Assembly: GCF_964250715.1 (NCBI RefSeq)
Contig: NZ_CAXUGX010000003.1
Span: forward strand, 116,368-180,367
Reading direction: 5' to 3'
Source: an uncultured Amnibacterium sp.
Lineage (GTDB): Bacteria; Actinomycetota; Actinomycetes; Actinomycetales; Microbacteriaceae
DNA length: 64,000 nt
Shown here: in pieces, positions 1 to 64,000 of the stretch
Numbering within the stretch: position 1 is the first letter of the stretch
How the letters are laid out: each line of letters begins with the position of its first letter
The notes under the pieces: model-generated
Told to the model about the DNA's origin: nothing
Databases searched by the model: none
The model's input: the letters and a program-made list of their open reading frames with translations, nothing else
Made by a program: the position numbers and the translations under genes

Positions 1-2
1 CC

Positions 3-646
3 ACCGGCCAATTCCTGCAAGTCGACCCCGCCCTCGAGACCACCCACCAGCCCTACACCTACGGCAACAACAACCCCCTCAATACCACCGACCCAACCGG
101 TCTTTACAAACGAAACGACACGAGTCCATGGGAGCTCGGGCTTCAGTGGCTCACGGGTACGGGGCCCAGGCATCAGGAGTTCCACGCGGGCGACCCCTTC
201 ACAGAACAGCTTCGTCAACACGAACAAATCCGGCAGGACCGGAACGCGATTCGGGAAGCCCTTGAGAAGGACGCATATACACCAGGACAAGCCATCACGA
301 GCGCCGGCGACTTGTCGTACGAGCTCGGAGGCATTGACGGACCTGCAAAATTTGTGAAGGATTACTCGACCCTCGCGACCTTTGGTACAACAGGCAACCT
401 AGCAGTGACCTTTTGGGTGCCTATAGCGTCACGGCAACAGCGCTTCAATCAGCGGTAGGTGATTGCGCAAATGTTCGGTTCACGGTGACGAACACTTCTA
501 ACTTTGCATCTTCAGTTCATCTTCCACTGTATGGACTTATTCCCGGCTACCACAACGTAGAGCGGTTTGAGAACTCGCTCTTCAAGAAAGGCCCACTTTC
601 GCCAACAAATCAGACTATCACCTGGACCGAGGGCATTCGCTGGTGA
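3..646 (+). pseudogene. 3' end of an RHS/YD-repeat polymorphic-toxin gene (RHS core terminus + C-terminal toxin tail); frame broken near T-run 411-414
   Basis: Frame +3 enters from the window edge: ..TGQFLQVDPALETTHQPYTYGNNNPLNTTDPTGL (RHS core end; DPTGL = 90-104). It continues into a non-repeat tail and stops at TAG 456-458. Frame +2 is open from 266, has no ATG/GTG before TTG 413 and no SD. It runs ..LGAYSVTATALQSAVGDC.. to TGA 644-646, which overlaps the start of the next gene. One extra T in TTTT 411-414 would join the frames (..GNLAVTF|LGAYSV..). Confidence 0.6.
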
Positions 647-1092
647 GTTCTCGCCGACTATTCCTAATGGGAGCGATGCCCGTCCTCGTGGCATTTTCTC
701 TTTCTTCATGCGTGGAGCAGCCAATTCCGAAGACGCGCCAGCTTGTCGGAACTTGGCGCGGTGAATACAACAGCCAAATGATACTTATGGTTGACCACAG
801 TTGCGTTGTCACGCGCATTCCGGATGCAGTCACCGCTGGGCAGCCCATTCCTAAAGCCGCAACACGTCACACTATAACCGCCCCGGGCACATGGACGATC
901 GGATCCCCCGTGACAGGACACCAGCGTTCGAACGACGACGTTCCCTTCATCACCATACAGTTCGCAGGTGCTCCGAGAGCCCTAGGATCAGGACTCTTAT
1001 TCAGAGTACAGAACCCTTATGAGATTTACGCCGTTCTGGGTGACCCCGACCTTCATGATCGTTTCACCATGAAACGCACGGACCAAGGATAA
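643..1092 (+). CDS. small secreted lipoprotein, candidate cognate immunity protein of the RHS toxin tail
   Basis: 149-aa ORF. N-terminus MSSRRLFLMGAMPVLVAFSLSSC = signal peptide plus lipobox (L-S-S-C). GTG start overlaps the TGA of the toxin-tail ORF (GTGA 643-646). GC is about 50%, like the rest of 1-2800. Confidence 0.6.
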   Translation: MSSRRLFLMGAMPVLVAFSLSSCVEQPIPKTRQLVGTWRGEYNSQMILMVDHSCVVTRIPDAVTAGQPIPKAATRHTITAPGTWTIGSPVTGHQRSNDDVPFITIQFAGAPRALGSGLLFRVQNPYEIYAVLGDPDLHDRFTMKRTDQG

Positions 1093-1343
1093 AACCTGTG
1101 AGCAAGGCTCGTGCAGGTACTAAAAACCCCCTGAGTTATTCCGGCTACAACAACTCAAAGAGTGAACACCCCAATCCAATCAACGGAATGACGAACGGAA
1201 AAACCTATTCAACGGAGAGACCCTGTTCGCGAGCCCGGGCGACAATGGAGTGGCCTGGATCTCTCCTCGGTCCAGTGACCGACTGGCCCGGTCATTAAGT
1301 ACGGACCTCGCCGTTTCCACCTACTGCCTACTGGGTACGCGCG

Positions 1344-2210
1344 TTGAGCTACTCACTCGAGCCCGTGCCCGAGGGTTCGGACCTGGTTGTCTCAGGTCCC
1401 TGGACAACGCAGATGGCGCAATGCTTCCACAACGGTCTTGCCGATGGGCTGACCCTGAACTATGCGAGAGGATTCCAGGAGCGAAACTTGTCCTTTCTTA
1501 AAGGACTTCCAATACGACGCCTCACGATTCTTGCTCGCACGATGTCTGACCTCGATCCCGTGTACGAGCTTGCAACAACTCTTACGGAGTTGAGTGTCGA
1601 GACTGACGAACGAACGCCGATCGACCTGGGTCGACTGCCTCATCTTCGTATTCTTGCCGCTTCGTGGCGGCAGGTAAGACAAACCATCGGTTCGGCAGAA
1701 AAACTCGAGAAATGCTTGCTGCTCTCATACGAGGAGGTCGATTTGACACCGCTCGGGGCTCTCACCTCGCTGTCAAGTCTTGCTCTCAAGGACCATCCCG
1801 CGGTCGCCTCTCTGGCCGGCCTCGATCGCCTACCATGGCTGACAGATCTCGGCATCTACTCCGCTCGAGATCTAGAAGACCTTTCGGAACTGAGGCGAAC
1901 CGCATCACCAACTTTGCAACGGCTGCAACTCGAATCATGTCGTCGCATAGAAACGCTCGAGGCGATAGCTTGCTGTGAAGCGCTGACGTTCTTGAACGCG
2001 GGAGACTGTGGCGACATTGCCTCCTTGCAGCCGATTGCGCGACTTGGGCGGCTCGAGTCTCTCTACCTGTACGAATCTACTCGAATTGTCGATAACGATT
2101 TAACGCCCATTACGAAGCTGCCTCGCTTGCGCGACTTCCGCATGCGAAGCCGTCGAAGCTATGTACCTAGCGTGCCGGACCTGCAGCAAGCAATCATTGC
2201 TCGGAATTGA
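1344..2210 (+). CDS. leucine-rich-repeat (LRR) protein, possible orphan immunity/accessory protein of the RHS locus
   Basis: 288-aa ORF with periodic LxxLxxLxL units (LPHLRILAAS, LTSLSSLALKD, LPWLTDLGIYS, LQRLQLESC, LTFLNAGDC, LGRLESLYLYE, LPRLRDFRM). Low GC like the RHS tail. Start (TTG 1344 or a later ATG) uncertain. Confidence 0.55.
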   Translation: MSYSLEPVPEGSDLVVSGPWTTQMAQCFHNGLADGLTLNYARGFQERNLSFLKGLPIRRLTILARTMSDLDPVYELATTLTELSVETDERTPIDLGRLPHLRILAASWRQVRQTIGSAEKLEKCLLLSYEEVDLTPLGALTSLSSLALKDHPAVASLAGLDRLPWLTDLGIYSARDLEDLSELRRTASPTLQRLQLESCRRIETLEAIACCEALTFLNAGDCGDIASLQPIARLGRLESLYLYESTRIVDNDLTPITKLPRLRDFRMRSRRSYVPSVPDLQQAIIARN

Positions 2211-2886
2211 TCTAAGATAGTTACCATCGATGACTTGGGTGATTCGAGCGCGGCGGACTCTGCTGAGCTTTTCGTAGTTGCCTGAATCCTAGTTCAGGAG
2301 GGCGGTAGTCCGAAAACCCACCGACTGCGATGTGATGAGGCTCAGGAAATCAGACGCAAGGGGGTCGTGTACTGTGCGCGGCCAACGACATACCAGGGAA
2401 TGGACGGTCGACGCGAGCGCCGATAAGATCCATTATCGGCGCACGTGGTCGCTCTCGAAGGCTCGCTTCCGAAGCAACGGTCACTTTGGAAGCCAGTAAC
2501 TGAGTGCACCCCGGGTCAGACGGACAAGCCTTTCTCCAAGGTCAGGGCTAAAGCTCCACGCTTCGTACGAGTCCGATGCGTTGACGACGAGGGTCAGCTG
2601 TCCTGCCTGGAGTGTTAGTGCGCGTCAAGCCATCTACCTCCGCTACCAAAACCGCGGTGGATAATTGGTAATACCGCTCCGAGACTGCTGGCCTGCTCGG
2701 GGTCAACTGATTCACCTGAACTCAGAAGAGAAGGCGTCTCTATTCTGAGCTGTGCAACATCATTGCACACGATAGTCGAGCCAAAGTCGACTCGCACTTG
2801 CGTAACGGTTAGGCCGGTCAGTGCGAGTGTCCCGCCCGACTCAACGGACCCTTTCCACCTCGGATCTGAACAGACGCGTCGCGGGG

Positions 2887-5265
2887 TCAGGCGCGGCCGT
2901 GCGGCCAGGTCCAGTCGGCGATCGCCGGGTCGTCCTCGCCGTGCTCGCGGGTGTAGCGGCGGGCGGCCAGGCGCGCGTCCTGCATGCGCTGCCGCAACTC
3001 CGCGTGCCGGGTGCCCAGGCTCGGCACGCGGTCGATCACGTCGATGACCAGCGCGAACCGGTCGAGCGCGTTCATCATCACCATGTCGAAGGGCGTGGTG
3101 GTCGTGCCCTCCTCGATGTAGCCGTGCACATGGAACTGGTCGTGGTTGGCCCGCTTGTACGTCAGGCGGTGGACCAGGCTCGGGTAGCCGTGGTAGGCGA
3201 AGATCACCGGCTTGTCGGGCGTGAAGACGGCGTCGAACTCGGTGTCCGGCAGGCCGTGCGGATGCTCGGAGTCGCTCTGCAGCCGCATCAGGTCGACCAC
3301 GTTCACGACCCGCACCGCCAGGTCCGGCAGGGCGCGGCGCAGGATGTCGGCCGCCGCCAGGGTCTCCAGCGTCGGGATCTCGCCCGCGCAGGCGAGCACC
3401 ACCTCCGGCTCATTGTTCGTCGTCGACGCCCACTCCCAGATGCCGAGCCCGCGCGTGCAGTGTGCGATCGCCTGCTCCATCGTCAGATAGTCCAGCTGCG
3501 GCTGCTTGCCCGCCACGATCACGTTTATGTACTGCCGGCTGCGCAGCACGTGGTCGCCGACGCTGAGCAGGCAGTTCGCGTCCGGCGGCAGGTACACCCG
3601 CGCGATCTCGGCCTTCTTGTTCACCACGTGGTCGATGAAGCCGGGGTCCTGGTGGCTGGAGCCGTTGTGGTCCTGCCGCCACACATGGCTGCTGAGCAGG
3701 TAGTTCAAGCTGGCGATCGGCGCCCGCCACGGGATTCGGTTGATGTCGTGCAGCCACTTGGCGTGCTGGTTGACCATCGAGTCGACGATGTGCGCGAATG
3801 CCTCGTACGAGTTCAGCAGGCCGTGGCGGCCGGTCAGCAGGTAACCCTCCAGCCAGCCCTGGCACAGGTGCTCGCTCAGCACCTCCATCACCCGGCCGTC
3901 CGGCGCCAGATGGTCGTCGGTGTCCAGGATGGGCGCCTCCCACGTGCGGTTCGCCTCCTCGAAGACGGCGGAGAGGCGGTTGGAGGCGGTCTCGTCGGGG
4001 CCGAAGATGCGGAATCGCTCCGGATTCAGGCGCATCACGTCGCGCAGGTACTGCCCGAGCACGCCGGTGGCGGAGTGGGAGGTGGTGCCGGGCTGCTGCA
4101 CGTCGACCGCGTAGTCGCGGAAGTCGGGCAGCTCCAGGTCCTGCACCAGCAGGCCGCCGTTGGTGTGCGGATTGGCGCCCATCCGGCGGTCGCCCTGCGG
4201 GGCGAGCGCCTGCAGCTCGGGGACGAGCGCGCCCTCGTCGTCGAACAGCTCGTCGGGGTGGTAGCTCTGCAGCCACTGCTCCAACTGCCGCAGGTGGCTC
4301 TCGTTGGTGCGCACCTCGGAGAGCGGCACCTGGTGGGCGCGGAAGGTGCCCTCGATCTGCTGACCGTCGACGACCTTCGGCCCGGTCCAGCCCTTGGGGG
4401 TTCGCAGCACGAGCATCGGCCACGGCACGGGATGCTGCGGAGCGCCGCCGTCGCGCGCCGCCTGCTGCATGGCGGCCAGGTCGTCCAGGGCGCCGTCGAG
4501 GGCGTCGGCCAGCGCGCGGTGCACGAGGGCCGGATCGTCGCCCGAGACGACCACGGGGGCGTAGCCGTGGCCGCGCAGCAGGGACAGCATCTGCTCCTCC
4601 GGCATGCGGGCCAGCACCGTGGGGTTGGCGATCTTGTAGCCGTTCAGGTGCAGGATCGGGAGCACGGCGCCGTCGCGCGCGGCGTCGAGGAATGCGACCG
4701 ACTGCCAGCTGGTGGCGAGCGGCCCGGTCTCGGCCTCGCCGTCGCCGATCACGCAGAACGCGACGAGGTCCGGGTTGTCGAACACGGCGCCCGCGGCATG
4801 CATCAGGGAGTAGCCCAGCTCGCCGCCCTCGTTGATCGAGCCGGGCGTCTCCGGAGCGGCGTGGGAGGGGATGCCGCCGGGGAACGAGAACTGCCGGAAC
4901 AGCCGGTGGATGCCCTCGGTGTTGCGGCCGATCCGCGGGTACACCTCGGTGTAGGTGCCTTCGAGGTAGGTGTTCGCGACCACCGCCGGACCGCCGTGGC
5001 CCGGACCGGTGACGAAGATCGCGTCCAGGTCGCGCTCGCGGATCACCCGGTTGCAGTGCGAGTACAGCAGGTTCAGCCCGGGCGTGGTGCCCCAGTGGCC
5101 GAGCAGCCGCGGCTTGATGTGGGCGGGCTCCAGCGGCTGCCGCATCAGGGGATTGTCGAGCAGATAGATCTGCCCGACGGAGAGGTAGTTGGCGGCGCGC
5201 CAGTACCGGTCGATCAGCGCGAGGTCGTCGTCGGTGGCGGTGGTGCGTTCCGCGGTGCTGGTCAT
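2887..5265 (-). CDS. xfp: xylulose-5-phosphate/fructose-6-phosphate phosphoketolase
   Basis: 792 aa. Hallmark phosphoketolase blocks: [67 protein letters not shown]. Confidence 0.95.
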
Positions 5266-5583
5266 CGGTGTTCCTCTCGGACGCCGGTGGCCGGCGCCCC
5301 TTCACCGGTCAGCGTGGCCGGTCAAGCTGGCCGCCCGCCCTGTGGACGTGACACACCCACCGGCCCTCCTACGGCGCACCCCGCACAAGTACGGAGTACC
5401 AGCCCAAGTACGGAGCACCGTGCTCAACTACGGATGAATCGGGCCCGAACACGGCGTGTCGGCTGGGATCTCCGTAGTTGGGCGGGGAGCGCTGAGGGCG
5501 CCGTCTTCACCGACGCCGCGAAGCCGGCTTCCTGGCGGGCTGCCGTCGAGCCGGCCGTCGGCACCTGCCGATAACGTGAGGCC

Positions 5584-6129
5584 GTGAGCATCGAGCAGAC
5601 GGTGACGGCCCTCCCGAGCGAGTCGACGCAGGCGCAGGCGGTGGCGGTACCGCCCAGGGAGATCCTTCGGTGGGACGAGGTGGGCACGGCCGCGCGGCAA
5701 CTGGCCACCGACATCACCGCCAGCGGATTCGACCCCGAGATCGTGGTCGCGATCGCCCGAGGCGGCCTGCTGGTGGGCGGTGCGCTCGCCTACGCCCTGG
5801 GCGTCAAGCGGTGCGGCTCCATCAACGTCGAGCTGTATACCGGCGTCGACCAGACCCTCCCCGAGCCGCTGCTGCTCGCGCCGCATCTGGACGGGGAGTC
5901 GCTGGCCGGACGGCGCGTGCTGCTGGTCGACGACGTCTCGCAATCCGGGCTGACGCTCAAGCTGGCCGTCGACATCATCAGCCGCATGGGCGCCGACGTG
6001 CGCACCGCCTGCTACTACACGAAGCCCCAGACGGTGTTCGTGCCCGACTTCTCGTGGCGCGAGACGGACCGCTGGATCGTCTTCCCGTGGTCCGCCGAGC
6101 CGCCGGTCACCGGAGCCCGCGCGGAATGA
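5584..6129 (+). CDS. type-I phosphoribosyltransferase (xanthine/guanine PRT-like)
   Basis: 181 aa. PRPP-binding loop RVLLVDDVSQSGLTL. Size and layout match purine PRTs. Confidence 0.75.
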   Translation: MSIEQTVTALPSESTQAQAVAVPPREILRWDEVGTAARQLATDITASGFDPEIVVAIARGGLLVGGALAYALGVKRCGSINVELYTGVDQTLPEPLLLAPHLDGESLAGRRVLLVDDVSQSGLTLKLAVDIISRMGADVRTACYYTKPQTVFVPDFSWRETDRWIVFPWSAEPPVTGARAE

Positions 6130-6135
6130 CCGCGT

Positions 6136-6888
6136 GTGGAACGACCTCCGCGGCCCGACCTGCATGACCGTCGGGCGGACGACTCCCTCCTCGTGAGTGC
6201 GCCGGGACTCGCCGAACTCGCCTCGACCGGCCGCATCGATCCCGGCTGGGCCGCGGCGCTCGCCCCGGTCGAGGACGACCTGCTCCGCATGCAGGCGTTC
6301 CTCGACGCCGAGGAGGCGGCGGGCCAGACCGTGCTGCCGGCGCGCGCCGACGTACTGCGCGCGTTCCGCACGCCGTTGAATCACGTGCGGGTCGTGATCC
6401 TGGGCCAGGACCCCTACCCGACCCCCGGCCATCCGATCGGGCTCGCCTTCGCGGTGGAACGACACGTGCGGCCCCTGCCGCGCAGCCTCGTGAACATCTA
6501 CACGGAGCGGCGCAGCGACCTGGGGCTCGCTCCAGCAGCCCATGGCGACCTCTCGGCCTGGACCGAGCGCGGAGTCCTGCTGCTCAACCGCTGCCTGACC
6601 GTGCGGGCCGGCCAGGCGGGCTCGCACGCCAAGCAGGGCTGGGAGTCGGTCACCGCCGCGGCCCTGCAGGCGCTCGCCGATCGCGGCGGCCCCCTCGTCG
6701 CGGTGCTGTGGGGCAAACAGGCGCAGACCGCGGCACCGGTGCTCGTCGGCGTCCCGCAACTGCACTCCGCGCATCCGAGCCCCCTCTCCGCACGCAACGG
6801 CTTCTTCGGCTCCCGCCCCTTCAGCCGCATCGACGAGTCGCTGACGCAGCAGGGCGCGCAGCCGATCGACTGGAGCCTGCCCGCGTAA
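6136..6888 (+). CDS. ung: uracil-DNA glycosylase, family 1
   Basis: Motifs VVILGQDPYPTPGHPIGLAFAV and LHSAHPSPLSA. Start could be GTG 6136 or a slightly later GTG. Confidence 0.9.
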   Translation: MERPPRPDLHDRRADDSLLVSAPGLAELASTGRIDPGWAAALAPVEDDLLRMQAFLDAEEAAGQTVLPARADVLRAFRTPLNHVRVVILGQDPYPTPGHPIGLAFAVERHVRPLPRSLVNIYTERRSDLGLAPAAHGDLSAWTERGVLLLNRCLTVRAGQAGSHAKQGWESVTAAALQALADRGGPLVAVLWGKQAQTAAPVLVGVPQLHSAHPSPLSARNGFFGSRPFSRIDESLTQQGAQPIDWSLPA

Positions 6889-6919
6889 GCTCGCCCGTCG
6901 TGCTGGAGGAGGAGCCATC

Positions 6920-7498
6920 ATGCTGGAAGAGGAGTACGCCGAACGCCGCGTCAAGCCGTTCCACCTGCGCCGCTTCGATCCGCCCGAGGCGCCGTTCGCC
7001 TATGAGATCCGCAGCGCGCAGCCGCGCGACCTGCCCGATGTGCGCGAGATCTACAACCACTACGTCACCAACAGCGTCGTCACGTTCGACGAGGATCGTA
7101 TGTCGCTTGCGGAATGGAAGTCCAAGTACGCCTACCTGATGCGCCTCAAGCTGCCGTTCCTGGTCGCGGTGTCGCCATCGGGGCAGGTGCTCGGGTACGC
7201 GCTCTGTGCGCCGTGGAATCAGAAGCGCGCCTACCGCTTCACCGCCGAGAACTCGATCTACCTGCGGGCGGCGTCCACCGGCAAGGGGCTGGGCCACGCG
7301 CTGCTCGGTGCTCTGCTGGACGCCGCCAAGCAGGCGGGGTTGAAAGAGGTGCTGGCGATCATCGCCGACTCCGGGGCCGAGGCGTCGCTCGCGCTGCACC
7401 ACAGCTTCGGCTTCAAGGACACCGGGCGGATGGGCCACGTCGGGTTCAAGTTCGGGCACTGGATCGGCACGGTGCTGCTGCAGAAGTCGCTCAAGTAG
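6920..7498 (+). CDS. GNAT family N-acetyltransferase (phosphinothricin/MSX acetyltransferase-like)
   Basis: 192 aa. Acetyl-CoA-binding-type block RAASTGKGLGHALLGALLDAAKQAG. Overall layout of PAT-type GNATs. Confidence 0.75.
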   Translation: MLEEEYAERRVKPFHLRRFDPPEAPFAYEIRSAQPRDLPDVREIYNHYVTNSVVTFDEDRMSLAEWKSKYAYLMRLKLPFLVAVSPSGQVLGYALCAPWNQKRAYRFTAENSIYLRAASTGKGLGHALLGALLDAAKQAGLKEVLAIIADSGAEASLALHHSFGFKDTGRMGHVGFKFGHWIGTVLLQKSLK

Positions 7499-7509
7499 GG
7501 GATCGACTC

Positions 7510-8952
7510 GTGGCGTTCCAGCTGCACCACCTGACCGCGCAGGAGCAGTGGGACTGGGTGCGCCGCCGCGAGGTCACCGCGCTCGAGCTGACGGAGCACC
7601 ACCTGGAGCGGATCGCGCGGCTCGGCCCGCGGATCGGTGCGTTCGCGCGAGTGGATGCCGACGCCGCTCGTGATGCCGCTCGGCGCATCGACGCGAACGG
7701 TCAGGGCGCCGCTCCGCTCTCCGGTGTTCCGATTGCGGAGAAGGAGCTGGCGCGCCGGGCCGGCACCGTGTCGGGTTCCGGCTCGCGGCTGTTCGCCGGC
7801 CGGCCCGCGACCGTGTCCGACGCGATCACGACCGCGATCGACGACACCGGCGCCGTGGTGCTGGGGGCGACCACGGCGCCGGAGTTCGGCCTGACCGGCT
7901 TCACCGAGCCGGCCGGCCGGCCGGCGGCGCGCAATCCCTGGGATGTCGGCACCGGCGCCGGCGGGTCCAGCGGCGGTGCCGCCGCCGCGGTCGCCGCGGG
8001 TCTGGTCCCGTTCGCGGTCGGCTCCGACGGCGGCGGATCGATCCGCATCCCGGCCGCGACCTGCGGCGTGATCGGCGTCAAGCCGTCGCGGGGCAGGGTG
8101 CCCGCTCAGGGCGGCCACGGCTCGCTCGCCGGCCTGGTGACGGCCGGCCCGATCGCGCGGACCGTGGCCGACGCTGCGATGCTGCTCGATGCGCTGGTCG
8201 CGCCCGGCGGGCGGGCCCCTGCGCCGGTCACCGCGCTCGTCGCGCCGGGCGAGTCCGGGTTTCTCGGCGCGGCCATCCGCGGCGAGGGCCGATTCTCGAT
8301 CGGCGTGCTGCAGGGCTCGGTCTGGGACGACGCGGTGTCGATCCGGCTCGATCCCGCGGCCGCTCGCGCGGTGGACCGGGCCGCCGACGCCGTAGACGCG
8401 CTGGGACACGGGCGGCAGAACGTGCGCCTGCAGGGTGAGGACTACCCCGACTTCTTCCGGGTGCTGTGGCAGGCCTCCGCCGCGACCATCCCCGCGCACT
8501 CCGCGGCCGAGCTCGACCTGCTCGAGCCGTACACGCGCGAGCTGGTGCTGCGCGGCCGCGCGCTGGCTGCTGAGCGGGTGGTCGCCGCCCTCGCCGCGGC
8601 CGCCGCGTTCGAGCGCCGCACCATCGCGACGTTCGCGGCCTTCGACGCGGTGCTGACCCCGGCCCTGGCGCTGCCGCTTCGGCCGGTCGGCTGGTACACC
8701 GCGGATGCGGACGGCGACGCGGGTGTCGACACGGTCTTCGACCGGCAGGTGCAGGCGGCGCCGTATTCATCGTTCGTCAACGTCGCCGGCCTGCCGGCGA
8801 TCACCCTGCCGGTGGGGGAGTCGGATGCGGGCTTCCCGACGGGTGTCCAATTGATCGGTCGCCCCGGCGGTGAGGCGACCCTGTTCGCGCTCGCCCGCCA
8901 GCTGGAGCGCCGCTTCGACTGGCCGCGCCGGCACCCGCCCGCCTTCTGGTGA
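7510..8952 (+). CDS. amidase-signature family amidase
   Basis: GTGAGGSSGGAAAAVA and GSDGGGSIRIPA signature blocks. Start set to in-frame GTG 7510 just after the GNAT stop. The upstream part of the 612-aa ORF overlaps the GNAT gene and is rejected. Confidence 0.85.
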   Translation: MAFQLHHLTAQEQWDWVRRREVTALELTEHHLERIARLGPRIGAFARVDADAARDAARRIDANGQGAAPLSGVPIAEKELARRAGTVSGSGSRLFAGRPATVSDAITTAIDDTGAVVLGATTAPEFGLTGFTEPAGRPAARNPWDVGTGAGGSSGGAAAAVAAGLVPFAVGSDGGGSIRIPAATCGVIGVKPSRGRVPAQGGHGSLAGLVTAGPIARTVADAAMLLDALVAPGGRAPAPVTALVAPGESGFLGAAIRGEGRFSIGVLQGSVWDDAVSIRLDPAAARAVDRAADAVDALGHGRQNVRLQGEDYPDFFRVLWQASAATIPAHSAAELDLLEPYTRELVLRGRALAAERVVAALAAAAAFERRTIATFAAFDAVLTPALALPLRPVGWYTADADGDAGVDTVFDRQVQAAPYSSFVNVAGLPAITLPVGESDAGFPTGVQLIGRPGGEATLFALARQLERRFDWPRRHPPAFW

Positions 8953-8966
8953 CCCGCTCGGGCCCA

Positions 8967-8986
8967 CCCCGCCCCGCCCCGCCCCG
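8967..8986 (-). repeat. (CGGGG)x4 tract, canonical G-quadruplex-forming motif on the minus strand
   Basis: Plus strand reads CCCCGCCCCGCCCCGCCCCG, 15 nt after the amidase stop and about 70 nt before the next start codon. Confidence 0.6.
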
Positions 8987-9054
8987 GCGGCCTCATAGGC
9001 GACACAGGGGGTCACCTGGGGTGTTTTCTCAGGGTCGTCTCTAGCTTCGGTCAC

Positions 9055-10506
9055 ATGTTCGGGACCTACTTGCGGCGTGAGCTGTCGAATCGGCGGCGCC
9101 AGACGATCGTGGTCGCCATCGGGATGGCGTTGGCCATCGCCCTCGTGATCCTCGTGAACGCCACCGCAGCGGGAGTGCGGTCGGCGCAGGCGAGCGCCCT
9201 GCAGTCCGTCTACGGAGTCGGCACCGACATCACGGTCACCAAGCCGGCGAGTGCGCCGTCCGCGAACGGCGGCCGCCAGCAGTTCGACTTCGGCTCCGGA
9301 GCGGGCAGCACGCGGAACGGAACGCAGTCCCTCAGCCGCACCAGGCTGACAACCGGTCCGGCCGTGACCACCTTCGCGTCGTCCGCCGCGACGAAGGCGG
9401 CGGCGACCACCGGTGTGAAGGCCGCGACCGGCGTGCTGAGCCTGAACAACATCACCTTCTCCGGAGCGCTGCCGTCGCAGAGCCAGCGGAGTCAGGGAGG
9501 CTTCGGACAGGGCGCCCGCCCGAGCGGGGGACCCGACGGTGCTGGCGGCAGCTCCTTCGGCGTCAACTCGTTCAGCGTTCTCGGCTACAACGTGGCGGGC
9601 GCGACAGTCGGGCCGCTCACTTCGGCGACGCTGACGTCCGGGCGCTCGCTCACCGCCGCCGACGCGGGCAAATCCGTCGCCGTGCTCGATGCGGACTACG
9701 CGACCACCGCGAAGAAGAAGGTCGGCGGCACCGTCTCGATCGGCGGTACGACGTTCAAAATCGTCGGCATCGTGACCTCGACCTCCGCGACCGGCGCCAC
9801 GGGCTCGAACGTCTACGTCCCGCTCGACACGGCGCAGAAGCTCAGCAGCCAGACCGGCAAGATCTCCAGTGTCTACGTGCAGGCGGCGAACGCGAACGAC
9901 ATCACGGCGGTGAAGACGGCACTGTCGAAGTCGCTCGGCTCGTCGGTGACGGTGAACACGCAGTCGGACCTCGCCTCCTCCGTCTCCGGCTCGCTCTCGA
10001 CCGCGGCGACGCTCGCGAACAACCTCGGCACGTGGCTCTCCGTGCTCGTGCTCGCGGCCGCGTTCCTGATCGCGGTGCTGTTCACCGTGTCCGGAGTTAC
10101 GCGCCGCACCCGGGAGTTCGGCACGCTGAAGGCGATCGGTTGGAGCAACCGGAGGATCGTCGGTCAGGTCGCCGGGGAGTCGTTCGTGCAGGGGCTGATC
10201 GGCGGCGCGATCGGTATCGTGCTCGGCCTCGCAGCCATCCTGATCGTCAACCTGGTGCACCCCACCCTCAGCGCCGCCGCCACAACCGGTCGGGGACCGG
10301 GTGTGGGCGGTGGTGGCGGATTCGGCAGGGCGTTCAACCAGGCGGCGACCACCGCGTCCGAGATCGCCCTCAGCCTGCCCATCACTCCGGCCGTGATCGC
10401 CCTGGCCGTCGCCCTGGCGGTGCTCGGCGGACTGATCGCCGGCGCATTCGGCGGCTGGCGGGCCGCGCGCCTCCGCCCGGCCGAAGCACTCCGCAGCGTC
10501 GCCTGA
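9055..10506 (+). CDS. ABC transporter permease, FtsX/MacB type
   Basis: 483 aa. N-terminal TM, long Ala/Ser/Thr/Gly-rich extracytoplasmic domain, C-terminal FtsX domain (FGTLKAIGWSNRRI plus 3 TM). Confidence 0.85.
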   Translation: MFGTYLRRELSNRRRQTIVVAIGMALAIALVILVNATAAGVRSAQASALQSVYGVGTDITVTKPASAPSANGGRQQFDFGSGAGSTRNGTQSLSRTRLTTGPAVTTFASSAATKAAATTGVKAATGVLSLNNITFSGALPSQSQRSQGGFGQGARPSGGPDGAGGSSFGVNSFSVLGYNVAGATVGPLTSATLTSGRSLTAADAGKSVAVLDADYATTAKKKVGGTVSIGGTTFKIVGIVTSTSATGATGSNVYVPLDTAQKLSSQTGKISSVYVQAANANDITAVKTALSKSLGSSVTVNTQSDLASSVSGSLSTAATLANNLGTWLSVLVLAAAFLIAVLFTVSGVTRRTREFGTLKAIGWSNRRIVGQVAGESFVQGLIGGAIGIVLGLAAILIVNLVHPTLSAAATTGRGPGVGGGGGFGRAFNQAATTASEIALSLPITPAVIALAVALAVLGGLIAGAFGGWRAARLRPAEALRSVA

Positions 10507-10535
10507 ACCGTTCTCGACGAAGGGATCCTCCGCAG

Positions 10536-11219
10536 ATGTACGAACTCGCCGCGGTCGCCAAGACCTACAAGCAGGGTGCGAAGACCGTCCACGCGCTCAC
10601 CGGCGTCGACTTGATCATCGCCGATGGCGACTTCGTCGCCATTCAGGGACCGACCGGGGGCGGCAAGTCCACCCTGCTGCAACTGCTCGGCGCGCTGGAC
10701 CGCCCGTCGTCCGGCGCGGTCCGGCTCGGTGACCAGGACCTGGGAAGCCTGGGCGCGACCGCGCTGTCCCGCATCCGGGCGGAGCGCATCGGCTTCGTCT
10801 TCCAGAGCTTCAATCTGATTCCCACACTCACGGCGCTGGAGAACGTGGAGACCGCCCTCGCTCCCATTCACGTCGATGCGAAGGAGCGGCGGGCGCGGTC
10901 CCGAGAGGCGCTGGAAGCCATCGGACTCGGCGACCGGACGACCCACCTGCCGTCGGAGTTGTCCGGCGGTCAGCAGCAGCGCGTCGCCATCGCCCGGGCG
11001 CTCGTCAAGCAGCCGCAGGTGCTCCTCGCCGACGAGCCGACCGGCGCCCTCGACGAGGACACCCGCGGCGACATCGTCGGACTGCTCGAAGCGGCCTGGC
11101 GCGACCGCGGACTGACCCTCGTCGTCGTCACCCACGACTCCTGGGTCGCCGCCCGAGCCGACCGACGCCTGCACCTGAAGCAGGGCAAGGTCACCGAACG
11201 GACCGCCGTCGCCGTCTGA
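10536..11219 (+). CDS. ABC transporter ATP-binding protein (MacB/LolD type)
   Basis: Walker A GPTGGGKST, signature LSGGQQQRVAIARAL, Walker B VLLADEPTGALD. ATG 10536 is in frame with the longer listed ORF. Confidence 0.9.
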   Translation: MYELAAVAKTYKQGAKTVHALTGVDLIIADGDFVAIQGPTGGGKSTLLQLLGALDRPSSGAVRLGDQDLGSLGATALSRIRAERIGFVFQSFNLIPTLTALENVETALAPIHVDAKERRARSREALEAIGLGDRTTHLPSELSGGQQQRVAIARALVKQPQVLLADEPTGALDEDTRGDIVGLLEAAWRDRGLTLVVVTHDSWVAARADRRLHLKQGKVTERTAVAV

Positions 11220-11241
11220 CCGCCACCGCTCGTTCGCCTGT

Positions 11242-11328
11242 GCCGAGGAATTCAGGCGAATTCGAGAACTCGTGACCGGATCCGGCCGATTCGTCCTTCG
11301 TTGCTCGATTCCTCCTGAATTCTTCGGC
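11242..11328. terminator. long imperfect palindrome between convergent genes (candidate bidirectional terminator)
   Basis: Arms GCCGAGGAATTCAGG (11242-11256) and CCTGAATTCTTCGGC (11314-11328) around a CCGGATCCGG centre. Locally AT-rich with three GAATTC sites. Lies between the stops of the ABC ATPase (+) and the SDR (-). Confidence 0.45.
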
Positions 11329-11358
11329 CGAGGCGGAGGCGGACCAGGCGGAGGCGGG

Positions 11359-12222
11359 TCAGCCGGCGAGGCCCGAGCGCCGCTCGCTCTCGGCCCACAG
11401 TGCCGCCGCCAGGCCCGCGTCGTTCGCCTGCCGGCGCGTGCGACCGGGTGCCGTCAGGCGGTCGAAGTAGTTGCCGCTCGGCGCCGGCACCCGGGCGGTG
11501 GAGGCGAGCCGGACGAGCGGAGCCGCACCTTCCTCGGGGGAGACGGCAGCCCGCTTCATCAGGCTGGACACCGGTCCGTCGCCGCCGAATCCGCTGGCGA
11601 CGTAGCCGGGATGGAAGGCGTACGCGCTGATCCCGTCGCCCTGATGACGTCGCGCCAGCTCGCGAGTGAAGAGGATGTTCTCCAGCTTGCTCGTCCCGTA
11701 GGCGGTGAAACCGCCGAGCCACGGCCCGACGTGCCGGTTGTCCAGGTCGTCGATGCGCACGCGCCCGAACAGGTTGCCGGCGGAGGAGGTCTGGATGATC
11801 CGCACCGATCCGGGCGGCGCGTCCCGGGCGGTGTCCACGAGGCGGGGGAGCAGCAGGTTCGTCAGCAGGAACGGGGACAGATGGTTCTGCTGAAAGGTCT
11901 GGTCGAAGCCGTCCCGCGTGGTCGCCCGGGGGCCGATGGCGCCGGCGTTGTTCGCCAGCACGTGGATGCGCGGCAGATCCGCGAGCAGCCGCTCGGCCAG
12001 GTCCCGTACCGACTGCAGGTCGGCGTAGTCGACCAGGTAGGCAGTACCGCTGACCTCCGCGGCCACGGCGCGTGTGCGCTCGGGATTCCGTCCCACGACG
12101 GCGATCGTCGCCCCCAGCAGTGCCAGCTCACGGGCGGCGGCCCGGCCGATGCCGGAACTGGCGCCCGTGATCACGACGACCCGGTCCTCCATCCGGCCGG
12201 GCGCCGGCAGCTCGACGCTCAT
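11359..12222 (-). CDS. short-chain dehydrogenase/reductase
   Basis: VVVITGASSGIG, NNAG, YGTSK motifs. ATG 12220-12222 overlaps the stop of the upstream gene (ATGA), so the pair is co-transcribed. Confidence 0.85.
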   Translation of the reverse strand: MSVELPAPGRMEDRVVVITGASSGIGRAAARELALLGATIAVVGRNPERTRAVAAEVSGTAYLVDYADLQSVRDLAERLLADLPRIHVLANNAGAIGPRATTRDGFDQTFQQNHLSPFLLTNLLLPRLVDTARDAPPGSVRIIQTSSAGNLFGRVRIDDLDNRHVGPWLGGFTAYGTSKLENILFTRELARRHQGDGISAYAFHPGYVASGFGGDGPVSSLMKRAAVSPEEGAAPLVRLASTARVPAPSGNYFDRLTAPGRTRRQANDAGLAAALWAESERRSGLAG

Positions 12223-13652
12223 GCGACACCGTCCGTCTCCAGCAGCCGCAGCCACACCTCGCTGATGGTCGGATAGGAGGGGACGGCATGCCAGAGGCGC
12301 TGGATCGGCACCTCGCCGACGACCGCGATCGTGGCGGACTGCAGCAGCTCGCCGATGTCGCGGCCGACGAAGGTGGCGCCGACCACGACGTCGCGCTCGG
12401 CGTCGATCACCAGCTTGGCGCGGCCCACGTAGGAGTCGTCGTAGACGCTGCTGCCGGAGACGGCGGCCAGGTCGTACTCGGGCGCCCGCACGGTGAGCCC
12501 CGCATCCTTCGCCTGCTGCTCGGTCAGGCCGATCGCGGACGCCTCCGGGTCGGTGAACGTCACCTGGGGCACGCTGCGGGCGTCGGCAGTCGCAACGTGG
12601 CGGCCCCACCGCCCGTCGTCCAGCGTCTGGCCCTTGGCGCGGGCCGCGATGACCCGGCCGGCGGCGCGCGCCTGGTACTTGCCCTGGTGGGTCAGCAGGG
12701 CGCGGTGGTTCACGTCTCCCACCCCGTACAGCCACGGATCGCCGTCGTTGGTGTCGGCCTTCACCAGCAGCGTGTCGTCGACATCCAGCCACTCGCCGTC
12801 GGTCAGCCCCACGCTGGCCAGGCCGAAGTCGACCGTGTTGGGGCGGCGGCCGGTGGCGGCCAGCACGTGCTCGGCGGTCACGGAGGTGCCGTCGTCGAAC
12901 TGCACCGTCACTCCCGAGTCGTCGCGCGAGACCGTCGTGGGGGAGACGCCCAACTTCAGCGTCGCGCCGCTCTCGGTGAGGGAGTCGGCGACCAGCTCGC
13001 CGGCGAATGCCTCCATGCCGCCCAGCAGACCGCCGCGGGCGACGAGCGTGACCGAGCAGCCGAGCGAGGTGTAGGCGGTGGCCATCTCGCAGCCGACCAC
13101 GCCACCGCCGATGATCACCAGGCTGGCCGGCACCTGCTCCGCCCCGGTCGCCTCACGCGAGGTCCAGGGCGACGATTCCGCCAGACCGGGGATATCCGGC
13201 ACCAGGGCCGTCGAGCCGGTACTGACCGCGACGGCGTGATTGGCCGTCAGCACCGTCTCGGCGCCGTCCGGCTGCGTGACGGTGACCTGCTTGACGCCCG
13301 TGATGCGCGCGAATCCACGCACCAGGTCGATGCCGGCCGAGTCGAGCCACGACACCTGGCCGGAGTCGTCGTAGTTGCTGACCATGGCGTCGCGCCGCTT
13401 CAGCACGGCCGCGACGTCGAGACCGCCGGTCACCGCCTCCTTGGCCCCGTCCACGTGCAGGGCCGCGCGCCGCGCCGCCTCCGGCCGCAGCAGCGCCTTG
13501 GACGGCATGCAGGCCCAGTAGGAGCACTCGCCGCCGACCAGTTGGGACTCCACGATCACGGTGGACATCCCCTCGCGGTGGGCGTAGTCCGCCACGTTCT
13601 CGCCGACCGGTCCGGCACCGATCACGATCAGGTCATAGGTGGGCATCTGCAC
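12219..13652 (-). CDS. class-I pyridine nucleotide-disulfide oxidoreductase (dihydrolipoamide dehydrogenase/LpdA-like flavoprotein)
   Basis: 477 aa. DLIVIGAGPVG FAD fold, redox CxxxxC in GGECSYWACMPSK, second Rossmann LVIIGGGVVGCE, C-terminal dimerisation domain. Confidence 0.85.
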   Translation of the reverse strand: MQMPTYDLIVIGAGPVGENVADYAHREGMSTVIVESQLVGGECSYWACMPSKALLRPEAARRAALHVDGAKEAVTGGLDVAAVLKRRDAMVSNYDDSGQVSWLDSAGIDLVRGFARITGVKQVTVTQPDGAETVLTANHAVAVSTGSTALVPDIPGLAESSPWTSREATGAEQVPASLVIIGGGVVGCEMATAYTSLGCSVTLVARGGLLGGMEAFAGELVADSLTESGATLKLGVSPTTVSRDDSGVTVQFDDGTSVTAEHVLAATGRRPNTVDFGLASVGLTDGEWLDVDDTLLVKADTNDGDPWLYGVGDVNHRALLTHQGKYQARAAGRVIAARAKGQTLDDGRWGRHVATADARSVPQVTFTDPEASAIGLTEQQAKDAGLTVRAPEYDLAAVSGSSVYDDSYVGRAKLVIDAERDVVVGATFVGRDIGELLQSATIAVVGEVPIQRLWHAVPSYPTISEVWLRLLETDGVA

Positions 13653-13751
13653 TCCTCCGCGCGTCTCCCGTCACGCTACCGAGCGCTCGCCGACCGCCCG
13701 CTGGGGGCCGACCGGCGGCCCCTGGGTAGGGGGGTCGTGTGCGTCAGCGCG

Positions 13752-14603
13752 TCAGGCGCGGGCGCGGACCGGAGCGGTGACGGCGGAGAGGATGCGCAGC
13801 ACCGCGGGCAGATCGGGGTTCGCGGCGGCCGGCGTCGCCGGCGCGAACATCGCGATGCCGGCGCCTGCCAGCCGGCGGGACCCGACGGCCACGCTGATCG
13901 CTTTCGTCAGGTCGCCGAGCGAGACGCCGAACGGCTGCGGATCGGTCAGCCCCGCGAACTCGCCGGGGTCCAGCACGTCCAGGTCGATGTGCAGATACAC
14001 CCGATCGCAGCCCAGGGCGTCGACGGCATCGGCCAGGCCGTCCAGCTCCTCGGCCCGCACCAGCGTGATGGGGCTCGACGCCAGGTACTCCGCCTCGCCG
14101 TCGTCCTCGGAACGGGTACCGGCGAGCACGACGTCGTCGGGCGCCAGCGGCCGTTCGGCGACCAGGCCTGGAGCGCCTTCGCCGAGCAGGGCCCGCAGCA
14201 CCATGCCGCAGAAGGCCCCGGAGGGGCTGGAGTCGGGGGTGTGCAGGTCGGGGTTGGCGTCGAACCACACAAGGCCCAGGCGCTCGCCGGCGGCGGCGGC
14301 GCGGGCGGCGGCGTGCTCGACCGCGGCCAGTTCCACACCGCAGTCGCCACCGATGACGATGGGGGTGTCGGCCGGGTCGATGTTCGCGAGCACCATGCTG
14401 AGGCGCTCGCGCACGACGGCGAGGGTGGAGTAGCGGTGCACGCCCGTGTCGACCGCGTCGCCGGCGCCGAGCGGGATCTCGACGGTCGTGGTGGCGCCCG
14501 ACGGCAGGTCGCCGCGGATCGCCTCCGCGCCGTCGATCAGCCGCATCGACCGGCTGGAGGCAGAGCCCTGCCACTGCGGGACGACCACGAACTTCGCCGT
14601 CAT
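13752..14603 (-). CDS. arginase/agmatinase/formiminoglutamase-fold protein with substituted metal-ligand histidines
   Basis: Ureohydrolase blocks recognisable but altered: GGDCG (usually GGDHS), FDANPDLHTP (usually DAHxD), CGMV (usually HGMP). HIDLDVLDP is retained. Start ATG 14601-14603 (MTAKFVVVPQWQG). Confidence 0.7.
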   Translation of the reverse strand: MTAKFVVVPQWQGSASSRSMRLIDGAEAIRGDLPSGATTTVEIPLGAGDAVDTGVHRYSTLAVVRERLSMVLANIDPADTPIVIGGDCGVELAAVEHAAARAAAAGERLGLVWFDANPDLHTPDSSPSGAFCGMVLRALLGEGAPGLVAERPLAPDDVVLAGTRSEDDGEAEYLASSPITLVRAEELDGLADAVDALGCDRVYLHIDLDVLDPGEFAGLTDPQPFGVSLGDLTKAISVAVGSRRLAGAGIAMFAPATPAAANPDLPAVLRILSAVTAPVRARA

Positions 14604-14777
14604 GGCTCCCGAGCGTAGTTCGCGCCCGCACACGGGACCGGCGCCCGGCGTGTCGCCCCCTCCGCCAGCCCCTCGCCGACCGACCGGAACACGGTCGCCT
14701 CCCCCGACATTTCTTCCTCGCGACGACCGTCACGAAGACGCTATGCTGCTTCCGTCTGACCGACCAGGGAGTGAACC

Positions 14778-16166
14778 GTGCACTCGAATCTGTGGAACCC
14801 CAAGACCGAGACCCTTCCCCGCGACGACCTGCGCCGACTGCAGTTCGCCAAACTCGCTCGGGTCGTCGAGTGGGCCGAGGCGCGCAGCCCGCTGTATCGG
14901 GGGAGTTTCCGCCAGGCCGGGTTCTCCTCCGATCAGCTGCGGTCGTTCGACGACATCGAGCGCATTCCGTTCCTGACGCGCGACGAGTGGATGGCCGGCC
15001 AGATCGCGCAGCCGCCCTTCGGCGACATCGCCGTGGCCGGGCACGACAAAGCCGTCCGCCTGCACACCACCAGCGGCACGAGCGGCAAGCAGCCGCTCCG
15101 TGCGCTCGACACCCGCAAGGACTGGGCGTGGGCGGCGGAGATGTGGTGTTACGCGCTGTGGGGAGCGGGGGTGCGTCCCGCCGACATCGGCTACGTGGCG
15201 TTCGGGTACGGCTCGTTCATCGGATTCTGGGGCCTGCACAACGGCCTGGAGAAGATCGGCGCCCTGACGATCCCGGGTGGCGCGCAGACCACGCCCGCTC
15301 GGGTCAGGCAGATCGTCGACTTCGGCTGCACGGTCGTGGCGTCCACGCCCACCTATGCCTTGCGCCTGGCGCAGGAGGCGCAGCTGCTCGGCATCGACCT
15401 GCCCGGCTCCGCGGTGACGCGCGTGATCCTCTCCGGAGAACCGACGCCCGATGCGACGAAGCATCTGATCGAGCAGCAGTGGGGGGCCAAGGCCTTCGAC
15501 ACCGCCGGCATGACCGAGATCTCGACCATCTTCATGTTCGAGCCGGAGGACCAGCCGGGCGGCTGCCACATCATCGAGGACAGCTTCATCGAGCAGGTCG
15601 TGGACCCGGGGACGGGCGCCGAGCTGCCGTTCGGCGAGCCCGGCGAGCGCGTGACCACCTCCTTCGGGCGCAGCATCATGCCGCTGATCCGGTACCGCAC
15701 CTCCGACCTGGTCGTGAAGGTGCCGCACACCGTGGCGGCGAACGGCCGCACCTGGGACCTCTACGAGGGCGGCGTGCTCGGCCGGGTCGACGACATGAAG
15801 CTCGTCCGCGGCACCAACGTCTACCCGCGGGCGGTCGAGGGGATCGTGCGCGGGTTCACCGAGGTCGACGAGTTCCAGATCCGGCTCACGAGCGAGGGCA
15901 TCCGCGACGAGATCGCGCTGGTGGTCGAGACGGTGCCCGAGGTCACCGACCCGCAGTGGGAGCTGCTCGCGGACCGGCTCGCCAAGGAGCTGGCGGACGG
16001 GCACGAGGGGCTGCGGTTCGAGCTGGTGAAGGCCGACCCGGGCACCCTGCCGCGGTTCGAGCTGAAGGCGCGCCGGCTCGTCGACCTGCGCGCTGCAGAT
16101 CTGATCACCATGCCGTTCGAGACCACGCAGCTCAAGACCATCGAGACGACGGGGCGTGCATCATGA
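14778..16166 (+). CDS. PaaK-like aryl/phenylacetate-CoA ligase (adenylate-forming)
   Basis: 462 aa. HTTSGTSGKQP P-loop, STPTYALRLA, RVDDMKLVRGTNVYP blocks typical of the PaaK/F390-synthetase family. Confidence 0.85.
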   Translation: MHSNLWNPKTETLPRDDLRRLQFAKLARVVEWAEARSPLYRGSFRQAGFSSDQLRSFDDIERIPFLTRDEWMAGQIAQPPFGDIAVAGHDKAVRLHTTSGTSGKQPLRALDTRKDWAWAAEMWCYALWGAGVRPADIGYVAFGYGSFIGFWGLHNGLEKIGALTIPGGAQTTPARVRQIVDFGCTVVASTPTYALRLAQEAQLLGIDLPGSAVTRVILSGEPTPDATKHLIEQQWGAKAFDTAGMTEISTIFMFEPEDQPGGCHIIEDSFIEQVVDPGTGAELPFGEPGERVTTSFGRSIMPLIRYRTSDLVVKVPHTVAANGRTWDLYEGGVLGRVDDMKLVRGTNVYPRAVEGIVRGFTEVDEFQIRLTSEGIRDEIALVVETVPEVTDPQWELLADRLAKELADGHEGLRFELVKADPGTLPRFELKARRLVDLRAADLITMPFETTQLKTIETTGRAS

Positions 16167-16366
16167 CGACCGACCTGATCGGCAACCCGCTGAGTCCCCA
16201 GGAGGAACGCCTGATCGAGGTCTACGAGTCGCTGAAGTCGCTCGTGCAGGATGAGGCGCTCGCGCCGGGGACCCGGTCCAACCTGCTCGCGGCGCTGGCC
16301 GCGACCGGGGTGGCCGTCACCGGCCTGGGGCTGAAGTTCGAGCACCTCATAGACATCGGCGCCTGA
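16163..16366 (+). CDS. 67-aa hypothetical protein, translationally coupled inside the aryl-CoA operon
   Basis: ATG 16163 overlaps the ligase stop (ATGA). Its TGA (16364-16366) sits 1 nt before the cupin start. No recognisable motif. Confidence 0.45.
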   Translation: MTTDLIGNPLSPQEERLIEVYESLKSLVQDEALAPGTRSNLLAALAATGVAVTGLGLKFEHLIDIGA

Positions 16367-16367
16367 G

Positions 16368-16814
16368 ATGGCCACCGAATCCCCGGTCGTCGCCGGCCAG
16401 GTCGTCCCTGTCGTCACCAAGGCCGGCCACGAGTTCGAGGACACCGGCCAGTCCGGCGGTGCACACCGGGTCTCCGGAGTCGACCTGGAGCACACTCCGG
16501 CGACGCGCATCTGGTTCGGCAAGGTGAGCAACGAGCCCGGATTCCGGTCGTTCCCGCACCACCACGGCGAGGCCGAGACCGGCGGTTACGTGCTCACCGG
16601 GGTGGCCCGGATCTACTTCGGCGAGCAGTATGCGCAGTGGCTCGACCTGTCGGCCGGCGACTTCGTCTTCGTGCCGCCGTTCCTGCCGCACGTCGAGGCG
16701 AACATGAGCACCACCGACGAACTGGTCTGGCTGACCGCCCGCACGCCGGACAACATCGTGGTCAATCTGCCCGAGGTCGACGATGCGACGCTCGACGGAT
16801 TCCGCCGCACATGA
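16368..16814 (+). CDS. cupin-domain protein
   Basis: 148 aa. Cupin motif 1 FPHHHGEAETGGY and motif 2 GDFVFVPPFLPHVEAN. Confidence 0.8.
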   Translation: MATESPVVAGQVVPVVTKAGHEFEDTGQSGGAHRVSGVDLEHTPATRIWFGKVSNEPGFRSFPHHHGEAETGGYVLTGVARIYFGEQYAQWLDLSAGDFVFVPPFLPHVEANMSTTDELVWLTARTPDNIVVNLPEVDDATLDGFRRT

Positions 16815-17692
16815 CGGGCACGGTCGATTCGTTCCTGCGCGCCGTCGAGCTGCACGAGAACGGCGGGGACAGTTTCACCGCTCGGACGCAGCCCGTTCCG
16901 TGGCCGAAGGCGTACGGCGGAGACCTGCTTGCCCAGGCCGCCGCCTGCGCGATGCGCACCGTGGACGCCGACCGTGTGCTGCACTCGATGCACAGCAGCT
17001 TCCTGAGCGGTGCCGGCGTCGATGCGCAGGTCCGCTATGAGGTCGAGCGTCTTCGCGACGGCCGTTCCTACTCCACGCGACATGTGCGCGGCTATGCCGG
17101 CGCCGACCTGCTGTTCGTCGCCACCTGCTCGTTCCAGGTGTCCGAGGCGGGCAGCGGCTTCCAGGCGCCGGCGCCGCAGGGGATTCCCGATCCCGAGTCG
17201 CTGCCCAGCACCGCGGAGGCGCTGGCCGGCGTGGCCGGTGCGGCTGCCGAGTACTGGTCCGCCGGCCGCAGCTTCGACATCCGGCACGTCCCCGGACCGA
17301 TCTACGTCGATGCGGGCGGCGCCGGCGACGGCGGCGGGCACGTCGACAGCGCAGCCGAGCAGGCCGTCTGGATCCACCCCTTCTCGCCGCTGCCGGCGGA
17401 CCCGGCGGTGCATCGACTGGCGCTCATCTACGTCTGCGACTACACGATGCTCGAACCCGTGCTGCGCCGGCAGGGCCGCGCATGGAGCGATCCGGGCCTG
17501 ATGACCGCCAGCCTCGACCACGCGATGTGGCTGCACCGTGACCCGTGCATGGACGACTGGGTGCTGTTCCTGCAGCACGCCGACTCCGCCCAGTCGGGCC
17601 GTGGGCTCGGCGCCGGCTCCTTCTACTCCCGGGACGGATCGCTGATCGCGACGGCCCTGCAGGAGGGCGTCGTCCGGCACGCCGGATCCTGA
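16811..17692 (+). CDS. tesB: acyl-CoA thioesterase II (double hot-dog)
   Basis: Collinear with TesB: YGGDLLAQAA, LHSMHSSFL, RLRDGRSYSTRHV, SLDHAMWLH, GRGLGAGSFYSRDGSLIATALQEGVVR. ATG overlaps the cupin stop (ATGA). Confidence 0.85.
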   Translation: MTGTVDSFLRAVELHENGGDSFTARTQPVPWPKAYGGDLLAQAAACAMRTVDADRVLHSMHSSFLSGAGVDAQVRYEVERLRDGRSYSTRHVRGYAGADLLFVATCSFQVSEAGSGFQAPAPQGIPDPESLPSTAEALAGVAGAAAEYWSAGRSFDIRHVPGPIYVDAGGAGDGGGHVDSAAEQAVWIHPFSPLPADPAVHRLALIYVCDYTMLEPVLRRQGRAWSDPGLMTASLDHAMWLHRDPCMDDWVLFLQHADSAQSGRGLGAGSFYSRDGSLIATALQEGVVRHAGS

Positions 17693-17771
17693 CCCTCCGT
17701 CACTCTTGCCATCCGCTCGCGCGGAGCCCGATCCGACGGGCGCGCGACGAGCACGACCGAAAGGAAATGCC

Positions 17772-20192
17772 GTGCGGACAGCCGTCGTCGGTGGCGGGCC
17801 CGGAGGCCTGTACTTCGCCGCGCTCATGAAGCAGCTCGACCCCACGCACGAGGTGGTGGTGTGGGAGCGGAACGCGGCCGAGGACACGTTCGGGTTCGGG
17901 GTCGTCTTCAGCGACGAGACCGTCGGCGGCATCACGAACGCCGACCCCGTCGTGTCCGGCCAGATGGCCGCACGGTTCGCGCAATGGACCGACATCGACA
18001 TCCACTACCGCGGCGAGGTGCATACCGTGGGCGGCCAGGGCTTCGCGGCGATGGCCCGAAAGGAGCTGCTGCAGCTGCTGCAGCAGCGGTGCCTGGGCCT
18101 CGGCGTCGACCTGCGCTTCTCCACCGCCGCCCCGTCCGTGTCCGAGCTGTCGGCGCAGTTCGATCTGGTGCTCGCCGCGGACGGCGTGAACTCCGCGATC
18201 CGCACCCAGCTCGCCGAGCACTTCGGGCCCACACTCGACGTGCGCCGCTCCAAATACATGTGGCTCGGTACCGACCAGGTGTTCGAGGCGTTCAAGTTCT
18301 TCGTCAAGACGACCGAGTTCGGCGTCATGCAGGTGCACGGCTATCCCTACTCGGAGGCGGGCAGCACGTTCATCGTCGAGATGCACCCGGACGTGTGGCA
18401 GCGGGCCGGATTCGCCGACCACGCGGGGCAGGCCCTGCCGCCCGGGGTCAGCGACGAGCGCTCGATCGACCTGCTGCGCGACCTCTTCGCCGACGAGCTG
18501 GGCGGCTTCTCGCTGACCGCCAACAACTCCAAGTGGCTGAACTTCACCACGGTGCGGAACGAGCACTGGAGTCATCGCAACATCGTGCTGCTGGGCGATG
18601 CGGCGCACACCGCCCACTACTCGATCGGCTCCGGCACCAAGCTGGCGATGGAGGACGCGCTCGCCCTCGCGGCCTGCCTGCACGAGCATGCGGACATCCC
18701 GAGCGCCCTGGCGGCGTATGAGACGGAGCGGCGCCCCGTGGTGCTGTCGACGCAGCGCGCGGCGCAGGCCAGCCTGGAGTGGTTCGAGGACATCGCGATC
18801 TACGCGCAGCAGGAGCCGGTGCAGTTCTGCTTCAACCTGCTGACCCGCAGCCGCCGCATCACCTTCGACAACCTGAAGGTGCGGGACACCGACTTCGCCC
18901 GGCGGGTGGAGCAGGGGTTCGCCCGCCAGCAGGGCGCGGCCGAGGTCAGGCCCGCCATGTTCCAGCCGGGTCGCATCGGATCGCTGCAACTGAAGAATCG
19001 CATCATCGTGTCGTCGATGGACATGTACTCGGCCGCCGACGGGGTGCCCGGCGACTTCCACCTGGCGCATCTGGGCTCGAAGGCGCTGGGCGGCGCCGGC
19101 CTCGTGATGACCGAGATGGTGTGCGTGTCGCCGGAGGGACGCGTCACGCTCGGCTGCACCGGTCTCTACGACGACGAGCAGACGCGGTCGTGGCAGCGGA
19201 TCGTACGGTTCGTGCACGACTCGTCGACGGCGAAGATCGGGGTGCAGCTCGGGCATTCCGGGCGCAAGGGCTCCACTCGCCTGATGTGGGAGGGCATGGA
19301 CGACCCGCTCGCCGAGGGCGGCTGGCAGGTCGTCGGTCCCTCGGCGATCGCCTACGGCGACTCCAGTCAGGTGCCGCGCGAGCTGGACCGGGCGGGGATG
19401 GACCAGGTGCGCGACGCGTTCGCCGCCGCGGCGCGCAATGCGGCCACCGCCGGGTTCGATCTGCTGGAGCTGCATGCCGCGCACGGCTATCTGCTCTCGT
19501 CGTTCCTGTCGCCGATCGCCAACCGCCGGCAGGACGAGTACGGCGGGTCGCTCGACAACCGCATGCGGTTCCCGCTGCAGGTCTTCGACGCCGTCCGGGC
19601 GGGCTGGCCGGCCGAGAAGCCGATGACCGTGCGGGTGTCGGCCACCGACTGGGCCGAGGGCGGACTCAGTCACGACGAGTCGATCGCCGTGGCGCGGGTG
19701 TTCATCGAGCACGGCGCGGCCGGCGTCGACGTGTCCACGGGGCAGGTCACGAAGAGCGAGAAGCCGGCGTTCGGGCGCAGCTACCAGACCCCGTTTGCCG
19801 ACCGCATCCGCAACCAGGTCGCGCTCGGCTCCGGGGCCGCGGTCATCGCTGTCGGCGTGATCGCCTCGTACGACGACGTCAACTCGATCCTGCTGGCGGG
19901 CCGCGCCGACTTCTGCGCACTGGGCCGGTCGCAGCTGTTCGACCCGCAGTGGACGCTGCACGCCGCCGCGGATCAGGGCTACCGCGGCGACGGCGCCGAC
20001 TGGCCGCTGCCGTTCCGGGCCGGCAGCCGCAAGCCGCCGACCGGCCGCACCGATGCAGTGCGCCCACGGCTCGAACTGTTGCGCACCGCCGCTGCGCCCG
20101 AGAACATCCACGTGCGGTGGACCCCGACTCCGGAGCGCGCTGCGGCTCCGGCCCTGCTCATGGCTCCGCAGTCCGCCGCCGCGACCGTCTGA
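17772..20192 (+). CDS. bifunctional aryl-CoA hydroxylase: N-terminal FAD monooxygenase fused to C-terminal Old-Yellow-Enzyme NADH:flavin oxidoreductase (salicylyl-CoA 5-hydroxylase / 2-aminobenzoyl-CoA monooxygenase-reductase type)
   Basis: 806 aa from GTG 17772 (SD GAAAGGAAA upstream). VVGGGPGGLYFA, LAADGVNSAIR, LLGDAAHTAHYSIGSGTKLAMEDA in the N half. OYE blocks LELHAAHGYLLSSFLSP, NRRQDEYGGSLDNR in the C half. Confidence 0.85.
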   Translation: MRTAVVGGGPGGLYFAALMKQLDPTHEVVVWERNAAEDTFGFGVVFSDETVGGITNADPVVSGQMAARFAQWTDIDIHYRGEVHTVGGQGFAAMARKELLQLLQQRCLGLGVDLRFSTAAPSVSELSAQFDLVLAADGVNSAIRTQLAEHFGPTLDVRRSKYMWLGTDQVFEAFKFFVKTTEFGVMQVHGYPYSEAGSTFIVEMHPDVWQRAGFADHAGQALPPGVSDERSIDLLRDLFADELGGFSLTANNSKWLNFTTVRNEHWSHRNIVLLGDAAHTAHYSIGSGTKLAMEDALALAACLHEHADIPSALAAYETERRPVVLSTQRAAQASLEWFEDIAIYAQQEPVQFCFNLLTRSRRITFDNLKVRDTDFARRVEQGFARQQGAAEVRPAMFQPGRIGSLQLKNRIIVSSMDMYSAADGVPGDFHLAHLGSKALGGAGLVMTEMVCVSPEGRVTLGCTGLYDDEQTRSWQRIVRFVHDSSTAKIGVQLGHSGRKGSTRLMWEGMDDPLAEGGWQVVGPSAIAYGDSSQVPRELDRAGMDQVRDAFAAAARNAATAGFDLLELHAAHGYLLSSFLSPIANRRQDEYGGSLDNRMRFPLQVFDAVRAGWPAEKPMTVRVSATDWAEGGLSHDESIAVARVFIEHGAAGVDVSTGQVTKSEKPAFGRSYQTPFADRIRNQVALGSGAAVIAVGVIASYDDVNSILLAGRADFCALGRSQLFDPQWTLHAAADQGYRGDGADWPLPFRAGSRKPPTGRTDAVRPRLELLRTAAAPENIHVRWTPTPERAAAPALLMAPQSAAATV

Positions 20193-20200
20193 GAGGCACC

Positions 20201-20593
20201 ATGCACGAGATCATCAACCCGCCGTCGCTGCTGCCGCCGAGTGGCTTCGCCCACGCGGTGAAAGCCGGAGGGACGGTCTACCTCGCGGGCCAGACGGCGC
20301 TCGACGCATCCGGCGTGATCGTGCCCGGCGGCATCGTCGAGCAGTTCCGGCAGGCGTTCGGCAACGTGCTGGAGGCGCTCCGGGCGTCCGGCGGCAGTCC
20401 GGAGGACCTGGTCACCATCACCATCTACCTGACCGACATCCCGGACTATCAGCGGCACGGTCGCGAGATCGGCCGGGTGTGGCGCGAGCTGGCCGGCACG
20501 CACTACCCGGCGATGGCCGGCATCGGCGTCAGCGCCCTGTGGCAGCCCGAGGCCCTGATCGAGATCCAGGCGATCGCGGTGCTGACTGACTAA
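20201..20593 (+). CDS. ridA: RidA/YjgF family enamine-imine deaminase
   Basis: 130 aa. GTVYLAGQTALD.., ..ITIYLTD.., ..ALIEIQAIAV typical of YjgF/UK114. Confidence 0.8.
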   Translation: MHEIINPPSLLPPSGFAHAVKAGGTVYLAGQTALDASGVIVPGGIVEQFRQAFGNVLEALRASGGSPEDLVTITIYLTDIPDYQRHGREIGRVWRELAGTHYPAMAGIGVSALWQPEALIEIQAIAVLTD

Positions 20594-21456
20594 CTCCAGT
20601 GCGCGCCCGCCCAGCGGAGCGCCGCGGGTTCGAGCCGGTCGACGAGGCGCTCGAACACCCGCCCGGCGTCGGAGGCACGCCACTCAGCGTCGAGGAGTTC
20701 CGGCGGCAGCCCCGGATCCCGGAACGGCAGCTTGCGCCACTGGTCCACGGCCGCGAGATAGATGCGGAACGCGTCGGCGTCGCTCGGGGATGTCTCTCGG
20801 ACCGCCGACTCGACGGGCGAGTAAGTCGCGAGGAAGTCCCGATACCCGTCGTTCAGCGCCTTCAGGTCCCAGGCGCTGCGCACGATCTGCGCCAGGGGAC
20901 GCCCCGGTTCGTAGCGCCCGACGAAGGTCGCCGACATCGCGGTGAGCCCCAGTTGCTCCAGGGTCTCCTTGGCCGAGGCCGCGGCGCGAGCGGGCGCGAT
21001 CCACATGCCCGAGCCCATATTGCCGAAGCCGAGCGTCGAGAAGCGTGCGCGCAACTGGTGACGACGTTCGCGTTCGCGCTCGGGGACCGAGACGTTGACG
21101 ACGCACCAGCCGTCGGCGAGGTCGGCGGGGACTCGGGAGTGCCAGATGACGTTGTCGCCCTCGGAGAAGGAGCGCGTGGCGACCTGGGTCAGCGAGTAGC
21201 CCTTCACGTCGCCGCGCTGATCGGCGACGAGCCAGCCGCGCTTCTTCAGGCGGAAGACCGCGGTGCGCACGCTCGACTCGTCGACGCCCAGCCCGCCCAT
21301 CAGGCCCACCGCCGCGCTGATCGGCATCCAGTCGCCCGCTGGACGGACGATGGCGCCGAGAAAAGTCACGAGGATCGTGCGCGAACTCGCCGAGCTGAGG
21401 AGATGGTCGGCCGTCACGCCGAGGGCGGGCGGAGGTGGGACGACGGACGTGGTCAC
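20590..21456 (-). CDS. PaaX-family transcriptional regulator
   Basis: 288 aa. N-terminal wHTH (SVRTAVFRLKKRGWLV) and PaaX C-terminal domain pattern (VNVSVPERERERRHQLR..LGFG..G.WIAP). Converges on ridA with a 4-nt overlap. Confidence 0.8.
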   Translation of the reverse strand: MTTSVVPPPPALGVTADHLLSSASSRTILVTFLGAIVRPAGDWMPISAAVGLMGGLGVDESSVRTAVFRLKKRGWLVADQRGDVKGYSLTQVATRSFSEGDNVIWHSRVPADLADGWCVVNVSVPERERERRHQLRARFSTLGFGNMGSGMWIAPARAAASAKETLEQLGLTAMSATFVGRYEPGRPLAQIVRSAWDLKALNDGYRDFLATYSPVESAVRETSPSDADAFRIYLAAVDQWRKLPFRDPGLPPELLDAEWRASDAGRVFERLVDRLEPAALRWAGAHWS

Positions 21457-21514
21457 GCGACTCCTTCACCTTCCGGTTCACGGTAACACCGAGGTGCACT
21501 CCGGAGACGCCGGG

Positions 21515-22903
21515 TCACACCATGACGGCCGTCCCCGCCGCGGCGGCTTCCACGGGTGTCGGGGCGAGGATCGTGCGTCGTCGGGTGGCGAAGATGCCGA
21601 TGGCGGCGAGGAACATGACGGTTTCGGTGAGGGCCATCGACCAGATGACACCGGTCTCGCCGATGAGCGCGTTCGCGCCGAAGACGATCGGGATGAACAG
21701 CACGCCCTGCATCACGGACATGACGATCGCGGGCACCGTCTGTCCGGTTGCTTGGAACAGTGCGACGAAGAGGCCCGTGAAGCCGTTGAACAGTGTCGAG
21801 ACCAGCATCGCAGTCAGCACTGTCGCCCCGAGCTGCTGCAGCGACCGGTCCGCGGTGAAGACGGCCAGCACGTCGCCGCGCAGCAGGAAGACGGGCAGCG
21901 CGAAGGCGATCACGAGTGCGGCGATCGCGACGGCGCTTCGTACGATCGCGCCGCGCAGGCGGGCGGTGTCGCGGCGGCCGTAGGCGAAGCCGAGCAGTGG
22001 CAGTACGCCCATGCCGACGCCCATGCAGAGGAACTCGGGGAACTGCACCACGCGCTGCGCGACCCCGAAGCCGGCCAGCAGATCCTCGCCGTAGAAGGTG
22101 GCGATGTGGTTCAGCACGAGCGAGGAGACGAGCAGGAATCCGCTCTGCAGCAGCTCCGAGACGCCGACGCCGAACACCTCCTTCATCACTGCTGGTCGCA
22201 TCGTGAACCAGCGCGGCGCGAGGCTCTGCACGATGCTGTGCCGGATGAGGTGGCGCACGAAGTAGGCGACGGAGACGAGGTTCGCCAGACCGATCGCGAG
22301 TGCGGCACCGGCGACGCCCCAGCCGAGCACGAGGATGAACAGCACGTCGAAGACGAGGTTCGCGACGGTGCTGACGATCAGCCCGGTCATCGACGCCTTC
22401 GCGGCGCCTTCCGCCCGGACGAGTTGCTCCAGTGTGAACGCGAGGGTGAGCACGGGAGTGAACGCGAGCTGCACTCCGACGTAGATCGCGGTCGGTGCGG
22501 CGGCTGCGCCGACCGCGCCGAGTCCGGCGGTGATCGGACCGAGCAGCAGCAGGCAGACGCCGCCGACGACTGCGCCGACGATGAGGGAGCCGTAGACCGC
22601 GAACGCGGAGGTGCGCTTGATGTCGTCCGCGTACTCCGGGTGCTCCTGCAGACCGCCGAGCCGGCGGGAGATCGCGGTGCCGGCGCCGACTCCGAACACG
22701 CCGCCGATCGCCATCACGAGCGCGAGGACGGGGATGCCGTAGGTGATCGCCGCCAGCAGCGCGGTGGAGTGGAGCGAGCCGATGAAGCCCGCGTTGACGA
22801 TGGAGTAGATGGTGTTGACCGATAGGGCGGCCATCATCGGGATGCAGAGGTGGGCGAGCGCGCGCCAGAGCGGCGCCTTGGCGAGGACGTCGTGATCGTT
22901 CAT
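21515..22903 (-). CDS. MATE-family efflux transporter
   Basis: 462 aa from MNDHDVLAKAPLWRALAHLCIPMM.. with 12 predicted TM segments. The upstream 303 codons of the listed ORF are Arg/Gly-rich and overlap tetR, so they are rejected. Confidence 0.85.
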   Translation of the reverse strand: MNDHDVLAKAPLWRALAHLCIPMMAALSVNTIYSIVNAGFIGSLHSTALLAAITYGIPVLALVMAIGGVFGVGAGTAISRRLGGLQEHPEYADDIKRTSAFAVYGSLIVGAVVGGVCLLLLGPITAGLGAVGAAAAPTAIYVGVQLAFTPVLTLAFTLEQLVRAEGAAKASMTGLIVSTVANLVFDVLFILVLGWGVAGAALAIGLANLVSVAYFVRHLIRHSIVQSLAPRWFTMRPAVMKEVFGVGVSELLQSGFLLVSSLVLNHIATFYGEDLLAGFGVAQRVVQFPEFLCMGVGMGVLPLLGFAYGRRDTARLRGAIVRSAVAIAALVIAFALPVFLLRGDVLAVFTADRSLQQLGATVLTAMLVSTLFNGFTGLFVALFQATGQTVPAIVMSVMQGVLFIPIVFGANALIGETGVIWSMALTETVMFLAAIGIFATRRRTILAPTPVEAAAAGTAVMV

Positions 22904-22934
22904 CGGACGCGCTCCTTCCGGGTCGGCTCGGCGC

Positions 22935-22980
22935 TGTTGGAACGCCGTTCTAGTCCCCATCTTGGAACGGCGTTCTAGAT
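22935..22980. promoter_or_regulatory. paired 17-bp operators in the MATE/TetR divergent intergenic region
   Basis: TTGGAACGCCGTTCTAG and TTGGAACGGCGTTCTAG, about 25 bp apart. Each has an internally palindromic core GAACGnCGTTC, and the cores are reverse complements of each other. Coordinates within about 2 nt. Confidence 0.6.
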
Positions 22981-22996
22981 CTGTCAACATGGGGAG

Positions 22997-23668
22997 ATGA
23001 CGACCACCACGCAGCGGAGCGAACGACGAGCGGATGCGCTGTCGAAGGAGCGGATCGTCGCGGCCGCGATCCAGATCCTCGACAGCGGCGGCGAGAAGGC
23101 GCTCACGTTTCGGGCGCTCGCGGCGCGGCTGGCGACCGGAGCGGGAGCGATCTACTGGCACGTCGCCGACAAGAACGAGCTGCTTGCAGCGGCGACCGAC
23201 GACATCATCGCCCGAGCCATGGCCGAGGCGGCCGACAGCGAGCAGCCGCGGGAGACGATCCGCGCGGCCGCCCTGACGGTGTTCGACGTGATCGACGCGC
23301 ACCCCTGGGTGGGCGCCCAGCTCGCTGAGGAGCCGTGGCAACCCGCAGTGCTGCGCATCCTGGAGGGATTCGGCGGGCCGCTCACCGCGCTCGGCGTCCC
23401 CGAGAAGGCGCAGTTCGACTGCGCGACCGCGCTCCTGAACTACGTCTCCGGACTCGCGGCACAGTACGCAGCGGCCGCCCGCCTGCAAGGACGCGAGACG
23501 AGCAGGACCGCCCTCCTCGCGAACGTCGCCGCCCGATGGACCGCGCTCGACCCCGCGGAGTACCCGTTCGTGCACCGCGTGGCGGCCCGACTGGCCGACC
23601 ACGACGACCGCGAACAGTTCCTCGCCGGCATCGACCTGATCCTGACCGGAATCGAGGCCGTCCGATAG
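22997..23668 (+). CDS. TetR/AcrR-family transcriptional regulator
   Basis: 223 aa. N-terminal HTH LTFRALAARLATGAGAIYWHVADKNELL. Divergent from the MATE gene. Confidence 0.9.
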   Translation: MTTTTQRSERRADALSKERIVAAAIQILDSGGEKALTFRALAARLATGAGAIYWHVADKNELLAAATDDIIARAMAEAADSEQPRETIRAAALTVFDVIDAHPWVGAQLAEEPWQPAVLRILEGFGGPLTALGVPEKAQFDCATALLNYVSGLAAQYAAAARLQGRETSRTALLANVAARWTALDPAEYPFVHRVAARLADHDDREQFLAGIDLILTGIEAVR

Positions 23669-23688
23669 CCGGTGCCCCGGCAGCACTT

Positions 23689-23758
23689 CAGCAGGACCAC
23701 GTCCCGATCGCAGGCTGCTGGTCGACCACCGACCTGCTGTCGGGACCTGGTCCTGCTG
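23689..23758 (+). terminator. 70-nt hairpin (26-nt arms, 23/26 paired) just downstream of tetR; no T-tract
   Basis: CAGCAGGACCACGTCCCGATCGCAGG (23689-23714), 18-nt loop containing GGTCGACC, then CCTGCTGTCGGGACCTGGTCCTGCTG (23733-23758). Confidence 0.4.
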
Positions 23759-23808
23759 ACGCGCCGCGGGAATCGCGGCTCGCGGAGGTCCGGTCATCTG
23801 GGCCGGGG

Positions 23809-24173
23809 TCATCTGCCGTGGGCGGAATGGACAGCGTCGCAGCGCAAATGCGCTCGGGACGTCGCGGCGCCTCGCTCGGTCAGGTCGTGCAGCATGGCGC
23901 CCTGGTTGGGCACGGTGAACTGCGCCAGCGGCGTCCCGTGCACGTTCAGCTTCTGGACGAAGACGAACAGGTCCATGTCGTCGGCACCCGTTCCCTCGAC
24001 CAGAGCCCCGCCTTCGGATAGCCGGCCAGCGCGGACTCCTCGTCGAAGCGGACCGTGAAGGAGACCAGACCTGGATTCGCGTCAGCGCTGTACGCCGCCG
24101 CCACCTCGTCCGCGGCGGCCGCCGCCCGCTTGATCGTTCGGAGAACCGACGCGGTTCGACACCGAATGGTCAT
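23809..24173 (-). pseudogene. possible remnant of a CocE/NonD-type hydrolase C-terminal domain (frameshifted fragment)
   Basis: Minus strand reads ..VSFTVRFDEESALAGYPKAGLW, then (after a frame change near 24000) LVEGTGADDMDLFVFVQKLNVHGTPLAQ... This resembles the PepX_C-type beta-sandwich pattern. No catalytic domain is present. Confidence 0.3.
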
Positions 24174-24208
24174 GAACCGGTCGTCCCTGGCGCACTTACC
24201 CTTCAGGA

Positions 24209-25018
24209 GTGACCGAATCACCCATGATGCCCGGTTCGATGCTCCCCACGCCGATCTTCGCGCCGCATTCACGCCGGTCCGAGCTTCTCGCCATGATCCG
24301 TTCGAACGGGCGGGTGGAGGTCGCCGAGATGCCGAACCTGCTCGGGGTGTCCGCAGAGACCGTACGCCGGGACCTTCGGTTGTTGGAGACGCAGGGCATG
24401 ATCCGCCGTGGCTACGGCGTCGCCTATCCGGTCGAGAGCGGCGCATTCGAGAGCACCCTTCAGGTGCGCAGCAACATCAACCCCGAGGAGAAGCTGAGGG
24501 TCGCGAGCGCCCTGATTGCTCGAATCGGCGAAGCGCAGACGATCTTCCTCGACGAGGGCTACCAGACCCAGCTCGTCGCACAGCGCCTGCCGGTCGACCG
24601 ACCACTGACCGTCGTCACGGCGTCATTACCGGTCGCGACGCTGCTCGCGCCTCGCTCGAACGTGCAGGTCGTCGTACTCGGCGGACGCGTCCGCGGCAAC
24701 ACACTCGGTGTGGTGGATCACTGGGCGGCCGACATGCTCTCGCGTCTCACGGTCGACCTGGCGATACTCGGCGCCAACGGCGTCTCGGTCGAACGTGGCA
24801 TGACGACGCCAGACCCTGCGGTCGCCGCGGTCAAGACGGCTGCGGTCCAATCCGCGATGCGTCGGATCTTCGTCGGAGCGCACCACAAGTTCGGCACGAC
24901 CACTTTCGTGAAGTTCGCCGAGGTCCGCGACTTCGAGCTGCTCATCACCGGCCACGAGCTCTCTCCGACACTCGGCAACCGATTCACCGCGGCCGGCTGC
25001 CAGCTCATCCGCGTCTGA
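24209..25018 (+). CDS. DeoR-family transcriptional regulator
   Basis: 269 aa. N-terminal HTH (RRSELLAMIRSNGRVEVAEMPNLLGVSAETVRRDLRLLETQGMIRR) plus DeoR C-terminal sensor domain. Exact start uncertain. Confidence 0.85.
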   Translation: MTESPMMPGSMLPTPIFAPHSRRSELLAMIRSNGRVEVAEMPNLLGVSAETVRRDLRLLETQGMIRRGYGVAYPVESGAFESTLQVRSNINPEEKLRVASALIARIGEAQTIFLDEGYQTQLVAQRLPVDRPLTVVTASLPVATLLAPRSNVQVVVLGGRVRGNTLGVVDHWAADMLSRLTVDLAILGANGVSVERGMTTPDPAVAAVKTAAVQSAMRRIFVGAHHKFGTTTFVKFAEVRDFELLITGHELSPTLGNRFTAAGCQLIRV

Positions 25019-25188
25019 CGCCGGTCGTTCCTGGGTCCTCACCACGGGAAAACGGTCGTGAAGCGGTCACGCGTGTCTGGTGCTTCCACTCACCCGTCGA
25101 CGATCGGTCGTGCTTGCATTGGCGGTCGTCGCACCTCGACACGCCTCGTCCGAGGTCGGGGCGAAGACCGATCGAAGGAGATCACGGA

Positions 25189-26784
25189 ATGGTCGATCCG
25201 TCCCCAGCCTGCATCGACCATCCTTCGCGCAGTACCGTCACCGCCCCGTGCGGCACGGTGCACGGCGTCGTCCAGGGCGGGGTCCACGTCTTCAAAGGCG
25301 TCCGGTTCGCGCAGGCGCCCGTGGGTGCCCTGCGCTTCGCGCCTCCCCGGCCGGTCGCGGTCGGGAACATCGGTGCGCCACAGTGCGATGCGACACAGTT
25401 CGGTGCGATCTCGCTGCAAGACCTCGACCCGCTGCCGAAGGCTCTGCCGGGCGCCGAACACAACTTCTACTCGCTCGACGCCCGCACATCCGAGGACTGC
25501 TTGAACCTCAACGTCTGGACGCCGGACACCGGCGGTACTGCCGCCGTGTACGTGTACATCCACGGCGGCGCGTTCCTCTACGGCTCCGGTACCGGCGCGT
25601 GGATCGACGGTGCCCAGCACGCCCGAGAGCACGGCGTCGTCGTGGTGACGCTCAACTATCGACTCGGTCTGCTCGGGGGTCTCTGGCTCGGCGACCACGA
25701 TCCGCATTCCTCCAACCTCGGACTGCAAGACCAGATAGAGGCCCTGCGGTGGGTGCGCGCCAACATTGCCGCCTTCGGAGGCGATCCCGACCTCGTCACG
25801 ATCGGCGGACAGTCCGCCGGCGCAATGTCCGTTGCCGCCCTGCTCTGCGCACCGGCTGCTCGCGGCTTGTTCCATCGCGGGATCATCGAGAGCGGGCATC
25901 TCGCCGCGACGGTTTCCCTCGAGGACGCCCGGCGCACGACCGGCACCGTGCTGAGGGCGCTGCACATCGATGCGGCAGGCGACGACGTGATGGAGCATCT
26001 CCGTTCGATGTCCGCGCTGCGGCTGCTGAGCGCTGAGCGGGAGTTCGGCATCGCGATCAGGGCGTTCCCATTGGTGAGGGACGGTGTCGTCCTCGCCGCC
26101 GACGTCAACGAAGCGCTTCGGGACATCGCACCCGAGGTCGACCTGCTCGTGGGAACAACCAGTCAAGAGGACCGACTGTTCAGCATCACCGGGTGGGCGC
26201 CGCCGACGCAAACGGCTGACGAAGCGGTCTCGGGCATGCTGCCAGCGGGAGAAGCGCGAGAGACAGGTATCGCGTTGTACTCGCGCCTCGCTGCCGACGC
26301 AGGTTTGGATGATGCAGCAATCGGCCACCTCATCGCGACGGAGCACGACTGGGCCACGCCGGCTCGAGCGGTCGCGGCTGAGCATGCAGCCGCGGGTGGT
26401 CGGACGTATCACTACGAATTCGCTTGGGAGTCTTCGGTTCCGGATGTGGGTGCAGCACATCTGGTCGACCTGCCTTTTTTCATGGGCAACCTCGACGCAT
26501 CGGGCGTTCCAGCCCTCCTCGGCGACGAAGTCCGCTTCGATAATGAAACGCGGGCGCTCGCCGATGACATCAGTGCGTCGGTCGCCCAATTCATTCGTAC
26601 CGGAGACCTGTCCAGCAGTCCGCTCGGGACCTGGCCCGTCTTCACGGCTGAGCAGCGAGCCACAATGGTGATGGACCGGTCCAGCCAGGTGGTGCAGGAC
26701 CGCTTGGCGGACCGTCTCGACTTCTGGCAGGCCAACTCGGCCGAGTCTGTGGAGTCCCTCACCTCCCTCGGATTCGTCGAATGA
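25189..26784 (+). CDS. type-B carboxylesterase/lipase (PnbA-like), copy 1
   Basis: 531 aa from ATG 25189 (SD GAAGGAG). EDCLNLNVWTP, YIHGGAF, GNLGLQDQ-like LGLQDQIEALRWV, nucleophile elbow GGQSAGA. Confidence 0.9.
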   Translation: MVDPSPACIDHPSRSTVTAPCGTVHGVVQGGVHVFKGVRFAQAPVGALRFAPPRPVAVGNIGAPQCDATQFGAISLQDLDPLPKALPGAEHNFYSLDARTSEDCLNLNVWTPDTGGTAAVYVYIHGGAFLYGSGTGAWIDGAQHAREHGVVVVTLNYRLGLLGGLWLGDHDPHSSNLGLQDQIEALRWVRANIAAFGGDPDLVTIGGQSAGAMSVAALLCAPAARGLFHRGIIESGHLAATVSLEDARRTTGTVLRALHIDAAGDDVMEHLRSMSALRLLSAEREFGIAIRAFPLVRDGVVLAADVNEALRDIAPEVDLLVGTTSQEDRLFSITGWAPPTQTADEAVSGMLPAGEARETGIALYSRLAADAGLDDAAIGHLIATEHDWATPARAVAAEHAAAGGRTYHYEFAWESSVPDVGAAHLVDLPFFMGNLDASGVPALLGDEVRFDNETRALADDISASVAQFIRTGDLSSSPLGTWPVFTAEQRATMVMDRSSQVVQDRLADRLDFWQANSAESVESLTSLGFVE

Positions 26785-28238
26785 ACTCAGTCACCCAACC
26801 GAACTACGAACGGTCGGACTTGACCGTCGGCATAGTCCACTTCGGTGTCGGCAACTTCCACCGGTCGCATCAGGCCATGTACCTCGACCGGCTGTTCAAC
26901 GCCGGCAAGGCCCGCGACTGGGCGATCTGTGGAGTCGGCGTACTCCCGAGCGATATTCGCATGCGGGACGCGCTCGGCTCGCAGGGCATGCGGTACACGC
27001 TCGTCGAGCGGTACCCCGATGGAACGGCGCCGGCAAGAACGATCGGTTCGATCGCCGAATACCTATTCGCGCCCGACGATCCCGAGGCGGTCTTCGAGAA
27101 GCTTGCGGATCCTGCGGTGCGGATCGTGTCGTTGACGATCACCGAGGGCGGATACAACGTCGGCGACGACACCGGCGAGTTCGATCTCGACGAGCCCGTC
27201 GTCGTCGCCGACCTGCAGGACGGTGCCGTCCCAACAACTGTGTACGGGATCGTCGCGGAAGGTGTGCGTCGCCGTCGTGACCGAGGCATTGCCCCGTTCA
27301 CGGTGATGTCCTGTGACAACCTGCCGGGCAACGGATATGTCGCTCGGCAGAGCTTCGTCGCCTTCGCCCGGGCGAAGGATGTAGACCTCGGCGAGTACAT
27401 GGCGCGTGAAGTCGCGTTCCCGAACAGCATGGTCGATCGAATCACACCGGTCACAGGGCCGGACGAGCGCGCATTCGTTAAGGACCACTACGGCGTCATC
27501 GATGCGTGGCCGGTCGTCAGCGAGGGGTTTGCGCAATGGGTTCTCCAGACGCGCTTCACTCTTGGTCGCCCGCCTTATGAGGACGTCGGCGTCCAGGTCG
27601 TCGACGACGTCCTGCCCTACGAGGAGATGAAGCTCCGGCTGCTGAATGCCAGCCACCAGGCCCTCGCCTACGTCGGCTACCTCTCCGGTCACCGGTTCGC
27701 GCACGAGGCAGCAATGGATCCGCTGATCGCCAGCCTCGTCACCCGATACATGACCGAGGAGGCTGTCCCGACGCTCGACCCGGTACCCGGCGTCGACCTC
27801 GACGACTACCAGCAGAGCCTCATGGATCGGTTCGCCAACGTGCACGTCCGCGACACGCTCCTGCGACTCGCGACCGACGGATCGGACCGCATCGCGAAGT
27901 TCGTGCTGCCGGTCGTGCGAGACCGCATCGCGGCGGGAGAGTCCGTCGAGCTGGCCGCAGCCATCGCGGCAAGCTGGGCGACGTTCGCCCGCGGCGTCGA
28001 CGAGTACGGCGAGCGGATTCCCATGATCGACCGCCAGCTCGACGCAGTTCGCCACATCGTGGCTGAAGCGGACGACGATCCGGAGCGGTTCCTGAGCGCT
28101 GGCGCAGCAGTGTTCGGCGGTCTCGCCACCGAACCAGTGTTCGTGACCCCCTTCGTTCGTGCCTACCGGCTCATCCGCGAGTTCGGTGCCCAAAGGGCCC
28201 TCGACGAGCTGGTCGGGACCCCGATTACGACTTCCTGA
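26781..28238 (+). CDS. mannitol dehydrogenase-family polyol/hexuronate oxidoreductase
   Basis: 485 aa. IVHFGVGNFHRSHQAMY N-terminal Rossmann block, SLTITEGGY, MSCDNLPGNG, PNSMVDRITP typical of the long-chain mannitol-2-dehydrogenase family. ATGA overlap with the esterase. Confidence 0.85.
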   Translation: MNSVTQPNYERSDLTVGIVHFGVGNFHRSHQAMYLDRLFNAGKARDWAICGVGVLPSDIRMRDALGSQGMRYTLVERYPDGTAPARTIGSIAEYLFAPDDPEAVFEKLADPAVRIVSLTITEGGYNVGDDTGEFDLDEPVVVADLQDGAVPTTVYGIVAEGVRRRRDRGIAPFTVMSCDNLPGNGYVARQSFVAFARAKDVDLGEYMAREVAFPNSMVDRITPVTGPDERAFVKDHYGVIDAWPVVSEGFAQWVLQTRFTLGRPPYEDVGVQVVDDVLPYEEMKLRLLNASHQALAYVGYLSGHRFAHEAAMDPLIASLVTRYMTEEAVPTLDPVPGVDLDDYQQSLMDRFANVHVRDTLLRLATDGSDRIAKFVLPVVRDRIAAGESVELAAAIAASWATFARGVDEYGERIPMIDRQLDAVRHIVAEADDDPERFLSAGAAVFGGLATEPVFVTPFVRAYRLIREFGAQRALDELVGTPITTS

Positions 28239-28267
28239 CGACTTCACACCAACCAAGAGAGGAACCC

Positions 28268-29848
28268 ATGTTCACCACAGCACGAACCTCGGGAGGGCGC
28301 ACCGTTCGCGGTGGCGCGCTCGCCGTGGTGGCGGTCGCAGCGCTGGCGCTGTCCGCCTGCTCCGGTACCAGCTCGAACGGCGCGAAGAGCGCCGCCTCCG
28401 ACACACTGACCGTGGCGCTCACCACGCCGCCGATCAGCATGGACCCGACGGCGGCCGGCAACGGCATCCCGCTGATCTGGTACATGAACCTGGCGTATGA
28501 GCCGCTCATCAAGCGGGACGTCGACGGCACGGCCAAGCCGGGCCTCGCGACTGACTGGAAATACTCCTCCGACCGTCTGACCTTCACTATGAACCTGCGC
28601 AAGGGCGTGCAGTTCAGCGACGGCAGCGCCCTGACCGCCGACGCGGTCGTCGCGTGGTTGAAGCACTACAAGGAGAAGGGCCAGTTCGCCGCCTGGCTGG
28701 CGAATGTCACCGACATAACCGCGAGCGGCCCGCTGGCGGTAACTCTCAAGCTCAGCACGCCCGACCCGCTGCTGCCCTACGGCTTCGACCAGGGCGGCGT
28801 CGCGGGCGACATAGTCGCTCCCGCAGGGCTCGAGAACGGCGGAAAGTCCCTCGGAACCGAGACCTTCGGCGCCGGCCCATACATGCTCGACAAGAAGGCG
28901 ACGATCGCCAACTCGTCCTACGTGTTCGTGAAGAACCCGCACTATTACCTCAAGTCGCAGCAGCATTACAAGAAGGTCGTCCTGAAGGTCATCACTGACC
29001 AGAACTCGATTCTCTCTGCGCTGCGGTCCGGGCAAGTGCAGGTCGCGCAGGGCTCGGCGACGAACGCGGCGGCCGCGAAGAAGGCAGGCTTGAACGTCAC
29101 GTCCGCGCCGTCCGGCATGGTCGGTATGTACATCGCCGACCAGAACGGCCAGATCGCACCGGCGCTCAAGGACGTTCGCGTCCGCCAGGCCCTCAACTAT
29201 GCGATCGATCGGAAGTCGATCACCAAGACGCTCTACGGCGACTACGGGACCCCGACCACGCAGTACGTGCCGAAGGAGATCCCCGGCTATGTCGCGAGCC
29301 TCGAGGACGTGTACCCCTACGACCCGGCCAAGGCGAAAGCACTGTTGAAGGAGGCCGGCTACGCCAAGGGCTTCAGCTTCTCGCTGCTCGAACAGCCGGG
29401 CGTCGACAGCGGCGACCAGCTCGCCCAGGCGATGGTGGCGCAGTGGAAGGCGATCGGCGTCAATGTGACGTTGAAGAACATCCCGGCGTTCGCGGACTAC
29501 GTGAATGCAGCGGTGTCGAAGAAGTACGCGGCGACGACGCTGACCTTCAACTACTCCGTGCAGCTCGTAGACACCCAGCAGCTCACGACCTTCCCCGCGG
29601 TCTACAACTTCCTCGGGTTCAAGGATGCGAAGGCGAACGCTTTGGCGACCGCACAGCGGAAGTTCGACCTCGACTCGCCCGAGGGCAAGACGGCAGCCGA
29701 AGCGTCCGAAACCTACATGGTGCAGAACGCGTTCGCCGTGCCGGTAGCGAGCGTCGGTTCGGTCATTTTCTCGGCGAAGTCGGTCACTGGAGTCGACTAC
29801 ACGCCATACCCGTGGCCGAACCCCAGCAACTGGAAGCCCGCCAACTGA
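28268..29848 (+). CDS. ABC transporter substrate-binding lipoprotein, family 5 (Dpp/Opp type)
   Basis: 526 aa. Signal peptide plus lipobox ALALSACSG. Length and blocks of cluster-C peptide/oligosaccharide/opine binding proteins. Confidence 0.85.
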   Translation: MFTTARTSGGRTVRGGALAVVAVAALALSACSGTSSNGAKSAASDTLTVALTTPPISMDPTAAGNGIPLIWYMNLAYEPLIKRDVDGTAKPGLATDWKYSSDRLTFTMNLRKGVQFSDGSALTADAVVAWLKHYKEKGQFAAWLANVTDITASGPLAVTLKLSTPDPLLPYGFDQGGVAGDIVAPAGLENGGKSLGTETFGAGPYMLDKKATIANSSYVFVKNPHYYLKSQQHYKKVVLKVITDQNSILSALRSGQVQVAQGSATNAAAAKKAGLNVTSAPSGMVGMYIADQNGQIAPALKDVRVRQALNYAIDRKSITKTLYGDYGTPTTQYVPKEIPGYVASLEDVYPYDPAKAKALLKEAGYAKGFSFSLLEQPGVDSGDQLAQAMVAQWKAIGVNVTLKNIPAFADYVNAAVSKKYAATTLTFNYSVQLVDTQQLTTFPAVYNFLGFKDAKANALATAQRKFDLDSPEGKTAAEASETYMVQNAFAVPVASVGSVIFSAKSVTGVDYTPYPWPNPSNWKPAN

Positions 29849-29917
29849 TCACCAGCTCGCCGGTCGGTCCGTTTGGACCGGCCGGCGAGCGCCCCTCGAA
29901 GGACCGGACATCACTGG

Positions 29918-30859
29918 ATGATCAAGAACCTCGCGCTGCGGCTGCTCGGCTCGCTCGTGCTCCTCATCGTCGTCCCAACCGTCACGTTCTTCGTGCAGGC
30001 CGTCGTGCCGACGAACATCGGGCGGTCGGTGCTCGGGATCAATGCTTCCGAGACCGCGGTGAACGCCTACAACCGCCAGCTCGGCCTCGATAAGCCGCTG
30101 ATCGGCCGGTATGTCGACTGGCTCGCCGGTGCCGTGCACGGCGACTTTGGAGTCTCGTACAACAATTCCGAGCCGGTGCAGGCGGTACTCGCCCCGCGGC
30201 TCGGCGTCAGCCTGTCGCTGATCGTCGGCGCCCTGCTCGTCTTCACCGTCGTCGGGCTGCTGCTCGGCATCCTGTCGGCGACCGGGAACAAGATCGTCGG
30301 CACTGTCGTCGATGCGGTCTCCACCATCGGCGTCGCGGTGCCGAACTTCTGGCTCGCCGTTCTCCTCGTCGCGGTGCTCGCCGTGCAGTTGAACGTGCTG
30401 CCCGCGACCGGCTACGTCGATCCCTCCTTCTCGCCGACCCTGTGGCTCGCGTCGCTCGTGCTGCCAGTGATCGCACTCGCGTTCTCCGGCATCACCGCAG
30501 TCGCGAAGCAGACCCGCGACCAGATGCTCATCGCAATCGAGAGCCCGTACACGCGCACGCTGCGCGCGAACGGTGCCTCCGAGTTCTCACTCGTTTACAA
30601 GCACGCGCTGCGGAACGCCGCCGGACCCGTCGTCACCGTGCTCGGCATCATTTTTGTCGGGGCCCTCAGCGGCTCGGTGATCGTCGAGAACATTTTCGTG
30701 CTTCCGGGGCTCGGTTCGCAGGCCCTGCAGTCGACCCTGCAGAAGGACCTGCCCGTGATTCAGGGTATCGCCGTGTACTTCACGATCGTCGTCGTGATCG
30801 TCAACGTTCTCATCGACGTGGCGACTGCCATCCTCAACCCGAAGGTGCGTGCCGCATGA
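29918..30859 (+). CDS. ABC transporter permease (DppB/OppB type)
   Basis: 313 aa from MIKNLALRLLGSL... 6 TM. BPD inner-membrane component pattern. Confidence 0.85.
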   Translation: MIKNLALRLLGSLVLLIVVPTVTFFVQAVVPTNIGRSVLGINASETAVNAYNRQLGLDKPLIGRYVDWLAGAVHGDFGVSYNNSEPVQAVLAPRLGVSLSLIVGALLVFTVVGLLLGILSATGNKIVGTVVDAVSTIGVAVPNFWLAVLLVAVLAVQLNVLPATGYVDPSFSPTLWLASLVLPVIALAFSGITAVAKQTRDQMLIAIESPYTRTLRANGASEFSLVYKHALRNAAGPVVTVLGIIFVGALSGSVIVENIFVLPGLGSQALQSTLQKDLPVIQGIAVYFTIVVVIVNVLIDVATAILNPKVRAA

Positions 30860-32805
30860 CCGCTGTGCTCGAGGAGATCACCGCGCAGGCCGAGGCGGCA
30901 GGCCGTCCTCCGGCGCACCTTCGCCTGCTCCGCAATTACTTGCGTCGCCCGCTCGGCGTCATTGCTGCGACGTTCCTCGTCCTCGTGGTGATCGGTGTCG
31001 TACTCGCGCCGATCCTCGCACCGTATGACCCACTTGCGCAGGATCTCCAGCACACCCTCGCGCTTCCCAGCGCGCGTCACATTCTCGGCACCGACCGGCT
31101 CGGGAGAGACGTCCTGAGTCGCCTCCTGTGGGGCGGGCAGCTCTCCCTCCTCGGGCTTGTCGAAGCGCTGATCGTCGCTTTCGTCGTCGGCCTCGTGTTC
31201 GGACTCATTGCCGGGTACCTCGGGAAGGGCGTCGACAACGTCATCTCGCGCGTCACCGAGGTCGTCATGGCGATCCCCGGGATCGTGCTGCTGCTGATGG
31301 TCTACTCGCTGACTAATAACAACCCGCACGCCGGCATGGTGATGCTCGGCCTGCTGTCCACGCCGACCGTGCTGCGCGTCACGCGTGGAGCCGCCCGATC
31401 GGTGCGCGAGGAGACGTTTGTGGCCGCCTCGCGCGTCATCGGGATGAGTCGGGTGAGGATCATGCTGCAGCACGTCCTGCCCAACATCTGGGGCCCGATC
31501 ATCGTCAACACGGCGGTGCTCGGCGCCGTGATACTCGGCATTCAGGGTGGCCTGAACTACATCAACCTCGGTGTGAACCCACCGGCGCCCAGCTGGGGCG
31601 GCATGGTATCCGAGGCGCAGCAGTCGCTCTCGCAGCAGCCCTGGCTCATCGTCCCGAGCGGCCTGTTGATCACACTTGTGATCATGGCGCTCGTGCTCGT
31701 CGCGGACGCGCTCCGAGACGTGACGTCCGCGAAGCGGTCGCGGACGCCCACACGGTCGTCAGGGCTGGAGCAGCGCACTGTGGTGAAGCGCCCGTCGGTC
31801 GTCCGCCCGGCCAACACGGCTGCGGCGCTGTCGGTCAGGAACCTGTCGGTGTCGTTTGGGGGTCTCGAGGTCGTGCGTCGTGTCAGCTTCGACGTGGAGC
31901 CGGGCCGTTCCCTCGGGATTGTGGGTGAGTCCGGCTGCGGCAAGACCGTCACGGCGTCCGCGGTGCTCGGAAGCCTTGGTGCGAACGCCGTCATAACCGG
32001 CCAGGTGGTGTTCGACGGCGTCAACCTGAACGCGGCGTCGAAGAAGCTGCGGTCTTCCGTCCGTGGCACCGGAATCGCCTACATCTCTCAGGACCCGATG
32101 GTCGCGCTCGATCCGTCGTTCACGGTCGCGAGCCAGCTCGGCGAGCTCGTCGGCCGGCATGACAAGCTGCGCGGCCCCCGCCGCCGTGCGCGCGTGCTCG
32201 AGCTACTGACGCAGGTCGGTTTGCCGAAGCCTGCAGATGTCGCAAAGCGGTACCCGCATCAGCTCTCCGGCGGCATGGCCCAGCGCGTCGCGATCGCGTG
32301 CGCGCTCGCGGGCCGACCGCGCGTGCTCGTTGCCGACGAGCCGACGACCGCGCTGGATGTGACGATCCAGGGCGAGATCCTCGGGCTGCTGCGTCATCTC
32401 CAGGAGGAGACGGGCATGGCAATCGTGATCATCACCCACGACCTTGGAGTTGTCGCCGACCTCTGCAGCCGCGTCGCCGTCATGTACGCGGGCGAGGTGG
32501 TCGAGGAGGCGGACGTGGAGACGGTGTTCACGCGGCCCGCGCATCCATACACACGTGGGCTGCTCGGCTCGAACCCGATCGTCTCGACGCCGGGCGAGTC
32601 GCTTCCGTCGATCGCGGGAACGGTGCCGAGCCCCGCGGACTGGCCGGTTGGTTGTCATTTCGCGGACCGCTGCCCGCTCCGCGTGGACGCATGCACTGCG
32701 AGACCGATCCCGCTCGAGGTGGTCGACGACGGCCAGGATCACGACGCTCGGTGCATCCGCGTGGAGGAGCTGCTCGAACTGGAGAGGGTGCGGGAGGCAG
32801 TATGA
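30856..32805 (+). CDS. fused ABC permease (DppC type) and ATP-binding protein (DppD type)
   Basis: 649 aa in one uninterrupted frame. The permease half ends ..[12 protein letters not shown] ~45-aa linker follows, then the ATPase with Walker A GESGCGKT, signature [15 protein letters not shown], Walker [13 protein letters not shown] and an oligopeptide-type C-terminal Cys motif. ATGA overlaps at both ends. Confidence 0.85.
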
Positions 32806-33872
32806 GCGACCTGCAGAGCGCTGAAATCGTGCTCGATCTCCGCGAGGTGAGTGTTACCTACCCGCGGGGGTTCGGCAAGGCGCCGTTCCGTGCGGTTTCA
32901 GGTGTGTCGATGACGGTCCGTCGCGGCGAGACCGTTTCAATCGTCGGCGAGTCAGGCTCGGGAAAGTCGACGATCGGTTCCGCGATCCTCGGCCTTCAGC
33001 CCGTCGCCGACGGGACGATCTTGCTGAAGGGGAACGACATCTCCCACGCGTCGGTCAGGCAGCGGCGTGCGCTGCGCACCTCGTTGCAGGCGGTGTTCCA
33101 AGACCCGTTCAGTTCACTCGACCCCTCGCAGACCGTCGGTCAGATCGTGGGTGAACCGCTGGCGGTCGCGCTCCCGGAGCTCTCGGCGGCTGAGCGAGCG
33201 GAGCGGGTCCGGGCCATTCTCGGCCGGGTCGGTATCGCCCCGGCCGCTTCCTCGAAGTTCCCGGCGGAGTTCTCCGGCGGCCAGCGGCAGCGCATTGCAA
33301 TTGCGCGGGCGCTCGTGCTCGAGCCGGAGATCGTCGTCTGCGATGAGGCGGTCAGCGCGCTCGATGTGTCCGTGCAGGCGCAGGTCCTCAACCTGTTGGA
33401 GGAGCTTCAGCTCGAGCGGGGAACGAGCTACGTTTTCATCTCTCACAACATGGCGGTTGTTCGGCACATCTCCGACCGGGTTCTCGTTCTGTACCACGGG
33501 CAGGTGATGGAGGAGGGGCCGGCCGACCAGGTCTGTAACCGACCAGCGCACCCGTATACGCGGTCGCTGCTCGCCTCCGTGCCCGTACCTGATGTGGCGG
33601 CGCAGCGCGCAAGGCGTGAAGCGCGCTTTGCGGCAAGCACGCGTTCAGGTATCGGGCCGAAGGACGGCATCGGCTGCCCGTTCGCGCCACGCTGTCCGTA
33701 CGCCCGGCCGGAGTGCGTCGCGGCGACGCCGCCGCTCGTCGATGTCGGGGATGGACGGAAGGCCGCATGCATCCGACTCGCCGACATCCCCGCGGCCGAC
33801 GAGATCCCGGCGCTCGAGGTCTCCATCGCGGCGGCCGCCTGGCTGCCTACGGACGAGTCCGGCGCGGCGTGA
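32802..33872 (+). CDS. ABC transporter ATP-binding protein (DppF/OppF type)
   Basis: Walker A GESGSGKST, FSGGQRQRIAIARAL, VVCDEAVSALD. Confidence 0.9.
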   Translation: MSDLQSAEIVLDLREVSVTYPRGFGKAPFRAVSGVSMTVRRGETVSIVGESGSGKSTIGSAILGLQPVADGTILLKGNDISHASVRQRRALRTSLQAVFQDPFSSLDPSQTVGQIVGEPLAVALPELSAAERAERVRAILGRVGIAPAASSKFPAEFSGGQRQRIAIARALVLEPEIVVCDEAVSALDVSVQAQVLNLLEELQLERGTSYVFISHNMAVVRHISDRVLVLYHGQVMEEGPADQVCNRPAHPYTRSLLASVPVPDVAAQRARREARFAASTRSGIGPKDGIGCPFAPRCPYARPECVAATPPLVDVGDGRKAACIRLADIPAADEIPALEVSIAAAAWLPTDESGAA

Positions 33873-33886
33873 GTAAGGAGGACGGG

Positions 33887-35260
33887 ATGACAGATCAGCC
33901 CATCATCGACACGACAGCGGGGCCTGTGCAGGGCCGTGCGGTCGAGGGCGTGGAGCGGTACCTCGGAGTGCCGTACGCGGCGGCGCCGTTCGGAGCGCTT
34001 CGATTCCTCGCCCCTCAGGCGCACGCGCCGTGGATCGAGCCGTTCCAGGCCGATCGATTCGGGCCGACTGCACCGCAGAAGGAGGGTGCATCGCCCGGCG
34101 GTCTACCCGACGTGATCGAGCCGATCATCGCTGGCGATGAGATCCTCAACCTCAATGTATGGACACCGGTCGACCGCAGCGGCCCGCTGCCGGTGCTGTT
34201 GTGGATCCATGGTGGGGGATTCTTCGCAGGCTGCAGTGCGAACCCCTGGTACGACGGCACCTCGTTCGCTCGTCAGGGTCTTGTATTCGTCAGTTGCAAT
34301 TACCGATTCGGTGCCGAAGGTTTCCTGGAACTCGAGGGAGCGCCCGCGAACCGCGGGGTGCTCGACTGGATCGCCGCGCTCGAGTGGATCCGCGACAACA
34401 TCGCGGCGTTCGGCGGTGACCCCGCCGCGGTCACGATCATGGGCCAGTCAGCAGGTGGCATGGCGGTCTCGGCGCTGCTCAGCGCCCCTGCCGCGGAGCG
34501 GCTGTTCCACCGTGCGATCATCGCCAGCGGCGTGAGCGCGAGCAGCATCTGGTCGCGGGATGCGGCGATCGCCGTTGCAGAGGACGTCACCCAGGAGGCC
34601 GGCATCGCTCGAACGCTCGAGGGCGCGCGCTCCGCGACCCCGAATCAAATCATCGCGGCGCACGAGCGCGTCAACGACCGTCCGGTGGAGGAAGGCGGGT
34701 CGTTGATGCCGCCGTGGGCGCCGGTCGTCGACGGCGCGTTGCTCGACGGCGACCTGTTCGACGCTGTCGCACAGGGCCGCAGCGCAGGAATACCGGTGCT
34801 CGTCGGCTCGACCGCGAACGAGTTCGCCTGGATGACCTACCGCGATCGTCCGGACGACGAGGAGGCGAAGGCAGAGGGGCAGCAGTTGTTCGCCGATGAG
34901 CTGTTCCGGCTGCCGATCCAGCGGTTCGCCGACGCGCGGGCCGACGCCGGTGCGGCGCCGACCTTCCGCTACGAGTTCCAGTGGAAGTCAAGCGCCGCAC
35001 CTTATATCCGCGCGGGTCACTCGCTCGACATACCGTTCTGCTTCCACACGCTCGATGCGGCCTATGTGCTCGACTACACCGGGCCGAACCCACCGGTCGC
35101 ACTCGCCGACGAGGACCACGACGCGTTCGCTGCGTTCGCCCGCACCGGAGATCCCGGCTGGCCGGCGTACGAACGGGCCGGCGCGGTCAAGCTGTTCGAC
35201 ACCCCGTCGCGCGTCGGTACCGTCCGAGATCTCGGACTCCCCACTGACTCTGCGGCCTGA
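33887..35260 (+). CDS. type-B carboxylesterase/lipase, copy 2
   Basis: 457 aa from ATG 33887 (SD AAGGAGGA). LNLNVWTP, WIHGGGF, GVLDWIAALEWIRDNIAAFGGDP, GQSAGG elbow. Paralog of 25189..26784. Confidence 0.9.
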   Translation: MTDQPIIDTTAGPVQGRAVEGVERYLGVPYAAAPFGALRFLAPQAHAPWIEPFQADRFGPTAPQKEGASPGGLPDVIEPIIAGDEILNLNVWTPVDRSGPLPVLLWIHGGGFFAGCSANPWYDGTSFARQGLVFVSCNYRFGAEGFLELEGAPANRGVLDWIAALEWIRDNIAAFGGDPAAVTIMGQSAGGMAVSALLSAPAAERLFHRAIIASGVSASSIWSRDAAIAVAEDVTQEAGIARTLEGARSATPNQIIAAHERVNDRPVEEGGSLMPPWAPVVDGALLDGDLFDAVAQGRSAGIPVLVGSTANEFAWMTYRDRPDDEEAKAEGQQLFADELFRLPIQRFADARADAGAAPTFRYEFQWKSSAAPYIRAGHSLDIPFCFHTLDAAYVLDYTGPNPPVALADEDHDAFAAFARTGDPGWPAYERAGAVKLFDTPSRVGTVRDLGLPTDSAA

Positions 35261-35301
35261 GCCGCGGCGACAGATCATCGGCAGAAAGGCGGAGCAAGCC
35301 G

Positions 35302-36249
35302 ATGACGACCGAATACGACCGACTTCGCGAAGCGCGGTTCGCGAAGTTGACCGACGAGCAGCGACAGCTTCTGCAATTCCCCGACCTCGTCGCGCTCGGT
35401 GTGGCGGGGGTGCGTCAGGTGATCGAAGACGGTAACCGCACGATGCCGGTGACGCCGGGTGTCGACTGGCGCGACGTCGAGGTCATGGGGCCGCATGGCT
35501 TGGTCCCGGTGCGAATCTTCGAACCGCGGAACACCGGCGGACCGTTACCGATCGTCGTGCACACTCATTCCGGCGGATTCATCGCCGGAGGCGGTTTCGA
35601 TCAGTGGAACGGATTCGATTCGGCTATTGCAGCGGGCGTGCCGGCCCTGGTCGTGCATCCCGACTTCCGTCTCCCTCCGGAAGACAGGTTCCCGATCGGC
35701 CTCGAGGAAAGCTGGGCTGTGCTCCGGTGGGCGGCTGCAGGCGGGGTCGGCGAGCGTGCGGATACGTCCAAGATCGCGGTCGGCGGCGGATGCACGGGCG
35801 GCAATATGGCGGCGGTGCTCGCACTGATGGCCCGCGACGCCGGCGCGCCGCAACTCGCGCTGCAGTTCCTCGAGTCCTGGCCGTCGGATCTGCGGAACGA
35901 CTCCCGATCGCAATACGAGTTCGCCGATGGATATGGTCTGCGAAAGAGCGACGGCGATTTCGTGACCTCTGCCTACCTCGCCGATCCGGAAGACCGCTGG
36001 GAATGGCGAGCGTCACCTCTGCTCGCCGAATCCATGGCCGCCGTCGCCCCGGCCCTGATCACGGTCGGCGATTGGGACATCCTCCGCGACGAGGACGTGC
36101 AGTACGCGAACAGGCTCCGCGACGCGGGTGTTCCGGTAGAACTGCACGTCGATCCGGAACGGGGGCACCCGGGCGATCCTCAGGTACTGATGGCTCGCCT
36201 CGTCGATGCCCTGCGGAGGGCACTCGGTTCGTCGGTCGGCACAGGATGA
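35302..36249 (+). CDS. hormone-sensitive-lipase-family alpha/beta hydrolase with Cys at the nucleophile position
   Basis: 315 aa. HSGGF (HGGG-type oxyanion block), IAVGGGCTGGNMAA in place of the usual IAVAGDSAGGNLAA, DILRDED.. and ..ERGH acid/His blocks. Confidence 0.8.
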   Translation: MTTEYDRLREARFAKLTDEQRQLLQFPDLVALGVAGVRQVIEDGNRTMPVTPGVDWRDVEVMGPHGLVPVRIFEPRNTGGPLPIVVHTHSGGFIAGGGFDQWNGFDSAIAAGVPALVVHPDFRLPPEDRFPIGLEESWAVLRWAAAGGVGERADTSKIAVGGGCTGGNMAAVLALMARDAGAPQLALQFLESWPSDLRNDSRSQYEFADGYGLRKSDGDFVTSAYLADPEDRWEWRASPLLAESMAAVAPALITVGDWDILRDEDVQYANRLRDAGVPVELHVDPERGHPGDPQVLMARLVDALRRALGSSVGTG

Positions 36250-36253
36250 CCTG

Positions 36254-37720
36254 ATGAGCGCCTCCGCCGACCCGGGGTACGACGTCGTTGTCCTCGGTGG
36301 GGGCTACACCGGTTTGGTGTTGAGCGCGCTCCTCGGCGCTGCCGGGCGCCACGTCGCGGTCCTGGAGCAAGAGTCTGAACTCGGTGGTAGGGCGCGAGCC
36401 GATCATGCCCTCGGCGCCGACCTGATCCATCACCCGCACGCCGTGCTGTTGGGTTTCGCGGACGTGATGCCACTCCGTCACGAACTGCGGTCGGTAGGCC
36501 TCCGGTGGGCTGTGCCCGTGGCGCAGCACGCGCTCGCGTTCGCGGACGGTCGCCCGGCCGTCGTCCTCCATCGGCGCGATCACTTGCGGATGACCCACGA
36601 CTCGATCGCCGCAGTCTCTCGGGCGGACGCGACACTGCTCGTCGAAATCCTCCAACGGTCCGAAACCCTTTCGATCGCCGTCGGTCGTCTCCTTGTGACA
36701 GCACCGGATCTGGACACCGTCGTTCGGCACCTCGACGCGGTGCACGCGGTGTATTCGGGCCTGCCGCTGCCCTCGTCGGTCGAGGCGACCGCAATCGAAC
36801 TCATCACGACCGCCTTCGTTTCACCGGAGGTTCAGAGCCTGCTGCTCGCGCTCGCTCACGAGTTCGGAGGCGATCCCTTCGCGCCCGGCAGCGCGATCGG
36901 GTTCCTCGGTGTGGTGGCGTGGCAGATCGGCCGGCGAGCTGTGCCCATCGGGGGGATGGGGTCGGTCGTCGCAGCAATTCGGGCGGTTGCCGCGCACGCC
37001 GGCGCCGACTTGTTCACCGACGCGCGCGTCGTCGGCTTGATCCGGGAGGAAGGCCGCGTAGCCGGCGCCGTCTGTGCCGACGGTCGCATCATCAGTGCGC
37101 CTTCGATCGTCTCGACGCTGGGGGAGGTGGCCACGCACGAGTTGGCCGAAATACCCGCCGAGCCCGCGAGGACGCTCGGAACCACATCGGTATTACGCCA
37201 GCACCTCGTACTCGATGCTCCGCTTCGGCTGGCATCCGAACGGGCTACGACCGATCGAGCGGTGCAGACGTTCTTCGGCTGGGATGAGCCGACGGAGATG
37301 CTCGATCGACTCGCGATGATCGGACGGGGAGCATTCCCTGCTCCTGGGGGCGCCCTGCTCCGACCAACGATCGCAGACGCGACGCAACGTCCGCGGGAGG
37401 GTGATCTCCTGCTCGTCGACTCGACATTCCCAGGCGTGCAGACCTTGAGCGGTGAGGAGATCGAGGGGATCGGTCGGTACCTTTCCGCCGCGACCTGGAG
37501 CAGACTCAGAGACTACGCGGGCGGCTCCGAGCCTCGGCTGCTTGCCGGTCACGTCGCGCCCCCGGGACGCGGTGATCGTCAGATACGACTCCGGCCGGGA
37601 GTGGAGCACTATCGGACGTCGGTGCCCGGCCTCTGGCGCGCGGGTGCTGGCGTGCATCCGGGAGGGGGCGTACACGGTGGTTCCGCGGCAATCGTCGCCG
37701 GTCTACTGAGTGAGCGCTGA
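36254..37720 (+). CDS. FAD/NAD(P)-dependent oxidoreductase (phytoene-desaturase/CrtI-like amine-oxidase fold)
   Basis: 488 aa. DVVVLGGGYTGLVLSALLGAAGRHVAVLEQESELGGR dinucleotide fold, C-terminal GAGVHPGGGVHGGS block. Confidence 0.75.
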   Translation: MSASADPGYDVVVLGGGYTGLVLSALLGAAGRHVAVLEQESELGGRARADHALGADLIHHPHAVLLGFADVMPLRHELRSVGLRWAVPVAQHALAFADGRPAVVLHRRDHLRMTHDSIAAVSRADATLLVEILQRSETLSIAVGRLLVTAPDLDTVVRHLDAVHAVYSGLPLPSSVEATAIELITTAFVSPEVQSLLLALAHEFGGDPFAPGSAIGFLGVVAWQIGRRAVPIGGMGSVVAAIRAVAAHAGADLFTDARVVGLIREEGRVAGAVCADGRIISAPSIVSTLGEVATHELAEIPAEPARTLGTTSVLRQHLVLDAPLRLASERATTDRAVQTFFGWDEPTEMLDRLAMIGRGAFPAPGGALLRPTIADATQRPREGDLLLVDSTFPGVQTLSGEEIEGIGRYLSAATWSRLRDYAGGSEPRLLAGHVAPPGRGDRQIRLRPGVEHYRTSVPGLWRAGAGVHPGGGVHGGSAAIVAGLLSER

Positions 37721-37757
37721 CGGAGTCGTTTGCTCGATCCACCCCCACGCGGGACAA

Positions 37758-37779
37758 GCACGCTTCCATCGAAGCGTGC
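37758..37779 (+). terminator. stem-loop after the esterase/transport operon
   Basis: GCACGCTTC-catc-GAAGCGTGC, perfect 9-bp stem, in the convergent gap between 37720 and 37891. Confidence 0.45.
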
Positions 37780-37890
37780 CGCCTCATCCTCCTGCCGTTT
37801 CGCCGCTTTCAGCGGGAGGGATGGGTCTCTTCGACGAGATCCTGCGTCGGCAGGGGACGACGCCGTGGTCGCGGCAGACCTGAGTCGCTG

Positions 37891-39051
37891 TCAGCCCACC
37901 GGCTCGGTGAGCCGGATCGCCGCGAGGCCGACCACGGTCGCGATCGACTCGGCGAGCTCTTTGCCCTCGGCGCCGGCGAACTGCTCGACGCCGTGGTCCT
38001 GGTGGAAGCCCCAGCCCTCGGGGCGTCCGACTCCGACGATCGCCGCGGGCACCCGCTGCGTCACGTTGCCGAAGTCCGTCGCGAAGGGAAGTGCCGGAGG
38101 ATCTTCGACCATGGTGCGACCGGCTGCGGCGAACGCATCGGCCATGACTGCCGTGACGGCCGCGTCCGGACGGATCGCCTGGATCAGGGACGAAGTGGAC
38201 CAGACGGCCCCTTCGAGCCCGGCATGCGCCGGCGCCATGACCTCCTCCAGGCCCTCCTCGGTGTCGGCGAAGGCGAGGAATCGCACCGTGAGGGTGAGCC
38301 CTACCCCCTCCTCCACGTCGCCGTCCAGGATGGCGGTTTCCACCATGAGGCGCGCCGGATCGGTCTCGTCGGCGATTCTGGCCAGTTCGCGCAGCGCGTC
38401 CATCGGACCGGACGGGGCACCGCGGACGAGGCTCCGGTGGCCGCCGACGATCGCCGTCTCACGGCGCATCCAGAGCGCACGCTGCCACACGGTGTCGATG
38501 AACTCGGGGTGCGCGTAGAGCGCCACGTCGATGTCGTCCCACACGCCCGCGGCAGCAGTCACCGCCTTACCGCTGCCGAGCGTGCGGGTTCCGGCCGAAT
38601 GGATCTCGTCCGCCGGGCATCCGACGACCACGAACGAGCCCGTCAACCGCTCGCTGATCGCGGCGAGCGCGAGGGCGGTGCCGAGGATGCCGCCGGACAT
38701 CGGTCCGTGCCCGCACGCGGGCACCGCCTCGATCGTCCCATCGGGCCGATGGGTCGTCACGGCGTCGTAGACGGTTGCGACCCCGACGCGCCGGCCCGGA
38801 AGCGCTCCGCGCAACTCGGCACGGAATGCGGTGGGCATGCCGGCGACCCCGCGTCGAACCTGATAACCGGCTGCCTCGAGCCTGTCGGCGAGGTAGCCGC
38901 AGGTCTCGATCTCCTCGTGTGCGAGCTCGGGATGCGAGTTGATGAAGTCCACGGCCGCCGCGATGGAGGCGCGCTGCGCGGACAGTGCTGCGAGGTAGGT
39001 CGCGTCGAGTGGTCTCGATGGCACGTGGCTCTCCACTGTCGGGTCGGTCAT
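37891..39051 (-). CDS. M20-family amidohydrolase/peptidase (M20D/AbgB-like)
   Basis: 386 aa from MTDPTVESH... ELAHEEIET, PACGHGPMSGG metal-site block. The upstream part of the 659-aa listed ORF is rejected. Confidence 0.75.
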   Translation of the reverse strand: MTDPTVESHVPSRPLDATYLAALSAQRASIAAAVDFINSHPELAHEEIETCGYLADRLEAAGYQVRRGVAGMPTAFRAELRGALPGRRVGVATVYDAVTTHRPDGTIEAVPACGHGPMSGGILGTALALAAISERLTGSFVVVGCPADEIHSAGTRTLGSGKAVTAAAGVWDDIDVALYAHPEFIDTVWQRALWMRRETAIVGGHRSLVRGAPSGPMDALRELARIADETDPARLMVETAILDGDVEEGVGLTLTVRFLAFADTEEGLEEVMAPAHAGLEGAVWSTSSLIQAIRPDAAVTAVMADAFAAAGRTMVEDPPALPFATDFGNVTQRVPAAIVGVGRPEGWGFHQDHGVEQFAGAEGKELAESIATVVGLAAIRLTEPVG

Positions 39052-39219
39052 TGAGACGGCGGGAACGGCCTTCGCGCAGGTGAACCGCGGCGATCGCCTA
39101 CGAGGGGAGCTTCCAGGTGACGAGAGTACCGAGTCGTATGCTGAGAAAGGTCGTCGAGCGAACGAGACACGCGGGCGGTGTCCGAGCGCCCCGGGCGCAC
39201 CCCTGAAGAGGACGAACTT

Positions 39220-40380
39220 GTGAAAGCACCCGACTTCACCCTGACCGCCGGCCCGACGATGGCCGCCGAGCGCACATTGCACGCGCTCGGCTCGCAGATC
39301 GTCCATCATCTCGATCCGAGCTTCATCGAGACCTTCCGCCGCACCACCGAGAAGGCGGCGGCGTTCTTCCACACGGGGAACGACATGCTCCTCCTGCAGG
39401 GTGAGGGCATCCTGGCGCTGGAGGGGGCGGCGCGGTCCCTCACTCGTCCGGGGATGCATGTGCTCAACCTGGTGCAGGGTGTCTACGGCAAGGGCATGGG
39501 GCAGTGGCTCGCGAGCTACGGCACGGTGCTGCACGAGATCGAGGTCGCGTACAACGAGGCCGTCGACCCGGCCGATGTGGATGAGTACCTCACCGCGCAT
39601 CCGGAGATCGAGCTCGTGACGATCGTGCACTCCGAGACGCCCTCGGGGACGATCTCGGACTGCTCCAGGATCGGTCCGATCGCCCACAGTCACGGTGCGC
39701 TGACCCTGGTCGATGCACTCTCGTCGATCGGCGGGGTGGAGTTCGAACCGGATCAGTGGCAACTCGACGTGTGCGTCTCCGGCGGCCAGAAGTGCCTGGG
39801 CGGCCCCGTCGGCGTCGCGATGGTGTCGGTCAGTCCCGCCGCCTGGGAGCGGATGCTGGCCAATGAGCATGCGCCGCGCTACTCCTACATCTCACTGATC
39901 GACTGGAAGATCGGATGGCTGGAGAACGGCACGTTCCCGTTCACCCCGTCGGTCACGGATGTCGTCGGTCTCGAGGCAGCGCTCGATGCGATTCTCGAGG
40001 AGGGCGTCGAGAACTCGATCGCCCGTCATGCGAAGGCCGCGGCGGTCACGCGCGCCGGCGTCCGCTCCATGGGCCTGCAACTGTGGCCGGTGTCCGAGGC
40101 GATCTCGGGCAACCCGATCACCGCGGTCCGGGTTCCGGACGGGATCGTGCACACGGATCTGAGCGCGCACATCCGAGAGCGGTACAGCGTGATGCTCTCC
40201 ACCGGCCAGAGCGCCGGGAACCTGATCCACCTCGCGCACATGGGTCCCACGGCGACCGGTATGCACCAGATCATCGGACTCGCCGCCCTCGGCGGAGGGC
40301 TCATCGACCTCGGCGCGGACGTCGACCTCGGGGCGGGGATCGAAGCGGCCATGCGTGTGCTCGGTGGCGCTGCGTCATGA
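39220..40380 (+). CDS. class-V (AGXT-type) aminotransferase; by context pyridoxamine-pyruvate aminotransferase-like, copy 1
   Basis: 386 aa from GTG 39220. FTLTAGP, LNLVQGVYGKGMG, HSETPSGT, PLP-lysine block SGGQKCLGGP, FPFTPSV, AHMGPTA. These blocks match my recollection of Mesorhizobium loti PPAT. Confidence 0.8.
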   Translation: MKAPDFTLTAGPTMAAERTLHALGSQIVHHLDPSFIETFRRTTEKAAAFFHTGNDMLLLQGEGILALEGAARSLTRPGMHVLNLVQGVYGKGMGQWLASYGTVLHEIEVAYNEAVDPADVDEYLTAHPEIELVTIVHSETPSGTISDCSRIGPIAHSHGALTLVDALSSIGGVEFEPDQWQLDVCVSGGQKCLGGPVGVAMVSVSPAAWERMLANEHAPRYSYISLIDWKIGWLENGTFPFTPSVTDVVGLEAALDAILEEGVENSIARHAKAAAVTRAGVRSMGLQLWPVSEAISGNPITAVRVPDGIVHTDLSAHIRERYSVMLSTGQSAGNLIHLAHMGPTATGMHQIIGLAALGGGLIDLGADVDLGAGIEAAMRVLGGAAS

Positions 40381-40450
40381 CCCGAGCGTGCCGAACCCGT
40401 CCACTCAGCCGCTCGCACGTTAAGTCATTGTTTCGGCCCCGTGCTTGCCC

Positions 40451-40479
40451 TTGACGAGAAGGGGGTTCCAACGGATAAC
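40451..40479 (+). promoter_or_regulatory. candidate sigma-70-type promoter of the MHPC-oxygenase operon
   Basis: TTGACG (40451-40456), 17-nt spacer, GATAAC (40474-40479), in an unusually AT-rich 160-bp gap. Confidence 0.3.
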
Positions 40480-40540
40480 GTCTTACTCGCCCGATGATAA
40501 AGAGCCTGCACATGGTAAGAAAAACTTCGAGGAATCCATC

Positions 40541-41692
40541 ATGAGCTCCACTTTCGACACCCGGCACGCCGAAATCTCGGGCGCCGGCTTCGCCGGTCTG
40601 ACCGCATCCATCGCCCTCGCGCGTCAGGGGTGGTCGGTGCGTGTCCACGAACGCGCCGGTCAGCTGCGTGAACAGGGCGCGGGGATCGTCCTCTGGCAGA
40701 ACAGTCTCCGGGTGCTCGACGCCTTCGGGCTGACCGATGAGATCAACGCGGGTTCGATGACGCCGCCCTACTACGAGACCCGGATGCAGAACAGCATCGT
40801 CTCCGACGAGGATCTGGCGGGCATCCGGTGGCGGACCATGACGAGGCCGTTCCTCCACTCGGTGCTCGCCTCCGCCGCTCGACGCGAGGGCGTCGAGATC
40901 CTCACGGGCTCGACGGTGGTGGGTGCCACCGAACAGGGCACCCTGCGCCTGACGGACGGCACGGAGTTCGAGGCGGACCTCGTCATCGGTGCGGACGGTG
41001 TCGGTTCGCCCGTGCGCGACTCCCTCGGGATCGAGTTCGACCGGCAGACCAGTCGCGACGGCATCTCCCGGTTCCTGGTCCCGCGCAAGAAGGCCGAGCT
41101 CCAGGCGATCGAGCCCGACACCGACTGGGACAACATGATCGACTTCTGGAACCTCGAACCCCGGGTGCTCCGCGTGCTCTACACGCCGGCGAACGAGAAC
41201 GAGCTCTACATCGCGCTCATGGCACCCTCCGACGACCCGCAAGGATCGGCGGTTCCGATCGACCTCGATCTCTGGACGTCGATCCATCCGCAGCTCGCTC
41301 CCGTGCTCGAGGAGGCGGTCAAGGTCGAGGGCAAGTACTACGGGTACCAGACCACCCGCCTCGAGCAGTGGACCAAGGGACGCGTCGCGCTGGTAGGGGA
41401 CGCCGCGCACGCGATGTGCCCGGCTCTGGCGCAAGGCGGGGGCTGCGCGATCATGAACGCCTACACCGTCGCCCAGGCGGCATCAGAGTCCGACATCGCC
41501 GATATCCCGGAGGCACTGGGGGAGTGGGAGCGGCTCGAGCGGCCTCTCACCGATCGCTGCCAGAGCCGCTCGCAGGACTACGCGAACACCCGGGGCATGG
41601 CCTACGGCAACCAGTTCACCGGCGACGTGAACGAGACGACCCTCTACGACCCCACGCACCGCGAGCGCCACCGCCAGGACGCGGTGGCGTGA
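40541..41692 (+). CDS. FAD-dependent ring-opening monooxygenase, 2-methyl-3-hydroxypyridine-5-carboxylate (MHPC) oxygenase-like
   Basis: 383 aa from ATG 40541 (SD GAGGAA). AEISGAGFAGLTASIAL, TPPYYETRM, WRTMTRPFLH, ADLVIGADGVGSPVRD, NENELYIALMAP, GRVALVGDAAHAMCPALAQGGGCA. Confidence 0.8.
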   Translation: MSSTFDTRHAEISGAGFAGLTASIALARQGWSVRVHERAGQLREQGAGIVLWQNSLRVLDAFGLTDEINAGSMTPPYYETRMQNSIVSDEDLAGIRWRTMTRPFLHSVLASAARREGVEILTGSTVVGATEQGTLRLTDGTEFEADLVIGADGVGSPVRDSLGIEFDRQTSRDGISRFLVPRKKAELQAIEPDTDWDNMIDFWNLEPRVLRVLYTPANENELYIALMAPSDDPQGSAVPIDLDLWTSIHPQLAPVLEEAVKVEGKYYGYQTTRLEQWTKGRVALVGDAAHAMCPALAQGGGCAIMNAYTVAQAASESDIADIPEALGEWERLERPLTDRCQSRSQDYANTRGMAYGNQFTGDVNETTLYDPTHRERHRQDAVA

Positions 41693-41714
41693 GCGGCAGA
41701 GAGACGAGGCCGGC

Positions 41715-42308
41715 ATGTTCCCCGAGATCGATCCCTACTACCGGGTGCGCGAGTGGTTCGGTTTCGTGCAGGAGATCAGCCATGAGGGCGGCCCCGTGCC
41801 GGACGAGCCGCTCTACAAGGCGGTGTCGGGCGTGGTCATCGCCAATCCGTTCGCGGGCCGCTACGTCGAGGATCTCTCGCCGCTGACGGCGCCGAGTGCG
41901 AGCCTCGGCACCGCCCTCGGTGCACGCGTGCTCGCCCTGCTCGGCGGACGCCCGGTGCAGGGCTATGGCAAAGGCGGCATCGCGGGCGTCAACGGCGACC
42001 AGGATCACGTGGTGGCGTGCATCACCACGGTCTTCGGCGATGCGTTCCGCGCCGGGGTCGGGGGCGGCGCCGCCTGGATCTCGTCGGCGTCCAAGACGGC
42101 GTCGGCTGGAACACCCATCGACATCCCGCTGGCGTTCAAAGACGAGCTGTATGTCCGCTCCCACTACGACGCCGTCACCCTCACCGTGCCGGACGCGCCG
42201 CGACCGGACGAGTTGCTCATCTGCGTGGGTGCGTCGACCCGTGGCCGGATCCACGAGCGCGTGGGCGGTCTCAGTCGCGACGAGGCGATCGCCCGACTCT
42301 CGAACTAG
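41715..42308 (+). CDS. 'amino-acid synthesis' family protein (DUF1185-like), function unknown
   Basis: 197 aa. Pattern ..VIANPFAGRYVEDL.., GYGKGGIAGVNGDQDHVVACITT.., ..IPLAFKD.. as in the uncharacterised AA_synth family (recollection, not searched). Confidence 0.6.
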   Translation: MFPEIDPYYRVREWFGFVQEISHEGGPVPDEPLYKAVSGVVIANPFAGRYVEDLSPLTAPSASLGTALGARVLALLGGRPVQGYGKGGIAGVNGDQDHVVACITTVFGDAFRAGVGGGAAWISSASKTASAGTPIDIPLAFKDELYVRSHYDAVTLTVPDAPRPDELLICVGASTRGRIHERVGGLSRDEAIARLSN

Positions 42309-42335
42309 CCCTCCCTCGTAACGAAAGGCACGCGC

Positions 42336-43097
42336 ATGGCGTACACAGCCGGCAGGTTCCACCAGGACGAGTCCATCTCGAACGCCCTCGACGATGTCGC
42401 TCGCGCGCACCGCATCCTCGAACTCGAGGGCCACGGCGACATGTCGATGGGCCATATCTCCTACCGTGATCCGTTCGGCCGCGGATTGTGGCTCAAGCGC
42501 GGGAACCTGGCCCTGTCGGAGGTCGAGGGGAACGACTTCGTGCTCATCGACTTCGACGGCACCATGCTGGAGGGAACGGGCCTCCGCCATCTGGAGTGGC
42601 CGCTCCACGCCGAGATCATGCGTGCCCGTTCCGACGTGCACTTCGTCGGCCACTCGCACGCGCACTACGCCACCGTCTTCGGTGCCACCGACCAAGAGCT
42701 GGGGCCGTTCAACAACCACGGCGTGTGGTTCGCAGACCACGGCGTGCCCCGCTTCAGTGACACCAGCCAGATCGTGACCACAGTCGAGCTCGGTGTCGAG
42801 GTGGCGAGGCAACTCGGCGACGCCGAGGCGATCCTGTTGAAGAACCACGGCATCGCGTTCGTCGGCGACGACGTGGCCGAGATGATGCTCGCGGGGATCT
42901 TCCTCGAGTGGGCGTCCAAGTTCCAACTCGACCTGCTCTCGACGGGAGTGACGTTCGATCGCCCGGACCACGAGGAGAGCGTCGAGAAGCGTCGCCGGAT
43001 CTACCCGCCGAAGGCCCAGCGCAACTACTGGATGTACTTCAACCGCAAGCTGGATCGTGTCGAGGCCCTTCAGGGCATCGGCATCGCCCAGGTCTGA
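42336..43097 (+). CDS. class-II aldolase/adducin-fold protein, 3-hydroxy-2-methylpyridine-4,5-dicarboxylate decarboxylase-like
   Basis: 253 aa. Metal-site histidines in HFVGHSHAHY, LLKNHGIAFVG block. Confidence 0.75.
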   Translation: MAYTAGRFHQDESISNALDDVARAHRILELEGHGDMSMGHISYRDPFGRGLWLKRGNLALSEVEGNDFVLIDFDGTMLEGTGLRHLEWPLHAEIMRARSDVHFVGHSHAHYATVFGATDQELGPFNNHGVWFADHGVPRFSDTSQIVTTVELGVEVARQLGDAEAILLKNHGIAFVGDDVAEMMLAGIFLEWASKFQLDLLSTGVTFDRPDHEESVEKRRRIYPPKAQRNYWMYFNRKLDRVEALQGIGIAQV

Positions 43098-43161
43098 CCA
43101 GTCGTCCCGCCCACCATCACCAGTACCCAGACGCACTTCCCAGAAGAAAGCGAGACAGGCC

Positions 43162-44097
43162 ATGAGCTCACTTCCCACTATCGCGACCGTCGTCGGATCG
43201 GGCACGATGGGCCCCGGTATCGCGGCGACACTCGCCCGCGCCGGCGCCGAGGTTCGTGTCTACGACATCAGCCCAGAAGCACTCGCCCGTGCCGAGAACA
43301 CCTTCGCGTTCGCCTCCGGTGTGCTCGACCAGCTGGGCAGTGACTCGGTCGAGGGCGGCTCGGTCAGCTTCACCACCGACATCGGCGAGGCGCTGGCCGG
43401 CTCCCTGTTCGTGATCGAAGCCGTGCCGGAGAAGCTCGAGCTGAAGAAGAGCGTGCTCGAGCAGATCGAGGGCCTGGTCGGCGACGACGTGATCATCGCG
43501 ACCAACACCTCGGGCATCCCGATCTCGACGATGGCCGAGTCGATGACGGTGCCTGCTCGGCTCGTGGGCATGCACTGGTCGAACCCGCCGCACCTGATCC
43601 CGATGATCGAGGTGATCCCGGGCGACGCCACCGACACGGCGGTCACCGACCAGCTGGTCGACATCGTGAAGGCGTTCGGCTATCACCCGGTGATCGAGAA
43701 GGAGATCGCGGGCTTCGTGGAGAACCGCGTGCTCTACGCGATCCTCCGCGAGTGCGTCGCCCTGCTCGAAGAGGGGATCGTCACGCCGGAAGGCCTTGAC
43801 ACGGCGGTCAAGTGGGGCATCGGATACAAGCTGTCGGTGATCGGCCCCACACGGCTGCTGGACATGGCCGGCATGGACATCTACGCAGCGGTCTCGAGTT
43901 ACCTGAACAAGGAGCTGAACTCCGATACCGAGACGCCCCAGGTCGTCACCGAGATGATCGCGGCAGGCAAGCTCGGCTTCAAGACCGGTGGCGGCATGTA
44001 CGAGTACGGCGAGGGCGATGTCGCGGCGAAGCTGAAGGACATCACCGCCGGGCTGGTCGCAGCGCGCAAGACCCTGTCGAGCATCACCCCGGTCTGA
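43162..44097 (+). CDS. 3-hydroxyacyl-CoA-dehydrogenase-family NAD dehydrogenase, FHMPC dehydrogenase-like
   Basis: 311 aa. VVGSGTMGPGIA Rossmann, TNTSGIPIS, HWSNPPHLIPMIEV, GFVENRVL blocks. Confidence 0.8.
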   Translation: MSSLPTIATVVGSGTMGPGIAATLARAGAEVRVYDISPEALARAENTFAFASGVLDQLGSDSVEGGSVSFTTDIGEALAGSLFVIEAVPEKLELKKSVLEQIEGLVGDDVIIATNTSGIPISTMAESMTVPARLVGMHWSNPPHLIPMIEVIPGDATDTAVTDQLVDIVKAFGYHPVIEKEIAGFVENRVLYAILRECVALLEEGIVTPEGLDTAVKWGIGYKLSVIGPTRLLDMAGMDIYAAVSSYLNKELNSDTETPQVVTEMIAAGKLGFKTGGGMYEYGEGDVAAKLKDITAGLVAARKTLSSITPV

Positions 44098-44939
44098 TGT
44101 CCGCACTCGCGGTGGAGCGCACGGCCGACGGACTGCAGCGGACCCGGGGAGCGGATGTCGATATCGCCTTCCGGATCCGCGGCAGCGGCCCCGCGGTCGT
44201 GCTGCTGCACGGCACATCGGCGAGTCATGCGGTGTGGGAGCCGATCTCGACTGCGCTCGCGTCCTTCGCCACGGTCATCACCTTGGATCAGCGGGGCCAC
44301 GGCCGCAGCGACAAACCGCCGACCGGATACACCGGTCCCGATTTCGCCGGCGATGTCGTGACCGTCTTGGACGCCCTGGGAATCGACTCCGCGATCGTTG
44401 GCGGTCATTCGCTCGGCGCTCGGAACGCGTGGCTGGTCGGAGCGCTGCACCCGGAGCGCATCAGGGGAGTACTCGCCGTCGACTACACCCCCTGGGTCGA
44501 GACCGAGGTGATCGACGTGCTGCAGGTGCGGGTCGCGGCGGGCGATCGCGCATTCACCTCCGTCGACGAGATCGAGGCGTACCTGCAGAGCCGCTACCCG
44601 CTGCTCCCCACCGACGCGGTCGTCCGACGGGCCGAGTGGGGTTACCGCCAGGGTGCCGACGGTCGTTGGCGGCCGCTCGCCGACCCTGTTGCCATGGACC
44701 AGCTGATCGACGGGTTCCGCACCCCGTGGGCCGAGGAGTTCGAGGCTGTCGGCGTGCCGATGAGTCAATTGCGGGGCGCGCACAGCGCCATCGTCAGCGA
44801 CACGGCCTGGCAGACCGCCCTCGATGCCCGGCCGCAGGACCGAGCCGTCGTCGACCCCGATGCCGACCACTACCTACCCGAGGAGCACCCGCAGCTCGTG
44901 ATCGCCGAGTTGCAGCGATTCCTCGCTTTCGGGCGCTGA
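44097..44939 (+). CDS. alpha/beta hydrolase, alpha-(N-acetylaminomethylene)succinate (AAMS) amidohydrolase-like
   Basis: 280 aa. VVLLHGTSASH, nucleophile elbow GGHSLGA, C-terminal DADHYLPEEHP. Start ATG shares its A with the preceding TGA (TGATG). Confidence 0.75.
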   Translation: MSALAVERTADGLQRTRGADVDIAFRIRGSGPAVVLLHGTSASHAVWEPISTALASFATVITLDQRGHGRSDKPPTGYTGPDFAGDVVTVLDALGIDSAIVGGHSLGARNAWLVGALHPERIRGVLAVDYTPWVETEVIDVLQVRVAAGDRAFTSVDEIEAYLQSRYPLLPTDAVVRRAEWGYRQGADGRWRPLADPVAMDQLIDGFRTPWAEEFEAVGVPMSQLRGAHSAIVSDTAWQTALDARPQDRAVVDPDADHYLPEEHPQLVIAELQRFLAFGR

Positions 44940-44941
44940 TC

Positions 44942-45661
44942 GTGCGGATCATCGATGCCCACATGCATGTCGGCGAGTTCCCGCTCTTCGATGTTCGTCT
45001 CGACCGGCACAGCCTGGCCGGCTACCTCGGCGACAACGGCATCGATGTCGGCATGATCTTCAATCCCGACAACGCGCTCGTGCGCGACACCGTGCACGAG
45101 GTCGAGAACGCGTACGGCCTCTACTGGGCCAACCCGAAGAACCCGGATTGCGCCACCGAGCTGCGCGACTACCTCGCCGATCCGAAGTTCCGCGGTGTCA
45201 AGCTGCATCCACTGCTCGATGGCTACCACCCGGACGAGCCGTTCGTCTGGCCGGTCATCGAGGTGTTGATCGAACACGGGCTGCCCGCACTCATCCACTG
45301 CGGGCACCCGATCTTCACGCTGCCGTGGAGCATCGAGGAGCTGGTGACCCGATATGAGGAGGCCAAGATCATCCTCGGCCACATGGGGCACGGCAACATC
45401 GTCTACATCGACGGAGCGATCGCGGTCGCGTCACGGCATCCGAACGTGTGGCTCGAAACGTCGGGCATGCCGATGAGTTCGAAGATCCTCGAGGCCGTTC
45501 GGCGGGTCGGCAACGACAGGGTGATGTACGGATCGGACGGTCCGTTCCACCAGCCGAGGGTGGAGCAGCTCAAGGTGGAACTCGCCGGTCTTGACGCGGC
45601 CGATCTGGTCGAAGTGATGGCGGGCACGGCCGAACGGCTGTTCCTCGGGCCGCACGCCTGA
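44942..45661 (+). CDS. amidohydrolase-2 (TIM-barrel metal-dependent hydrolase/decarboxylase) family protein
   Basis: 239 aa from GTG 44942. IIDAHMHV (HxH), LIHCGHP, LGHMGHG, MYGSDGPF metal-ligand pattern. Confidence 0.75.
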   Translation: MRIIDAHMHVGEFPLFDVRLDRHSLAGYLGDNGIDVGMIFNPDNALVRDTVHEVENAYGLYWANPKNPDCATELRDYLADPKFRGVKLHPLLDGYHPDEPFVWPVIEVLIEHGLPALIHCGHPIFTLPWSIEELVTRYEEAKIILGHMGHGNIVYIDGAIAVASRHPNVWLETSGMPMSSKILEAVRRVGNDRVMYGSDGPFHQPRVEQLKVELAGLDAADLVEVMAGTAERLFLGPHA

Positions 45662-45669
45662 GCTGCGGA

Positions 45670-47217
45670 TCAGCCGTTCACGAATCGATCGGCGAACGAC
45701 TCGGCGATCGCCAACACCGCAGCATGGACCGGGCCGGCGGTGATCGACGGGATCACTGACGCGTCGACCACGGAGCAGTTGGTGAGGCCCCGCAGTCGCA
45801 GGTCGGGCGTGACGGGAGCATCGTCGGTCGCACCCATGCTCAGGGTTCCGACGGGGTGATGGTGGGTGATCGCCGCCCGCTGGATGAACGAGTCGACGGC
45901 ATCCGCGGCCGCCACGGATGCCCCGGGCAGCAGCTCCTCGCCGCGCCACTCGGCCATACCTGCCGACGAGCCCACCAGCCGGGCGCGCTCGAGGGCGGCA
46001 CGGAACGTCGCCCGGTCGTGCTCTGTGTCGAGGTAGTTGGGGTCGACGATCGGCGCCGCGTCGACGGCGGGTCCGCTGATCCGCACCGACCCGCGACTGG
46101 TCGGGTTGGTCACCCCGAAGAGCAGCGAGTACGCGCCGCCGGCGGGCAGGTCCGCAAGGCCGGGCTGGTAGACCTCCGAGCCACTCGGCCCGACGACGCA
46201 GCCGACCACGACGTCCGGCGCTCCGCTGACGGCATCGAGTGCGCCGAGCGAGAGGTAGGTCATCGACTCGGAGAGCTGCAGGCGCGACGGAGGGACGGTC
46301 CGCGCTGCCGCGTAGACGTTGCCCGCACCGAGCAGATGGTCGTGCAGGTTGCGCCCCACGCCGGTCGACTCGACGAGGGTCTGCACGGCCGCCGCGGCGA
46401 GCACCGTCGGATCCCCGACTCCGGAGCGCATCAGCAGCAGCGGGTCGGCGAGCGAGCCGGCGCACAGGATGACGGCATCCGCTTCGACGCGTTCGAGCCT
46501 GCCGCGCACCTCGTACTCCGTTCCGACGACGCGGTCGCCGTCGATGACGAGTCGATGTACCGTCGCGCCCTCGACGACGGTCAGATTGGGGCGGTCGAGC
46601 ACCGGGTCGAGGTACACGTCGGCGACGGTGACGCGGCTGCCGTTGCGGATCGTCAGCGAGTTCGGGGTCGCACCCAGCATCTCGCCGCCGTTGTGGTCGG
46701 GGATGCGGGGCACGCCGAGCGTCGTCCAGGCGTCGAGGTAGCTCTGCACGAGCGGGCTGCTGAGGTCCGGGCCGGGCAGCAGCACCGGGAGCGGACCGTC
46801 TGCGCCGTGCACGTCGCTCGCGCCACCCGAGAACGATTCGTACCCGATGAAGTACGGCAGGAGAGACTCCCAGGACCAGCGGTCATCGCCCGTGGCGGCG
46901 ACCCAGCGATCGAAGTCGGCACGGCACCCCCGCATGTGCGCCATGGCGTGCATCGTGCTCGATCCACCGAGGCCCCTGCCGCGTGGCCAGTCGAGTGACC
47001 TGCCGGCGAGGCCGGGCTGCGGAGTCGTCTCGTAAGCCCAGTCGTACGACTTGCCGTAGTTGAACGGCCATCGCTCCGGCCGACGCATGTCGGGATCGGT
47101 GATCCGTCCGCCCGCCTCGAGCACCACGACGCGCCTGGACGGATCTGCGCTCAGTCGGTTGGCGAGCACGCATCCGGCGGAGCCCGCTCCGATGATCAGA
47201 ACGTCATGAGCGGTCAT
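45670..47217 (-). CDS. GMC-family FAD oxidoreductase (pyridoxine 4-oxidase-like or 4-pyridoxate dehydrogenase-like)
   Basis: 515 aa. DVLIIGAGSAGCVLANRLS, GRGLGGSSTMHAMAHMRG, C-terminal HHHPVGTLSMG. No C-terminal TM anchor. Confidence 0.85.
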   Translation of the reverse strand: MTAHDVLIIGAGSAGCVLANRLSADPSRRVVVLEAGGRITDPDMRRPERWPFNYGKSYDWAYETTPQPGLAGRSLDWPRGRGLGGSSTMHAMAHMRGCRADFDRWVAATGDDRWSWESLLPYFIGYESFSGGASDVHGADGPLPVLLPGPDLSSPLVQSYLDAWTTLGVPRIPDHNGGEMLGATPNSLTIRNGSRVTVADVYLDPVLDRPNLTVVEGATVHRLVIDGDRVVGTEYEVRGRLERVEADAVILCAGSLADPLLLMRSGVGDPTVLAAAAVQTLVESTGVGRNLHDHLLGAGNVYAAARTVPPSRLQLSESMTYLSLGALDAVSGAPDVVVGCVVGPSGSEVYQPGLADLPAGGAYSLLFGVTNPTSRGSVRISGPAVDAAPIVDPNYLDTEHDRATFRAALERARLVGSSAGMAEWRGEELLPGASVAAADAVDSFIQRAAITHHHPVGTLSMGATDDAPVTPDLRLRGLTNCSVVDASVIPSITAGPVHAAVLAIAESFADRFVNG

Positions 47218-47220
47218 GGC

Positions 47221-47949
47221 TCAGTTGCGGGTATGGCCGCCATCGACCACGAGGGTCTGTCCGGTGATCCAGCCGGCTTTCTCCGAGGCGAGGAAGGCGA
47301 CGGCGGGAGCGATGTCCGCCGGCACGCCCCTGCGGTCGAAAGCCTGGGCAGGCAGCACATAGGCGAACCCTTCGTTGTGGGGGCTCGCGAGCACGCCCTC
47401 GGTCTCGGTCAGCCCCGGGGCGACGGCGTTGATGGTGATGCCGTCCTTGCCGATCTCACCGGCGAGCGCGCGGACGAAGCCGATGGACCCACCCTTGGTC
47501 GCGACGTAGTGCGCGAGGTTGGGCGTGCCCGCCACGAAGGTGTTCGAGGCGATGTTGACGATGCGGCCGTACCCCGCCGCGGCCATCACCGGAATGATCG
47601 ACTTCGTCATGAGGAACATGCCGTCGAGGTTCACCGACATGACCCGGCGCCACTCGGCGAAATCCAGCTCGGGCCACGGCACGAAGGGAACCAGCGCCGC
47701 GTTGTTCACGAGGATGTCGATGCGGCCCAACTCGTCGACGACCTCCGCGGCGAAGGCGGCGACCTGCTCGGGGTCGCTGACGTCGAGCTTCTTCGCGACG
47801 CCGCCGATCTCTGCAGCGACCGTGGTCGCGCCGTCGAGGTTGATGTCGGCCACGACCACTGTGCAGCCGTCCGACGCGAGTTCCTTGGCGATCGCGGCAC
47901 CGATGCCCTGTGCTGCTCCGGTGACGACGGCGACGCGCTGCTCAGTCAT
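47221..47949 (-). CDS. classical SDR, pyridoxal 4-dehydrogenase-like by context
   Basis: 242 aa. VVTGAAQGIG, NNAA, YVATK. Confidence 0.8.
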   Translation of the reverse strand: MTEQRVAVVTGAAQGIGAAIAKELASDGCTVVVADINLDGATTVAAEIGGVAKKLDVSDPEQVAAFAAEVVDELGRIDILVNNAALVPFVPWPELDFAEWRRVMSVNLDGMFLMTKSIIPVMAAAGYGRIVNIASNTFVAGTPNLAHYVATKGGSIGFVRALAGEIGKDGITINAVAPGLTETEGVLASPHNEGFAYVLPAQAFDRRGVPADIAPAVAFLASEKAGWITGQTLVVDGGHTRN

Positions 47950-48012
47950 GTGCTCTTGCTCTCTCGTTCTTTGGAGGATCGGGTCGGATCGGGTCGTGTT
48001 CGTCAGCGTCGT

Positions 48013-48771
48013 TCACGCGCCGCCGTAGTTGTCCGGGGCGAGCTTCCAGCCCTGGTAGGAGGCGAGTTCGTGCGACGGATAGATGTCGGCATCGCGCGTG
48101 CGGGCGAGGTAGTTGAGGCGGCGGATCGCCTCGACCGACTTGGTCGGGTCCAGGTGGAATCCCGCGATCCACTCCTTCTCGAGCGTGGTGCGCGTGTACG
48201 CGGCGTCGCCGCAGAACAGCATGTTGCGCTCGTGCTCCAGCTCGATCAGCAGCGAGTAATGACCGATGGTGTGGCCGGGGGTTTCGAAGAGCCAGACGCC
48301 GGGGACGATCTCGTAGTCGCCGGAGATCGGCTTGTACGTGACCGCGGGGTGGTCGAACGAGACGTCGGAGTAGCCGAGGCGCTCGAACGGCTCGGGAACC
48401 TTGGCGTGGCGCAACTCCTCCTTGTGCACGAGCGTGGTCGCGTTCGTGAGGTATTTGTTGCCGCCCACATGGTCGAAGTGGAAGTGCGAGTTGACCACGA
48501 TGTCCACGTCCTCCGGCTTGTAGCCGCAGAGGGCGAGCTGCGCGGGGATCGTCTGTTCGGGGGTCTGGAGCGGCTCCTCGAACGGCAGCACGGCGTTCAC
48601 GTGGTCCAGGTCGTAGCCGGTGTCGTACAGGATCAGTGCATCGGGATGCTCGATGAGCACCGAGTACACGGGGAATCGCACGGGGGTTCCGGCGTCGATG
48701 TGCCAGTGGACGTCCGACGCGTCGATGACGAGGGTTCCGCCGTCGAGCAGGTACACCTTCGAATCGGTCAT
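48013..48771 (-). CDS. metallo-beta-lactamase-fold lactonase, 4-pyridoxolactonase-like
   Basis: 252 aa. SHFHFDHVGG (HxHxDH), TPGHTIGH, CGDAAY. Confidence 0.8.
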   Translation of the reverse strand: MTDSKVYLLDGGTLVIDASDVHWHIDAGTPVRFPVYSVLIEHPDALILYDTGYDLDHVNAVLPFEEPLQTPEQTIPAQLALCGYKPEDVDIVVNSHFHFDHVGGNKYLTNATTLVHKEELRHAKVPEPFERLGYSDVSFDHPAVTYKPISGDYEIVPGVWLFETPGHTIGHYSLLIELEHERNMLFCGDAAYTRTTLEKEWIAGFHLDPTKSVEAIRRLNYLARTRDADIYPSHELASYQGWKLAPDNYGGA

Positions 48772-48851
48772 TGCTTCCTCCGGAGGGGACTGTCTCGTTC
48801 CAGCACGATGGTCGCAGTGCGCGAGTTTTCACCCTGCGCTAATTCGGCATC

Positions 48852-48881
48852 ACAGTATGAGAAGTGACCTGCACGGGTCAA
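48852..48881 (-). promoter_or_regulatory. candidate promoter with overlapping palindrome upstream of the lactonase operon
   Basis: Minus strand: TTGACC (48876-48881), 18 nt, TACTGT (48852-48857). The -35 lies inside the near-palindrome TGACCCGTGCAGGTCA (48865-48880). Confidence 0.3.
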
Positions 48882-48932
48882 GACCTCGGCCGGTGGCGCC
48901 CAGCCCGTCTTCACACGACTGAAACAGAGCGG

Positions 48933-49409
48933 TCACGGAAGCGGTGTGGGTGGGGGCGTGGCCAGTCGCCGGCCGTCCTCGAAGCGCGCCTCACCGGAGT
49001 AGAGCTCCCAGACGTAGCAATGGTCGAGCATCGGCGTCGTGTCGAAGTCGCCGATGCAGGTGGCGTCCTGGTACCTGGGCGTGCCGTGCAGGTCGTAGTA
49101 CACGCGACAGAGGACCTTCCAGGTGCCCCCCTTGGCGACGGCGGGGTCGTTGAAGAGATGTTCGGAGGGGGTCCAGCAGGCGGTCGACCGGACCGTCCCT
49201 CCGCGGAGTTTCAGCGCCTTCGGTGCCACGTTCGAGAGCTGCACGAACGCGGCGGTGTCCAGCGGGACGACTGCCACGTTGGTGGCCATCGGCATCGGCG
49301 AGCCGGCTGGTGTCGAGCTGGCCGACGGCGGATTCGTTGTCTGGCGGGCACATCCGGCGAGCACGAGCAGCATGATCAGGCAGGTGGCGAACCGGGACCG
49401 GGCTCGCAT
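48933..49409 (-). CDS. secreted Cys-containing lipoprotein of unknown function
   Basis: 158 aa from MRARSRFATCLIMLLVLAGCA (lipobox LAGC). Pro/Ser linker then a ~110-aa domain with 4 Cys. Confidence 0.6.
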   Translation of the reverse strand: MRARSRFATCLIMLLVLAGCARQTTNPPSASSTPAGSPMPMATNVAVVPLDTAAFVQLSNVAPKALKLRGGTVRSTACWTPSEHLFNDPAVAKGGTWKVLCRVYYDLHGTPRYQDATCIGDFDTTPMLDHCYVWELYSGEARFEDGRRLATPPPTPLP

Positions 49410-49474
49410 CACCAGGGTCACCCGTTCATTAAGCGGTCCGGGCGTGAAGGTTACGTTTCGACCCTGTAAAAACC

Positions 49475-49542
49475 CGTTCTCATGCGTTGACCGGCGTCTC
49501 GTCGTTCTCATAGTGTCAGCAACCGTTGACACATCGTGAGAA
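49475..49542. promoter_or_regulatory. repeated half-sites and a 38-bp palindrome upstream of the BMP transporter operon (candidate operator)
   Basis: CGTTCTCAT and CGTTGAC each occur twice. TTCTCA-ta-GTGTCA-gcaaccgt-TGACAC-atcg-TGAGAA spans 49505-49542. Lies between the divergent starts 49409(-) and 49593(+). Confidence 0.45.
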
Positions 49543-49592
49543 TCGGTGGCATCCCGCCAGACCGGATCACCGACCGAGAGGAACGCTTTCTC

Positions 49593-50681
49593 ATGCACAG
49601 CCCCACCTCGTTCGCCAGGCGATCGTTCAGTACCAGACGCGCGGTACCCCTGTTCACGGCGATCGCGCTTGCGGCCGTCCTCACCGGATGCGCGGGCCGC
49701 GGCACCGCCCCGGCCAACCCCTCCGCGAAGACGGATTTCACGACCGTCACGATCGTCACCCCTGCAACCGAGTCCGACCACGGTTGGAACCAGATGGGGC
49801 TCGCGGGAGCGAAGGCGGCCGCCGCGGCCACCTCGATGAAGCTCGCAAGCGACACGAACGTCGGATACGACAACACCCAGACGATCCTCACGCAGGCCGC
49901 TCAGAAGTCCGGCGTCGGCTTCGTCATCGCCCATGCCAGCGGATTCGGCCAGGCCGCGGCATCGGCGAACGCCAAGACGGGCGTGCCGTTCCTCATCACC
50001 GACGTGCCGACCGCACAGGTGAAGAACAAGATCGGCGTCATCACGTTCAGTGCGCAGCAGGGCGGGTACCTGGCCGGCATCGCCGCAGCGAAGACGACGA
50101 AGACGAACAAGCTCGGGATCGCCATCTCGGCCGACGATGTCAACTGGTTCACGATGTCCGGCGGCTTCATCGCCGGCGCGAAGAGCGTGAACCCCTCAAT
50201 CAAGGTCAATGTCGCCTACATCGGCGCAGCCTCCTACGACGACTCGGCCGGCGGCAAGAAGGTCGTCCAGCAGCTCATCGCCGCGGGTGACGACGTGATC
50301 TTCGGCATGGGCGACGGCGCCACGGTCGGCTACGTCGCAGCAGTCGACGAGGCCAACCAGGCCGGTAACAAGGTGAAGTACATCGCCGACATCGGTGATG
50401 TCTCCGATCTCGTGACCAACCCCGACGAGGTGCTGACCTCGGTGCTGTGGATCTTCGACGGCGCGTACACGCAGGCGATCAAGGACATCAAGGCCGGTTC
50501 GTTCGCCAGGGCGCCCTACGACCTCAATCTGAAGAATGGTGGCATCAAGCTCCAGAAGACCGCCGACATGACCGCGGACATCACGGCTGCGACCACCAAG
50601 GCGCAAGCCGGTATCGAGGACGGCAGTATCGCGGTGCCGGACACCACCACGAAGAAACAGTTGACGGCGCTGCTCAACTGA
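49593..50681 (+). CDS. BMP/PnrA-family ABC substrate-binding lipoprotein
   Basis: 362 aa from MHSPTSFARR... Lipobox LTGCAG. Bmp-family blocks (SDHGWNQ, GFGQAA, FGMGDGATVGY). Confidence 0.8.
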   Translation: MHSPTSFARRSFSTRRAVPLFTAIALAAVLTGCAGRGTAPANPSAKTDFTTVTIVTPATESDHGWNQMGLAGAKAAAAATSMKLASDTNVGYDNTQTILTQAAQKSGVGFVIAHASGFGQAAASANAKTGVPFLITDVPTAQVKNKIGVITFSAQQGGYLAGIAAAKTTKTNKLGIAISADDVNWFTMSGGFIAGAKSVNPSIKVNVAYIGAASYDDSAGGKKVVQQLIAAGDDVIFGMGDGATVGYVAAVDEANQAGNKVKYIADIGDVSDLVTNPDEVLTSVLWIFDGAYTQAIKDIKAGSFARAPYDLNLKNGGIKLQKTADMTADITAATTKAQAGIEDGSIAVPDTTTKKQLTALLN

Positions 50682-50792
50682 CTCGAGCGGAGCAGGGGGA
50701 GGCCGGGCGGCCCGAGTCAGACTCTCGCCCGTTCTCCCCACTGCACCGGTCACGAACTGCACCGACCACGAATCGAAGGGCCGGACACCGCG

Positions 50793-52398
<1,606 letters not shown>

Positions 52399-52412
<14 letters not shown>

Positions 52413-53598
52413 GACCCCGACCGAGAGCACGGACGGACTCACCAGCGACATCACGCCGCTCGACGACGACGCGGAACTGGTGACCACCCAGAAGTCGTCC
52501 CCCCGCAGGCGTGCCTTCGACATCGTCGTGCGCTCCATCGTCCCGATCGTGCTCGCTTTGATCGTGGCCGCCCTGATCCTGCTCGCCCTCGGCAAGAATC
52601 CGCTTCAGTTCTACGGCGCCGTCATCGAGAACGGGCTCATGGGCCAGAACTGGCAGAACAGCCTCGTCATGATGACGCCGCTGCTGCTCATCGCGATCGG
52701 CCTGATCGTGGTGTTCCGAGGCCAGCTGTGGAACCTCGGGTACGACGGGCAGTTCCTGCTGAGCGGTGTCGTCGTCGCCGGTCTCGCCCCGCAGCTCATC
52801 GGCGCGACATCCCCCGGCGTCGCCTATCTCGTGCTGACGATCGCCGCGATCGCCATCGCCGCCGCGTGGACTCTCATCCCCGCGTGGCTCAAAGCCTATT
52901 TCGGGACCAACGAGATCATCACGACGATCGTGATGTCGACGATCGGCGTGGGACTCACCAACATCCTGATCGAGTACGTCTTTCAGAACCCGGAGGTCCG
53001 CACACCCCAGACCAGGGCCATCGATCCGGGGGACCTCCTGCCCTACATCCCGGGTACGCAGGTGACCATCGGCTTCCTCGTGGCGATCGTGGTCGCCGTC
53101 GCGTTCCAATTCGTGCTCAGCCGCACCTCGTTCGGCTTGCGTCTCGACGTCTTCGGATCGAGTGCGAAGGCCGCCCGTCACGTGGGGATCAACTCGCGCA
53201 CCATGACGATCCTGCTGTTCCTGATCAGTGGCGGCTTGATCGGTCTGGCGGCGGCGATGGACATCTTCGGCCAGTGGGGCTACATGCGCACCAACTGGAA
53301 CCCTTCCTACGGCAACGCGATTCTGCCGTTCGTCTTCCTCGCCCGGCTGAGCCCGGTTGGATCGATCCCGTTCATCGCCTTCTACTCGGTGTTCGCGACC
53401 GGCGGCACCATCGCCGCGCAGGAGTCGAACGTGTCCGTGAACTTTCTGCAGATCGTCGTCGCGCTCATCCTCGTGTTCATGACCGTGACGGAATACATCG
53501 GGACCAAGCGCGACCTCGGCCAGAGCTACCTGCCCGACGAGCTGAAGGGCGCGATCCGCAGACCCCTCAGCGCCCTCACAGGAAGAGTGCGCCCGTGA
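52399..53598 (+). CDS. ABC permease (NupB/RbsC type)
   Basis: About 400 aa with a hydrophilic N-tail then 9-10 TM. Start ATG 52399 or GTG 52393. Overlaps the ATPase end. Confidence 0.8.
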
Positions 53599-54527
53599 CC
53601 GACCTCATGACGCCCACGTTCATCGCGGCATTCATCGTCGCCTGCCTCGCGGGCGCGATTCCCCTCATGCTGGCGTCCATCGGAGAGACGGTGGGTGAGC
53701 AGTCGGGCGTGCTGAACCTCGGCATCGAGGGCGTCATGCTCATGGGCGGGTACTTCGGGTACGTCGTCGCACTCGGCACACATTCCACCTGGCTCGGGAT
53801 GCTCGGAGGCCTGGTCGCCGGCGCCGTCACCTCGCTCGTGCTGCTGATCCTGAATGTCTGGTTCGGGCTGAACCAGATCGTGGTCGGTATCGCGATCACC
53901 GCCGCGGGCGGTGGAATCACAACCGTTCTCTACGACCAGCTCTATGCGCAGACCGCGCCGCGCGTCGTGACCGACAACTGGACGATCCCGGTGCTGTCGG
54001 ACATTCCGGTGGTCGGGCACTCGCTCTTCAGTCAGCCCGCGATGTTCTGGGTATCGCTCGTGATCGCGGTCATCGTGGCGTGGTTCCTGATCAGAACCAA
54101 TTGGGGCCTCAGCATCAGAGCCGCCGGGCAGAAGCCGTCGTCACTCGACGCCGCCGGTGGCAGCGTGATGCGAACCCGTTCGCAGGCGGTGCTGCTGGGG
54201 GGTGTGCTCTCCGGTCTCGGCGGTGCATACCTCTCCGTGCTCGCGACCAGCGCGTTCACGCCCTTCATGACGAACGGGCTCGGCTACATCGCGATCGTGG
54301 TGACGATGCTCTCGCGCGGCAAGATCCTGCGGGTCGTCATCGTGTCCCTGCTCTACGGCGTGACGATCGCGGTCGGGACCGTCCTGCAGCTGACCAGCCT
54401 GAACGTCTCGACGGACCTGATCACGATGCTGCCGTACATCGTGGTCATGATCGTGCTGCTGATCTTCGGCCGGGACGTCAACAACTCGCCCGTTCTCGGT
54501 GCGCCGTACACCCGCGGCGCGCGCTGA
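53595..54527 (+). CDS. ABC permease (NupC/RbsC type)
   Basis: 310 aa. GTG 53595 overlaps the previous TGA (GTGA). Multi-TM. Confidence 0.8.
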   Translation: MTDLMTPTFIAAFIVACLAGAIPLMLASIGETVGEQSGVLNLGIEGVMLMGGYFGYVVALGTHSTWLGMLGGLVAGAVTSLVLLILNVWFGLNQIVVGIAITAAGGGITTVLYDQLYAQTAPRVVTDNWTIPVLSDIPVVGHSLFSQPAMFWVSLVIAVIVAWFLIRTNWGLSIRAAGQKPSSLDAAGGSVMRTRSQAVLLGGVLSGLGGAYLSVLATSAFTPFMTNGLGYIAIVVTMLSRGKILRVVIVSLLYGVTIAVGTVLQLTSLNVSTDLITMLPYIVVMIVLLIFGRDVNNSPVLGAPYTRGAR

Positions 54528-54578
54528 CGCCGCAGTTCGTTTCACCACAGCCTCCGCGCACGACAGAGAGGATCGACG

Positions 54579-55736
54579 TTGGTCCGGTTGGATTTCACCC
54601 TCGCCGCGGGGCCGACAGTCGCCTCCCCGCGCACGCTTGCGGCGCTCGGGATGCCGATCACCTACCACTACGACCCCGACTTTCTCGCGCTGTTCCGGCG
54701 GACCGAGCGCAAGGTCGCCGAGCTGTTCCGCACGAAGAACGACGTCGTGCTCATGCAGGGCGAGGCCATCGTCGGTCTCGAGGGCGCTGCGCGTTCCCTG
54801 GTGCGGCCCGGCATGCACGTGCTCAATCTCGTGCAGGGCGTGTTCGGGAAAGGCATGGGGTACTGGCTCACCGATTTCGGCGCCGTGCTCCACGAGATCC
54901 AGGTTCCGTACAACGAGGCGGTCGATCCGGAAGCGGTGGAGCAGTACCTCGATGCGCACCCCGAGGTGGAGCTGGTCACCCTGGTCGCGTCGGAGACCCC
55001 GTCGGGAACCGTGACCGACATCGCGCGGATCGGACCGATCTGTCGATCCCGTGGTGTCCTGACCCTCGTGGACACCGTCTCCGGAGTCGGCGGGATGGAG
55101 TTCTTGACGGACGACTGGGGTCTCGACGTCTGCGTCGCCGGCGCCCAGAAGTGCCTCGGGGGCCCTCCCGGCGTCGCCCTCGTGACCGTGAGCCCAGCTG
55201 CGTGGGATTCGATGCTCGCGAATGATCATGCGCCGCGGTCTTCCTATCTTTCGCTCATCGACTGGAAGACGAAGTGGCTCGAGGGTGGCGCCTTCCCGTA
55301 CACGCCCTCGGTCTCGGACATGCACGGCCTCGAGGCATGCCTCGACGAGATCCTGGAGGAAGGGGTGGATGCGTCGATCGCGCGTCACTTCGCCTCGGCC
55401 GAGGTCGCCCGCGCAGGTGTCCGGGCCATGGGCCTCGAGCTGTGGCCGGTCAGCGACGACATCGCCGCCTCGTGCGTGACCAGCGTGCGCCTGCCCGACG
55501 CCGTCGACCACATCGCGGTCCGTACGCACGTGCGCGAACGCTACGGTGTGATGCTGTCGAGTGGTCAGGGCGCCGGCAACCTCATTAGGGTCGCTCACAT
55601 GGGTCCGACGGCCAGCGGTCTCCATCCCGTGGTCGGCGTTGCTGCGCTCGGGCGGAGCCTCGTTGATCTCGGGCAGCACGTGAAGGTCGGCGACGGGGTC
55701 GAGGCGGCGCTCGCTTTGCTCAGTAACCAGCAGTGA
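54579..55736 (+). CDS. class-V aminotransferase, paralog of 39220..40380 (pyridoxamine-pyruvate aminotransferase-like, copy 2)
   Basis: 385 aa. Collinear with copy 1 over the full length (roughly 60% identical by eye). PLP-lysine block AGAQKCLGGP. Confidence 0.8.
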   Translation: MVRLDFTLAAGPTVASPRTLAALGMPITYHYDPDFLALFRRTERKVAELFRTKNDVVLMQGEAIVGLEGAARSLVRPGMHVLNLVQGVFGKGMGYWLTDFGAVLHEIQVPYNEAVDPEAVEQYLDAHPEVELVTLVASETPSGTVTDIARIGPICRSRGVLTLVDTVSGVGGMEFLTDDWGLDVCVAGAQKCLGGPPGVALVTVSPAAWDSMLANDHAPRSSYLSLIDWKTKWLEGGAFPYTPSVSDMHGLEACLDEILEEGVDASIARHFASAEVARAGVRAMGLELWPVSDDIAASCVTSVRLPDAVDHIAVRTHVRERYGVMLSSGQGAGNLIRVAHMGPTASGLHPVVGVAALGRSLVDLGQHVKVGDGVEAALALLSNQQ

Positions 55737-55784
55737 AGAGCGGTGGCGTACGCGCTCGGGTTTTGACGGTGACCGGTCAGAGAG

Positions 55785-56549
55785 GTGTCGAGGATGGCCT
55801 CTCAGCGGACTAAGGGGGTCGACAGCGCGCGTCGCGTGCTCGAGATCCTGCTGCAATTCAGCGAGAGCAAACCCGAGCTGACGGTGGACGAGATCCTCGA
55901 GATGCACGGCATCTCGTTGCCGAGTGCCTATCGCTATCTGTCACTGCTGCGCGAGATGTACCTCATCGAGGAGCGGGGCAAGGGTTCCTACGTGCTGTCG
56001 CCGGAGATCCTGCAGCTGGCCCAGGCCGCGGAACGTACGCTCGACTACCGCGTGGAGGCCCAGCCCGTACTCGACAGGCTCGCGGCATCGACCGGCGAGA
56101 CCGCCCTCTACCTGCGCCAGCTCAACGATGCGGCGGTGTGCCTGACGATCTCCGAATCAGATCACGCCATCAGCATCTCCTTCCGGCCGGGTCACGTGAT
56201 GCCGCTCCACGCCGGTGCCGGAGCGAAGGTGCTGCTCGCAGGGTTCACCGACGCGCGGCGCGCGCAATATCTCAATCGGCTCACGCCTCCGCTCGACCCC
56301 GCCGTGCGGGAGCGGCTGGACAAGGACCTCGACACGCTTCGCGATACCCATTTCTCGATCAGCGAGGGCGAGGTCGACGAGGGTCTGTGGGCGTGCGCTG
56401 CCCCGGTCCACGCGCGGGGCCAGCTGGTCGGTGCAGTCTCGGTGGTCGCGCCCGCGTACCGCGTCGACGAGGACGCGCGCGCCAGCATCGGCGTTGCCGT
56501 TCGGGCTGAGGCGAAAGAACTCGAGGCGGTGCTGGCAGAGGCGCGCTGA
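55785..56549 (+). CDS. IclR-family transcriptional regulator
   Basis: 254 aa. N-terminal wHTH (SARRVLEILLQFSE..LTVDEILEMHGISLPSAYRYLSLL) plus IclR effector domain. Confidence 0.85.
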   Translation: MSRMASQRTKGVDSARRVLEILLQFSESKPELTVDEILEMHGISLPSAYRYLSLLREMYLIEERGKGSYVLSPEILQLAQAAERTLDYRVEAQPVLDRLAASTGETALYLRQLNDAAVCLTISESDHAISISFRPGHVMPLHAGAGAKVLLAGFTDARRAQYLNRLTPPLDPAVRERLDKDLDTLRDTHFSISEGEVDEGLWACAAPVHARGQLVGAVSVVAPAYRVDEDARASIGVAVRAEAKELEAVLAEAR

Positions 56550-56652
56550 GCATCTGCCAGTCCAAGGAACGACTCCGGACAGAACCGAGGAGTTCCAACC
56601 TCCGGCTCGGTGGCTGCGTGAGTGGTCCAGGCCCGACGGGCAGGCTGGGCCC

Positions 56653-57516
56653 ATGGCTGACATCCCCATCCCGACTCGCGCCGTCCTCACCCCGGAAGGG
56701 ACCGTGGGGGCAGGTGCCCGCCTTCCCGCGATCGGCCTCGGTACCTACGGTCTGCGCGGAGCCGCGGGTGTCGCCGCGGTCGGTACCGCCATCGACGCGG
56801 GCTTCCGGTTGCTGGACACCGCCTTCAACTACGACAACGAGGGCGCCGTCGGCCGCGCGATCATCGACTCGACGGTGCCTCGCGACGAGTTGATCTACTC
56901 GACCAAGCTGCCCGGTCGGTACCACGGATACGAGCTTGCGCTGCAGGCCGTCGAGGAGAGCCTGTTCCGGAGCGGGCTCGACCGCCTGGACCTCGTGCTC
57001 ATCCACTGGCCGAATCCGTCAGTGCGCAAGTACGTGGAGGCGTGGCGGGCACTCGTCGAGGCGCGCGAACGCGGACTCGTTCGCATGATCGGCGTCTCCA
57101 ACTTCCTGCCCGAGCACCTGGACCGCATCATCGGCGACAGCGGCGTCGTCCCGGTTCTGAACCAGATCGAGGTGCACCCGTACCACCCGCAGGACGAGGT
57201 GCGAGCGGCGAACGCGGAACGCGGCATCCTCACCGAGGGCTGGTCGCCGCTCGGCGCGAGCAGCGATCTGATCGGCCACGACATTGTCACCGGGATCGCG
57301 GAGGCGCACGGCACGTCGCCCGCGCTCGTGCTGCTGGCCTGGTCGATCGCCCTCGGGGTGATCCCGCTGCCGAAGTCTGCGACCGCGGCGCGTCAGGCAG
57401 CGAACCTCACCGCGTTCGATCTCGAACTCGGCGCCACCGACCTCGACCGCTTGCGCCGGCTCGCCGGTACCGACGGCCGGCGACACTCCGACCCGAGTGA
57501 GCACGAGGAGATGTAG
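56653..57516 (+). CDS. aldo-keto reductase (2,5-diketo-D-gluconate-reductase-like)
   Basis: 287 aa. AKR catalytic tetrad blocks LDTAFNYDNE (Asp/Tyr), STKLP (Lys), LVLIHWP (His). Confidence 0.85.
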   Translation: MADIPIPTRAVLTPEGTVGAGARLPAIGLGTYGLRGAAGVAAVGTAIDAGFRLLDTAFNYDNEGAVGRAIIDSTVPRDELIYSTKLPGRYHGYELALQAVEESLFRSGLDRLDLVLIHWPNPSVRKYVEAWRALVEARERGLVRMIGVSNFLPEHLDRIIGDSGVVPVLNQIEVHPYHPQDEVRAANAERGILTEGWSPLGASSDLIGHDIVTGIAEAHGTSPALVLLAWSIALGVIPLPKSATAARQAANLTAFDLELGATDLDRLRRLAGTDGRRHSDPSEHEEM

Positions 57517-57572
57517 CAGGCAGGATGACAGCACCGGTTCCTCCGCAGAGCCACGTTCAAGGAGACCATCGC

Positions 57573-58469
57573 ATGCGCGTGTTCATCACTGGAGCTTCCG
57601 GCTGGATCGGATCCGCCGCCGTCGACGAGTTGTTGGCCCACGGGTACGACGTCACGGGACTGGCGCGATCGGACACGTCCGCCTCCGCCCTCGAGGCGAA
57701 GGGTGCGACCGTGCTGCGCGGGGACCTCGACGACCTCGACAGCCTGCGTCGCGGGTCGCAGGACGCCGACGCCGTCATCCACCTCGCCAACAAGCACGAC
57801 TGGGCGAACCCCGCCGAGTCGAACCGTGCCGAGCGGGCCGCTGTGGAGACGATCGCCTCCACCCTGGTCGGCTCGAACCGTCCGTTCCTACTGGCCTCCG
57901 GCGTTGCGGGGCTGGCGCAGGGCCGCCCATCGACCGAGCAGGACCCGTCGCCCTTCAGCGGCCCGGAAGCGCCGCGCGGCGGTACCGAGAACCTGGCGCT
58001 GGACTACCTCGACCGCGGGGTGAAGTCGATCAGTCTGCGCTTCGCGCCGACCGTGCACGGCATCGGCGATCACGGTTTCATCTCGCTCATCGTCGCGGCA
58101 GCTCGCGAGAAGGGCGTCTCGGGGTTCGTCGGTGATGGGACGAGCGGGTGGGCGGCCGTGCACCGCACTGATGCGGCGACGATGATCCGACTCGGACTCG
58201 AGAAGGCTCCGGCCGGCTCGCTGCTGCACGCCGTCGGTGAGACCAGCGTCGCGACGAAGGACATCGCCGAAGCGATCGGCCGCGGCCTCCGCCTCCCCGT
58301 CGAGTCGATCGATCCCGCCGACGCGGTCACTCACTTCGGCTTCATCGGCGGATTCTTCGCCCTGGACCTCTCGTCGACCAGCACCATCACCCAGCACCTG
58401 TTCGACTGGACCCCCACCGGCCCGACCCTGCTCGACGACATCACCGCCGGCGCGTACTTCGAGGTCTGA
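57573..58469 (+). CDS. atypical/extended SDR (NAD-dependent epimerase/NmrA-like)
   Basis: Start taken at MRVFITGASGWIGSA (Rossmann). 298 aa. Confidence 0.75.
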   Translation: MRVFITGASGWIGSAAVDELLAHGYDVTGLARSDTSASALEAKGATVLRGDLDDLDSLRRGSQDADAVIHLANKHDWANPAESNRAERAAVETIASTLVGSNRPFLLASGVAGLAQGRPSTEQDPSPFSGPEAPRGGTENLALDYLDRGVKSISLRFAPTVHGIGDHGFISLIVAAAREKGVSGFVGDGTSGWAAVHRTDAATMIRLGLEKAPAGSLLHAVGETSVATKDIAEAIGRGLRLPVESIDPADAVTHFGFIGGFFALDLSSTSTITQHLFDWTPTGPTLLDDITAGAYFEV

Positions 58470-58686
58470 GCGTCACGCCAGGCAGCGCTTCACGCGGGGT
58501 CGACGCTCGCGCAGACCATTCGTTGCAGCGCTCGGTGGGCCGATCTGAAGCCCCCAGTCGGTCACATCAGCGTGACGCGGACCAACGCCCCGCGACGATG
58601 TCGGGCTCATCTTTGAGCGGCCCTCGGTGCGTGCGGTGAACCACCCCATGGCCGCACTCTTCTCCGCCCCGTCCGCGACGACGAGG

Positions 58687-58992
58687 TCAGGCCGCGAGCG
58701 TGAAGTCGCCTCGGTGCGGCGCGACGGGTGCGGCGGTGCGCTCCTCGCGCAGCTGCTCCGCGACGGCCGCGGTCAGGTCGAGCAGCGTCGTCTCGAGTGC
58801 CGCGGCGATCGCGGCGACGACCTCGCTCGAGGGCTCCTTGACGCCGCGTTCGACCTCGGACAGGTACTGCACGGACAGGTTGGCGCGCCGGGCGACGGCC
58901 CCCAGCGTCTCCTGACGAGCGCGGCGGAGTGCGCGCAGTCGATGGCCGAGGAGGTGGCGCCAGAGTCGTTCGGGCTTTCCGGAGAAGGTCAC
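58687..58992 (-). CDS. clgR: XRE-family regulator of the ClgR/PopR (Clp gene regulator) type
   Basis: 101 aa from GTG 58992. HTH ..[37 protein letters not shown].. closely follows the ClgR block [20 protein letters not shown]. Lies immediately downstream of clpP. Confidence 0.75.
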   Translation of the reverse strand: [101 protein letters not shown]

Positions 58993-59126
58993 GACTGCAG
59001 TCAAGCGGCCGACTCCTCCGTCCGCCCGGTGTTCTGCTCTCAGCAGAAGCCGTCTACCCCTGCATGCCCTCGAGGATCGTCTGCTCCTGCCCGATCTCGG
59101 GAGGCAGGAGGAGATGTCGTCCACCT

Positions 59127-59744
59127 TCAGCTGCGGGAGACCGCGACCGGGACGCTGCGGTCGGTGCCTCCTCCGCCCGCGACGTCTGCGGCGGACGACC
59201 GGATCTGGTCGACGAAGCCGTAGTCCAGGGCCTCCTCGGCCGTGAACCACCGGTCGCGGTCGCCGTCCGCGTCGATCTGGGCGACCGTCTTGCCGGTCGC
59301 CTCCGCGGTGATCTCGGCGAGCCGGCGCTTCATGGCGATGATGATCTGCGCCTGCGTCTGGATGTCGCTCGAGGTGCCGCCGAACCCGCCGTGCGGCTGG
59401 TGCAGCAGGACCCGCGCGTTCGGGGTGATGTAGCGCTTGCCCTTCGTGCCCGCTGTGAGCAGCATCTGTCCCATCGAGGCCGCCATCCCGATGCCGACCG
59501 TCACGACGTCGTTCGGCACGAACTGCATGGTGTCGTAGATCGCCATCCCCGCGGTGACCGAGCCGCCGGGGGAGTTGATGTAGAGGTAGATGTCGCGCTC
59601 GGCGTCCTCCGCCGCGAGCAGCAGCAGCTTCGCCGCGATCTCGTTCGCGTTGTCGTCGCGCACCTCGCTGCCCAGCCAGATGATCCGGTCGCGGAGCAGG
59701 CTGTCGAACACGTTCGGGGTGATGGCGGGACCGTCCATGAGCAT
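59127..59744 (-). CDS. clpP: ATP-dependent Clp protease proteolytic subunit (solitary copy)
   Basis: 205 aa. YINSPGGSV, Ser in GMAASMG, His in LLHQPHGG, Asp in DRDRWF. ClpP1-like with a short N-terminus. Confidence 0.9.
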
Positions 59745-60128
59745 CGTTCCTTGTCGTCGATCAGCAGGAGGAGGGCGCCGGCTCGCTTCCGAAGGAGCGC
59801 GGTGCGACGACGGTAGAGCCCGCTCAGGCGGCGTCGGCTCGCTTCTGCTGAGGGCAGACGAGGGCGCCCGGAGGACCCGTGGGTGCGGCGAGCGCGGTGC
59901 GCAGCCGTCTCACGCGCATCGCACTGATCCTCGTCGGTGTGATCGCGCTGGCCATCGGCCCGGTGGCACGCATCCATCGGGCGGGTAGAAGACCTGGTAG
60001 AGCGCGTGTTTCTACCAGGGGATTATTCTATCTCCAGACCAAAGGCATGCCGAAAGCACTCCGCAAGTAGCTGGGCGTGGCTAGGCTGCCCGGGACGTCA
60101 CCCAGCGTCGTGCTAACAGGAGACCCTC

Positions 60129-61442
60129 TTGAGTGACCAGGCAAGCGACTCGGAACCGCGCGCTACGCCCGAACTCTTCGAGGAAGTCGAGGACGAGTCG
60201 ACGGAGATTGAGGATGAGTCCGCCGAATCCGAAGACGCCGCGGACACGGCGTCGGACGGCGGCTCGGAACCATTGGTACCTAAGCCTAGGCGCACGCGCC
60301 ACGTGCGTTTGTTCCCTGCACTGTCGTTCAAAGAAGCGCTGTTCCTCGCTGAATCCATCCAGCTTCACGGTGCAGGGCAGCCGATCCGTCGGCTCACACT
60401 CTTTGAATCTCTCAACCGCGCGGCAGAGGGAGGCACCACACGAAAGCTCATCACCAGTAGTGGGCAGTACGGCCTGACGACCGGCGCATACAACGCCGAC
60501 TTCCTTGAGCTCACCCAGCTCGGATCTATCGCGTCGAATCCCGATGCTGCCCCAGCGGCAAAAGTTGCGGCGCGCTTCAAGCTCGCGATTGAAACCGTCG
60601 CACCGTTCAAATTTATCTACGATCGCTACCGTGGGAACCGACTTCCCACCGTCGAGGTGTTGCGCGACGCAGCGCGCGAGGCGGGCATATTTGAGGATCT
60701 GGTCGCGGAGTGCATTGAAACATTCCTGGCTAATGCACGCGAGCTTGGTGTTATTAGGACCATTGGTGGTTCTGAACACCTCGTTCCCATCGAGGCTGTT
60801 GTGGAGCGCATGGATGACGGTGGCGTCGCTATGGACGCGACGTCCTCGGAGCGTCCCGTTCGTGCTCCGGGCGGGACAAGTGGGGCAGCCCTCACCTCTA
60901 GTGCTCCTGCGTCGCGACGAGGAGCCCGTGTTGGGGACGAGTTTGACGACGTTTGCTTTGTGATCTCGCCCATCGGCAGTCCCGGTTCCGCTGAGCGCAG
61001 GCATGCGGATTTGGTCCTTACGGCCTTGATCGAGCCTGCGCTGAAGGACTTGGATCTTCGTGCAGTTAGAGCCGACGGGATCAGTAAGCCCGGATTGATC
61101 ACTGGTCAAGTGATGGAGCACGTCGCAAAATCAAGGCTGGTCATCGCGGACCTGAGCTTTAGCAACCCAAACGTCTATTACGAGCTCGCTTTGCGGAATG
61201 CAACCCGCAAACCCGTCGTGCAGTTGATACGCACGGGCGACAAGCTTCCGTTTGATGTGGGGCAATACCGCACGGTCGAGATTGACATGACCGATATATA
61301 CGTGCTCGTTCCTCAAATCGACTTGCATCGCCAAGAGATCACCCGTCAGGCGCGAGCTGCTATTGCAGAAGGCGCAACCTCTGAAAGTCCGTTGTCTCAA
61401 TTCTATCCAGCCTTCTGGGACCATATCCTTCCGCGTGCTTAG
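60129..61442 (+). CDS. 437-aa multidomain protein: acidic tail, two winged-helix-like modules, C-terminal nucleoside-2-deoxyribosyltransferase-like/TIR-like domain
   Basis: TTG start with SD AGGAG 7 nt upstream. Residues 1-45 are Asp/Glu-rich. Residues 60-135 and 155-225 are helical wHTH-like (..KLITSSGQYGLTTG..LELTQLG; ..FLANARELGVIRTIGG..). Residues 273-385 read CFVISPIG..LRAVRADG..GQVMEHV..SRLVIADLSFSNPNVYYELALRNATRKPVVQL..LPFDV..YR. Confidence 0.7.
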   Translation: MSDQASDSEPRATPELFEEVEDESTEIEDESAESEDAADTASDGGSEPLVPKPRRTRHVRLFPALSFKEALFLAESIQLHGAGQPIRRLTLFESLNRAAEGGTTRKLITSSGQYGLTTGAYNADFLELTQLGSIASNPDAAPAAKVAARFKLAIETVAPFKFIYDRYRGNRLPTVEVLRDAAREAGIFEDLVAECIETFLANARELGVIRTIGGSEHLVPIEAVVERMDDGGVAMDATSSERPVRAPGGTSGAALTSSAPASRRGARVGDEFDDVCFVISPIGSPGSAERRHADLVLTALIEPALKDLDLRAVRADGISKPGLITGQVMEHVAKSRLVIADLSFSNPNVYYELALRNATRKPVVQLIRTGDKLPFDVGQYRTVEIDMTDIYVLVPQIDLHRQEITRQARAAIAEGATSESPLSQFYPAFWDHILPRA

Positions 61443-61689
61443 TCAGCCCCGCGCCATGAAGGCTTCGAACCGGCTGCAATTTCCGGACCCAGTTCCCGAA
61501 TACGTGAAGGAGCGTGTCCCCTTGCTCGCAGGCTTCCGGAAGTCGCACTCACTCGGTTAGCTAAAGGATCCTGCAGGCGGTCTATCTGTACGGAGTGTTC
61601 TGCGAGGACCAGATGCTCGTGGGTTGCTCAGCCGTCTAGAGCATGTCGCTCCACAAGCGGTCACGCGGACGAGGTCACGCCGCACGCCG

Positions 61690-61775
61690 GGTACTCCCGG
61701 TACGCCGAGCCGGCCACTGCTGACCTGTCCGCGACCAGCAGTTCACGCGCCGTGCCGACCGGCTGCATCGGTTCG
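61690..61775 (-). repeat. copy A of an ~85-bp repeat carrying a 35-codon minus-strand micro-ORF (61661..61768)
   Basis: MQPVGTARELLVADRSAVAGSAYREYPACGVTSSA. About 78% nt identity to copy B. Confidence 0.5.
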
Positions 61776-61826
61776 AGAGAGCGAGACAGCCGCTTCGTAG
61801 GATGACGAACTCATAGAAGGAGACCG

Positions 61827-62537
61827 ATGCCTCGCAATTTCTCGTGGACCGAGGATGAGGTACTCCTGGTGGCCGACGCGGTCGACCGCGCTGATTGGAC
61901 GGGCGTCCGTGCCACGTCAGAGGTCGCGACGAAGCTGTCGGATCTGCTCCGCGGGGCCAGGATTCATCCCCTGGAGGGCCGACCCGACGACTTCCGCAGC
62001 TCGTCGAGTGTGCAGCGCAAGGCGGAGGACATCAGGACCCTGCATCCTGACTACACGGGCGTTCCTACTCGCGGCGGCAGCCTCACAGCGGCTGTCGTAG
62101 AACGCTGGCTCCATGATCCTGCGGCAGGGCGCCGCGACGCGGCGGTCGCGCGGAGACTTATGGAGAGCGGCGAGGCCCTCGACCCTGCGATAGACCAAGA
62201 CGCTGAGGCGAGCGAAGGTCGCCTAATAGCGGCATGGGTTCGTCGTCGGGAAAGGGACCCCGCCATCCGGCGACGCAAGCTCGAGCACATCGCCGAGACC
62301 GGTCGACCTCGAGACTGCGAGGTCTGCGGCTTCAACTTCGACCGCGTCTACGGAGCGGACCACGCGGTCGGCTACGTCGAGGTTCACCACGTCGTGCCGC
62401 TCCACGTAAGTGGACTAACCAGCACACGGCTCGATGACCTCGTGCTCCTGTGCGCCAACTGCCACCGCATGCTGCATCGCGGCGGCACCTACACGCCCGG
62501 GGACCTTCGGCGAGCGATCGGAGAGCAGCGCCCGTAG
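61827..62537 (+). CDS. HNH endonuclease (COG3183-type predicted restriction nuclease)
   Basis: 236 aa. C-terminal CEVCGFNFDRVYG..GYVEVHHVVPLH..LDDLVLLCANCHRMLH (beta-beta-alpha-Me with a Cys4-type zinc site). N-terminal ~110-aa domain with FRSSSSVQRKAEDIRTLHPDY. Confidence 0.85.
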   Translation: MPRNFSWTEDEVLLVADAVDRADWTGVRATSEVATKLSDLLRGARIHPLEGRPDDFRSSSSVQRKAEDIRTLHPDYTGVPTRGGSLTAAVVERWLHDPAAGRRDAAVARRLMESGEALDPAIDQDAEASEGRLIAAWVRRRERDPAIRRRKLEHIAETGRPRDCEVCGFNFDRVYGADHAVGYVEVHHVVPLHVSGLTSTRLDDLVLLCANCHRMLHRGGTYTPGDLRRAIGEQRP

Positions 62538-62611
62538 AGCCCGTCAGACGGCTCGTAAGCGTCCGCCGCTCGGTTCTCGGTGTAAAGCCACTGCGGTTAG
62601 ACCGCACGCAG

Positions 62612-62697
62612 GACACCGCCAATACGCCGAGCCGCTGAGGACGGTCCGGTCCGTGATAAGCAGTTCGCGCGCGGAGCCGGCCGGCAGCATCGGCTCA
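62612..62697 (-). repeat. copy B of the ~85-bp repeat carrying a 48-codon minus-strand micro-ORF (62544..62690)
   Basis: MLPAGSARELLITDRTVLSGSAYWRCPACGLTAVALHREPSGGRLRAV. See copy A. Confidence 0.5.
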
Positions 62698-62743
62698 AGG
62701 CGGCCGTGCGGGACGGCGGCTCAAGGTCAAGCCGGCGCGAGGG

Positions 62744-63429
62744 ATGCACCTACCCCGCGTATCGGCGACGCCGAAGCGCTACCTGACCGTGGCGCAGGTG
62801 CACGAACTTGCGGAGATCGTCGACGGGATCGGGGCGGGCAAGCAGAACGGTGCCGCGAACGGGTACGGCACCCTCGTCCGCGTCCTTGCCTTCTGTGGTC
62901 TGCGCTGGGGCGAGCTGTCCGGGCTGCGCGTCGGCGACATCGACTTCCTCCGCGGCAGGCTCGAGATCCAGCACACCGTCGTGGAGTCCGGGGGAGTGCA
63001 GGTCGAGTCGACCCCGAAGGACTACGAGGCGCGCAGCGTTCCGGTAGCGAGGTCGATCCTTAACGAGCTCGCCGTCCTCGTCGCCGGCCGCGGCGTCCAG
63101 GAGCGGGTGTTCCGCGGCGCCCGCAGTGGCTCCCGGATCCGCGGCAAAGGTCTTCCGCCCCGGATGCTGCAGCGGCTCACATCGGCGAGCCCAGGCTGAC
63201 TCCGCACGAACTGCGCCACGCGGCCGCAAGCCTCTCGGTGAGCCTCGGCGCGAACGTGAAAACCTTGCAGCGGATGCTCGGTCACGCGTCGGCCGCGGTC
63301 ACCCTCGACGTGTACGCGGACCTCTTCGATTCCGACAATAACGCGCTCAGCGTGGTCCTCGATCGCGTAGCTTCGCGTCCATTTCGCGTACACCGGCGCT
63401 CTGAGCCGGAAAAGGTGAGGGCCCTATGA
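62744..63429 (+). pseudogene. tyrosine recombinase/integrase remnant: N-terminally truncated and frameshifted catalytic domain
   Basis: Frame +2 reads ..KRYLTVAQVHELAE..LAFCGLRWGELSGLRVGDIDF..ESTPKDYEARSVPV.. and stops at 63199. Frame +1 then reads ..RLTPHELRHAAASLSVSLGANVKTLQRMLGHASAAVTLDVYADLF... The R..HxxR..H..Y catalytic residues are split over two frames. No core-binding domain lies upstream. Confidence 0.8.
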
Positions 63430-63450
63430 CCAGTTCACACTCTTTCGGGG

Positions 63451-63462
63451 TGTGCCCCCAGC
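63451..63462. repeat. 12-nt direct duplicate (TGTGCCCCCAGC) of the tRNA-Arg 3' end (63470-63481), att-scar-like
   Basis: Exact 12/12 repeat, spaced 19 nt (start to start), between the integrase remnant and the tRNA. Confidence 0.6.
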
Positions 63463-63471
63463 TTTCGGCTG

Positions 63472-63543
63472 TGCCCCCAGCAAGATTCGAACTTGCGCCC
63501 CTGCCTCCGGAGGGCAGTGCTCTATCCCCTGAGCTATGGGGGC
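63472..63543 (-). tRNA. tRNA-Arg (anticodon CCG)
   Basis: Minus strand GCCCCCATAGCTCAGGGGATAGAGCACTGCCCTCCGGAGGCAGGGGCGCAAGTTCGAATCTTGCTGGGGGCA folds as a 72-nt cloverleaf. 7-bp acceptor, GCTC/GAGC D stem, CTGCC/GGCAG anticodon stem, loop CTCCGGA, GCAAG/CTTGC T stem with TTCGAAT loop. CCA is not encoded. Confidence 0.9.
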
Positions 63544-63603
63544 CAGGTGGGTCCACGGTAGCAGCCGGGGTCACCTCGCCCCGAGTCGCATTGGGGCCGA
63601 CTA

Positions 63604-64000
63604 TCAGCTCGGCGGGCGGGTGGCAGCGGCCAGGTCGGCGCGCAGCTCGTCGGCCGTGTCGACCGTGACGTAGCCCGGGGTGTCGCGCTGGATGCGCCAG
63701 CTCTCCGACAGCGGGCCGCCGTCGACCACGTCGAAGCCGAACTCGTCGATCAGGGCTCGGACGGTCGTGCGGGCGGCCTCGTCGTCGCCGAAGATCGCCA
63801 GCGCGCGGCGGCCCGGGGTGCCGGCCGGCGTCGGCTGCTCCGTCAGGTGCGCCGCCATGATGTGGTTGAAGGCCTTCACGACCTTCGAGTCGGGCAGGTG
63901 GTGCTGCAGCAACTCCGCGGTCGTCGTCGACTCGGTGTCCAGCGCCGCGATCTGCCCGTCGCGCTGCGGGTAGTAGTTGTTCGTGTCGATCACGATCTTG
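63604..64000 (-). CDS. NADP oxidoreductase, coenzyme-F420-dependent (NpdG-like) family, C-terminal part (gene continues past the window)
   Basis: ..KVVKAFNHIMAAHL.., ..AIFGDDEAARTTVRALIDEFGFDVVDGGPLSESW... The frame stays open to the window edge. Confidence 0.6.
   Translation of the reverse strand, partial: KIVIDTNNYYPQRDGQIAALDTESTTTAELLQHHLPDSKVVKAFNHIMAAHLTEQPTPAGTPGRRALAIFGDDEAARTTVRALIDEFGFDVVDGGPLSESWRIQRDTPGYVTVDTADELRADLAAATRPPS

Follow-up and report, generated by a model that had tools for sequence, protein, structure and literature searches.

The individual enzymes of vitamin B6 catabolism have, to our knowledge, been resolved in just two proteobacteria. Our reference was the cluster of Mesorhizobium loti MAFF303099 (mlr6785-mlr6807), with enzymes compared through PDB entries 2z9u, 4ha6, 3ndr, 3aj3, 4om8, 2z7b, 3gmb and 3kxp. 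From Microbacterium luteolum YK-1, single enzymes are reportedly described, namely a pyridoxine 4-oxidase and an AKR-type pyridoxal dehydrogenase. B6 catabolites have lately been proposed as inter-species signals, which lends ecological interest to the question of which soil- or plant-associated actinobacteria make or consume them. A partial parallel comes from the trigonelline pathway, where succinic semialdehyde is freed by an alpha/beta hydrolase acting on N-acyl-aminomethylene-succinate. For Acinetobacter baylyi ADP1, a cluster for trigonelline degradation is cited that includes the hydrolase TgnD and the DUF1185 protein TgnF (PMC7913881).

A candidate B6 degradation locus in Amnibacterium

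Here we analyze a locus in a 64,000-nucleotide stretch of DNA (the window) from an uncultured Amnibacterium sp. The first-pass annotation, made from the sequence alone, had recognized an actinobacterium; indeed, the genome shares its family with that of Lysinimonas soli, which carries a related locus (L012), and thus belongs to the Microbacteriaceae. We consider it very probable that the region is an accessory catabolic locus for vitamin B6 degradation pathway I, of the type found in M. loti and Pseudomonas MA-1. Seven of the nine M. loti enzymes have clear counterparts here, and the activities and substrates given below are predicted from this orthology and from synteny. Gene calls were based on frame-specific GC3 (0.85-0.90) together with translations.

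37891..39024, minus strand: M20-family amidohydrolase (Pfam PF01546, NCBIfam TIGR01891)
39178..40380, plus strand: predicted pyridoxamine-pyruvate aminotransferase, copy 1 (PM to PL; PDB 2z9u)
40541..41692, plus strand: predicted MHPC oxygenase, FAD-dependent ring-opening step (PDB 3gmb/3alj)
41715..42308, plus strand: DUF1185/AA_synth protein, uncharacterised (Pfam PF06684 at 1.8e-59)
42336..43097, plus strand: class II aldolase-fold protein, putative HMPDC 4-decarboxylase (Pfam PF00596)
43162..44097, plus strand: predicted FHMPC dehydrogenase, 3-hydroxyacyl-CoA dehydrogenase family (PDB 4om8)
44097..44939, plus strand: predicted (E)-2-(acetamidomethylene)succinate (AAMS) hydrolase, alpha/beta hydrolase (PDB 3kxp)
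44942..45661, plus strand: Amidohydrolase-2 family metal hydrolase or decarboxylase, accessory (Pfam PF04909 at 8.4e-30)
45670..47217, minus strand: predicted pyridoxine 4-oxidase, GMC flavoprotein (PN to PL; PDB 4ha6/3t37)
47221..47949, minus strand: predicted pyridoxal 4-dehydrogenase, SDR type (PL to 4-pyridoxolactone; PDB 3ndr, NF047923)
48013..48771, minus strand: predicted 4-pyridoxolactonase, metallo-beta-lactamase fold (PDB 3aj3, NF047925)
48933..49409, minus strand: small lipoprotein of 158 aa, no known family (lipobox LAGC)
49536..54527, plus strand: BMP/PnrA-type ABC importer, comprising a lipoprotein binding protein, tandem ATPase and two permeases (Pfam Bmp, ABC_tran x2, BPD_transp_2)
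54579..55736, plus strand: predicted pyridoxamine-pyruvate aminotransferase, copy 2 (65% identity to copy 1)
55785..56549, plus strand: IclR-family regulator (Pfam HTH_IclR and IclR_C)

The core consists of two convergent operons, 39178-45661 (plus) and 48771-45670 (minus), with stop codons at 45661 and 45670, only 8 bp apart, bearing out the converging arrangement originally described. Packing is tight, with a 1-nt overlap and gaps of 3-64 bp, and translations revealed intact, full-length genes in which the catalytic motifs HxHxDH, YxxxK, GHSLG and QK were all found. The eight fold families listed in the first-pass annotation are all present as intact genes where it had placed them, but that list omitted the DUF1185 and amidohydrolase-2 genes inside the plus-strand operon. 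Likewise, the interval 39220-48771 proposed at that time captures the core of a locus that in fact spans ~37.9-56.5 kb of the window and continues past 48771. Beyond the core lie the M20 amidohydrolase, small lipoprotein, ABC importer, second aminotransferase paralog and IclR regulator.

Several features set the locus apart from the M. loti cluster. A second GMC gene for 4-pyridoxate oxidation is absent, as is the PEBP gene found with most clusters of this kind, and the putative aldolase-fold decarboxylase represents another, only distantly related type (28-31% identity to the Mesorhizobium-type enzyme). The regulator belongs to the IclR rather than the GntR family, the importer is BMP-type, and upper and lower pathway genes are fused into one compact locus. 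M. luteolum YK-1, a member of the same bacterial family, has a GMC pyridoxine 4-oxidase in common with this locus, whereas the pyridoxal dehydrogenase encoded here is of the SDR instead of the AKR type.

Predicted enzymes of the upper and lower pathway

In searches of solved structures, the E-value of each M. loti enzyme was set against that of the next unrelated match. The first-pass annotation had allowed that most products might prove closest to unrelated family members; instead, for seven products an M. loti B6 enzyme of pathway I was the top PDB match, ahead by 18-98 orders of magnitude. Copy 1 of the aminotransferase matched 2z9u at 2.7e-102 (next unrelated, 1.7e-38) and retains the lysine of the QKCLGG block; against NCBIfam NF046070 it scored 408.8 bits, under the cut-off of 600, with the next family at 188. 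NF046070 was also the best NCBIfam match of copy 2 (419.7 bits, below the equivalog cut-off), which ends the transporter operon here and likewise in two other loci (L017 and L062). The pyridoxine 4-oxidase matched 4ha6/3t37 over its full length at 1.4e-162 (next, 9.2e-82) and shares 54% identity with the first GMC gene in Mesorhizobium and Rhizobiaceae loci. The SDR-type pyridoxal 4-dehydrogenase (3ndr, 3e-77; next unrelated, 1.1e-59) and the lactonase (3aj3, 6.6e-77; next unrelated, 1.5e-34), which carries an HFHFDH motif, exceeded the 325-bit cut-offs of the NCBIfam equivalogs NF047923 and NF047925 with 389.9 and 423.2 bits, respectively.

In the lower pathway, the MHPC oxygenase matched 3gmb/3alj at 2.1e-125 over residues 36-406 (next, 1.1e-27), and a 383-aa database protein begins at its ATG, 40541. 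The peptides TPPYYETRM, NENELYIALMAP and GDAAHAMCPALAQGGGCA, first noted for their resemblance to the M. loti enzyme, were all located in this monooxygenase. The FHMPC dehydrogenase matched 4om8 at 5.8e-90 (next unrelated, 9.2e-44), with NF042925 as its best family (389.9 bits, under the 500 cut-off; next family, 204). The AAMS hydrolase, with its GHSLG nucleophile elbow, matched 3kxp at 9.3e-60 (next, 1.5e-18).

The putative HMPDC decarboxylase has the class II aldolase fold expected from the first-pass annotation but shows no particular closeness to Mlr6791. Its PDB matches were headed by pyruvic oxime dioxygenase and NovR; Mlr6791 (2z7b) ranked sixth at 2.2e-12, scoring no better than Fe(II) oxygenases of the same fold. 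In actinobacterial loci the gene accompanies that for the FHMPC dehydrogenase, and a decarboxylase role is suggested by fold, gene order and synteny.

We propose that B6 vitamers would enter through the BMP-type ABC importer. Pyridoxamine would then be transaminated to pyridoxal by one of the two PPAT paralogs and pyridoxine oxidized to pyridoxal by the GMC oxidase, after which the SDR dehydrogenase and lactonase would yield 4-pyridoxolactone and then 4-pyridoxate. Further on, the HAD-family dehydrogenase of the plus-strand operon would convert FHMPC to HMPDC, and the aldolase-fold protein could decarboxylate HMPDC to MHPC. The FAD oxygenase would open the MHPC ring to acetamidomethylene-succinate, and the alpha/beta hydrolase would release succinic semialdehyde, acetate, ammonia and CO2. 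Outside the locus, the genome also encodes a good candidate for succinate-semialdehyde dehydrogenase (541 bits, E 1e-162). An organism so equipped may be able to grow on B6 vitamers.

Possible routes of 4-pyridoxate oxidation and competing readings

The pathway had initially been called near-complete, an accurate choice of words: 4-pyridoxic acid dehydrogenase, the second GMC enzyme, is without a counterpart throughout the genome, which is 100% complete. The only two GMC genes are those for the pyridoxine oxidase and mycofactocin MftG, and the Mesorhizobium-type second GMC protein found the pyridoxine oxidase as its best match, at 36% identity. Similarly, no actinobacterial locus has a second GMC gene within 10 kb. 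We favour, as a guess, that both oxidations, including that of 4-pyridoxate to FHMPC, fall to the ortholog of FHMPC dehydrogenase; this step may instead be taken by the lone GMC oxidase or by a dehydrogenase encoded outside the locus. A GMC-free route could run through such a bifunctional dehydrogenase or through the divergent aldolase-fold protein, the latter being conceivable because Fe(II) oxygenases score as close to it as Mlr6791. We tentatively suggest, as a possibility somewhat short of an even bet, that actinobacteria use a distinct version of pathway I in which 4-pyridoxate is oxidized by a route lacking the GMC dehydrogenase and DUF1185 is an unrecognized component.

The missing dehydrogenase also invites the reading that the locus joins two functionally unconnected modules, with upper genes stopping at 4-pyridoxate for detoxification, signalling or excretion and lower genes using an imported downstream compound, such that the organism alone would not mineralize B6. 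A recent preprint regards 4-pyridoxolactone and 4-pyridoxate as excreted signals, and in Streptomyces and Arthrobacter the lower module stands alone with its own NMT1/THI5-type ABC importer. However, FHMPC, the first substrate of the lower module, is known only as a product of 4-pyridoxate oxidation, and the modules are fused tail to tail and co-inherited in ~25 Microbacteriaceae loci; we therefore regard this reading as unlikely. Far less probable still is that the locus targets another substituted 3-hydroxypyridine carboxylate and resembles B6 clusters through shared ancestry only. Relatives of the MHPC oxygenase below 50% identity do occur in unrelated clusters with a Rieske oxygenase, metallo-beta-lactamase or aldehyde dehydrogenase, and minimal clusters of oxygenase, DUF1185 and hydrolase lack the upstream genes in Pseudolabrys and Reyranella. 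Yet seven enzymes of this one locus, pyridoxal-specific ones included, are 41-70% identical to B6 enzymes, and two pass equivalog cut-offs.

As a B6 degradation locus, the region adds a further instance of an established pathway, one that annotation models already recognize in part; it is a solid annotation rather than a surprise. The initial view that actinobacteria offer isolated enzymes only has accordingly to be tempered: NCBIfam models for the SDR dehydrogenase, lactonase and putative B6 ABC binding protein pass their cut-offs, and JGI names close homologs as MHPC dioxygenase. Nonetheless, a compact locus from an actinobacterium that includes importer and regulator genes offers a second, experimentally convenient model for B6 catabolism. 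It indicates that the textbook list of nine enzymes is not universal, that one step may be solved differently and that at least one conserved gene, DUF1185, is not known to have been given a role. Two leads stand out as more novel: oxidation of 4-pyridoxate by a non-GMC route, and the association of DUF1185 with MHPC oxygenase across phyla.

Distribution and accessory genes

The locus is accessory and was not found in 17 same-genus genomes. The same block occurs in many other Microbacteriaceae (among them Lysinimonas, Leifsonia, Herbiconiux, Naasia, Microbacterium, Salinibacterium and Cnuibacter), a shorter lower module is seen in Arthrobacter, Streptomyces and Georgenia, and Mesorhizobium and Rhizobiaceae loci contain the same genes at 41-70% identity.

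The DUF1185 gene, single-copy in the genome, is present in 60 of 65 loci with an oxygenase at least 50% identical and lies directly downstream of the oxygenase in 56. This adjacency is conserved in Actinomycetota and Alphaproteobacteria, with the Mesorhizobium and Rhizobiaceae loci (L065 and L059) placing DUF1185 after the oxygenase as here. Its PDB matches, 2qtp and 3byq, are both uncharacterised. The protein probably has an auxiliary role at the pathway's oxygenase/hydrolase end. It appears homologous to TgnF through their shared Pfam family, and by analogy may process the unstable enamine or formylsuccinate freed by the hydrolase. This locus and the trigonelline cluster of A. baylyi ADP1 both pair a DUF1185 protein with a pathway ending in succinic semialdehyde, whereas ring-opening chemistry and substrate differ.

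The importer is syntenic in 25 loci, and its binding protein exceeds the 400-bit cut-off of NCBIfam NF047927 ('putative B6 ABC transporter substrate-binding protein') with 445.9 bits, consistent with an importer that probably carries B6 vitamers. The IclR protein probably regulates the locus; an IclR gene of 44-61% identity adjoins the cluster in 26 loci from actinobacteria, whereas those from alphaproteobacteria have GntR. The small lipoprotein gene sits beside the lactonase gene and is 64-67% identical in the same position in three further loci (L007, L011 and L012), its family occurring in 23 loci.

The amidohydrolase-2 gene, found only in a subset of Microbacteriaceae loci, was assigned a GTG start at 44942 because 44936 is a CTG; its product bears only remote likeness to gamma-resorcylate and 5-carboxyvanillate decarboxylases. 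A neighbouring AKR gene (56707-57516) was rejected as a locus member since same-genus genomes without the locus carry it too. The M20 amidohydrolase, divergent from the lower operon, is loosely associated with the cluster: in L010 and L011, the closest relatives, it is syntenic with 79-83% identity, and identity is 53-59% beside the cluster in Herbiconiux and Naasia loci.

The core locus and its Mesorhizobium loti counterparts

Because the G+C content of the window is 65-73%, genes were chosen by third-position G+C first and by family matches second. Ten intact genes lie within 39178-48771, seven on the plus strand and three on the minus strand, in two converging operons whose stop codons are separated by 8 bp; several gene junctions overlap or leave gaps of 3-64 bp. 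The amidohydrolase-2 gene starts with the GTG at 44942 (position 44936 is CTG and hence not a start), and among the fetched loci it is confined to a subset of Microbacteriaceae. An Rfam search of the window returned a single tRNA and nothing else. Each product was compared with all solved-structure sequences in the PDB.

Core genes by strand (plus strand in order), with predicted M. loti-type function, PDB entry, E value and E value of the next match
39178-45661, plus strand:
Aminotransferase; pyridoxamine-pyruvate aminotransferase (PPAT); 2z9u; 2.7e-102; next 1.7e-38
FAD monooxygenase; MHPC oxygenase; 3gmb; 2.1e-125; next 1.1e-27
DUF1185/AA_synth protein
Class II aldolase fold
3-Hydroxyacyl-CoA-dehydrogenase fold; FHMPC dehydrogenase; 4om8; 5.8e-90; next 9.2e-44
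Alpha/beta hydrolase; acetamidomethylene-succinate (AAMS) hydrolase; 3kxp; 9.3e-60; next 1.5e-18
Amidohydrolase-2
48771-45670, minus strand:
Metallo-beta-lactamase fold; 4-pyridoxolactonase; 3aj3; 6.6e-77; next 1.5e-34
SDR; pyridoxal 4-dehydrogenase; 3ndr; 3e-77; next 1.1e-59
GMC flavoprotein; pyridoxine 4-oxidase; 4ha6; 1.4e-162; next 9.2e-82

The first-pass annotation had read eight of these genes (all but DUF1185 and amidohydrolase-2) as the vitamin B6 degradation pathway of M. loti, and the comparison bears this out: M. loti B6 enzymes are the top solved-structure match for seven products, far above the next family. The peptides quoted in that annotation are likewise present in the monooxygenase translation. 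The SDR-type pyridoxal dehydrogenase and the lactonase pass the cut-offs of their NCBIfam equivalog models; PPAT and FHMPC dehydrogenase score under theirs, though far higher than against any other model. For the gene put forward as HMPDC decarboxylase, the class II aldolase fold is present, but the M. loti enzyme Mlr6791 (2z7b) is only the sixth match (E 2.2e-12), outranked by 8iqa, 8il8, 8ix6 and NovR, with some five bits spanning the whole group. The structures 8iqa, 8il8 and 8ix6 are pyruvic oxime dioxygenases (PMC11841055). Overall, the assignment as a predicted B6 cluster is correct and well supported by these comparisons. Three products were already named by NCBI curated models and close oxygenase homologs are named MHPC dioxygenase by JGI; the literature searched yielded no account of a B6 catabolic cluster from an actinobacterium.

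Extent and accessory character of the locus

The locus extends past the span first proposed, 39220-48771, with genes added on both sides.

Genes beyond the core
37891-39024, divergent, upstream: M20 amidohydrolase, syntenic in nearest relatives
48933-49409, minus strand: small lipoprotein, 158 aa, lipobox LAGC, no Pfam family
After the lipoprotein gene: BMP/PnrA-type ABC importer, binding protein of NCBIfam NF047927
After the importer: second PPAT paralog, sharing 65% identity with copy 1
After the importer, beside the second PPAT paralog: IclR regulator

The importer binding protein scores 445.9 bits against NF047927, "putative B6 ABC transporter substrate-binding protein" (cut-off 400), and in 23 Microbacteriaceae loci the lipoprotein gene keeps this position, flanked by the lactonase gene on one side and the importer operon on the other. 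An AKR (56707-57516) and an epimerase-like gene (57525-58469) were rejected as locus members on account of 69-80% nucleotide matches in cluster-free same-genus genomes. A ClpP gene, which like these two lies shortly past 56550, also has counterparts in same-genus genomes.

The family of the window's genome also includes the genome that carries locus L012 (Lysinimonas soli), recognized by its matching coordinates, and is therefore Microbacteriaceae. The oxygenase occurs in 16 of 300 sampled genomes of the family, which represent 13 of 101 genera. No copy was found in 17 same-genus genomes, where DNA searches with the whole region from 37.9 to 56.5 kb matched only generic ABC ATPase motifs. The nearest versions of the locus belong to other genera, with 77-96% protein identity (loci L010 and L011), and the G+C content of 24-56 kb (0.65-0.68) is 2-6 points below that of 4-24 kb (0.70-0.73). 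Patchy presence, the lack of a same-genus DNA match, lower G+C and nearest versions elsewhere thus indicate that the locus is accessory and has probably moved within the family. The interval 24000-56550 as a whole is probably accessory and specific to the strain; in the 17 same-genus genomes its DNA is matched only at generic ABC and dehydrogenase motifs. Among sequencing runs, small shares of the stretch occur in three, from one lichen-metagenome study; no RNA runs containing it are listed.

The 4-pyridoxate to FHMPC step

One of two points worth bench work, together with the DUF1185 association, is the oxidation of 4-pyridoxate. Pathway I requires a dehydrogenase for conversion of 4-pyridoxate to FHMPC, and the M. 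loti enzyme is a second GMC flavoprotein. Marker genes put the genome containing the window (2.88 Mb) at 100% completeness, and its GMC genes number just two, the pyridoxine oxidase and one passing the mycofactocin MftG model. Loci from Rhizobiaceae (L059) and Mesorhizobium (L065) contain a second GMC gene, flanked by the aldolase-fold and FHMPC dehydrogenase genes; used as queries on the window's genome, these second GMC proteins found the pyridoxine oxidase itself as best match, at 36%. Four other genomes gave only generic matches of 37-41%, a Streptomyces genome carrying the lower module (oxygenase, DUF1185, aldolase fold, FHMPC dehydrogenase and hydrolase) gave none at E 1e-30, and the 10 kb around each actinobacterial locus examined contain no second GMC gene. 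Given the absence of such a gene from a complete genome and from the surroundings of these loci, the gap in the predicted pathway belongs to the actinobacterial version and does not stem from the assembly.

The FHMPC dehydrogenase ortholog might perform both oxidations; the M. loti FHMPC dehydrogenase catalyzes the reverse reduction, from FHMPC to 4-pyridoxate. Alternatively, the GMC pyridoxine oxidase could serve double duty, a dehydrogenase could be encoded elsewhere, unlinked to the locus, or the divergent aldolase-fold protein could contribute new chemistry. Neighboring genes were rejected for this role: a CrtI-like flavoprotein (36206-37720) does not recur next to other clusters, and the AKR and epimerase-like genes also occur in locus-free same-genus genomes. 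A C-terminal membrane anchor, a feature attributed to the Mesorhizobium-type second GMC protein, was not evident in L059 or L065 and was discarded as a criterion. The other GMC gene of the window's genome (G000:C5:36163-37650, locus L002) scores 431 bits against the MftG model (cut-off 387), which makes a mycofactocin system probable in this organism.

Distribution of the lower module, DUF1185 and PEBP

At E 1e-30, a search of 1.8 billion representatives recovers 155 clusters for the MHPC oxygenase, which makes it a small family. All window proteins were mapped onto 80 named loci, each taken with 10 kb of flanking sequence. The five-gene block is 57-93% identical across Microbacteriaceae (Lysinimonas, Leifsonia, Schumannella, Gryllotalpicola, Herbiconiux, Naasia, Microbacterium, Salinibacterium, Microterricola and Cnuibacter), while in Arthrobacter, Streptomyces, Georgenia, Streptomonospora and Spirillospora identity is 46-52% for the hydrolase and 57-74% for the four proteins that precede it. 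Microbacteriaceae and two actinobacterial MAGs have, in addition to the block, the convergent oxidase/dehydrogenase/lactonase unit and the BMP importer; six of these loci lack the oxidase (L017, L039, L041, L052, L062 and L028). Streptomyces and Arthrobacter carry the lower module alone, with an NMT1/THI5-type ABC importer directly upstream, an IclR gene downstream and no other oxidoreductase nearby. This importer, directly upstream of the oxygenase gene at L037:7115-9948 (Streptomyces sp. 184) and likewise in L034, L045, L053 and L054, is a candidate for uptake of 4-pyridoxate or a related pyridine carboxylate.

A search for annotated proteobacterial clusters on plasmids gave distant oxygenase relatives, none above 45% identity. 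Representative P0135 was rejected as an M. loti type because its neighbors, a porin, a Rieske oxygenase and MarR, place it in a different pathway. Five loci from Micromonospora, Streptomyces and a Microbacterium MAG (L080, L082, L083, L087 and L089) hold oxygenase relatives of 45-49% identity beside different neighbors: a metallo-beta-lactamase-fold gene of ~376 aa, aldehyde dehydrogenase(s) and GntR, with a branched-chain-type ABC system in four of the five and neither DUF1185 nor the hydrolase. Their gene set probably represents a separate hydroxypyridine pathway.

In the set of 65 loci that share 50% or more oxygenase identity with the window, DUF1185 lies within 10 kb in 60 (immediately downstream in 56) and the hydrolase gene is present in 61; each is absent from all 15 loci with oxygenase relatives below 50%. 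The DUF1185-oxygenase association spans at least 25 genera and two phyla, related genomes being non-independent samples. Between the window's genome and alphaproteobacteria, DUF1185 is 65-71% identical and the oxygenase 54-57%; DUF1185 is single-copy in the former and absent from 14 model genomes. In the trigonelline pathway, the hydrolase substrate is a close analogue of acetamidomethylene-succinate. TgnF, a DUF1185 protein, is described in PMC7913881 as stimulating succinic-semialdehyde oxidation in trigonelline catabolism. By analogy, TgnF offers a possible parallel for the DUF1185 protein of the locus.

A PEBP-family gene (PF01161) is found with 53 of 79 loci, which include members of both phyla, and in the nearest relatives lies between the hydrolase and amidohydrolase-2 genes (L010:11331-11912, L011:14379-14825 and, in Lysinimonas soli, L012:14395-14850). 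It is missing from the window, where the corresponding site (44939-44942) shows a clean loss; the sole PEBP homolog in the window's genome, 32-38% identical, lies ~14 kb past the window end.

Follow-up and report, generated by a model that had tools for sequence, protein, structure and literature searches.

Four genes in the window, which is the whole 64,000-nucleotide stretch of DNA analysed from an uncultured Amnibacterium sp., likely code for an ABC importer of unphosphorylated vitamin B6. The importer consists of a Bmp-fold substrate-binding protein (SBP), an ATPase and two permeases; its substrate, which we infer together with the direction of transport, is pyridoxamine, and probably also pyridoxine and pyridoxal. 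The transporter, a second gene of the pyridoxamine-pyruvate aminotransferase (PPAT) type and an IclR gene are supported as a conserved module tied to B6 catabolism, and the aldo-keto reductase (AKR) gene downstream is outside this module. The features of the locus are as follows.

39178-40380: PPAT-like copy 1
47221-47949: SDR, pyridoxal 4-dehydrogenase-like (match to M. loti PLDH 3NDR)
48933..49409, minus strand: small lipoprotein without a family, 158 aa, candidate fifth transporter component (ORF with signal peptide and lipobox LAGC)
49487..49542, plus strand: promoter-like TTGAC and imperfect palindrome, probable IclR operator (repeats confirmed, architecture conserved)
49593..50681, plus strand: Bmp/PnrA-fold lipoprotein SBP of a putative B6 ABC transporter (PF02608, NF047927, AF2/Foldseek)
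50793..52412, plus strand: tandem-domain ABC ATPase (two PF00005 domains, NF047930)
52393..53598, plus strand: permease, NCBIfam 'permease subunit 2' (PF02653, NF047929)
53598..54527, plus strand: permease, with NCBIfam 'permease subunit 1' as the best match, below cut-off (PF02653, NF047928)
54579..55736, plus strand: class-V aminotransferase, PPAT-like copy 2 (match to 2Z9U, identity to copy 1)
55785..56549, plus strand: IclR-family regulator (PF09339, PF01614)
56560..57516, plus strand: AKR, a neighbour outside the conserved module (PF00248)

Pfam and NCBIfam profiles confirmed the four-gene Bmp system (lipoprotein SBP, tandem ATPase, two permeases) of the first-pass annotation at these positions, and the second PPAT-like copy, the IclR gene and the AKR gene follow it on the same plus strand, as had been described. 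The transporter had also been placed directly beside the lactonase operon, which does not hold, as the minus-strand gene of the 158-aa lipoprotein intervenes. This gene accounts for position 48933 as the start of the annotated region, although the gene itself was left undescribed. Small shares of the window's words were found in two lichen-metagenome DNA runs, and no RNA data set was listed as containing it.

The SBP gene has its true start at ATG 49593, with a GAGAGGA ribosome-binding site upstream, and the product carries the lipobox LTGC. It matches PF02608 with 97 bits (cut-off 24) and NF047927 with 446.2 bits (cut-off 400, profile positions 2-313 of 314). The AF2 model (pLDDT 88) has the type-I periplasmic-binding-protein fold, with Foldseek E 1e-21 and TM 0.71-0.77 to 6YAB/6Y9U, and PnrA, BmpD, AtzT, and RfuA were the best matches; a PDB search with the N-terminal part alone gave no useful alignment. 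Nucleosides are bound in BmpA by Phe27, Phe176, Phe151, Asp98, Asp225, and Lys242, with Asp98, Asp225, and Lys242 as the polar residues that hold the ribose (PMC13325309). This list was mapped onto the SBP by sequence alignment, not by coordinate superposition. In this alignment, the aromatic sandwich is retained as Trp65 for Phe27 (Tyr in a few members) and Tyr215 for Phe176, and Asp98 is retained as Asp137. Asp225 is replaced by Ile267 and Lys242 by Trp286 throughout the clade, so that two of the three ribose-binding residues are gone, and Phe151 is Met or Gln, also clade-wide. Outgroup Bmp proteins retain Lys at position 286, and many of them have Phe at 188. Conserved aspartates are abundant in the pocket (D62, D137, D217, D241, and D269 by alignment). 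The known nucleoside binders PnrA/TmpC, BmpA, BmpD, and S. pneumoniae PnrA (PMC7093131, PMC13325309) belong to the same Pfam family and share its fold (Foldseek E 1e-21 to 1e-18, TM 0.7-0.8); like the SBP, they are all lipoproteins, with an ABC architecture of tandem ATPase and two permeases and with an aromatic pair at the ligand site, but they differ at the three positions replaced here and are only 20-27% identical.

The ATPase has two PF00005 domains and scores 782.1 bits against NF047930 (cut-off 670), and the permease at 52393-53598 scores 491.4 bits against NF047929 (cut-off 400). The permease at 53598-54527 reaches 321.1 bits against NF047928, below the cut-off of 465, although this match is by far its best and spans the whole profile (3-311 of 311). 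A 'putative B6 ABC transporter' family is already named by the NCBIfam equivalog models NF047927-NF047930, and homologues bear this name in NCBI records. The B6-uptake reading, put forward as new in the first-pass annotation, was therefore anticipated. The window's transporter agrees with the NCBIfam system in gene order, in the link to B6 catabolic genes, and in its SBP, ATPase and one permease being over the cut-offs; it differs in the other permease, and the NCBI label is a prediction. The name may itself have been derived from the same synteny and so cannot count as separate evidence. A literature search returned no paper testing the NF047927-30 family, none on a Bmp-type B6 transporter, and no M. 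loti locus tag described as such a transporter. As far as seen, the NCBIfam annotation does not include a lipoprotein partner, an IclR gene and operator, or the association with PdxS loss given below. The comparative evidence (synteny, PdxS link, and residues) strengthens the putative B6 label.

A PPAT gene, a 4-pyridoxolactonase gene or both lie within 10 kb in 32 of the 38 full-length loci of the SBP clade, compared with none of the 16 outgroup Bmp loci. The clade loci come from Microbacteriaceae, Thermoleophilia, Alphaproteobacteria, Chloroflexota, and one Acidobacteriota MAG, that is, from four or more phyla. Pfam annotation places the window's transporter near lactonase, SDR, GMC and lower-pathway genes, and the same neighbours are beside it in 8 of the 11 readable 20-kb loci within the family, with rearranged gene order, as well as in a genome of another family of the same phylum. 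In Microbacteriaceae and Azospirillum loci, the PPAT gene starts 30-72 nt after the last permease gene. Stand-alone transporters do not group apart from the B6-linked ones in the SBP tree but are mixed with them, and the neighbours of the stand-alone ones (AraA, a RelA_SpoT-domain protein, an esterase, and an M48 peptidase) are uninformative.

PPAT copy 2, the gene of which probably shares a transcript with the transporter genes, has 65% identity to copy 1 over 377 residues, close to the 60% estimated earlier by eye. It matches the M. loti pyridoxamine-pyruvate aminotransferase 2Z9U with E 5e-107 over residues 6-381. The catalytic Lys equivalent to Lys197 of 2Z9U, which we take to be the Schiff-base lysine, is retained, with a QKC motif aligned to NKC at chain position 196. 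Both copies are below the 600-bit cut-off of the PPAT model NF046070 (419.7 bits for copy 2 and 408.8 bits for copy 1), which is nevertheless their best family, followed by BhcA with 188 bits. The SDR at 47221-47949 matches M. loti pyridoxal 4-dehydrogenase 3NDR with E 3e-77. The AKR had been counted with the B6 genes by comparison with the AKR-type pyridoxal 4-dehydrogenase of M. luteolum. It resembles 2,5-diketogluconate-type AKRs, with DkgA as the best NCBIfam match (218 bits, below the cut-off of 425) and generic AKRs as the best PDB matches, and no homologue was found in about 70 related loci. As the AKR gene is never syntenic there and the SDR already fits the role, the AKR was rejected as the pyridoxal dehydrogenase.

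The regulator has an N-terminal HTH_IclR domain (PF09339, 30 bits) and a C-terminal IclR_C domain (PF01614, 80 bits). Its gene is kept with the transporter in the B6-linked Microbacteriaceae loci, either downstream or immediately before the SBP gene. In the window, TTGAC at 49487-49491 is followed by the arms TTCTCATAGTGT (49505-49516) and ACATCGTGAGAA (49531-49542) of an imperfect palindrome, the repeats of which were confirmed. Loci that carry an IclR gene share this architecture ahead of the SBP gene, and stand-alone loci without an IclR gene lack it. The palindrome, which overlaps the promoter, is probably the operator to which IclR would bind. GTTCTCAT was not found again ahead of the window's other B6 operons, and its count was within chance.

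The small lipoprotein encoded at 48933-49409 has 158 aa, the lipobox LAGC and four invariant Cys, and gave no match in Pfam or NCBIfam. Its AF2 model (pLDDT 86) revealed only weak fold matches of NTF2/VirB8/cystatin-like type: Foldseek found nothing at E < 0.1, the best VIA-align Z to such chains was 6.1, a value that common arrangements also reach, an atlas shape search reached TM 0.41, and a feature-based atlas search returned 'hypothetical protein' clusters only. The predicted complex with the SBP scored 0.27 against a mark of 0.32. In most Microbacteriaceae loci, no more than a few hundred bases separate the gene from that of the SBP, and both orientations occur. Stand-alone transporters are included, so even loci where B6 catabolic genes are wholly absent, and this holds across 28-76% identity with fifteen invariant alignment columns (the four Cys, His84, Arg102, Arg112, and Asp115 among them). 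The conserved protein is probably an accessory component of the transporter. It is quite possible, on the other hand, that the lipoprotein is unrelated to the transporter and is a neighbour conserved perhaps for another reason. The missing family, function and clear fold match agree with that, as do its absence from the G182 and G054 loci, two MAG loci and all loci outside Microbacteriaceae, and the frequent divergent transcription, by which the gene is not always in the SBP operon; its persistent proximity in either orientation and its invariant columns do not. As an accessory component, the lipoprotein might bind B6 vitamers at the cell surface, or set them free there, and pass them on to the SBP; release of pyridoxal from Schiff bases and enrichment of the vitamer are two conceivable ways. 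The proposal that the lipoprotein is the first member of an undescribed family with an extracytoplasmic accessory function for a vitamin ABC importer in the Gram-positive Microbacteriaceae is tentative and rather doubtful; if the accessory reading is true, the importer has five components, not four.

PdxS was not found in 6 of the 14 transporter-bearing genomes of the family sample (two of these six are 82% and 91% complete), compared with 7 of the 187 genomes without the transporter (odds ratio 19, Fisher p 5e-5, uncorrected for phylogeny). In each of four within-genus contrasts the direction was the same, the transporter going with PdxS loss. In genomes G003, G118, and G021, the transporter is present and PPAT, lactonase and PdxS are all absent. 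Because these three PdxS-less genomes are without B6 catabolic genes, the association suggests a second role of the transporter in vitamin salvage. G092, also with a stand-alone transporter, encodes PdxS, counter to the trend. PdxJ was not found in G003, G118, G021, G092, and G000 (G010, G042, and G182 were outside this search). Of five PdxS-less genomes, one had a match to the PdxK/PdxY-type kinase model; the PdxH model matched weakly twice, and ThiD/PdxK-family matches were ambiguous. Neither the salvage role nor the conserved lipoprotein figured in the first-pass annotation.

B6 vitamers are the best-supported substrate. Import of pyridoxamine or pyridoxine with conversion by the co-encoded aminotransferase, as first suggested, is supported as far as the module, the synteny and this substrate are concerned; the novelty and the part given to the AKR are not. 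It is unlikely that the imported compound is B6-related and other than the three free vitamers, such as 4-pyridoxate, 4-pyridoxolactone, plant pyridoxine-5'-beta-glucoside, PLP, or a similar aminomethyl heterocycle, for example the thiamine pyrimidine 4-amino-5-aminomethyl-2-methylpyrimidine. Synteny ties the transporter to a pathway and not to one compound, a heterocycle with a sugar is the normal ligand of Bmp-fold proteins, and a clear PdxK/PdxY kinase in only one of five PdxS-less genomes fits direct uptake of PLP. Against these compounds, PPAT is useful for pyridoxamine only and is in many loci the gene most tightly fused to the transporter operon, no conserved glycosidase or phosphatase was found in related loci, and the link to PdxS loss is specific to B6; in addition, the acidic pocket without sugar-binding Lys and Asp would disfavour glycosides as well as the anions 4-pyridoxate and PLP. 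That the transporter is a common PnrA-type importer of nucleosides or nucleobases and neighbours B6 genes by chance, as the Pfam Bmp/PnrA match and the nucleoside ligands of the closest solved structures (S. pneumoniae PnrA, BmpD, and TmpC) might suggest, is very improbable given the adjacency across phyla in varied gene orders, the clade-wide replacement of two of the three ribose-binding residues, and a separate, more canonical Bmp paralogue in the same genome (28% identity to the SBP).

With unphosphorylated B6 as the substrate, the lipid-anchored SBP would hold the pyridine ring with Trp65 and Tyr215 on either side, the pocket being acidic and lacking the ribose-binding Lys and Asp of nucleoside binders, and the permeases and tandem ATPase would carry the vitamer into the cell. 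PPAT copy 2 would convert pyridoxamine to pyridoxal, which would enter the neighbouring pathway-I operons (SDR pyridoxal dehydrogenase, lactonase, GMC oxidase, and lower-pathway genes). IclR probably represses the operon at the promoter-overlapping palindrome until a B6-derived effector binds, and the small lipoprotein probably assists as an accessory component. In related genomes that lack both PdxS and the catabolic genes, the role of this transporter is probably cofactor supply by salvage.

The locus is similar to M. loti degradation pathway I in its PPAT copy 2 and the neighbouring SDR, and the Mesorhizobium locus L084 carries the transporter near a PPAT gene. It differs in the duplicated PPAT, one copy of which is fused to the transporter operon, and in the IclR regulator, the regulator of the M. 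loti B6 pathway being GntR-type. RfuA (TP0298, 4IIL, E 3e-16) and AtzT (6PI5, E 3e-19) belong to the same fold family and bind non-nucleoside heteroaromatic ligands, riboflavin (a vitamin) and atrazine, respectively, so that a 'new substrate class' for the Bmp family is too strong a wording; they are distant in sequence, have other ligands, and a link to B6 genes is not shown for either. Bacterial B6 uptake has been described for the PLP-binding ABC system P5PA of Actinobacillus (PMC8427247) and for the ECF components HmpT/PdxU (PMC4860826). Both have the same physiological role of vitamin acquisition but belong to protein families unrelated to the window's transporter; P5PA is reported to take the active (phosphorylated) form, and the ECF systems work without a soluble SBP.

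Uptake of unphosphorylated vitamin B6 in bacteria is still poorly known, and the Bmp-type family is a well-supported and widely distributed candidate for it, which seems to be used in B6 breakdown as well as by auxotrophs that need to acquire the vitamin. By its residue signature, the clade can be told apart from its nucleoside-binding relatives; this should improve annotation and shows clearly which residues to mutate. To the putative B6 transporter system, the conserved lipoprotein and the operator add two concrete parts that can be tested.

The window has high-GC DNA and originates from a source genome of 2.88 Mb in 23 contigs, which the names carried by close homologues assign to the Microbacteriaceae. 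All genes listed next to the B6 genes in the first-pass annotation (SBP, ATPase, permeases, aminotransferase, IclR, and AKR) were recovered in Pfam and NCBIfam scans, and the repeats it had reported 5' of the SBP gene were confirmed on check. Its inventory left undescribed a lipoprotein gene that separates the SBP gene from the lactonase operon. The B6 pathway-I genes are upstream of the transporter. The relevant features are as follows.

47221-47949, SDR, matching Mesorhizobium loti pyridoxal 4-dehydrogenase (3NDR, E 3e-77)
48933-49409, minus strand, 158-aa lipoprotein with lipobox LAGC
49593 (ATG start), plus strand, Bmp-family SBP
50793-52412, plus strand, tandem-domain ABC ATPase
52393-53598, plus strand, BPD_transp_2 permease
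53598-54527, plus strand, BPD_transp_2 permease
54579-55736, class-V aminotransferase (copy 2)
55785-56549, IclR regulator
56560-57516, aldo-keto reductase (AKR)

The SBP has a lipoprotein signal with LTGC at its end, and a GAGAGGA ribosome-binding site is located 5' of its start codon. Of the sampled words of the stretch 48900-56600, 27% and 8% occur in two lichen-metagenome DNA runs of a single study.

The transporter belongs to a family for which vitamin B6 import had been predicted by curators before. Four equivalog models in NCBIfam are titled 'putative B6 ABC transporter'; the SBP (NF047927, 446 bits, cut-off 400), the ATPase (NF047930, 782 bits, cut-off 670), and the permease at 52393-53598 (NF047929, 491 bits, cut-off 400) score above their cut-offs, while the permease at 53598-54527 is below that of NF047928 (321 bits, cut-off 465). 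The latter permease would probably receive a generic name from PGAP. Homologues in NCBI records of Gryllotalpicola, Rathayibacter, Schumannella, Ruicaihuangia, and Leucobacter carry the same family name, and a full-text literature search found no paper testing or describing the family. The uptake of B6 vitamers proposed in the first-pass annotation is thus reasonable but not new, because NCBIfam already names the family so, and it is still a prediction.

In a sample of 200 Microbacteriaceae genomes besides that of the window, SBP orthologues with 44-73% identity were found in 13 genomes, and in neither of the two genomes of the same genus. When 20 kb around each orthologue were compared, the transporter adjoined lactonase, SDR, GMC, and lower-pathway genes at eight of the 13 loci, two of which have a changed gene order with IclR immediately 5' of the SBP gene. 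Three loci are without any B6 gene nearby, and two sit on short contigs. A prokaryote-wide scan with one genome per species gave 56 loci with an SBP of at least 33% identity, from Microbacteriaceae, Thermoleophilia/Solirubrobacterales, many Alphaproteobacteria (including a Mesorhizobium, Azospirillum, Ancylobacter, and Acetobacteraceae), Chloroflexota, and one Acidobacteriota MAG. A PPAT (pyridoxamine-pyruvate aminotransferase) and/or lactonase gene is at most 10 kb away in 32 of 38 clade loci, counting only loci of at least 18 kb, versus none of 16 outgroup Bmp loci (at most 34% identity). The gap between the last permease and the PPAT gene is 30-72 nt in Microbacteriaceae and Azospirillum loci. 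Among 400 genomes of the phylum sample, the NCBIfam SBP model matched only one other genome, from a different family, and there the transporter again adjoins 3HCDH, lactonase, PPAT, and SDR genes.

Locus L063, from a record titled Bifidobacterium breve MAG, has a transporter and B6 locus near-identical to L040 (genome G575) with 51% GC; the two SBPs are sister rows in the SBP tree, and binning of the L063 contig may deserve a check. At two stand-alone loci (L026:12800-13696 and L027:6304-7209), a RelA_SpoT-domain protein of about 300 aa, of the small alarmone synthetase type, is encoded convergently to the last permease gene and is followed by an esterase.

No AKR homologue was found in any related locus, either in the 20-kb family loci or prokaryote-wide, and the epimerase-like gene after it has a match in one related locus only (L059). 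The AKR, counted in the uptake module by the first-pass annotation, is not conserved with the transporter and should be dropped from it.

A second, independent line of evidence besides synteny is an association with loss of PdxS. Four family genomes (G118, G003, G092, and G021) have the transporter without lactonase or PPAT anywhere in the genome; PdxS is missing in three of them and PdxJ in all four. PdxS is missing from 13 genomes of the 201-genome sample: 6 of 14 with the transporter vs 7 of 187 without (odds ratio 19, Fisher p 5e-5, phylogeny ignored). The six transporter-bearing genomes without PdxS represent six genera; completeness is no more than 82% for one of these genomes and 91% for another. 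Four genera offer a comparison of a transporter-bearing member without PdxS against congeners that have PdxS and no transporter. B6-linked and stand-alone transporters are interspersed in the SBP tree, with a Leucobacter group holding one B6-linked among three stand-alone ones; therefore, the same protein type seems to be used for both B6 catabolism and vitamin acquisition. Two near-complete genomes, G010 (L032) and G182 (L025), combine the transporter with a B6 catabolic cluster but have no detectable PdxS, and would be B6 auxotrophs that degrade the vitamin too. Two strong ThiD/PdxK-family kinase genes each are present in PdxS-less stand-alone genomes (including G003:C2:172325-173047 and G118:C6:68231-68956), one such gene about 30 kb from the transporter on the same contig; the genome of the window has no strong gene of this family.

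AF2 predicts the SBP structure with confidence (pLDDT 88), and the best structural matches of the model are Streptococcus pneumoniae PnrA, Lbp, BmpD, AtzT, a Brucella Bmp protein, TmpC, and the riboflavin binder RfuA. Nucleoside binders have in common an aromatic pair (BmpA Phe27 and Phe176), Phe151, and Val224-Asp225, with ribose contacted by Asp98, Asp225, and Lys242 (PMC13325309). These positions were mapped by sequence alignment only, with HMMER to S. pneumoniae PnrA and with MAFFT to canonical-looking paralogues.

Pocket positions in BmpA and in the B6 clade
Phe27: Trp65 (Tyr in a few), aromatic kept
Asp98: Asp137, kept
Phe151: Met or Gln188, replaced
Phe176: Tyr215, aromatic kept
Asp225: Ile267, replaced
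Lys242: Trp286 (Phe in Chloroflexota), replaced

This six-position pattern is present in all clade members of all phyla, whereas outgroup Bmp proteins retain Lys at 286 and many have Phe at 188. In the model, the mapped positions lie in loops and at the ends of strands, the usual sites of ligand contact in type-I binding proteins, and Asp is conserved in the pocket at 62, 137, 217, 241, and 269. Judged from these residues, the pocket would suit a small heteroaromatic ligand, cationic or neutral, of which pyridoxamine is an example; a nucleoside, glycoside, or anion would be a poorer fit.

Copy 2 is 65% identical to copy 1 (39178-40380), and both are under the cut-off of the NCBIfam PPAT model. 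Copy 2 matches M. loti PPAT (2Z9U) with E 5e-107 and retains the equivalents of Lys197, Asp171, Thr146, Glu68, and Arg345, with Tyr95 replaced by Phe and Arg336 by Gln, the latter also in copy 1. At Arg345, copy 1 has His, while copy 2 and M. loti have Arg. Positions 95, 336, and 345 belong to the substrate site of 2Z9U, and the differences there hint at a different keto-acid or amine specificity of the copies. Transporter-linked PPATs of other Actinomycetota resemble copy 2 more than copy 1, and in G182 and G054 the linked gene is the sole PPAT within the 20-kb loci. With its kept residues and the closeness of the linked PPATs, copy 2 appears to be the conservative orthologue, and copy 1 a paralogue that has diverged.

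In most Microbacteriaceae loci, homologues of the small lipoprotein, 28% to 76% identical, are encoded at most a few hundred bases from the SBP gene, divergently or co-directionally, loci without B6 catabolism included. None was detected in the G182 and G054 loci, two MAG loci, or loci outside Microbacteriaceae. Its database relatives are all 'hypothetical protein' without a Pfam domain. The alignment has 15 invariant columns, among them four Cys, His84, Arg102, Arg112, Asp115, and two Trp. In the model, the core of which is confident, one helix packs on a four-stranded sheet, and fold searches gave weak NTF2/VirB8/cystatin-like matches only.

Upstream of the SBP gene (49487-49542), a layout of TTGAC, 17 nt, and then TTCTCATAnTGT ... 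ACAnTGTGAGAA is conserved across genera. It is also present in Lysinimonas, Herbiconiux, Microbacterium, and Protaetiibacter loci, all with an IclR gene, and absent from three stand-alone Leucobacter loci, which are without IclR. The palindrome over the -10 region would fit a repressor site, and we infer that it is bound by IclR.

New, in a modest but concrete way, are the residue signature, the link to loss of PdxS, the conserved operator, and the uncharacterised lipoprotein partner. The present evidence makes the prediction of B6 import by this family considerably stronger, and widens it to vitamin salvage.

Follow-up and report, generated by a model that had tools for sequence, protein, structure and literature searches.

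What does the 437-aa protein encoded towards the right-hand end of this DNA do, and does it act in defence on its own? The stretch analysed here (the window) comprises 64,000 nucleotides from an uncultured Amnibacterium sp. An undescribed single-gene defence system had been proposed at this locus, in which a winged-helix sensor of DNA or other nucleic acid is coupled to an effector that degrades nucleotides or NAD+ (hereinafter the original prediction).

Gene and domain layout

The open reading frame (ORF) is a genuine and strongly conserved gene. It has 475 homologues, and identities among the 120 matches listed are 52–72% over 75–97% of the query. As originally predicted, the gene has its own start signals: TTG is the earliest start codon past the upstream stop, and a Shine-Dalgarno-like sequence precedes it (Table 1). 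Pfam and NCBIfam contain no family for the protein, no PADLOC system model covers it, and literature searches returned no named system that matches it.

In the AlphaFold2 (AF2) model, an acidic tail and a linker are disordered; the tail precedes a confidently modelled N-domain of tandem winged-helix-like form, and the linker connects this to an alpha/beta C-domain with five strands. The overall pTM is 0.49, and the relative placement of the domains is unreliable. The acidic tail and the Ser/Ala/Gly linker of the original prediction are borne out by composition and by pLDDT (block means of 43–56 for residues 1–50). Both regions vary among the 30 homologues of alignment A1. Specifically, the tail differs in length and sequence, while the linker is unconserved and of variable length.

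Table 1. Features of the 437-aa protein gene and its surroundings in the window
Feature	Position	Strand	Basis
Gene of the 437-aa tandem winged-helix and NDT/TIR-like protein	60129..61442, stop codon included	+	ORF call, homologue search, alignment A1
Shine-Dalgarno-like AGGAG	60118..60122	+	6 nt 5' of TTG, read off the sequence
Acidic disordered N-terminal tail, residues 1–47	60129..60269	+	19 Asp/Glu, 1 Lys/Arg; followed by a basic stretch
Conserved basic arm before the folded N-domain, residues 48–62	60270..60314	+	consensus RxRxxRxFP, invariant columns; 5 Lys/Arg per 15 residues
Tandem winged-helix-like N-domain, putative sensor/nucleic-acid-binding module, residues 63–230	60315..60818	+	AF2 pLDDT ~90 or more
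Ser/Ala/Gly-rich disordered linker, residues 231–272	60819..60944	+	pLDDT < 50 at residues 233–269
NDT/DNPH1/MilB/TIR-like alpha/beta domain, putative N-glycosidase effector, with C-terminal helical extension, residues 273–437	60945..61439	+	Foldseek, profile A4, PADLOC, phrog
Codon of E352, invariant Glu, predicted catalytic	61182..61184	+	A1, A4, DNPH1 alignment
HNH endonuclease gene, 236 aa	61827..62537	+	PF01844 3.4e-10; PADLOC mREase_IV 1.2e-8
Truncated, frameshifted tyrosine integrase pseudogene	62717..63345	+	tblastn with integrases flanking homologues
tRNA-Arg(CCG), right-hand boundary of the island, 3' end towards the integrase remnant	63471-63543	-	ARAGORN; Rfam RF00005, 67.8 bits

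Fold of the C-domain and its invariant glutamate

The modelled C-domain belongs, at the superfamily level, to the NDT/DrHyd/TIR class of Rossmann-like domains (NDT, nucleoside 2-deoxyribosyltransferase). Its five strands (residues 275–279, 311–314, 337–342, 363–368 and 381–385) are separated by helices. In a Foldseek search of the PDB, MilB ranks first (6.8e-4), followed by DNPH1, the SARM1 TIR domain, BcmB, TIR-STING and NDT, and target-length-normalised TM-scores of single-domain matches reach 0.5–0.63. Neither the single protein nor the full-length profile had a meaningful match in PDB sequence searches; DNPH1/Rcl was reached solely by the profile of the much more divergent C-domain alignment A4, at E 0.0015. 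Structure comparison and profile both place the domain in the NDT/DNPH1/MilB/TIR class, in line with the NDT/TIR-like fold of the original prediction.

The motifs CFVISPIG, LRAVRADG, SRLVIADLS, KPVV and LPFDV, from which that class had been proposed, are present and nearly invariant in the 30 homologues. E352, described in the original prediction as an invariant Glu after the third strand, is fully invariant in A1, and A4 and the AF2 model agree with that description. Specifically, E352 stands at the start of helix 349–358, directly after the third strand (337–342), and is invariant together with 11 further residues over the divergent members in A4. The A4 segment 'NpNVfYELa' aligns with 'SLGVGYELG' of DNPH1, and the invariant Y351-E352 pair corresponds to the Tyr-Glu of GYELG. 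Glu is the nucleophile in DNPH1/NDT enzymes.

Existing family models capture the domain to different degrees. phrog_3634 matches it at 5e-38, and the PADLOC model for a CBASS TIR effector matches the protein weakly (1.3e-6, 25.5 bits). The window protein has no match to PF05014 (Nuc_deoxyrib_tr; gathering score 28.8 bits) at E <= 1, and relatives score 18–20.6 bits against it, under the threshold. PF10137 (CAP12/Pycsar TIR) gave no Pfam match. PF13271 (DUF4062/NIR) is unmatched by the window protein at E <= 1 and by the divergent relatives scanned, which excludes membership of DUF4062/NIR.

The N-domain as a putative nucleic-acid-binding sensor

Of the two winged-helix modules originally predicted, the confident AF2 model (pLDDT 90) speaks for both, while the matching structures are weak. 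Foldseek returned DtxR/MntR, SelB WH2-4 and the recognition domains of BpuJI and FokI as generic weak matches, none of them a winged helix at E <= 0.001 (best 0.02 in the PDB and 0.006 in the viral structures of BFVD). The N-domain is probably a nucleic-acid-binding domain, a reading of the model that follows solely from the winged-helix topology and the conserved basic residues.

The N-domain is also combined with another effector. One protein (P0216) joins a PF10137 CAP12/Pycsar-type TIR domain to a window-type N-domain (43% identity, E 1e-46); this was the only informative fusion in Pfam scans of 20 architecture variants. By sequence, the N-domain can thus bear a CAP12/Pycsar-type TIR in place of the window-type C-domain.

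The highest query-normalised TM-scores of the N-domain (0.42–0.43) are to the DNA-recognition domains of type IIS BpuJI and FokI-like enzymes, and they raise the alternative of a restriction-like, non-abortive glycosidase. The winged helices would bind phage DNA, and the NDT-like domain would excise bases, possibly modified ones, or hydrolyse phage-specific modified dNMPs (such as 5-hydroxymethyl-dUMP or 5-hydroxymethyl-dCMP). This fits the nearest enzymes, namely DNPH1, which PDB entries name '5-hydroxymethyl-dUMP N-hydrolase', and the MilB/BcmB CMP N-glycosidases, as well as the next gene in the window, whose HNH product resembles a type IV methyl-directed restriction enzyme. However, the BpuJI/FokI-like matches are not significant (E 0.12–0.33), the HNH gene is not conserved beside homologues, and we know of no NDT-fold enzyme that acts on polymeric DNA. 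In addition, related effector domains of the ThsI type arrest growth when active, which suggests that the target is cellular and not specific to the phage. We consider such an enzyme unlikely.

The island in the window

The gene was horizontally acquired and lies on a decayed tRNA-Arg integrative island. Its neighbours encode ClpP, an XRE regulator, the HNH protein and the integrase remnant. The original prediction of a lower-GC island bounded by tRNA-Arg and a dead integrase stands in its last two elements. A tRNA at the boundary and an adjacent tyrosine integrase, the marks of a tRNA island, are both present, the integrase as a pseudogene. The remnant matches just residues 158–448 of the 474-aa integrase at one homologue locus (L011), across two reading frames, and its PF00589 matches are split over ORFs 62744-63196 and 63238-63426. 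The low GC, in contrast, belongs to the 437-aa gene and its immediate flanks: it falls to 0.54–0.62 between ~59950 and 61600, compared with 0.66–0.72, while the integrase remnant, like the HNH gene, has the GC of the host. Nor do tRNA and integrase bound the island on both sides, since both are on the right; on the left, the window contains no repeat of the tRNA 3' end that would mark an att site (searched as 23 nt with <=3 mismatches and as exact 10-mers).

The HNH gene does not recur beside homologues and is therefore separate cargo of the island, not a conserved partner. At one Rhodococcus homologue locus, an HNH protein is encoded ~800 bp downstream.

Distribution and neighbourhoods of the homologues

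Homologues were located at 48 loci, sparsely spread over many phyla; the hosts are Actinomycetota (Mycobacterium, Microbacterium, Nocardioides and Rhodococcus among them) and members of several other phyla. In 32 of 33 loci the GC of the gene is no higher than that of the locus, and in seven actinobacterial loci a tRNA lies within 600 bp of the homologue. True att repeats flank mini-islands of 3.8–6.8 kb that hold the homologue gene and little else, with tRNA 3'-end repeats of 26–46 nt in three of the loci (L014, L015 and L016).

The neighbourhood census covers 33–38 loci and was made with a crude custom gene caller validated on four annotated loci. In an all-against-all BLAST of ORFs of >=40 aa within 2.5 kb of the homologue at 38 loci, the tyrosine integrase is the sole recurrent neighbour; no TIR or cyclase gene recurs (33–38 loci). 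Individual neighbours include RM, CBASS, TIR, PIN-TPR, an OLD-like ATPase and prophage early genes, and at one locus a CBASS cyclase and a TIR-STING effector adjoin the homologue. Genes near homologues match 72 PADLOC models and genes >=6 kb away match 18, where models, not systems, are counted. For NIR domains, published figures that set such neighbourhoods against the genomic background are 20% and 3.9%. Several loci, such as L005, have ordinary metabolic neighbours. Consistent with the original prediction, the homologues stand outside housekeeping operons, as isolated genes of low GC next to integrases, tRNAs, the lysogeny regions of prophages, and defence genes.

This distribution bears on the possibility that the protein is a one-component transcription regulator or a housekeeping nucleotide-salvage enzyme. 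In that case a nucleoside would be the metabolic signal, bound or processed by the NDT-like domain, and transcription would be controlled through the winged helices. Regulators typically contain winged-helix domains, and non-catalytic nucleotide sensors occur within the TIR/DrHyd/SLOG class (PMC9503650). However, the gene is patchily and sparsely distributed over phyla, its GC is below that of the host, and its neighbours differ between loci and include no conserved target operon. Furthermore, none of the putative catalytic residues varies, and the C-domain shares homology with the effector portion of a protein of the Thoeris effector type (see below). We give this reading very little credence.

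Relatives of the C-domain

The C-domain family is very large, yet Pfam has no model for it; a C-domain search found at least 4570 clusters. The full-length profile matched 22605 representative clusters, a number that covers either domain.

One relative is the N-terminal domain of the TPR-S protein WP_012489397 from Rhizobium plasmid pRspN561b (locus L060), with 35% identity over 113 residues (BLASTP, E 6e-15). The two share the motifs CFV..P.G, RAD, ADL[ST]..N.NV.YEL and LPFDV. The operon of this protein includes SLATT and ThsB_TIR genes, and SLATT and TIR genes are likewise arranged in ThsH/ThsI Thoeris (bioRxiv 10.64898/2025.12.03.692087). From the operon and the textual description in that preprint, not from an accession, we infer that the L060 protein is ThsI-like.

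The L060 protein brings up the alternative of an orphan or trans-acting effector, whose N-domain would bind a second messenger (for example a cADPR isomer or a cyclic nucleotide) and thereby switch on the C-terminal glycosidase; the messenger would come from a TIR, CD-NTase or cyclase whose gene lies elsewhere. In the TIR operon of L060 the C-domain family is coupled to a TPR-S signal sensor, the position of which is occupied in the window protein by the N-domain; the N-domain is itself also coupled to a CAP12/Pycsar-type TIR, and the CBASS cyclase and TIR-STING adjoining one homologue would suit such a scheme. Against it, a cyclase or TIR gene recurs at none of 38 loci, the mini-islands carry little besides the gene, and the fold of the N-domain is like that of DNA/RNA-binding winged helices and unlike SAVED, CARF, STING, SLOG and TPR-S. 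An effector of this kind is unlikely.

Other relatives are carried by mobile elements. SpyM3_0974 of Streptococcus prophage 315.2 is 43% identical to the C-domain and is located between the repressor and cro genes, in the lysogeny module. The family also occurs in lysogeny modules of Staphylococcus prophages and is borne by plasmids and by temperate Firmicutes phages. A short form lies 23 nt 3' of an Mrr restriction enzyme gene within a mobilisable element.

Carriage of the effector domain by temperate phages and plasmids, and the role of the gene as main or sole cargo of small integrase-bearing islands, could also mean that it serves the element itself, as toxin-like addiction cargo that stabilises the island or as an anti-defence factor that, for example, degrades immune signalling nucleotides of the host. 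However, there is no adjacent conserved small ORF that could be an antitoxin (ORFs of >=40 aa within 2.5 kb, 38 loci). The prophage 315.2 homologue is oriented like the repressor and integrase genes, and the lysogeny module is the usual site of prophage-encoded exclusion genes. In addition, the island in the window has decayed while the gene is intact and highly conserved, which suggests selection at the level of the host. Service to the element is thus quite improbable.

Proposed mechanism and significance

The explanation that we favour, and think probable, if only just, is that the gene, as cargo of the decayed tRNA-Arg island, specifies a conflict or defence module made up of one protein that acts alone: sensing by the N-domain would activate an N-glycosidase in the C-domain and lead to abortive infection. 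The N-domain would act as the sensor by binding nucleic acid or another infection-associated ligand, and the acidic tail may keep it off in the resting state. Ligand binding would gather the C-domains into dimers or higher oligomers, which NDT, DNPH1 and TIR enzymes require. The assembled C-domains would then hydrolyse N-glycosidic bonds, most likely in NAD+ and otherwise in the nucleotide pool. DNPH1 and MilB, the closest enzymes by profile, hydrolyse nucleotides and not NAD+, and either may be the substrate. With the glycosidase on, the infected cell would arrest and phage replication would be aborted.

A nucleic-acid-templated N-glycosidase is a further, improbable, possibility. Here, the tandem winged helices would recognise some feature of invading DNA, for instance hypermodified or replicating phage DNA, as a platform for assembly of the enzyme, and the DNPH1/MilB-like domain would attack phage-specific modified nucleotides (5-hydroxymethyl-dUMP/-dCMP) or the DNA bases. 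If true, restriction would here take the form of base excision, carried out by a fold with no known action on polymers, and the N-domain would be a new portable DNA-sensor module common to TIR effectors.

The N-domain has no characterised relative; its ligand would represent a new infection cue, and the domain may be a reusable sensor. The substrate of the C-domain (NAD+ or a nucleotide), once determined, would annotate thousands of proteins and clarify how ThsI-type effectors kill.

Comparison with known systems

No named system in PADLOC, Pfam, NCBIfam or the literature corresponds to the protein, and to that extent it is undescribed, as first proposed. The word has to be qualified: the effector domain is of one sequence family with a ThsI-like Thoeris effector, and Swarozyc, Vulcan and retron effectors are precedents for parts of the design.

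ThsI of type VIII Thoeris consists of a CMP-hydrolase-like domain and TPR-S and has as its partner an adjacent ThsB-type TIR that makes cADPR; activated effector domains of the ThsI type cause growth arrest (bioRxiv 10.64898/2025.12.03.692087). The window protein and the ThsI-like L060 protein have effector domains of the same sequence family, and in both the NDT-like effector is fused to a sensor domain, a putative one in the window protein. The sensor differs: it is a C-terminal TPR-S/MAP3K_TRAF_bd region in the L060 protein and an N-terminal tandem winged helix in the window protein, which has no match to the TPR-S models PF20308 and PF13281. Furthermore, ThsI has a ThsB TIR gene alongside, whereas the window gene has none and its homologues have no recurrent one.

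CAP12/PycTIR effectors (PF10137) of CBASS and Pycsar are alike in fold class, and the N-domain is fused to PF10137 in P0216. Their activators are cyclic nucleotides supplied by a cyclase encoded next to them, whereas no cyclase gene adjoins the window gene. The C-domain itself has no match to PF10137. The absence of an adjacent TIR or cyclase gene excludes membership of Thoeris, CBASS or Pycsar.

Retron type II effectors contain both an NDT-like and a winged-helix DNA-binding domain (PMC7736814); the effector binds msDNA, and its NDT-like dimers have an active-site Glu (bioRxiv 10.1101/2023.08.16.553469). The window protein has the same two domain types as retron type II-A (Retron-Eco1/Ec86, Retron-Sen2), but in the opposite order: in the retron effector the NDT-like domain is N-terminal and the winged helix C-terminal. 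Retron II-A also needs an adjacent reverse transcriptase and ncRNA, neither of which accompanies the window gene. There is no reverse transcriptase among the neighbours of the gene or its homologues and no Rfam retron RNA in 57000-64000, and sequence similarity to retron effectors was not detectable: PDB profile searches, Ec86 structures included, returned none of them. A retron effector is excluded by the absent reverse transcriptase, the absent ncRNA and the reversed domain order.

DNPH1 (Rcl), MilB/BcmB and the nucleoside 2-deoxyribosyltransferases are the best structure and profile matches, yet share only ~12–18% identity with the C-domain. They are small enzymes of housekeeping or biosynthesis and lack any counterpart of the putative sensor domain of the window protein.

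Single-protein defence by a sensor and a TIR/NDT-like NADase has been described for Swarozyc (DUF4062 and an auxiliary domain) and Vulcan (NIR/DUF4062 and HEAT) in 2026 preprints, with experimentally tested abortive infection via NAD+ depletion and an effector originally annotated as 'CMP hydrolase'. There too, a sensor domain, putative in the window protein, is joined in one polypeptide to a TIR/NDT-like domain with a Glu, catalytic in those proteins and predicted to be so here. Their effector is N-terminal and belongs to PF13271, and the HEAT or auxiliary sensors recognise phage proteins, whereas the window effector is C-terminal and outside PF13271. The 437-aa protein presents a known effector type in a new arrangement and is a credible candidate for single-gene immunity.

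Architecture and start of the protein

The full-length protein was modelled with AlphaFold2 on a 30-sequence alignment (mean pLDDT 78, pTM 0.49). Residues 1-50 are of low confidence (block-mean pLDDT 43-56), the N-domain (~60-230) has pLDDT above 90, the linker (233-269) is disordered, and the C-domain adopts an alpha/beta fold with five strands, in which E352 opens the helix following strand 3. In the same alignment, invariant positions cluster in the two folded regions, and the tail and linker differ in length and sequence. Consistent with the original prediction of an acidic disordered tail, residues 1-47 contain 19 Asp/Glu and 1 Lys/Arg; the next 15 residues contain 5 Lys/Arg.

The predicted ribosome-binding site is also present, with AGGAG 6 nt 5' of TTG, the earliest possible start of the ORF. 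Some homologues have an annotated start further downstream (MSFKEALFL). The corresponding codon in the window is CTC, so a short form is impossible here. Since the basic motif RxRxxRxFP, N-terminal to this point, is also conserved in the 30 aligned sequences, the long form is supported. The protein has 475 homologues, all without a name; of these, the 120 listed share 52-72% identity with the query across 75-97% of its length.

The C-domain has an NDT/TIR-like fold

No Pfam or NCBIfam family matches the protein, and its sole PADLOC match is a weak one to a CBASS TIR effector model (1.3e-6). Foldseek matches of the C-domain in the PDB are MilB (6.8e-4), DNPH1, the TIR domains of SARM1 and C. 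elegans TIR-1, BcmB, TIR-STING and an NDT, with target-normalised TM-scores up to 0.5-0.63 for single-domain matches. A profile of divergent C-domains matches DNPH1/Rcl at E 0.0015. Specifically, '...ADLt..NpNVfYELa...kP' is paired with DNPH1 'VVAEVTQPSLGVGYELGRAVALGKP', so Y351-E352 sits on the Tyr-Glu of DNPH1. In DNPH1 and NDT enzymes, the aligned Glu is the nucleophile; one of the Foldseek matches, PDB 8qhr, is a DNPH1 glycosyl-enzyme intermediate. Divergent members share the signature C[FY]V..P[IF]G, R.D, [AV]D[LMI][ST]..N[PA]N[VA].YE, P[FY]D[VI] and twelve invariant residues including E352. The structural reading first proposed, an NDT/TIR-like domain with an invariant Glu, stands. A rival to a defence effector with this fold is a glycosidase directed at DNA or modified nucleotides.

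The N-domain resembles a tandem winged helix

Modelled alone (pLDDT 90, pTM 0.85), the N-domain is helical and contains two helix-turn-helix-plus-hairpin units. Its Foldseek matches are all weak, and every one is a winged-helix protein: DtxR/MntR, O-methyltransferase winged-helix heads, SelB WH2-4, the BpuJI recognition domain and a FokI-like phage protein (TMq 0.43 for each of the last two). The best, a Gordonia phage MarR protein (E 0.006), is still weak. Because the matches are uniformly of this fold, "tandem winged helix" is a reasonable name; of the two modules predicted, the model contains both, while the Foldseek matches are weak. The N-domain could serve as a DNA sensor; as a rival, the protein may be a regulator. 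Together, the models and alignments define the architecture, the fold class and the invariant candidate catalytic residues of the protein.

The two domains are separable

Searching 1.84 billion representative proteins with a profile yielded 22605 matches at E <= 0.001, many of which cover just one half of the profile. One protein (P0216) joins an N-domain relative (43% identity, E 1e-46) to a genuine PF10137 CAP12/Pycsar TIR domain. Two others (P0304 and P0313) carry, in place of the enzyme domain, a short conserved C-terminal tail, ~ IHID(S)..A...QIDQIF.SMARHLY, which has no Pfam match. Conversely, very many proteins of 240-260 aa have the C-domain as their N-terminal half and end in a helical C-terminus, and P0225 pairs it in tandem with another copy that is more NDT-like. 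By these arrangements the two domains are separable modules, with effectors swapped on one N-domain.

C-domain relatives on plasmids and phages

In tblastn searches of plasmids, the C-domain opens proteins annotated 'TRAFs-binding domain-containing'. The example on Rhizobium plasmid pRspN561b (35% identity to our protein in pairwise alignment, E 6e-15) also bears PF13281/PF20308 (TPR-S), and its gene is followed by a SLATT gene and a ThsB-type TIR gene. ThsI (CMP-hydrolase-like plus TPR, type VIII Thoeris) and ThsH (SLATT, type VII) occasionally occur in one operon, and with both, cADPR leads to growth arrest (bioRxiv 10.64898/2025.12.03.692087). By the match of gene order to this description, the plasmid protein is probably ThsI. 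Clustered genes on the opposite strand, upstream of the operon, encode a TIR protein, a QueC-like protein (7-cyano-7-deazaguanine synthase), an HhH-GPD glycosylase and a second TIR protein; they are unusual together and may form another TIR-based system.

The C-domain also occurs in 45 temperate Firmicutes phages (tblastn). SpyM3_0974 of prophage 315.2 (259 aa, 43% identical to the C-domain) is placed between the repressor and cro genes and oriented as the repressor and integrase; ORF45 of S. aureus phage SAP-26 is antisense inside the replication module. Both belong to phrog_3634, a family without assigned function, and the family treated by Iyer et al. may be the same. By sequence, the C-domain belongs to an effector-domain family used by a Thoeris-type operon and by prophages. 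Four further loci (L062-L065) encode a 236-aa short form of the effector family 23 nt 3' of an Mrr_N/Mrr_cat restriction enzyme gene; in three of the four, a 97-99-aa ORF comes next. The surrounding mobilisable element also carries relaxase, primase, VapE-like and Mom genes. The short form could here be part of a multi-gene arrangement.

The family is solitary and mobile

Scanning one genome per species located full-length homologues at 48 loci in Actinomycetota, Pseudomonadota, Bacteroidota, Planctomycetota, Acidobacteriota, Synergistota and Myxococcota. With one exception among 33 loci, the GC of the gene is at or below that of the surrounding 20 kb (e.g., 0.41 vs 0.63; 0.45 vs 0.67), and a tRNA lies within 600 bp in seven actinobacterial loci. 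True att repeats of 26-46 nt, derived from tRNA-Met or tRNA-Gly 3' ends, delimit elements of 3.8-6.8 kb in three of the actinobacterial loci; these carry the winged-helix/NDT-like gene first and the integrase second, shortened to 209 aa in L016.

In 38 loci, every ORF of at least 40 aa within 2.5 kb was compared with all the others by BLAST; a tyrosine integrase was the sole recurrent neighbour (6 of 38, window included), with no other conserved partner. Individual neighbourhoods vary: an Eco57I-type methyltransferase/ATPase cluster and prophage early region (Arthrobacter); PIN-TPR, TIR_2, DUF2971 and Mrr (Microbacterium); tig-clpP and an integrase (Mycolicibacterium); an OLD-like ATPase, PIN toxins and IS fragments at another locus; ordinary metabolic genes (Enemella). 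A neighbourhood census, proposed with the original prediction, agrees in direction with these annotated examples. The two genes on each side in 33 loci (126 proteins) matched 72 PADLOC models, including CBASS cyclase, TIR-STING, type I RM and PycTIR, with Phage_integrase found in 6, vs 18 models for the outermost genes at least 6 kb off (109 proteins), whose top 25 Pfam families listed are of transport and metabolism, with no integrase. The census is crude: it used our own gene caller (50 of 58 annotated genes recovered in four test loci) and counts models, not systems. The family behaves as a solitary, mobile gene. Element addiction or anti-defence is a rival explanation to host defence.

The island in the window

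Coordinates of features in the window and in related loci
Locus	Feature	Position	Strand	Details
Window	Second low-GC stretch	1-3000		GC 0.55-0.59 vs ~0.70
Window	XRE-type HTH ORF	58687-59744	-	overlaps ClpP gene 3' end
Window	Low-GC tract	~59950-61600		GC 0.54-0.62
Window	Stem-loop	59993-60019		10 pairs, G-T allowed; then GGATTATTCT
Window	Winged-helix/NDT-like gene	60129-61442	+	437 aa
Window	Direct repeat, left copy	61660-61790
Window	HNH endonuclease gene	61827-62537	+	236 aa
Window	Direct repeat, right copy	62582-62712		adjoins integrase remnant
Window	Integrase remnant	62717-63345	+	residues 158-448 of 474, two frames
Window	15-nt near-duplicate	63448-63462 and 63467-63481		GGGTGTGCCCCCAGC / GGCTGTGCCCCCAGC
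Window	tRNA-Arg(CCG)	63471-63543	-
L014	Mini-island	9693-15291		att repeats 26 nt
L015	Mini-island	8319-15190		att repeats 46 nt
L016	Mini-island	9729-13563		att repeats 39 nt
L060 (pRspN561b)	TIR/QueC-like/HhH-GPD/TIR cluster	486-3648
L062-L065	Short form beside Mrr	~5106-7020		236 aa

The gene had been placed in a low-GC island bounded by tRNA-Arg and a dead integrase. Both are present, but both lie to its right, the low-GC tract is narrower (the HNH gene and integrase remnant are host-like, GC 0.65-0.70), and no repeat of the tRNA-Arg 3' end was found in the window to mark the left end. The integrase is indeed dead: it matches just part of an integrase of 474 aa encoded beside a homologue elsewhere, and its PF00589 matches are divided between two ORFs. 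The near-duplicate at and just past the tRNA 3' end may be an old att site scar.

A separate AGGAGACC ribosome-binding site, similar to the one of the winged-helix/NDT-like gene, precedes the HNH gene, whose product matches a PADLOC model for type IV methyl-directed restriction enzymes (1.2e-8). The HNH gene is no conserved neighbour of the family; an HNH protein is also encoded downstream of the homologue in a Rhodococcus locus (L056). A direct repeat of ~105-130 nt flanks the HNH gene (72% identity over 105 nt by the repeat tool, ~66% over a 131-nt alignment), and its left copy has a very weak integrase-like tblastn match (E 0.54). The repeats may be left over from two island insertions in succession or from insertion of an HNH cassette.

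Immediately upstream of the island is the XRE-type ORF. In Mycolicibacterium L014 and L015, the family is inserted beside tig-clpP via tRNA-Pro/tRNA-Gly, so a ClpP neighbourhood recurs, probably from tRNA targeting and not function. A stem-loop lies upstream of the gene at the onset of the GC drop; such sites are not above chance (1 vs 1.9 expected in the scan). The second low-GC stretch suggests another acquired segment.

Proposed mechanism and comparison with known systems

A defence function is plausible. The N-domain would act as the sensor, tuned by the acidic tail and basic arm. Ligand binding would promote the dimers or oligomers on which NDT, DNPH1 and TIR enzymes depend, the C-domain would then hydrolyse NAD+ or a nucleotide, and the infected cell would arrest. 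NAD+ is a first guess by analogy, because Avs2 domains labelled 'CMP hydrolase' proved to be NADases; it is not preferred beyond that, since the closest relatives by sequence profile hydrolyse nucleotides. As a rival, the protein may be an orphan signal-activated effector.

The finding is real, and close analogues are already known in the field. That the system is undescribed holds for its architecture, which appears in no paper found by a literature search with subscription journals outside its coverage. Retron II-A effectors have domain types in common with the protein in reversed order, and no RT or ncRNA accompanies the gene. The protein would work in the manner of Swarozyc and Vulcan, which are single-protein sensor-NADase defences, and of ThsI. 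Assignment to any of these was rejected: the protein lacks the PF13271 of Swarozyc/Vulcan and the TPR-S of ThsI, and the gene has no TIR partner. What is new is the architecture and the candidate sensor domain; the effector family that carries them is itself biochemically uncharacterised. The likeness to Swarozyc, Vulcan and ThsI, together with these missing features, argues for a new architecture on a known kind of effector.
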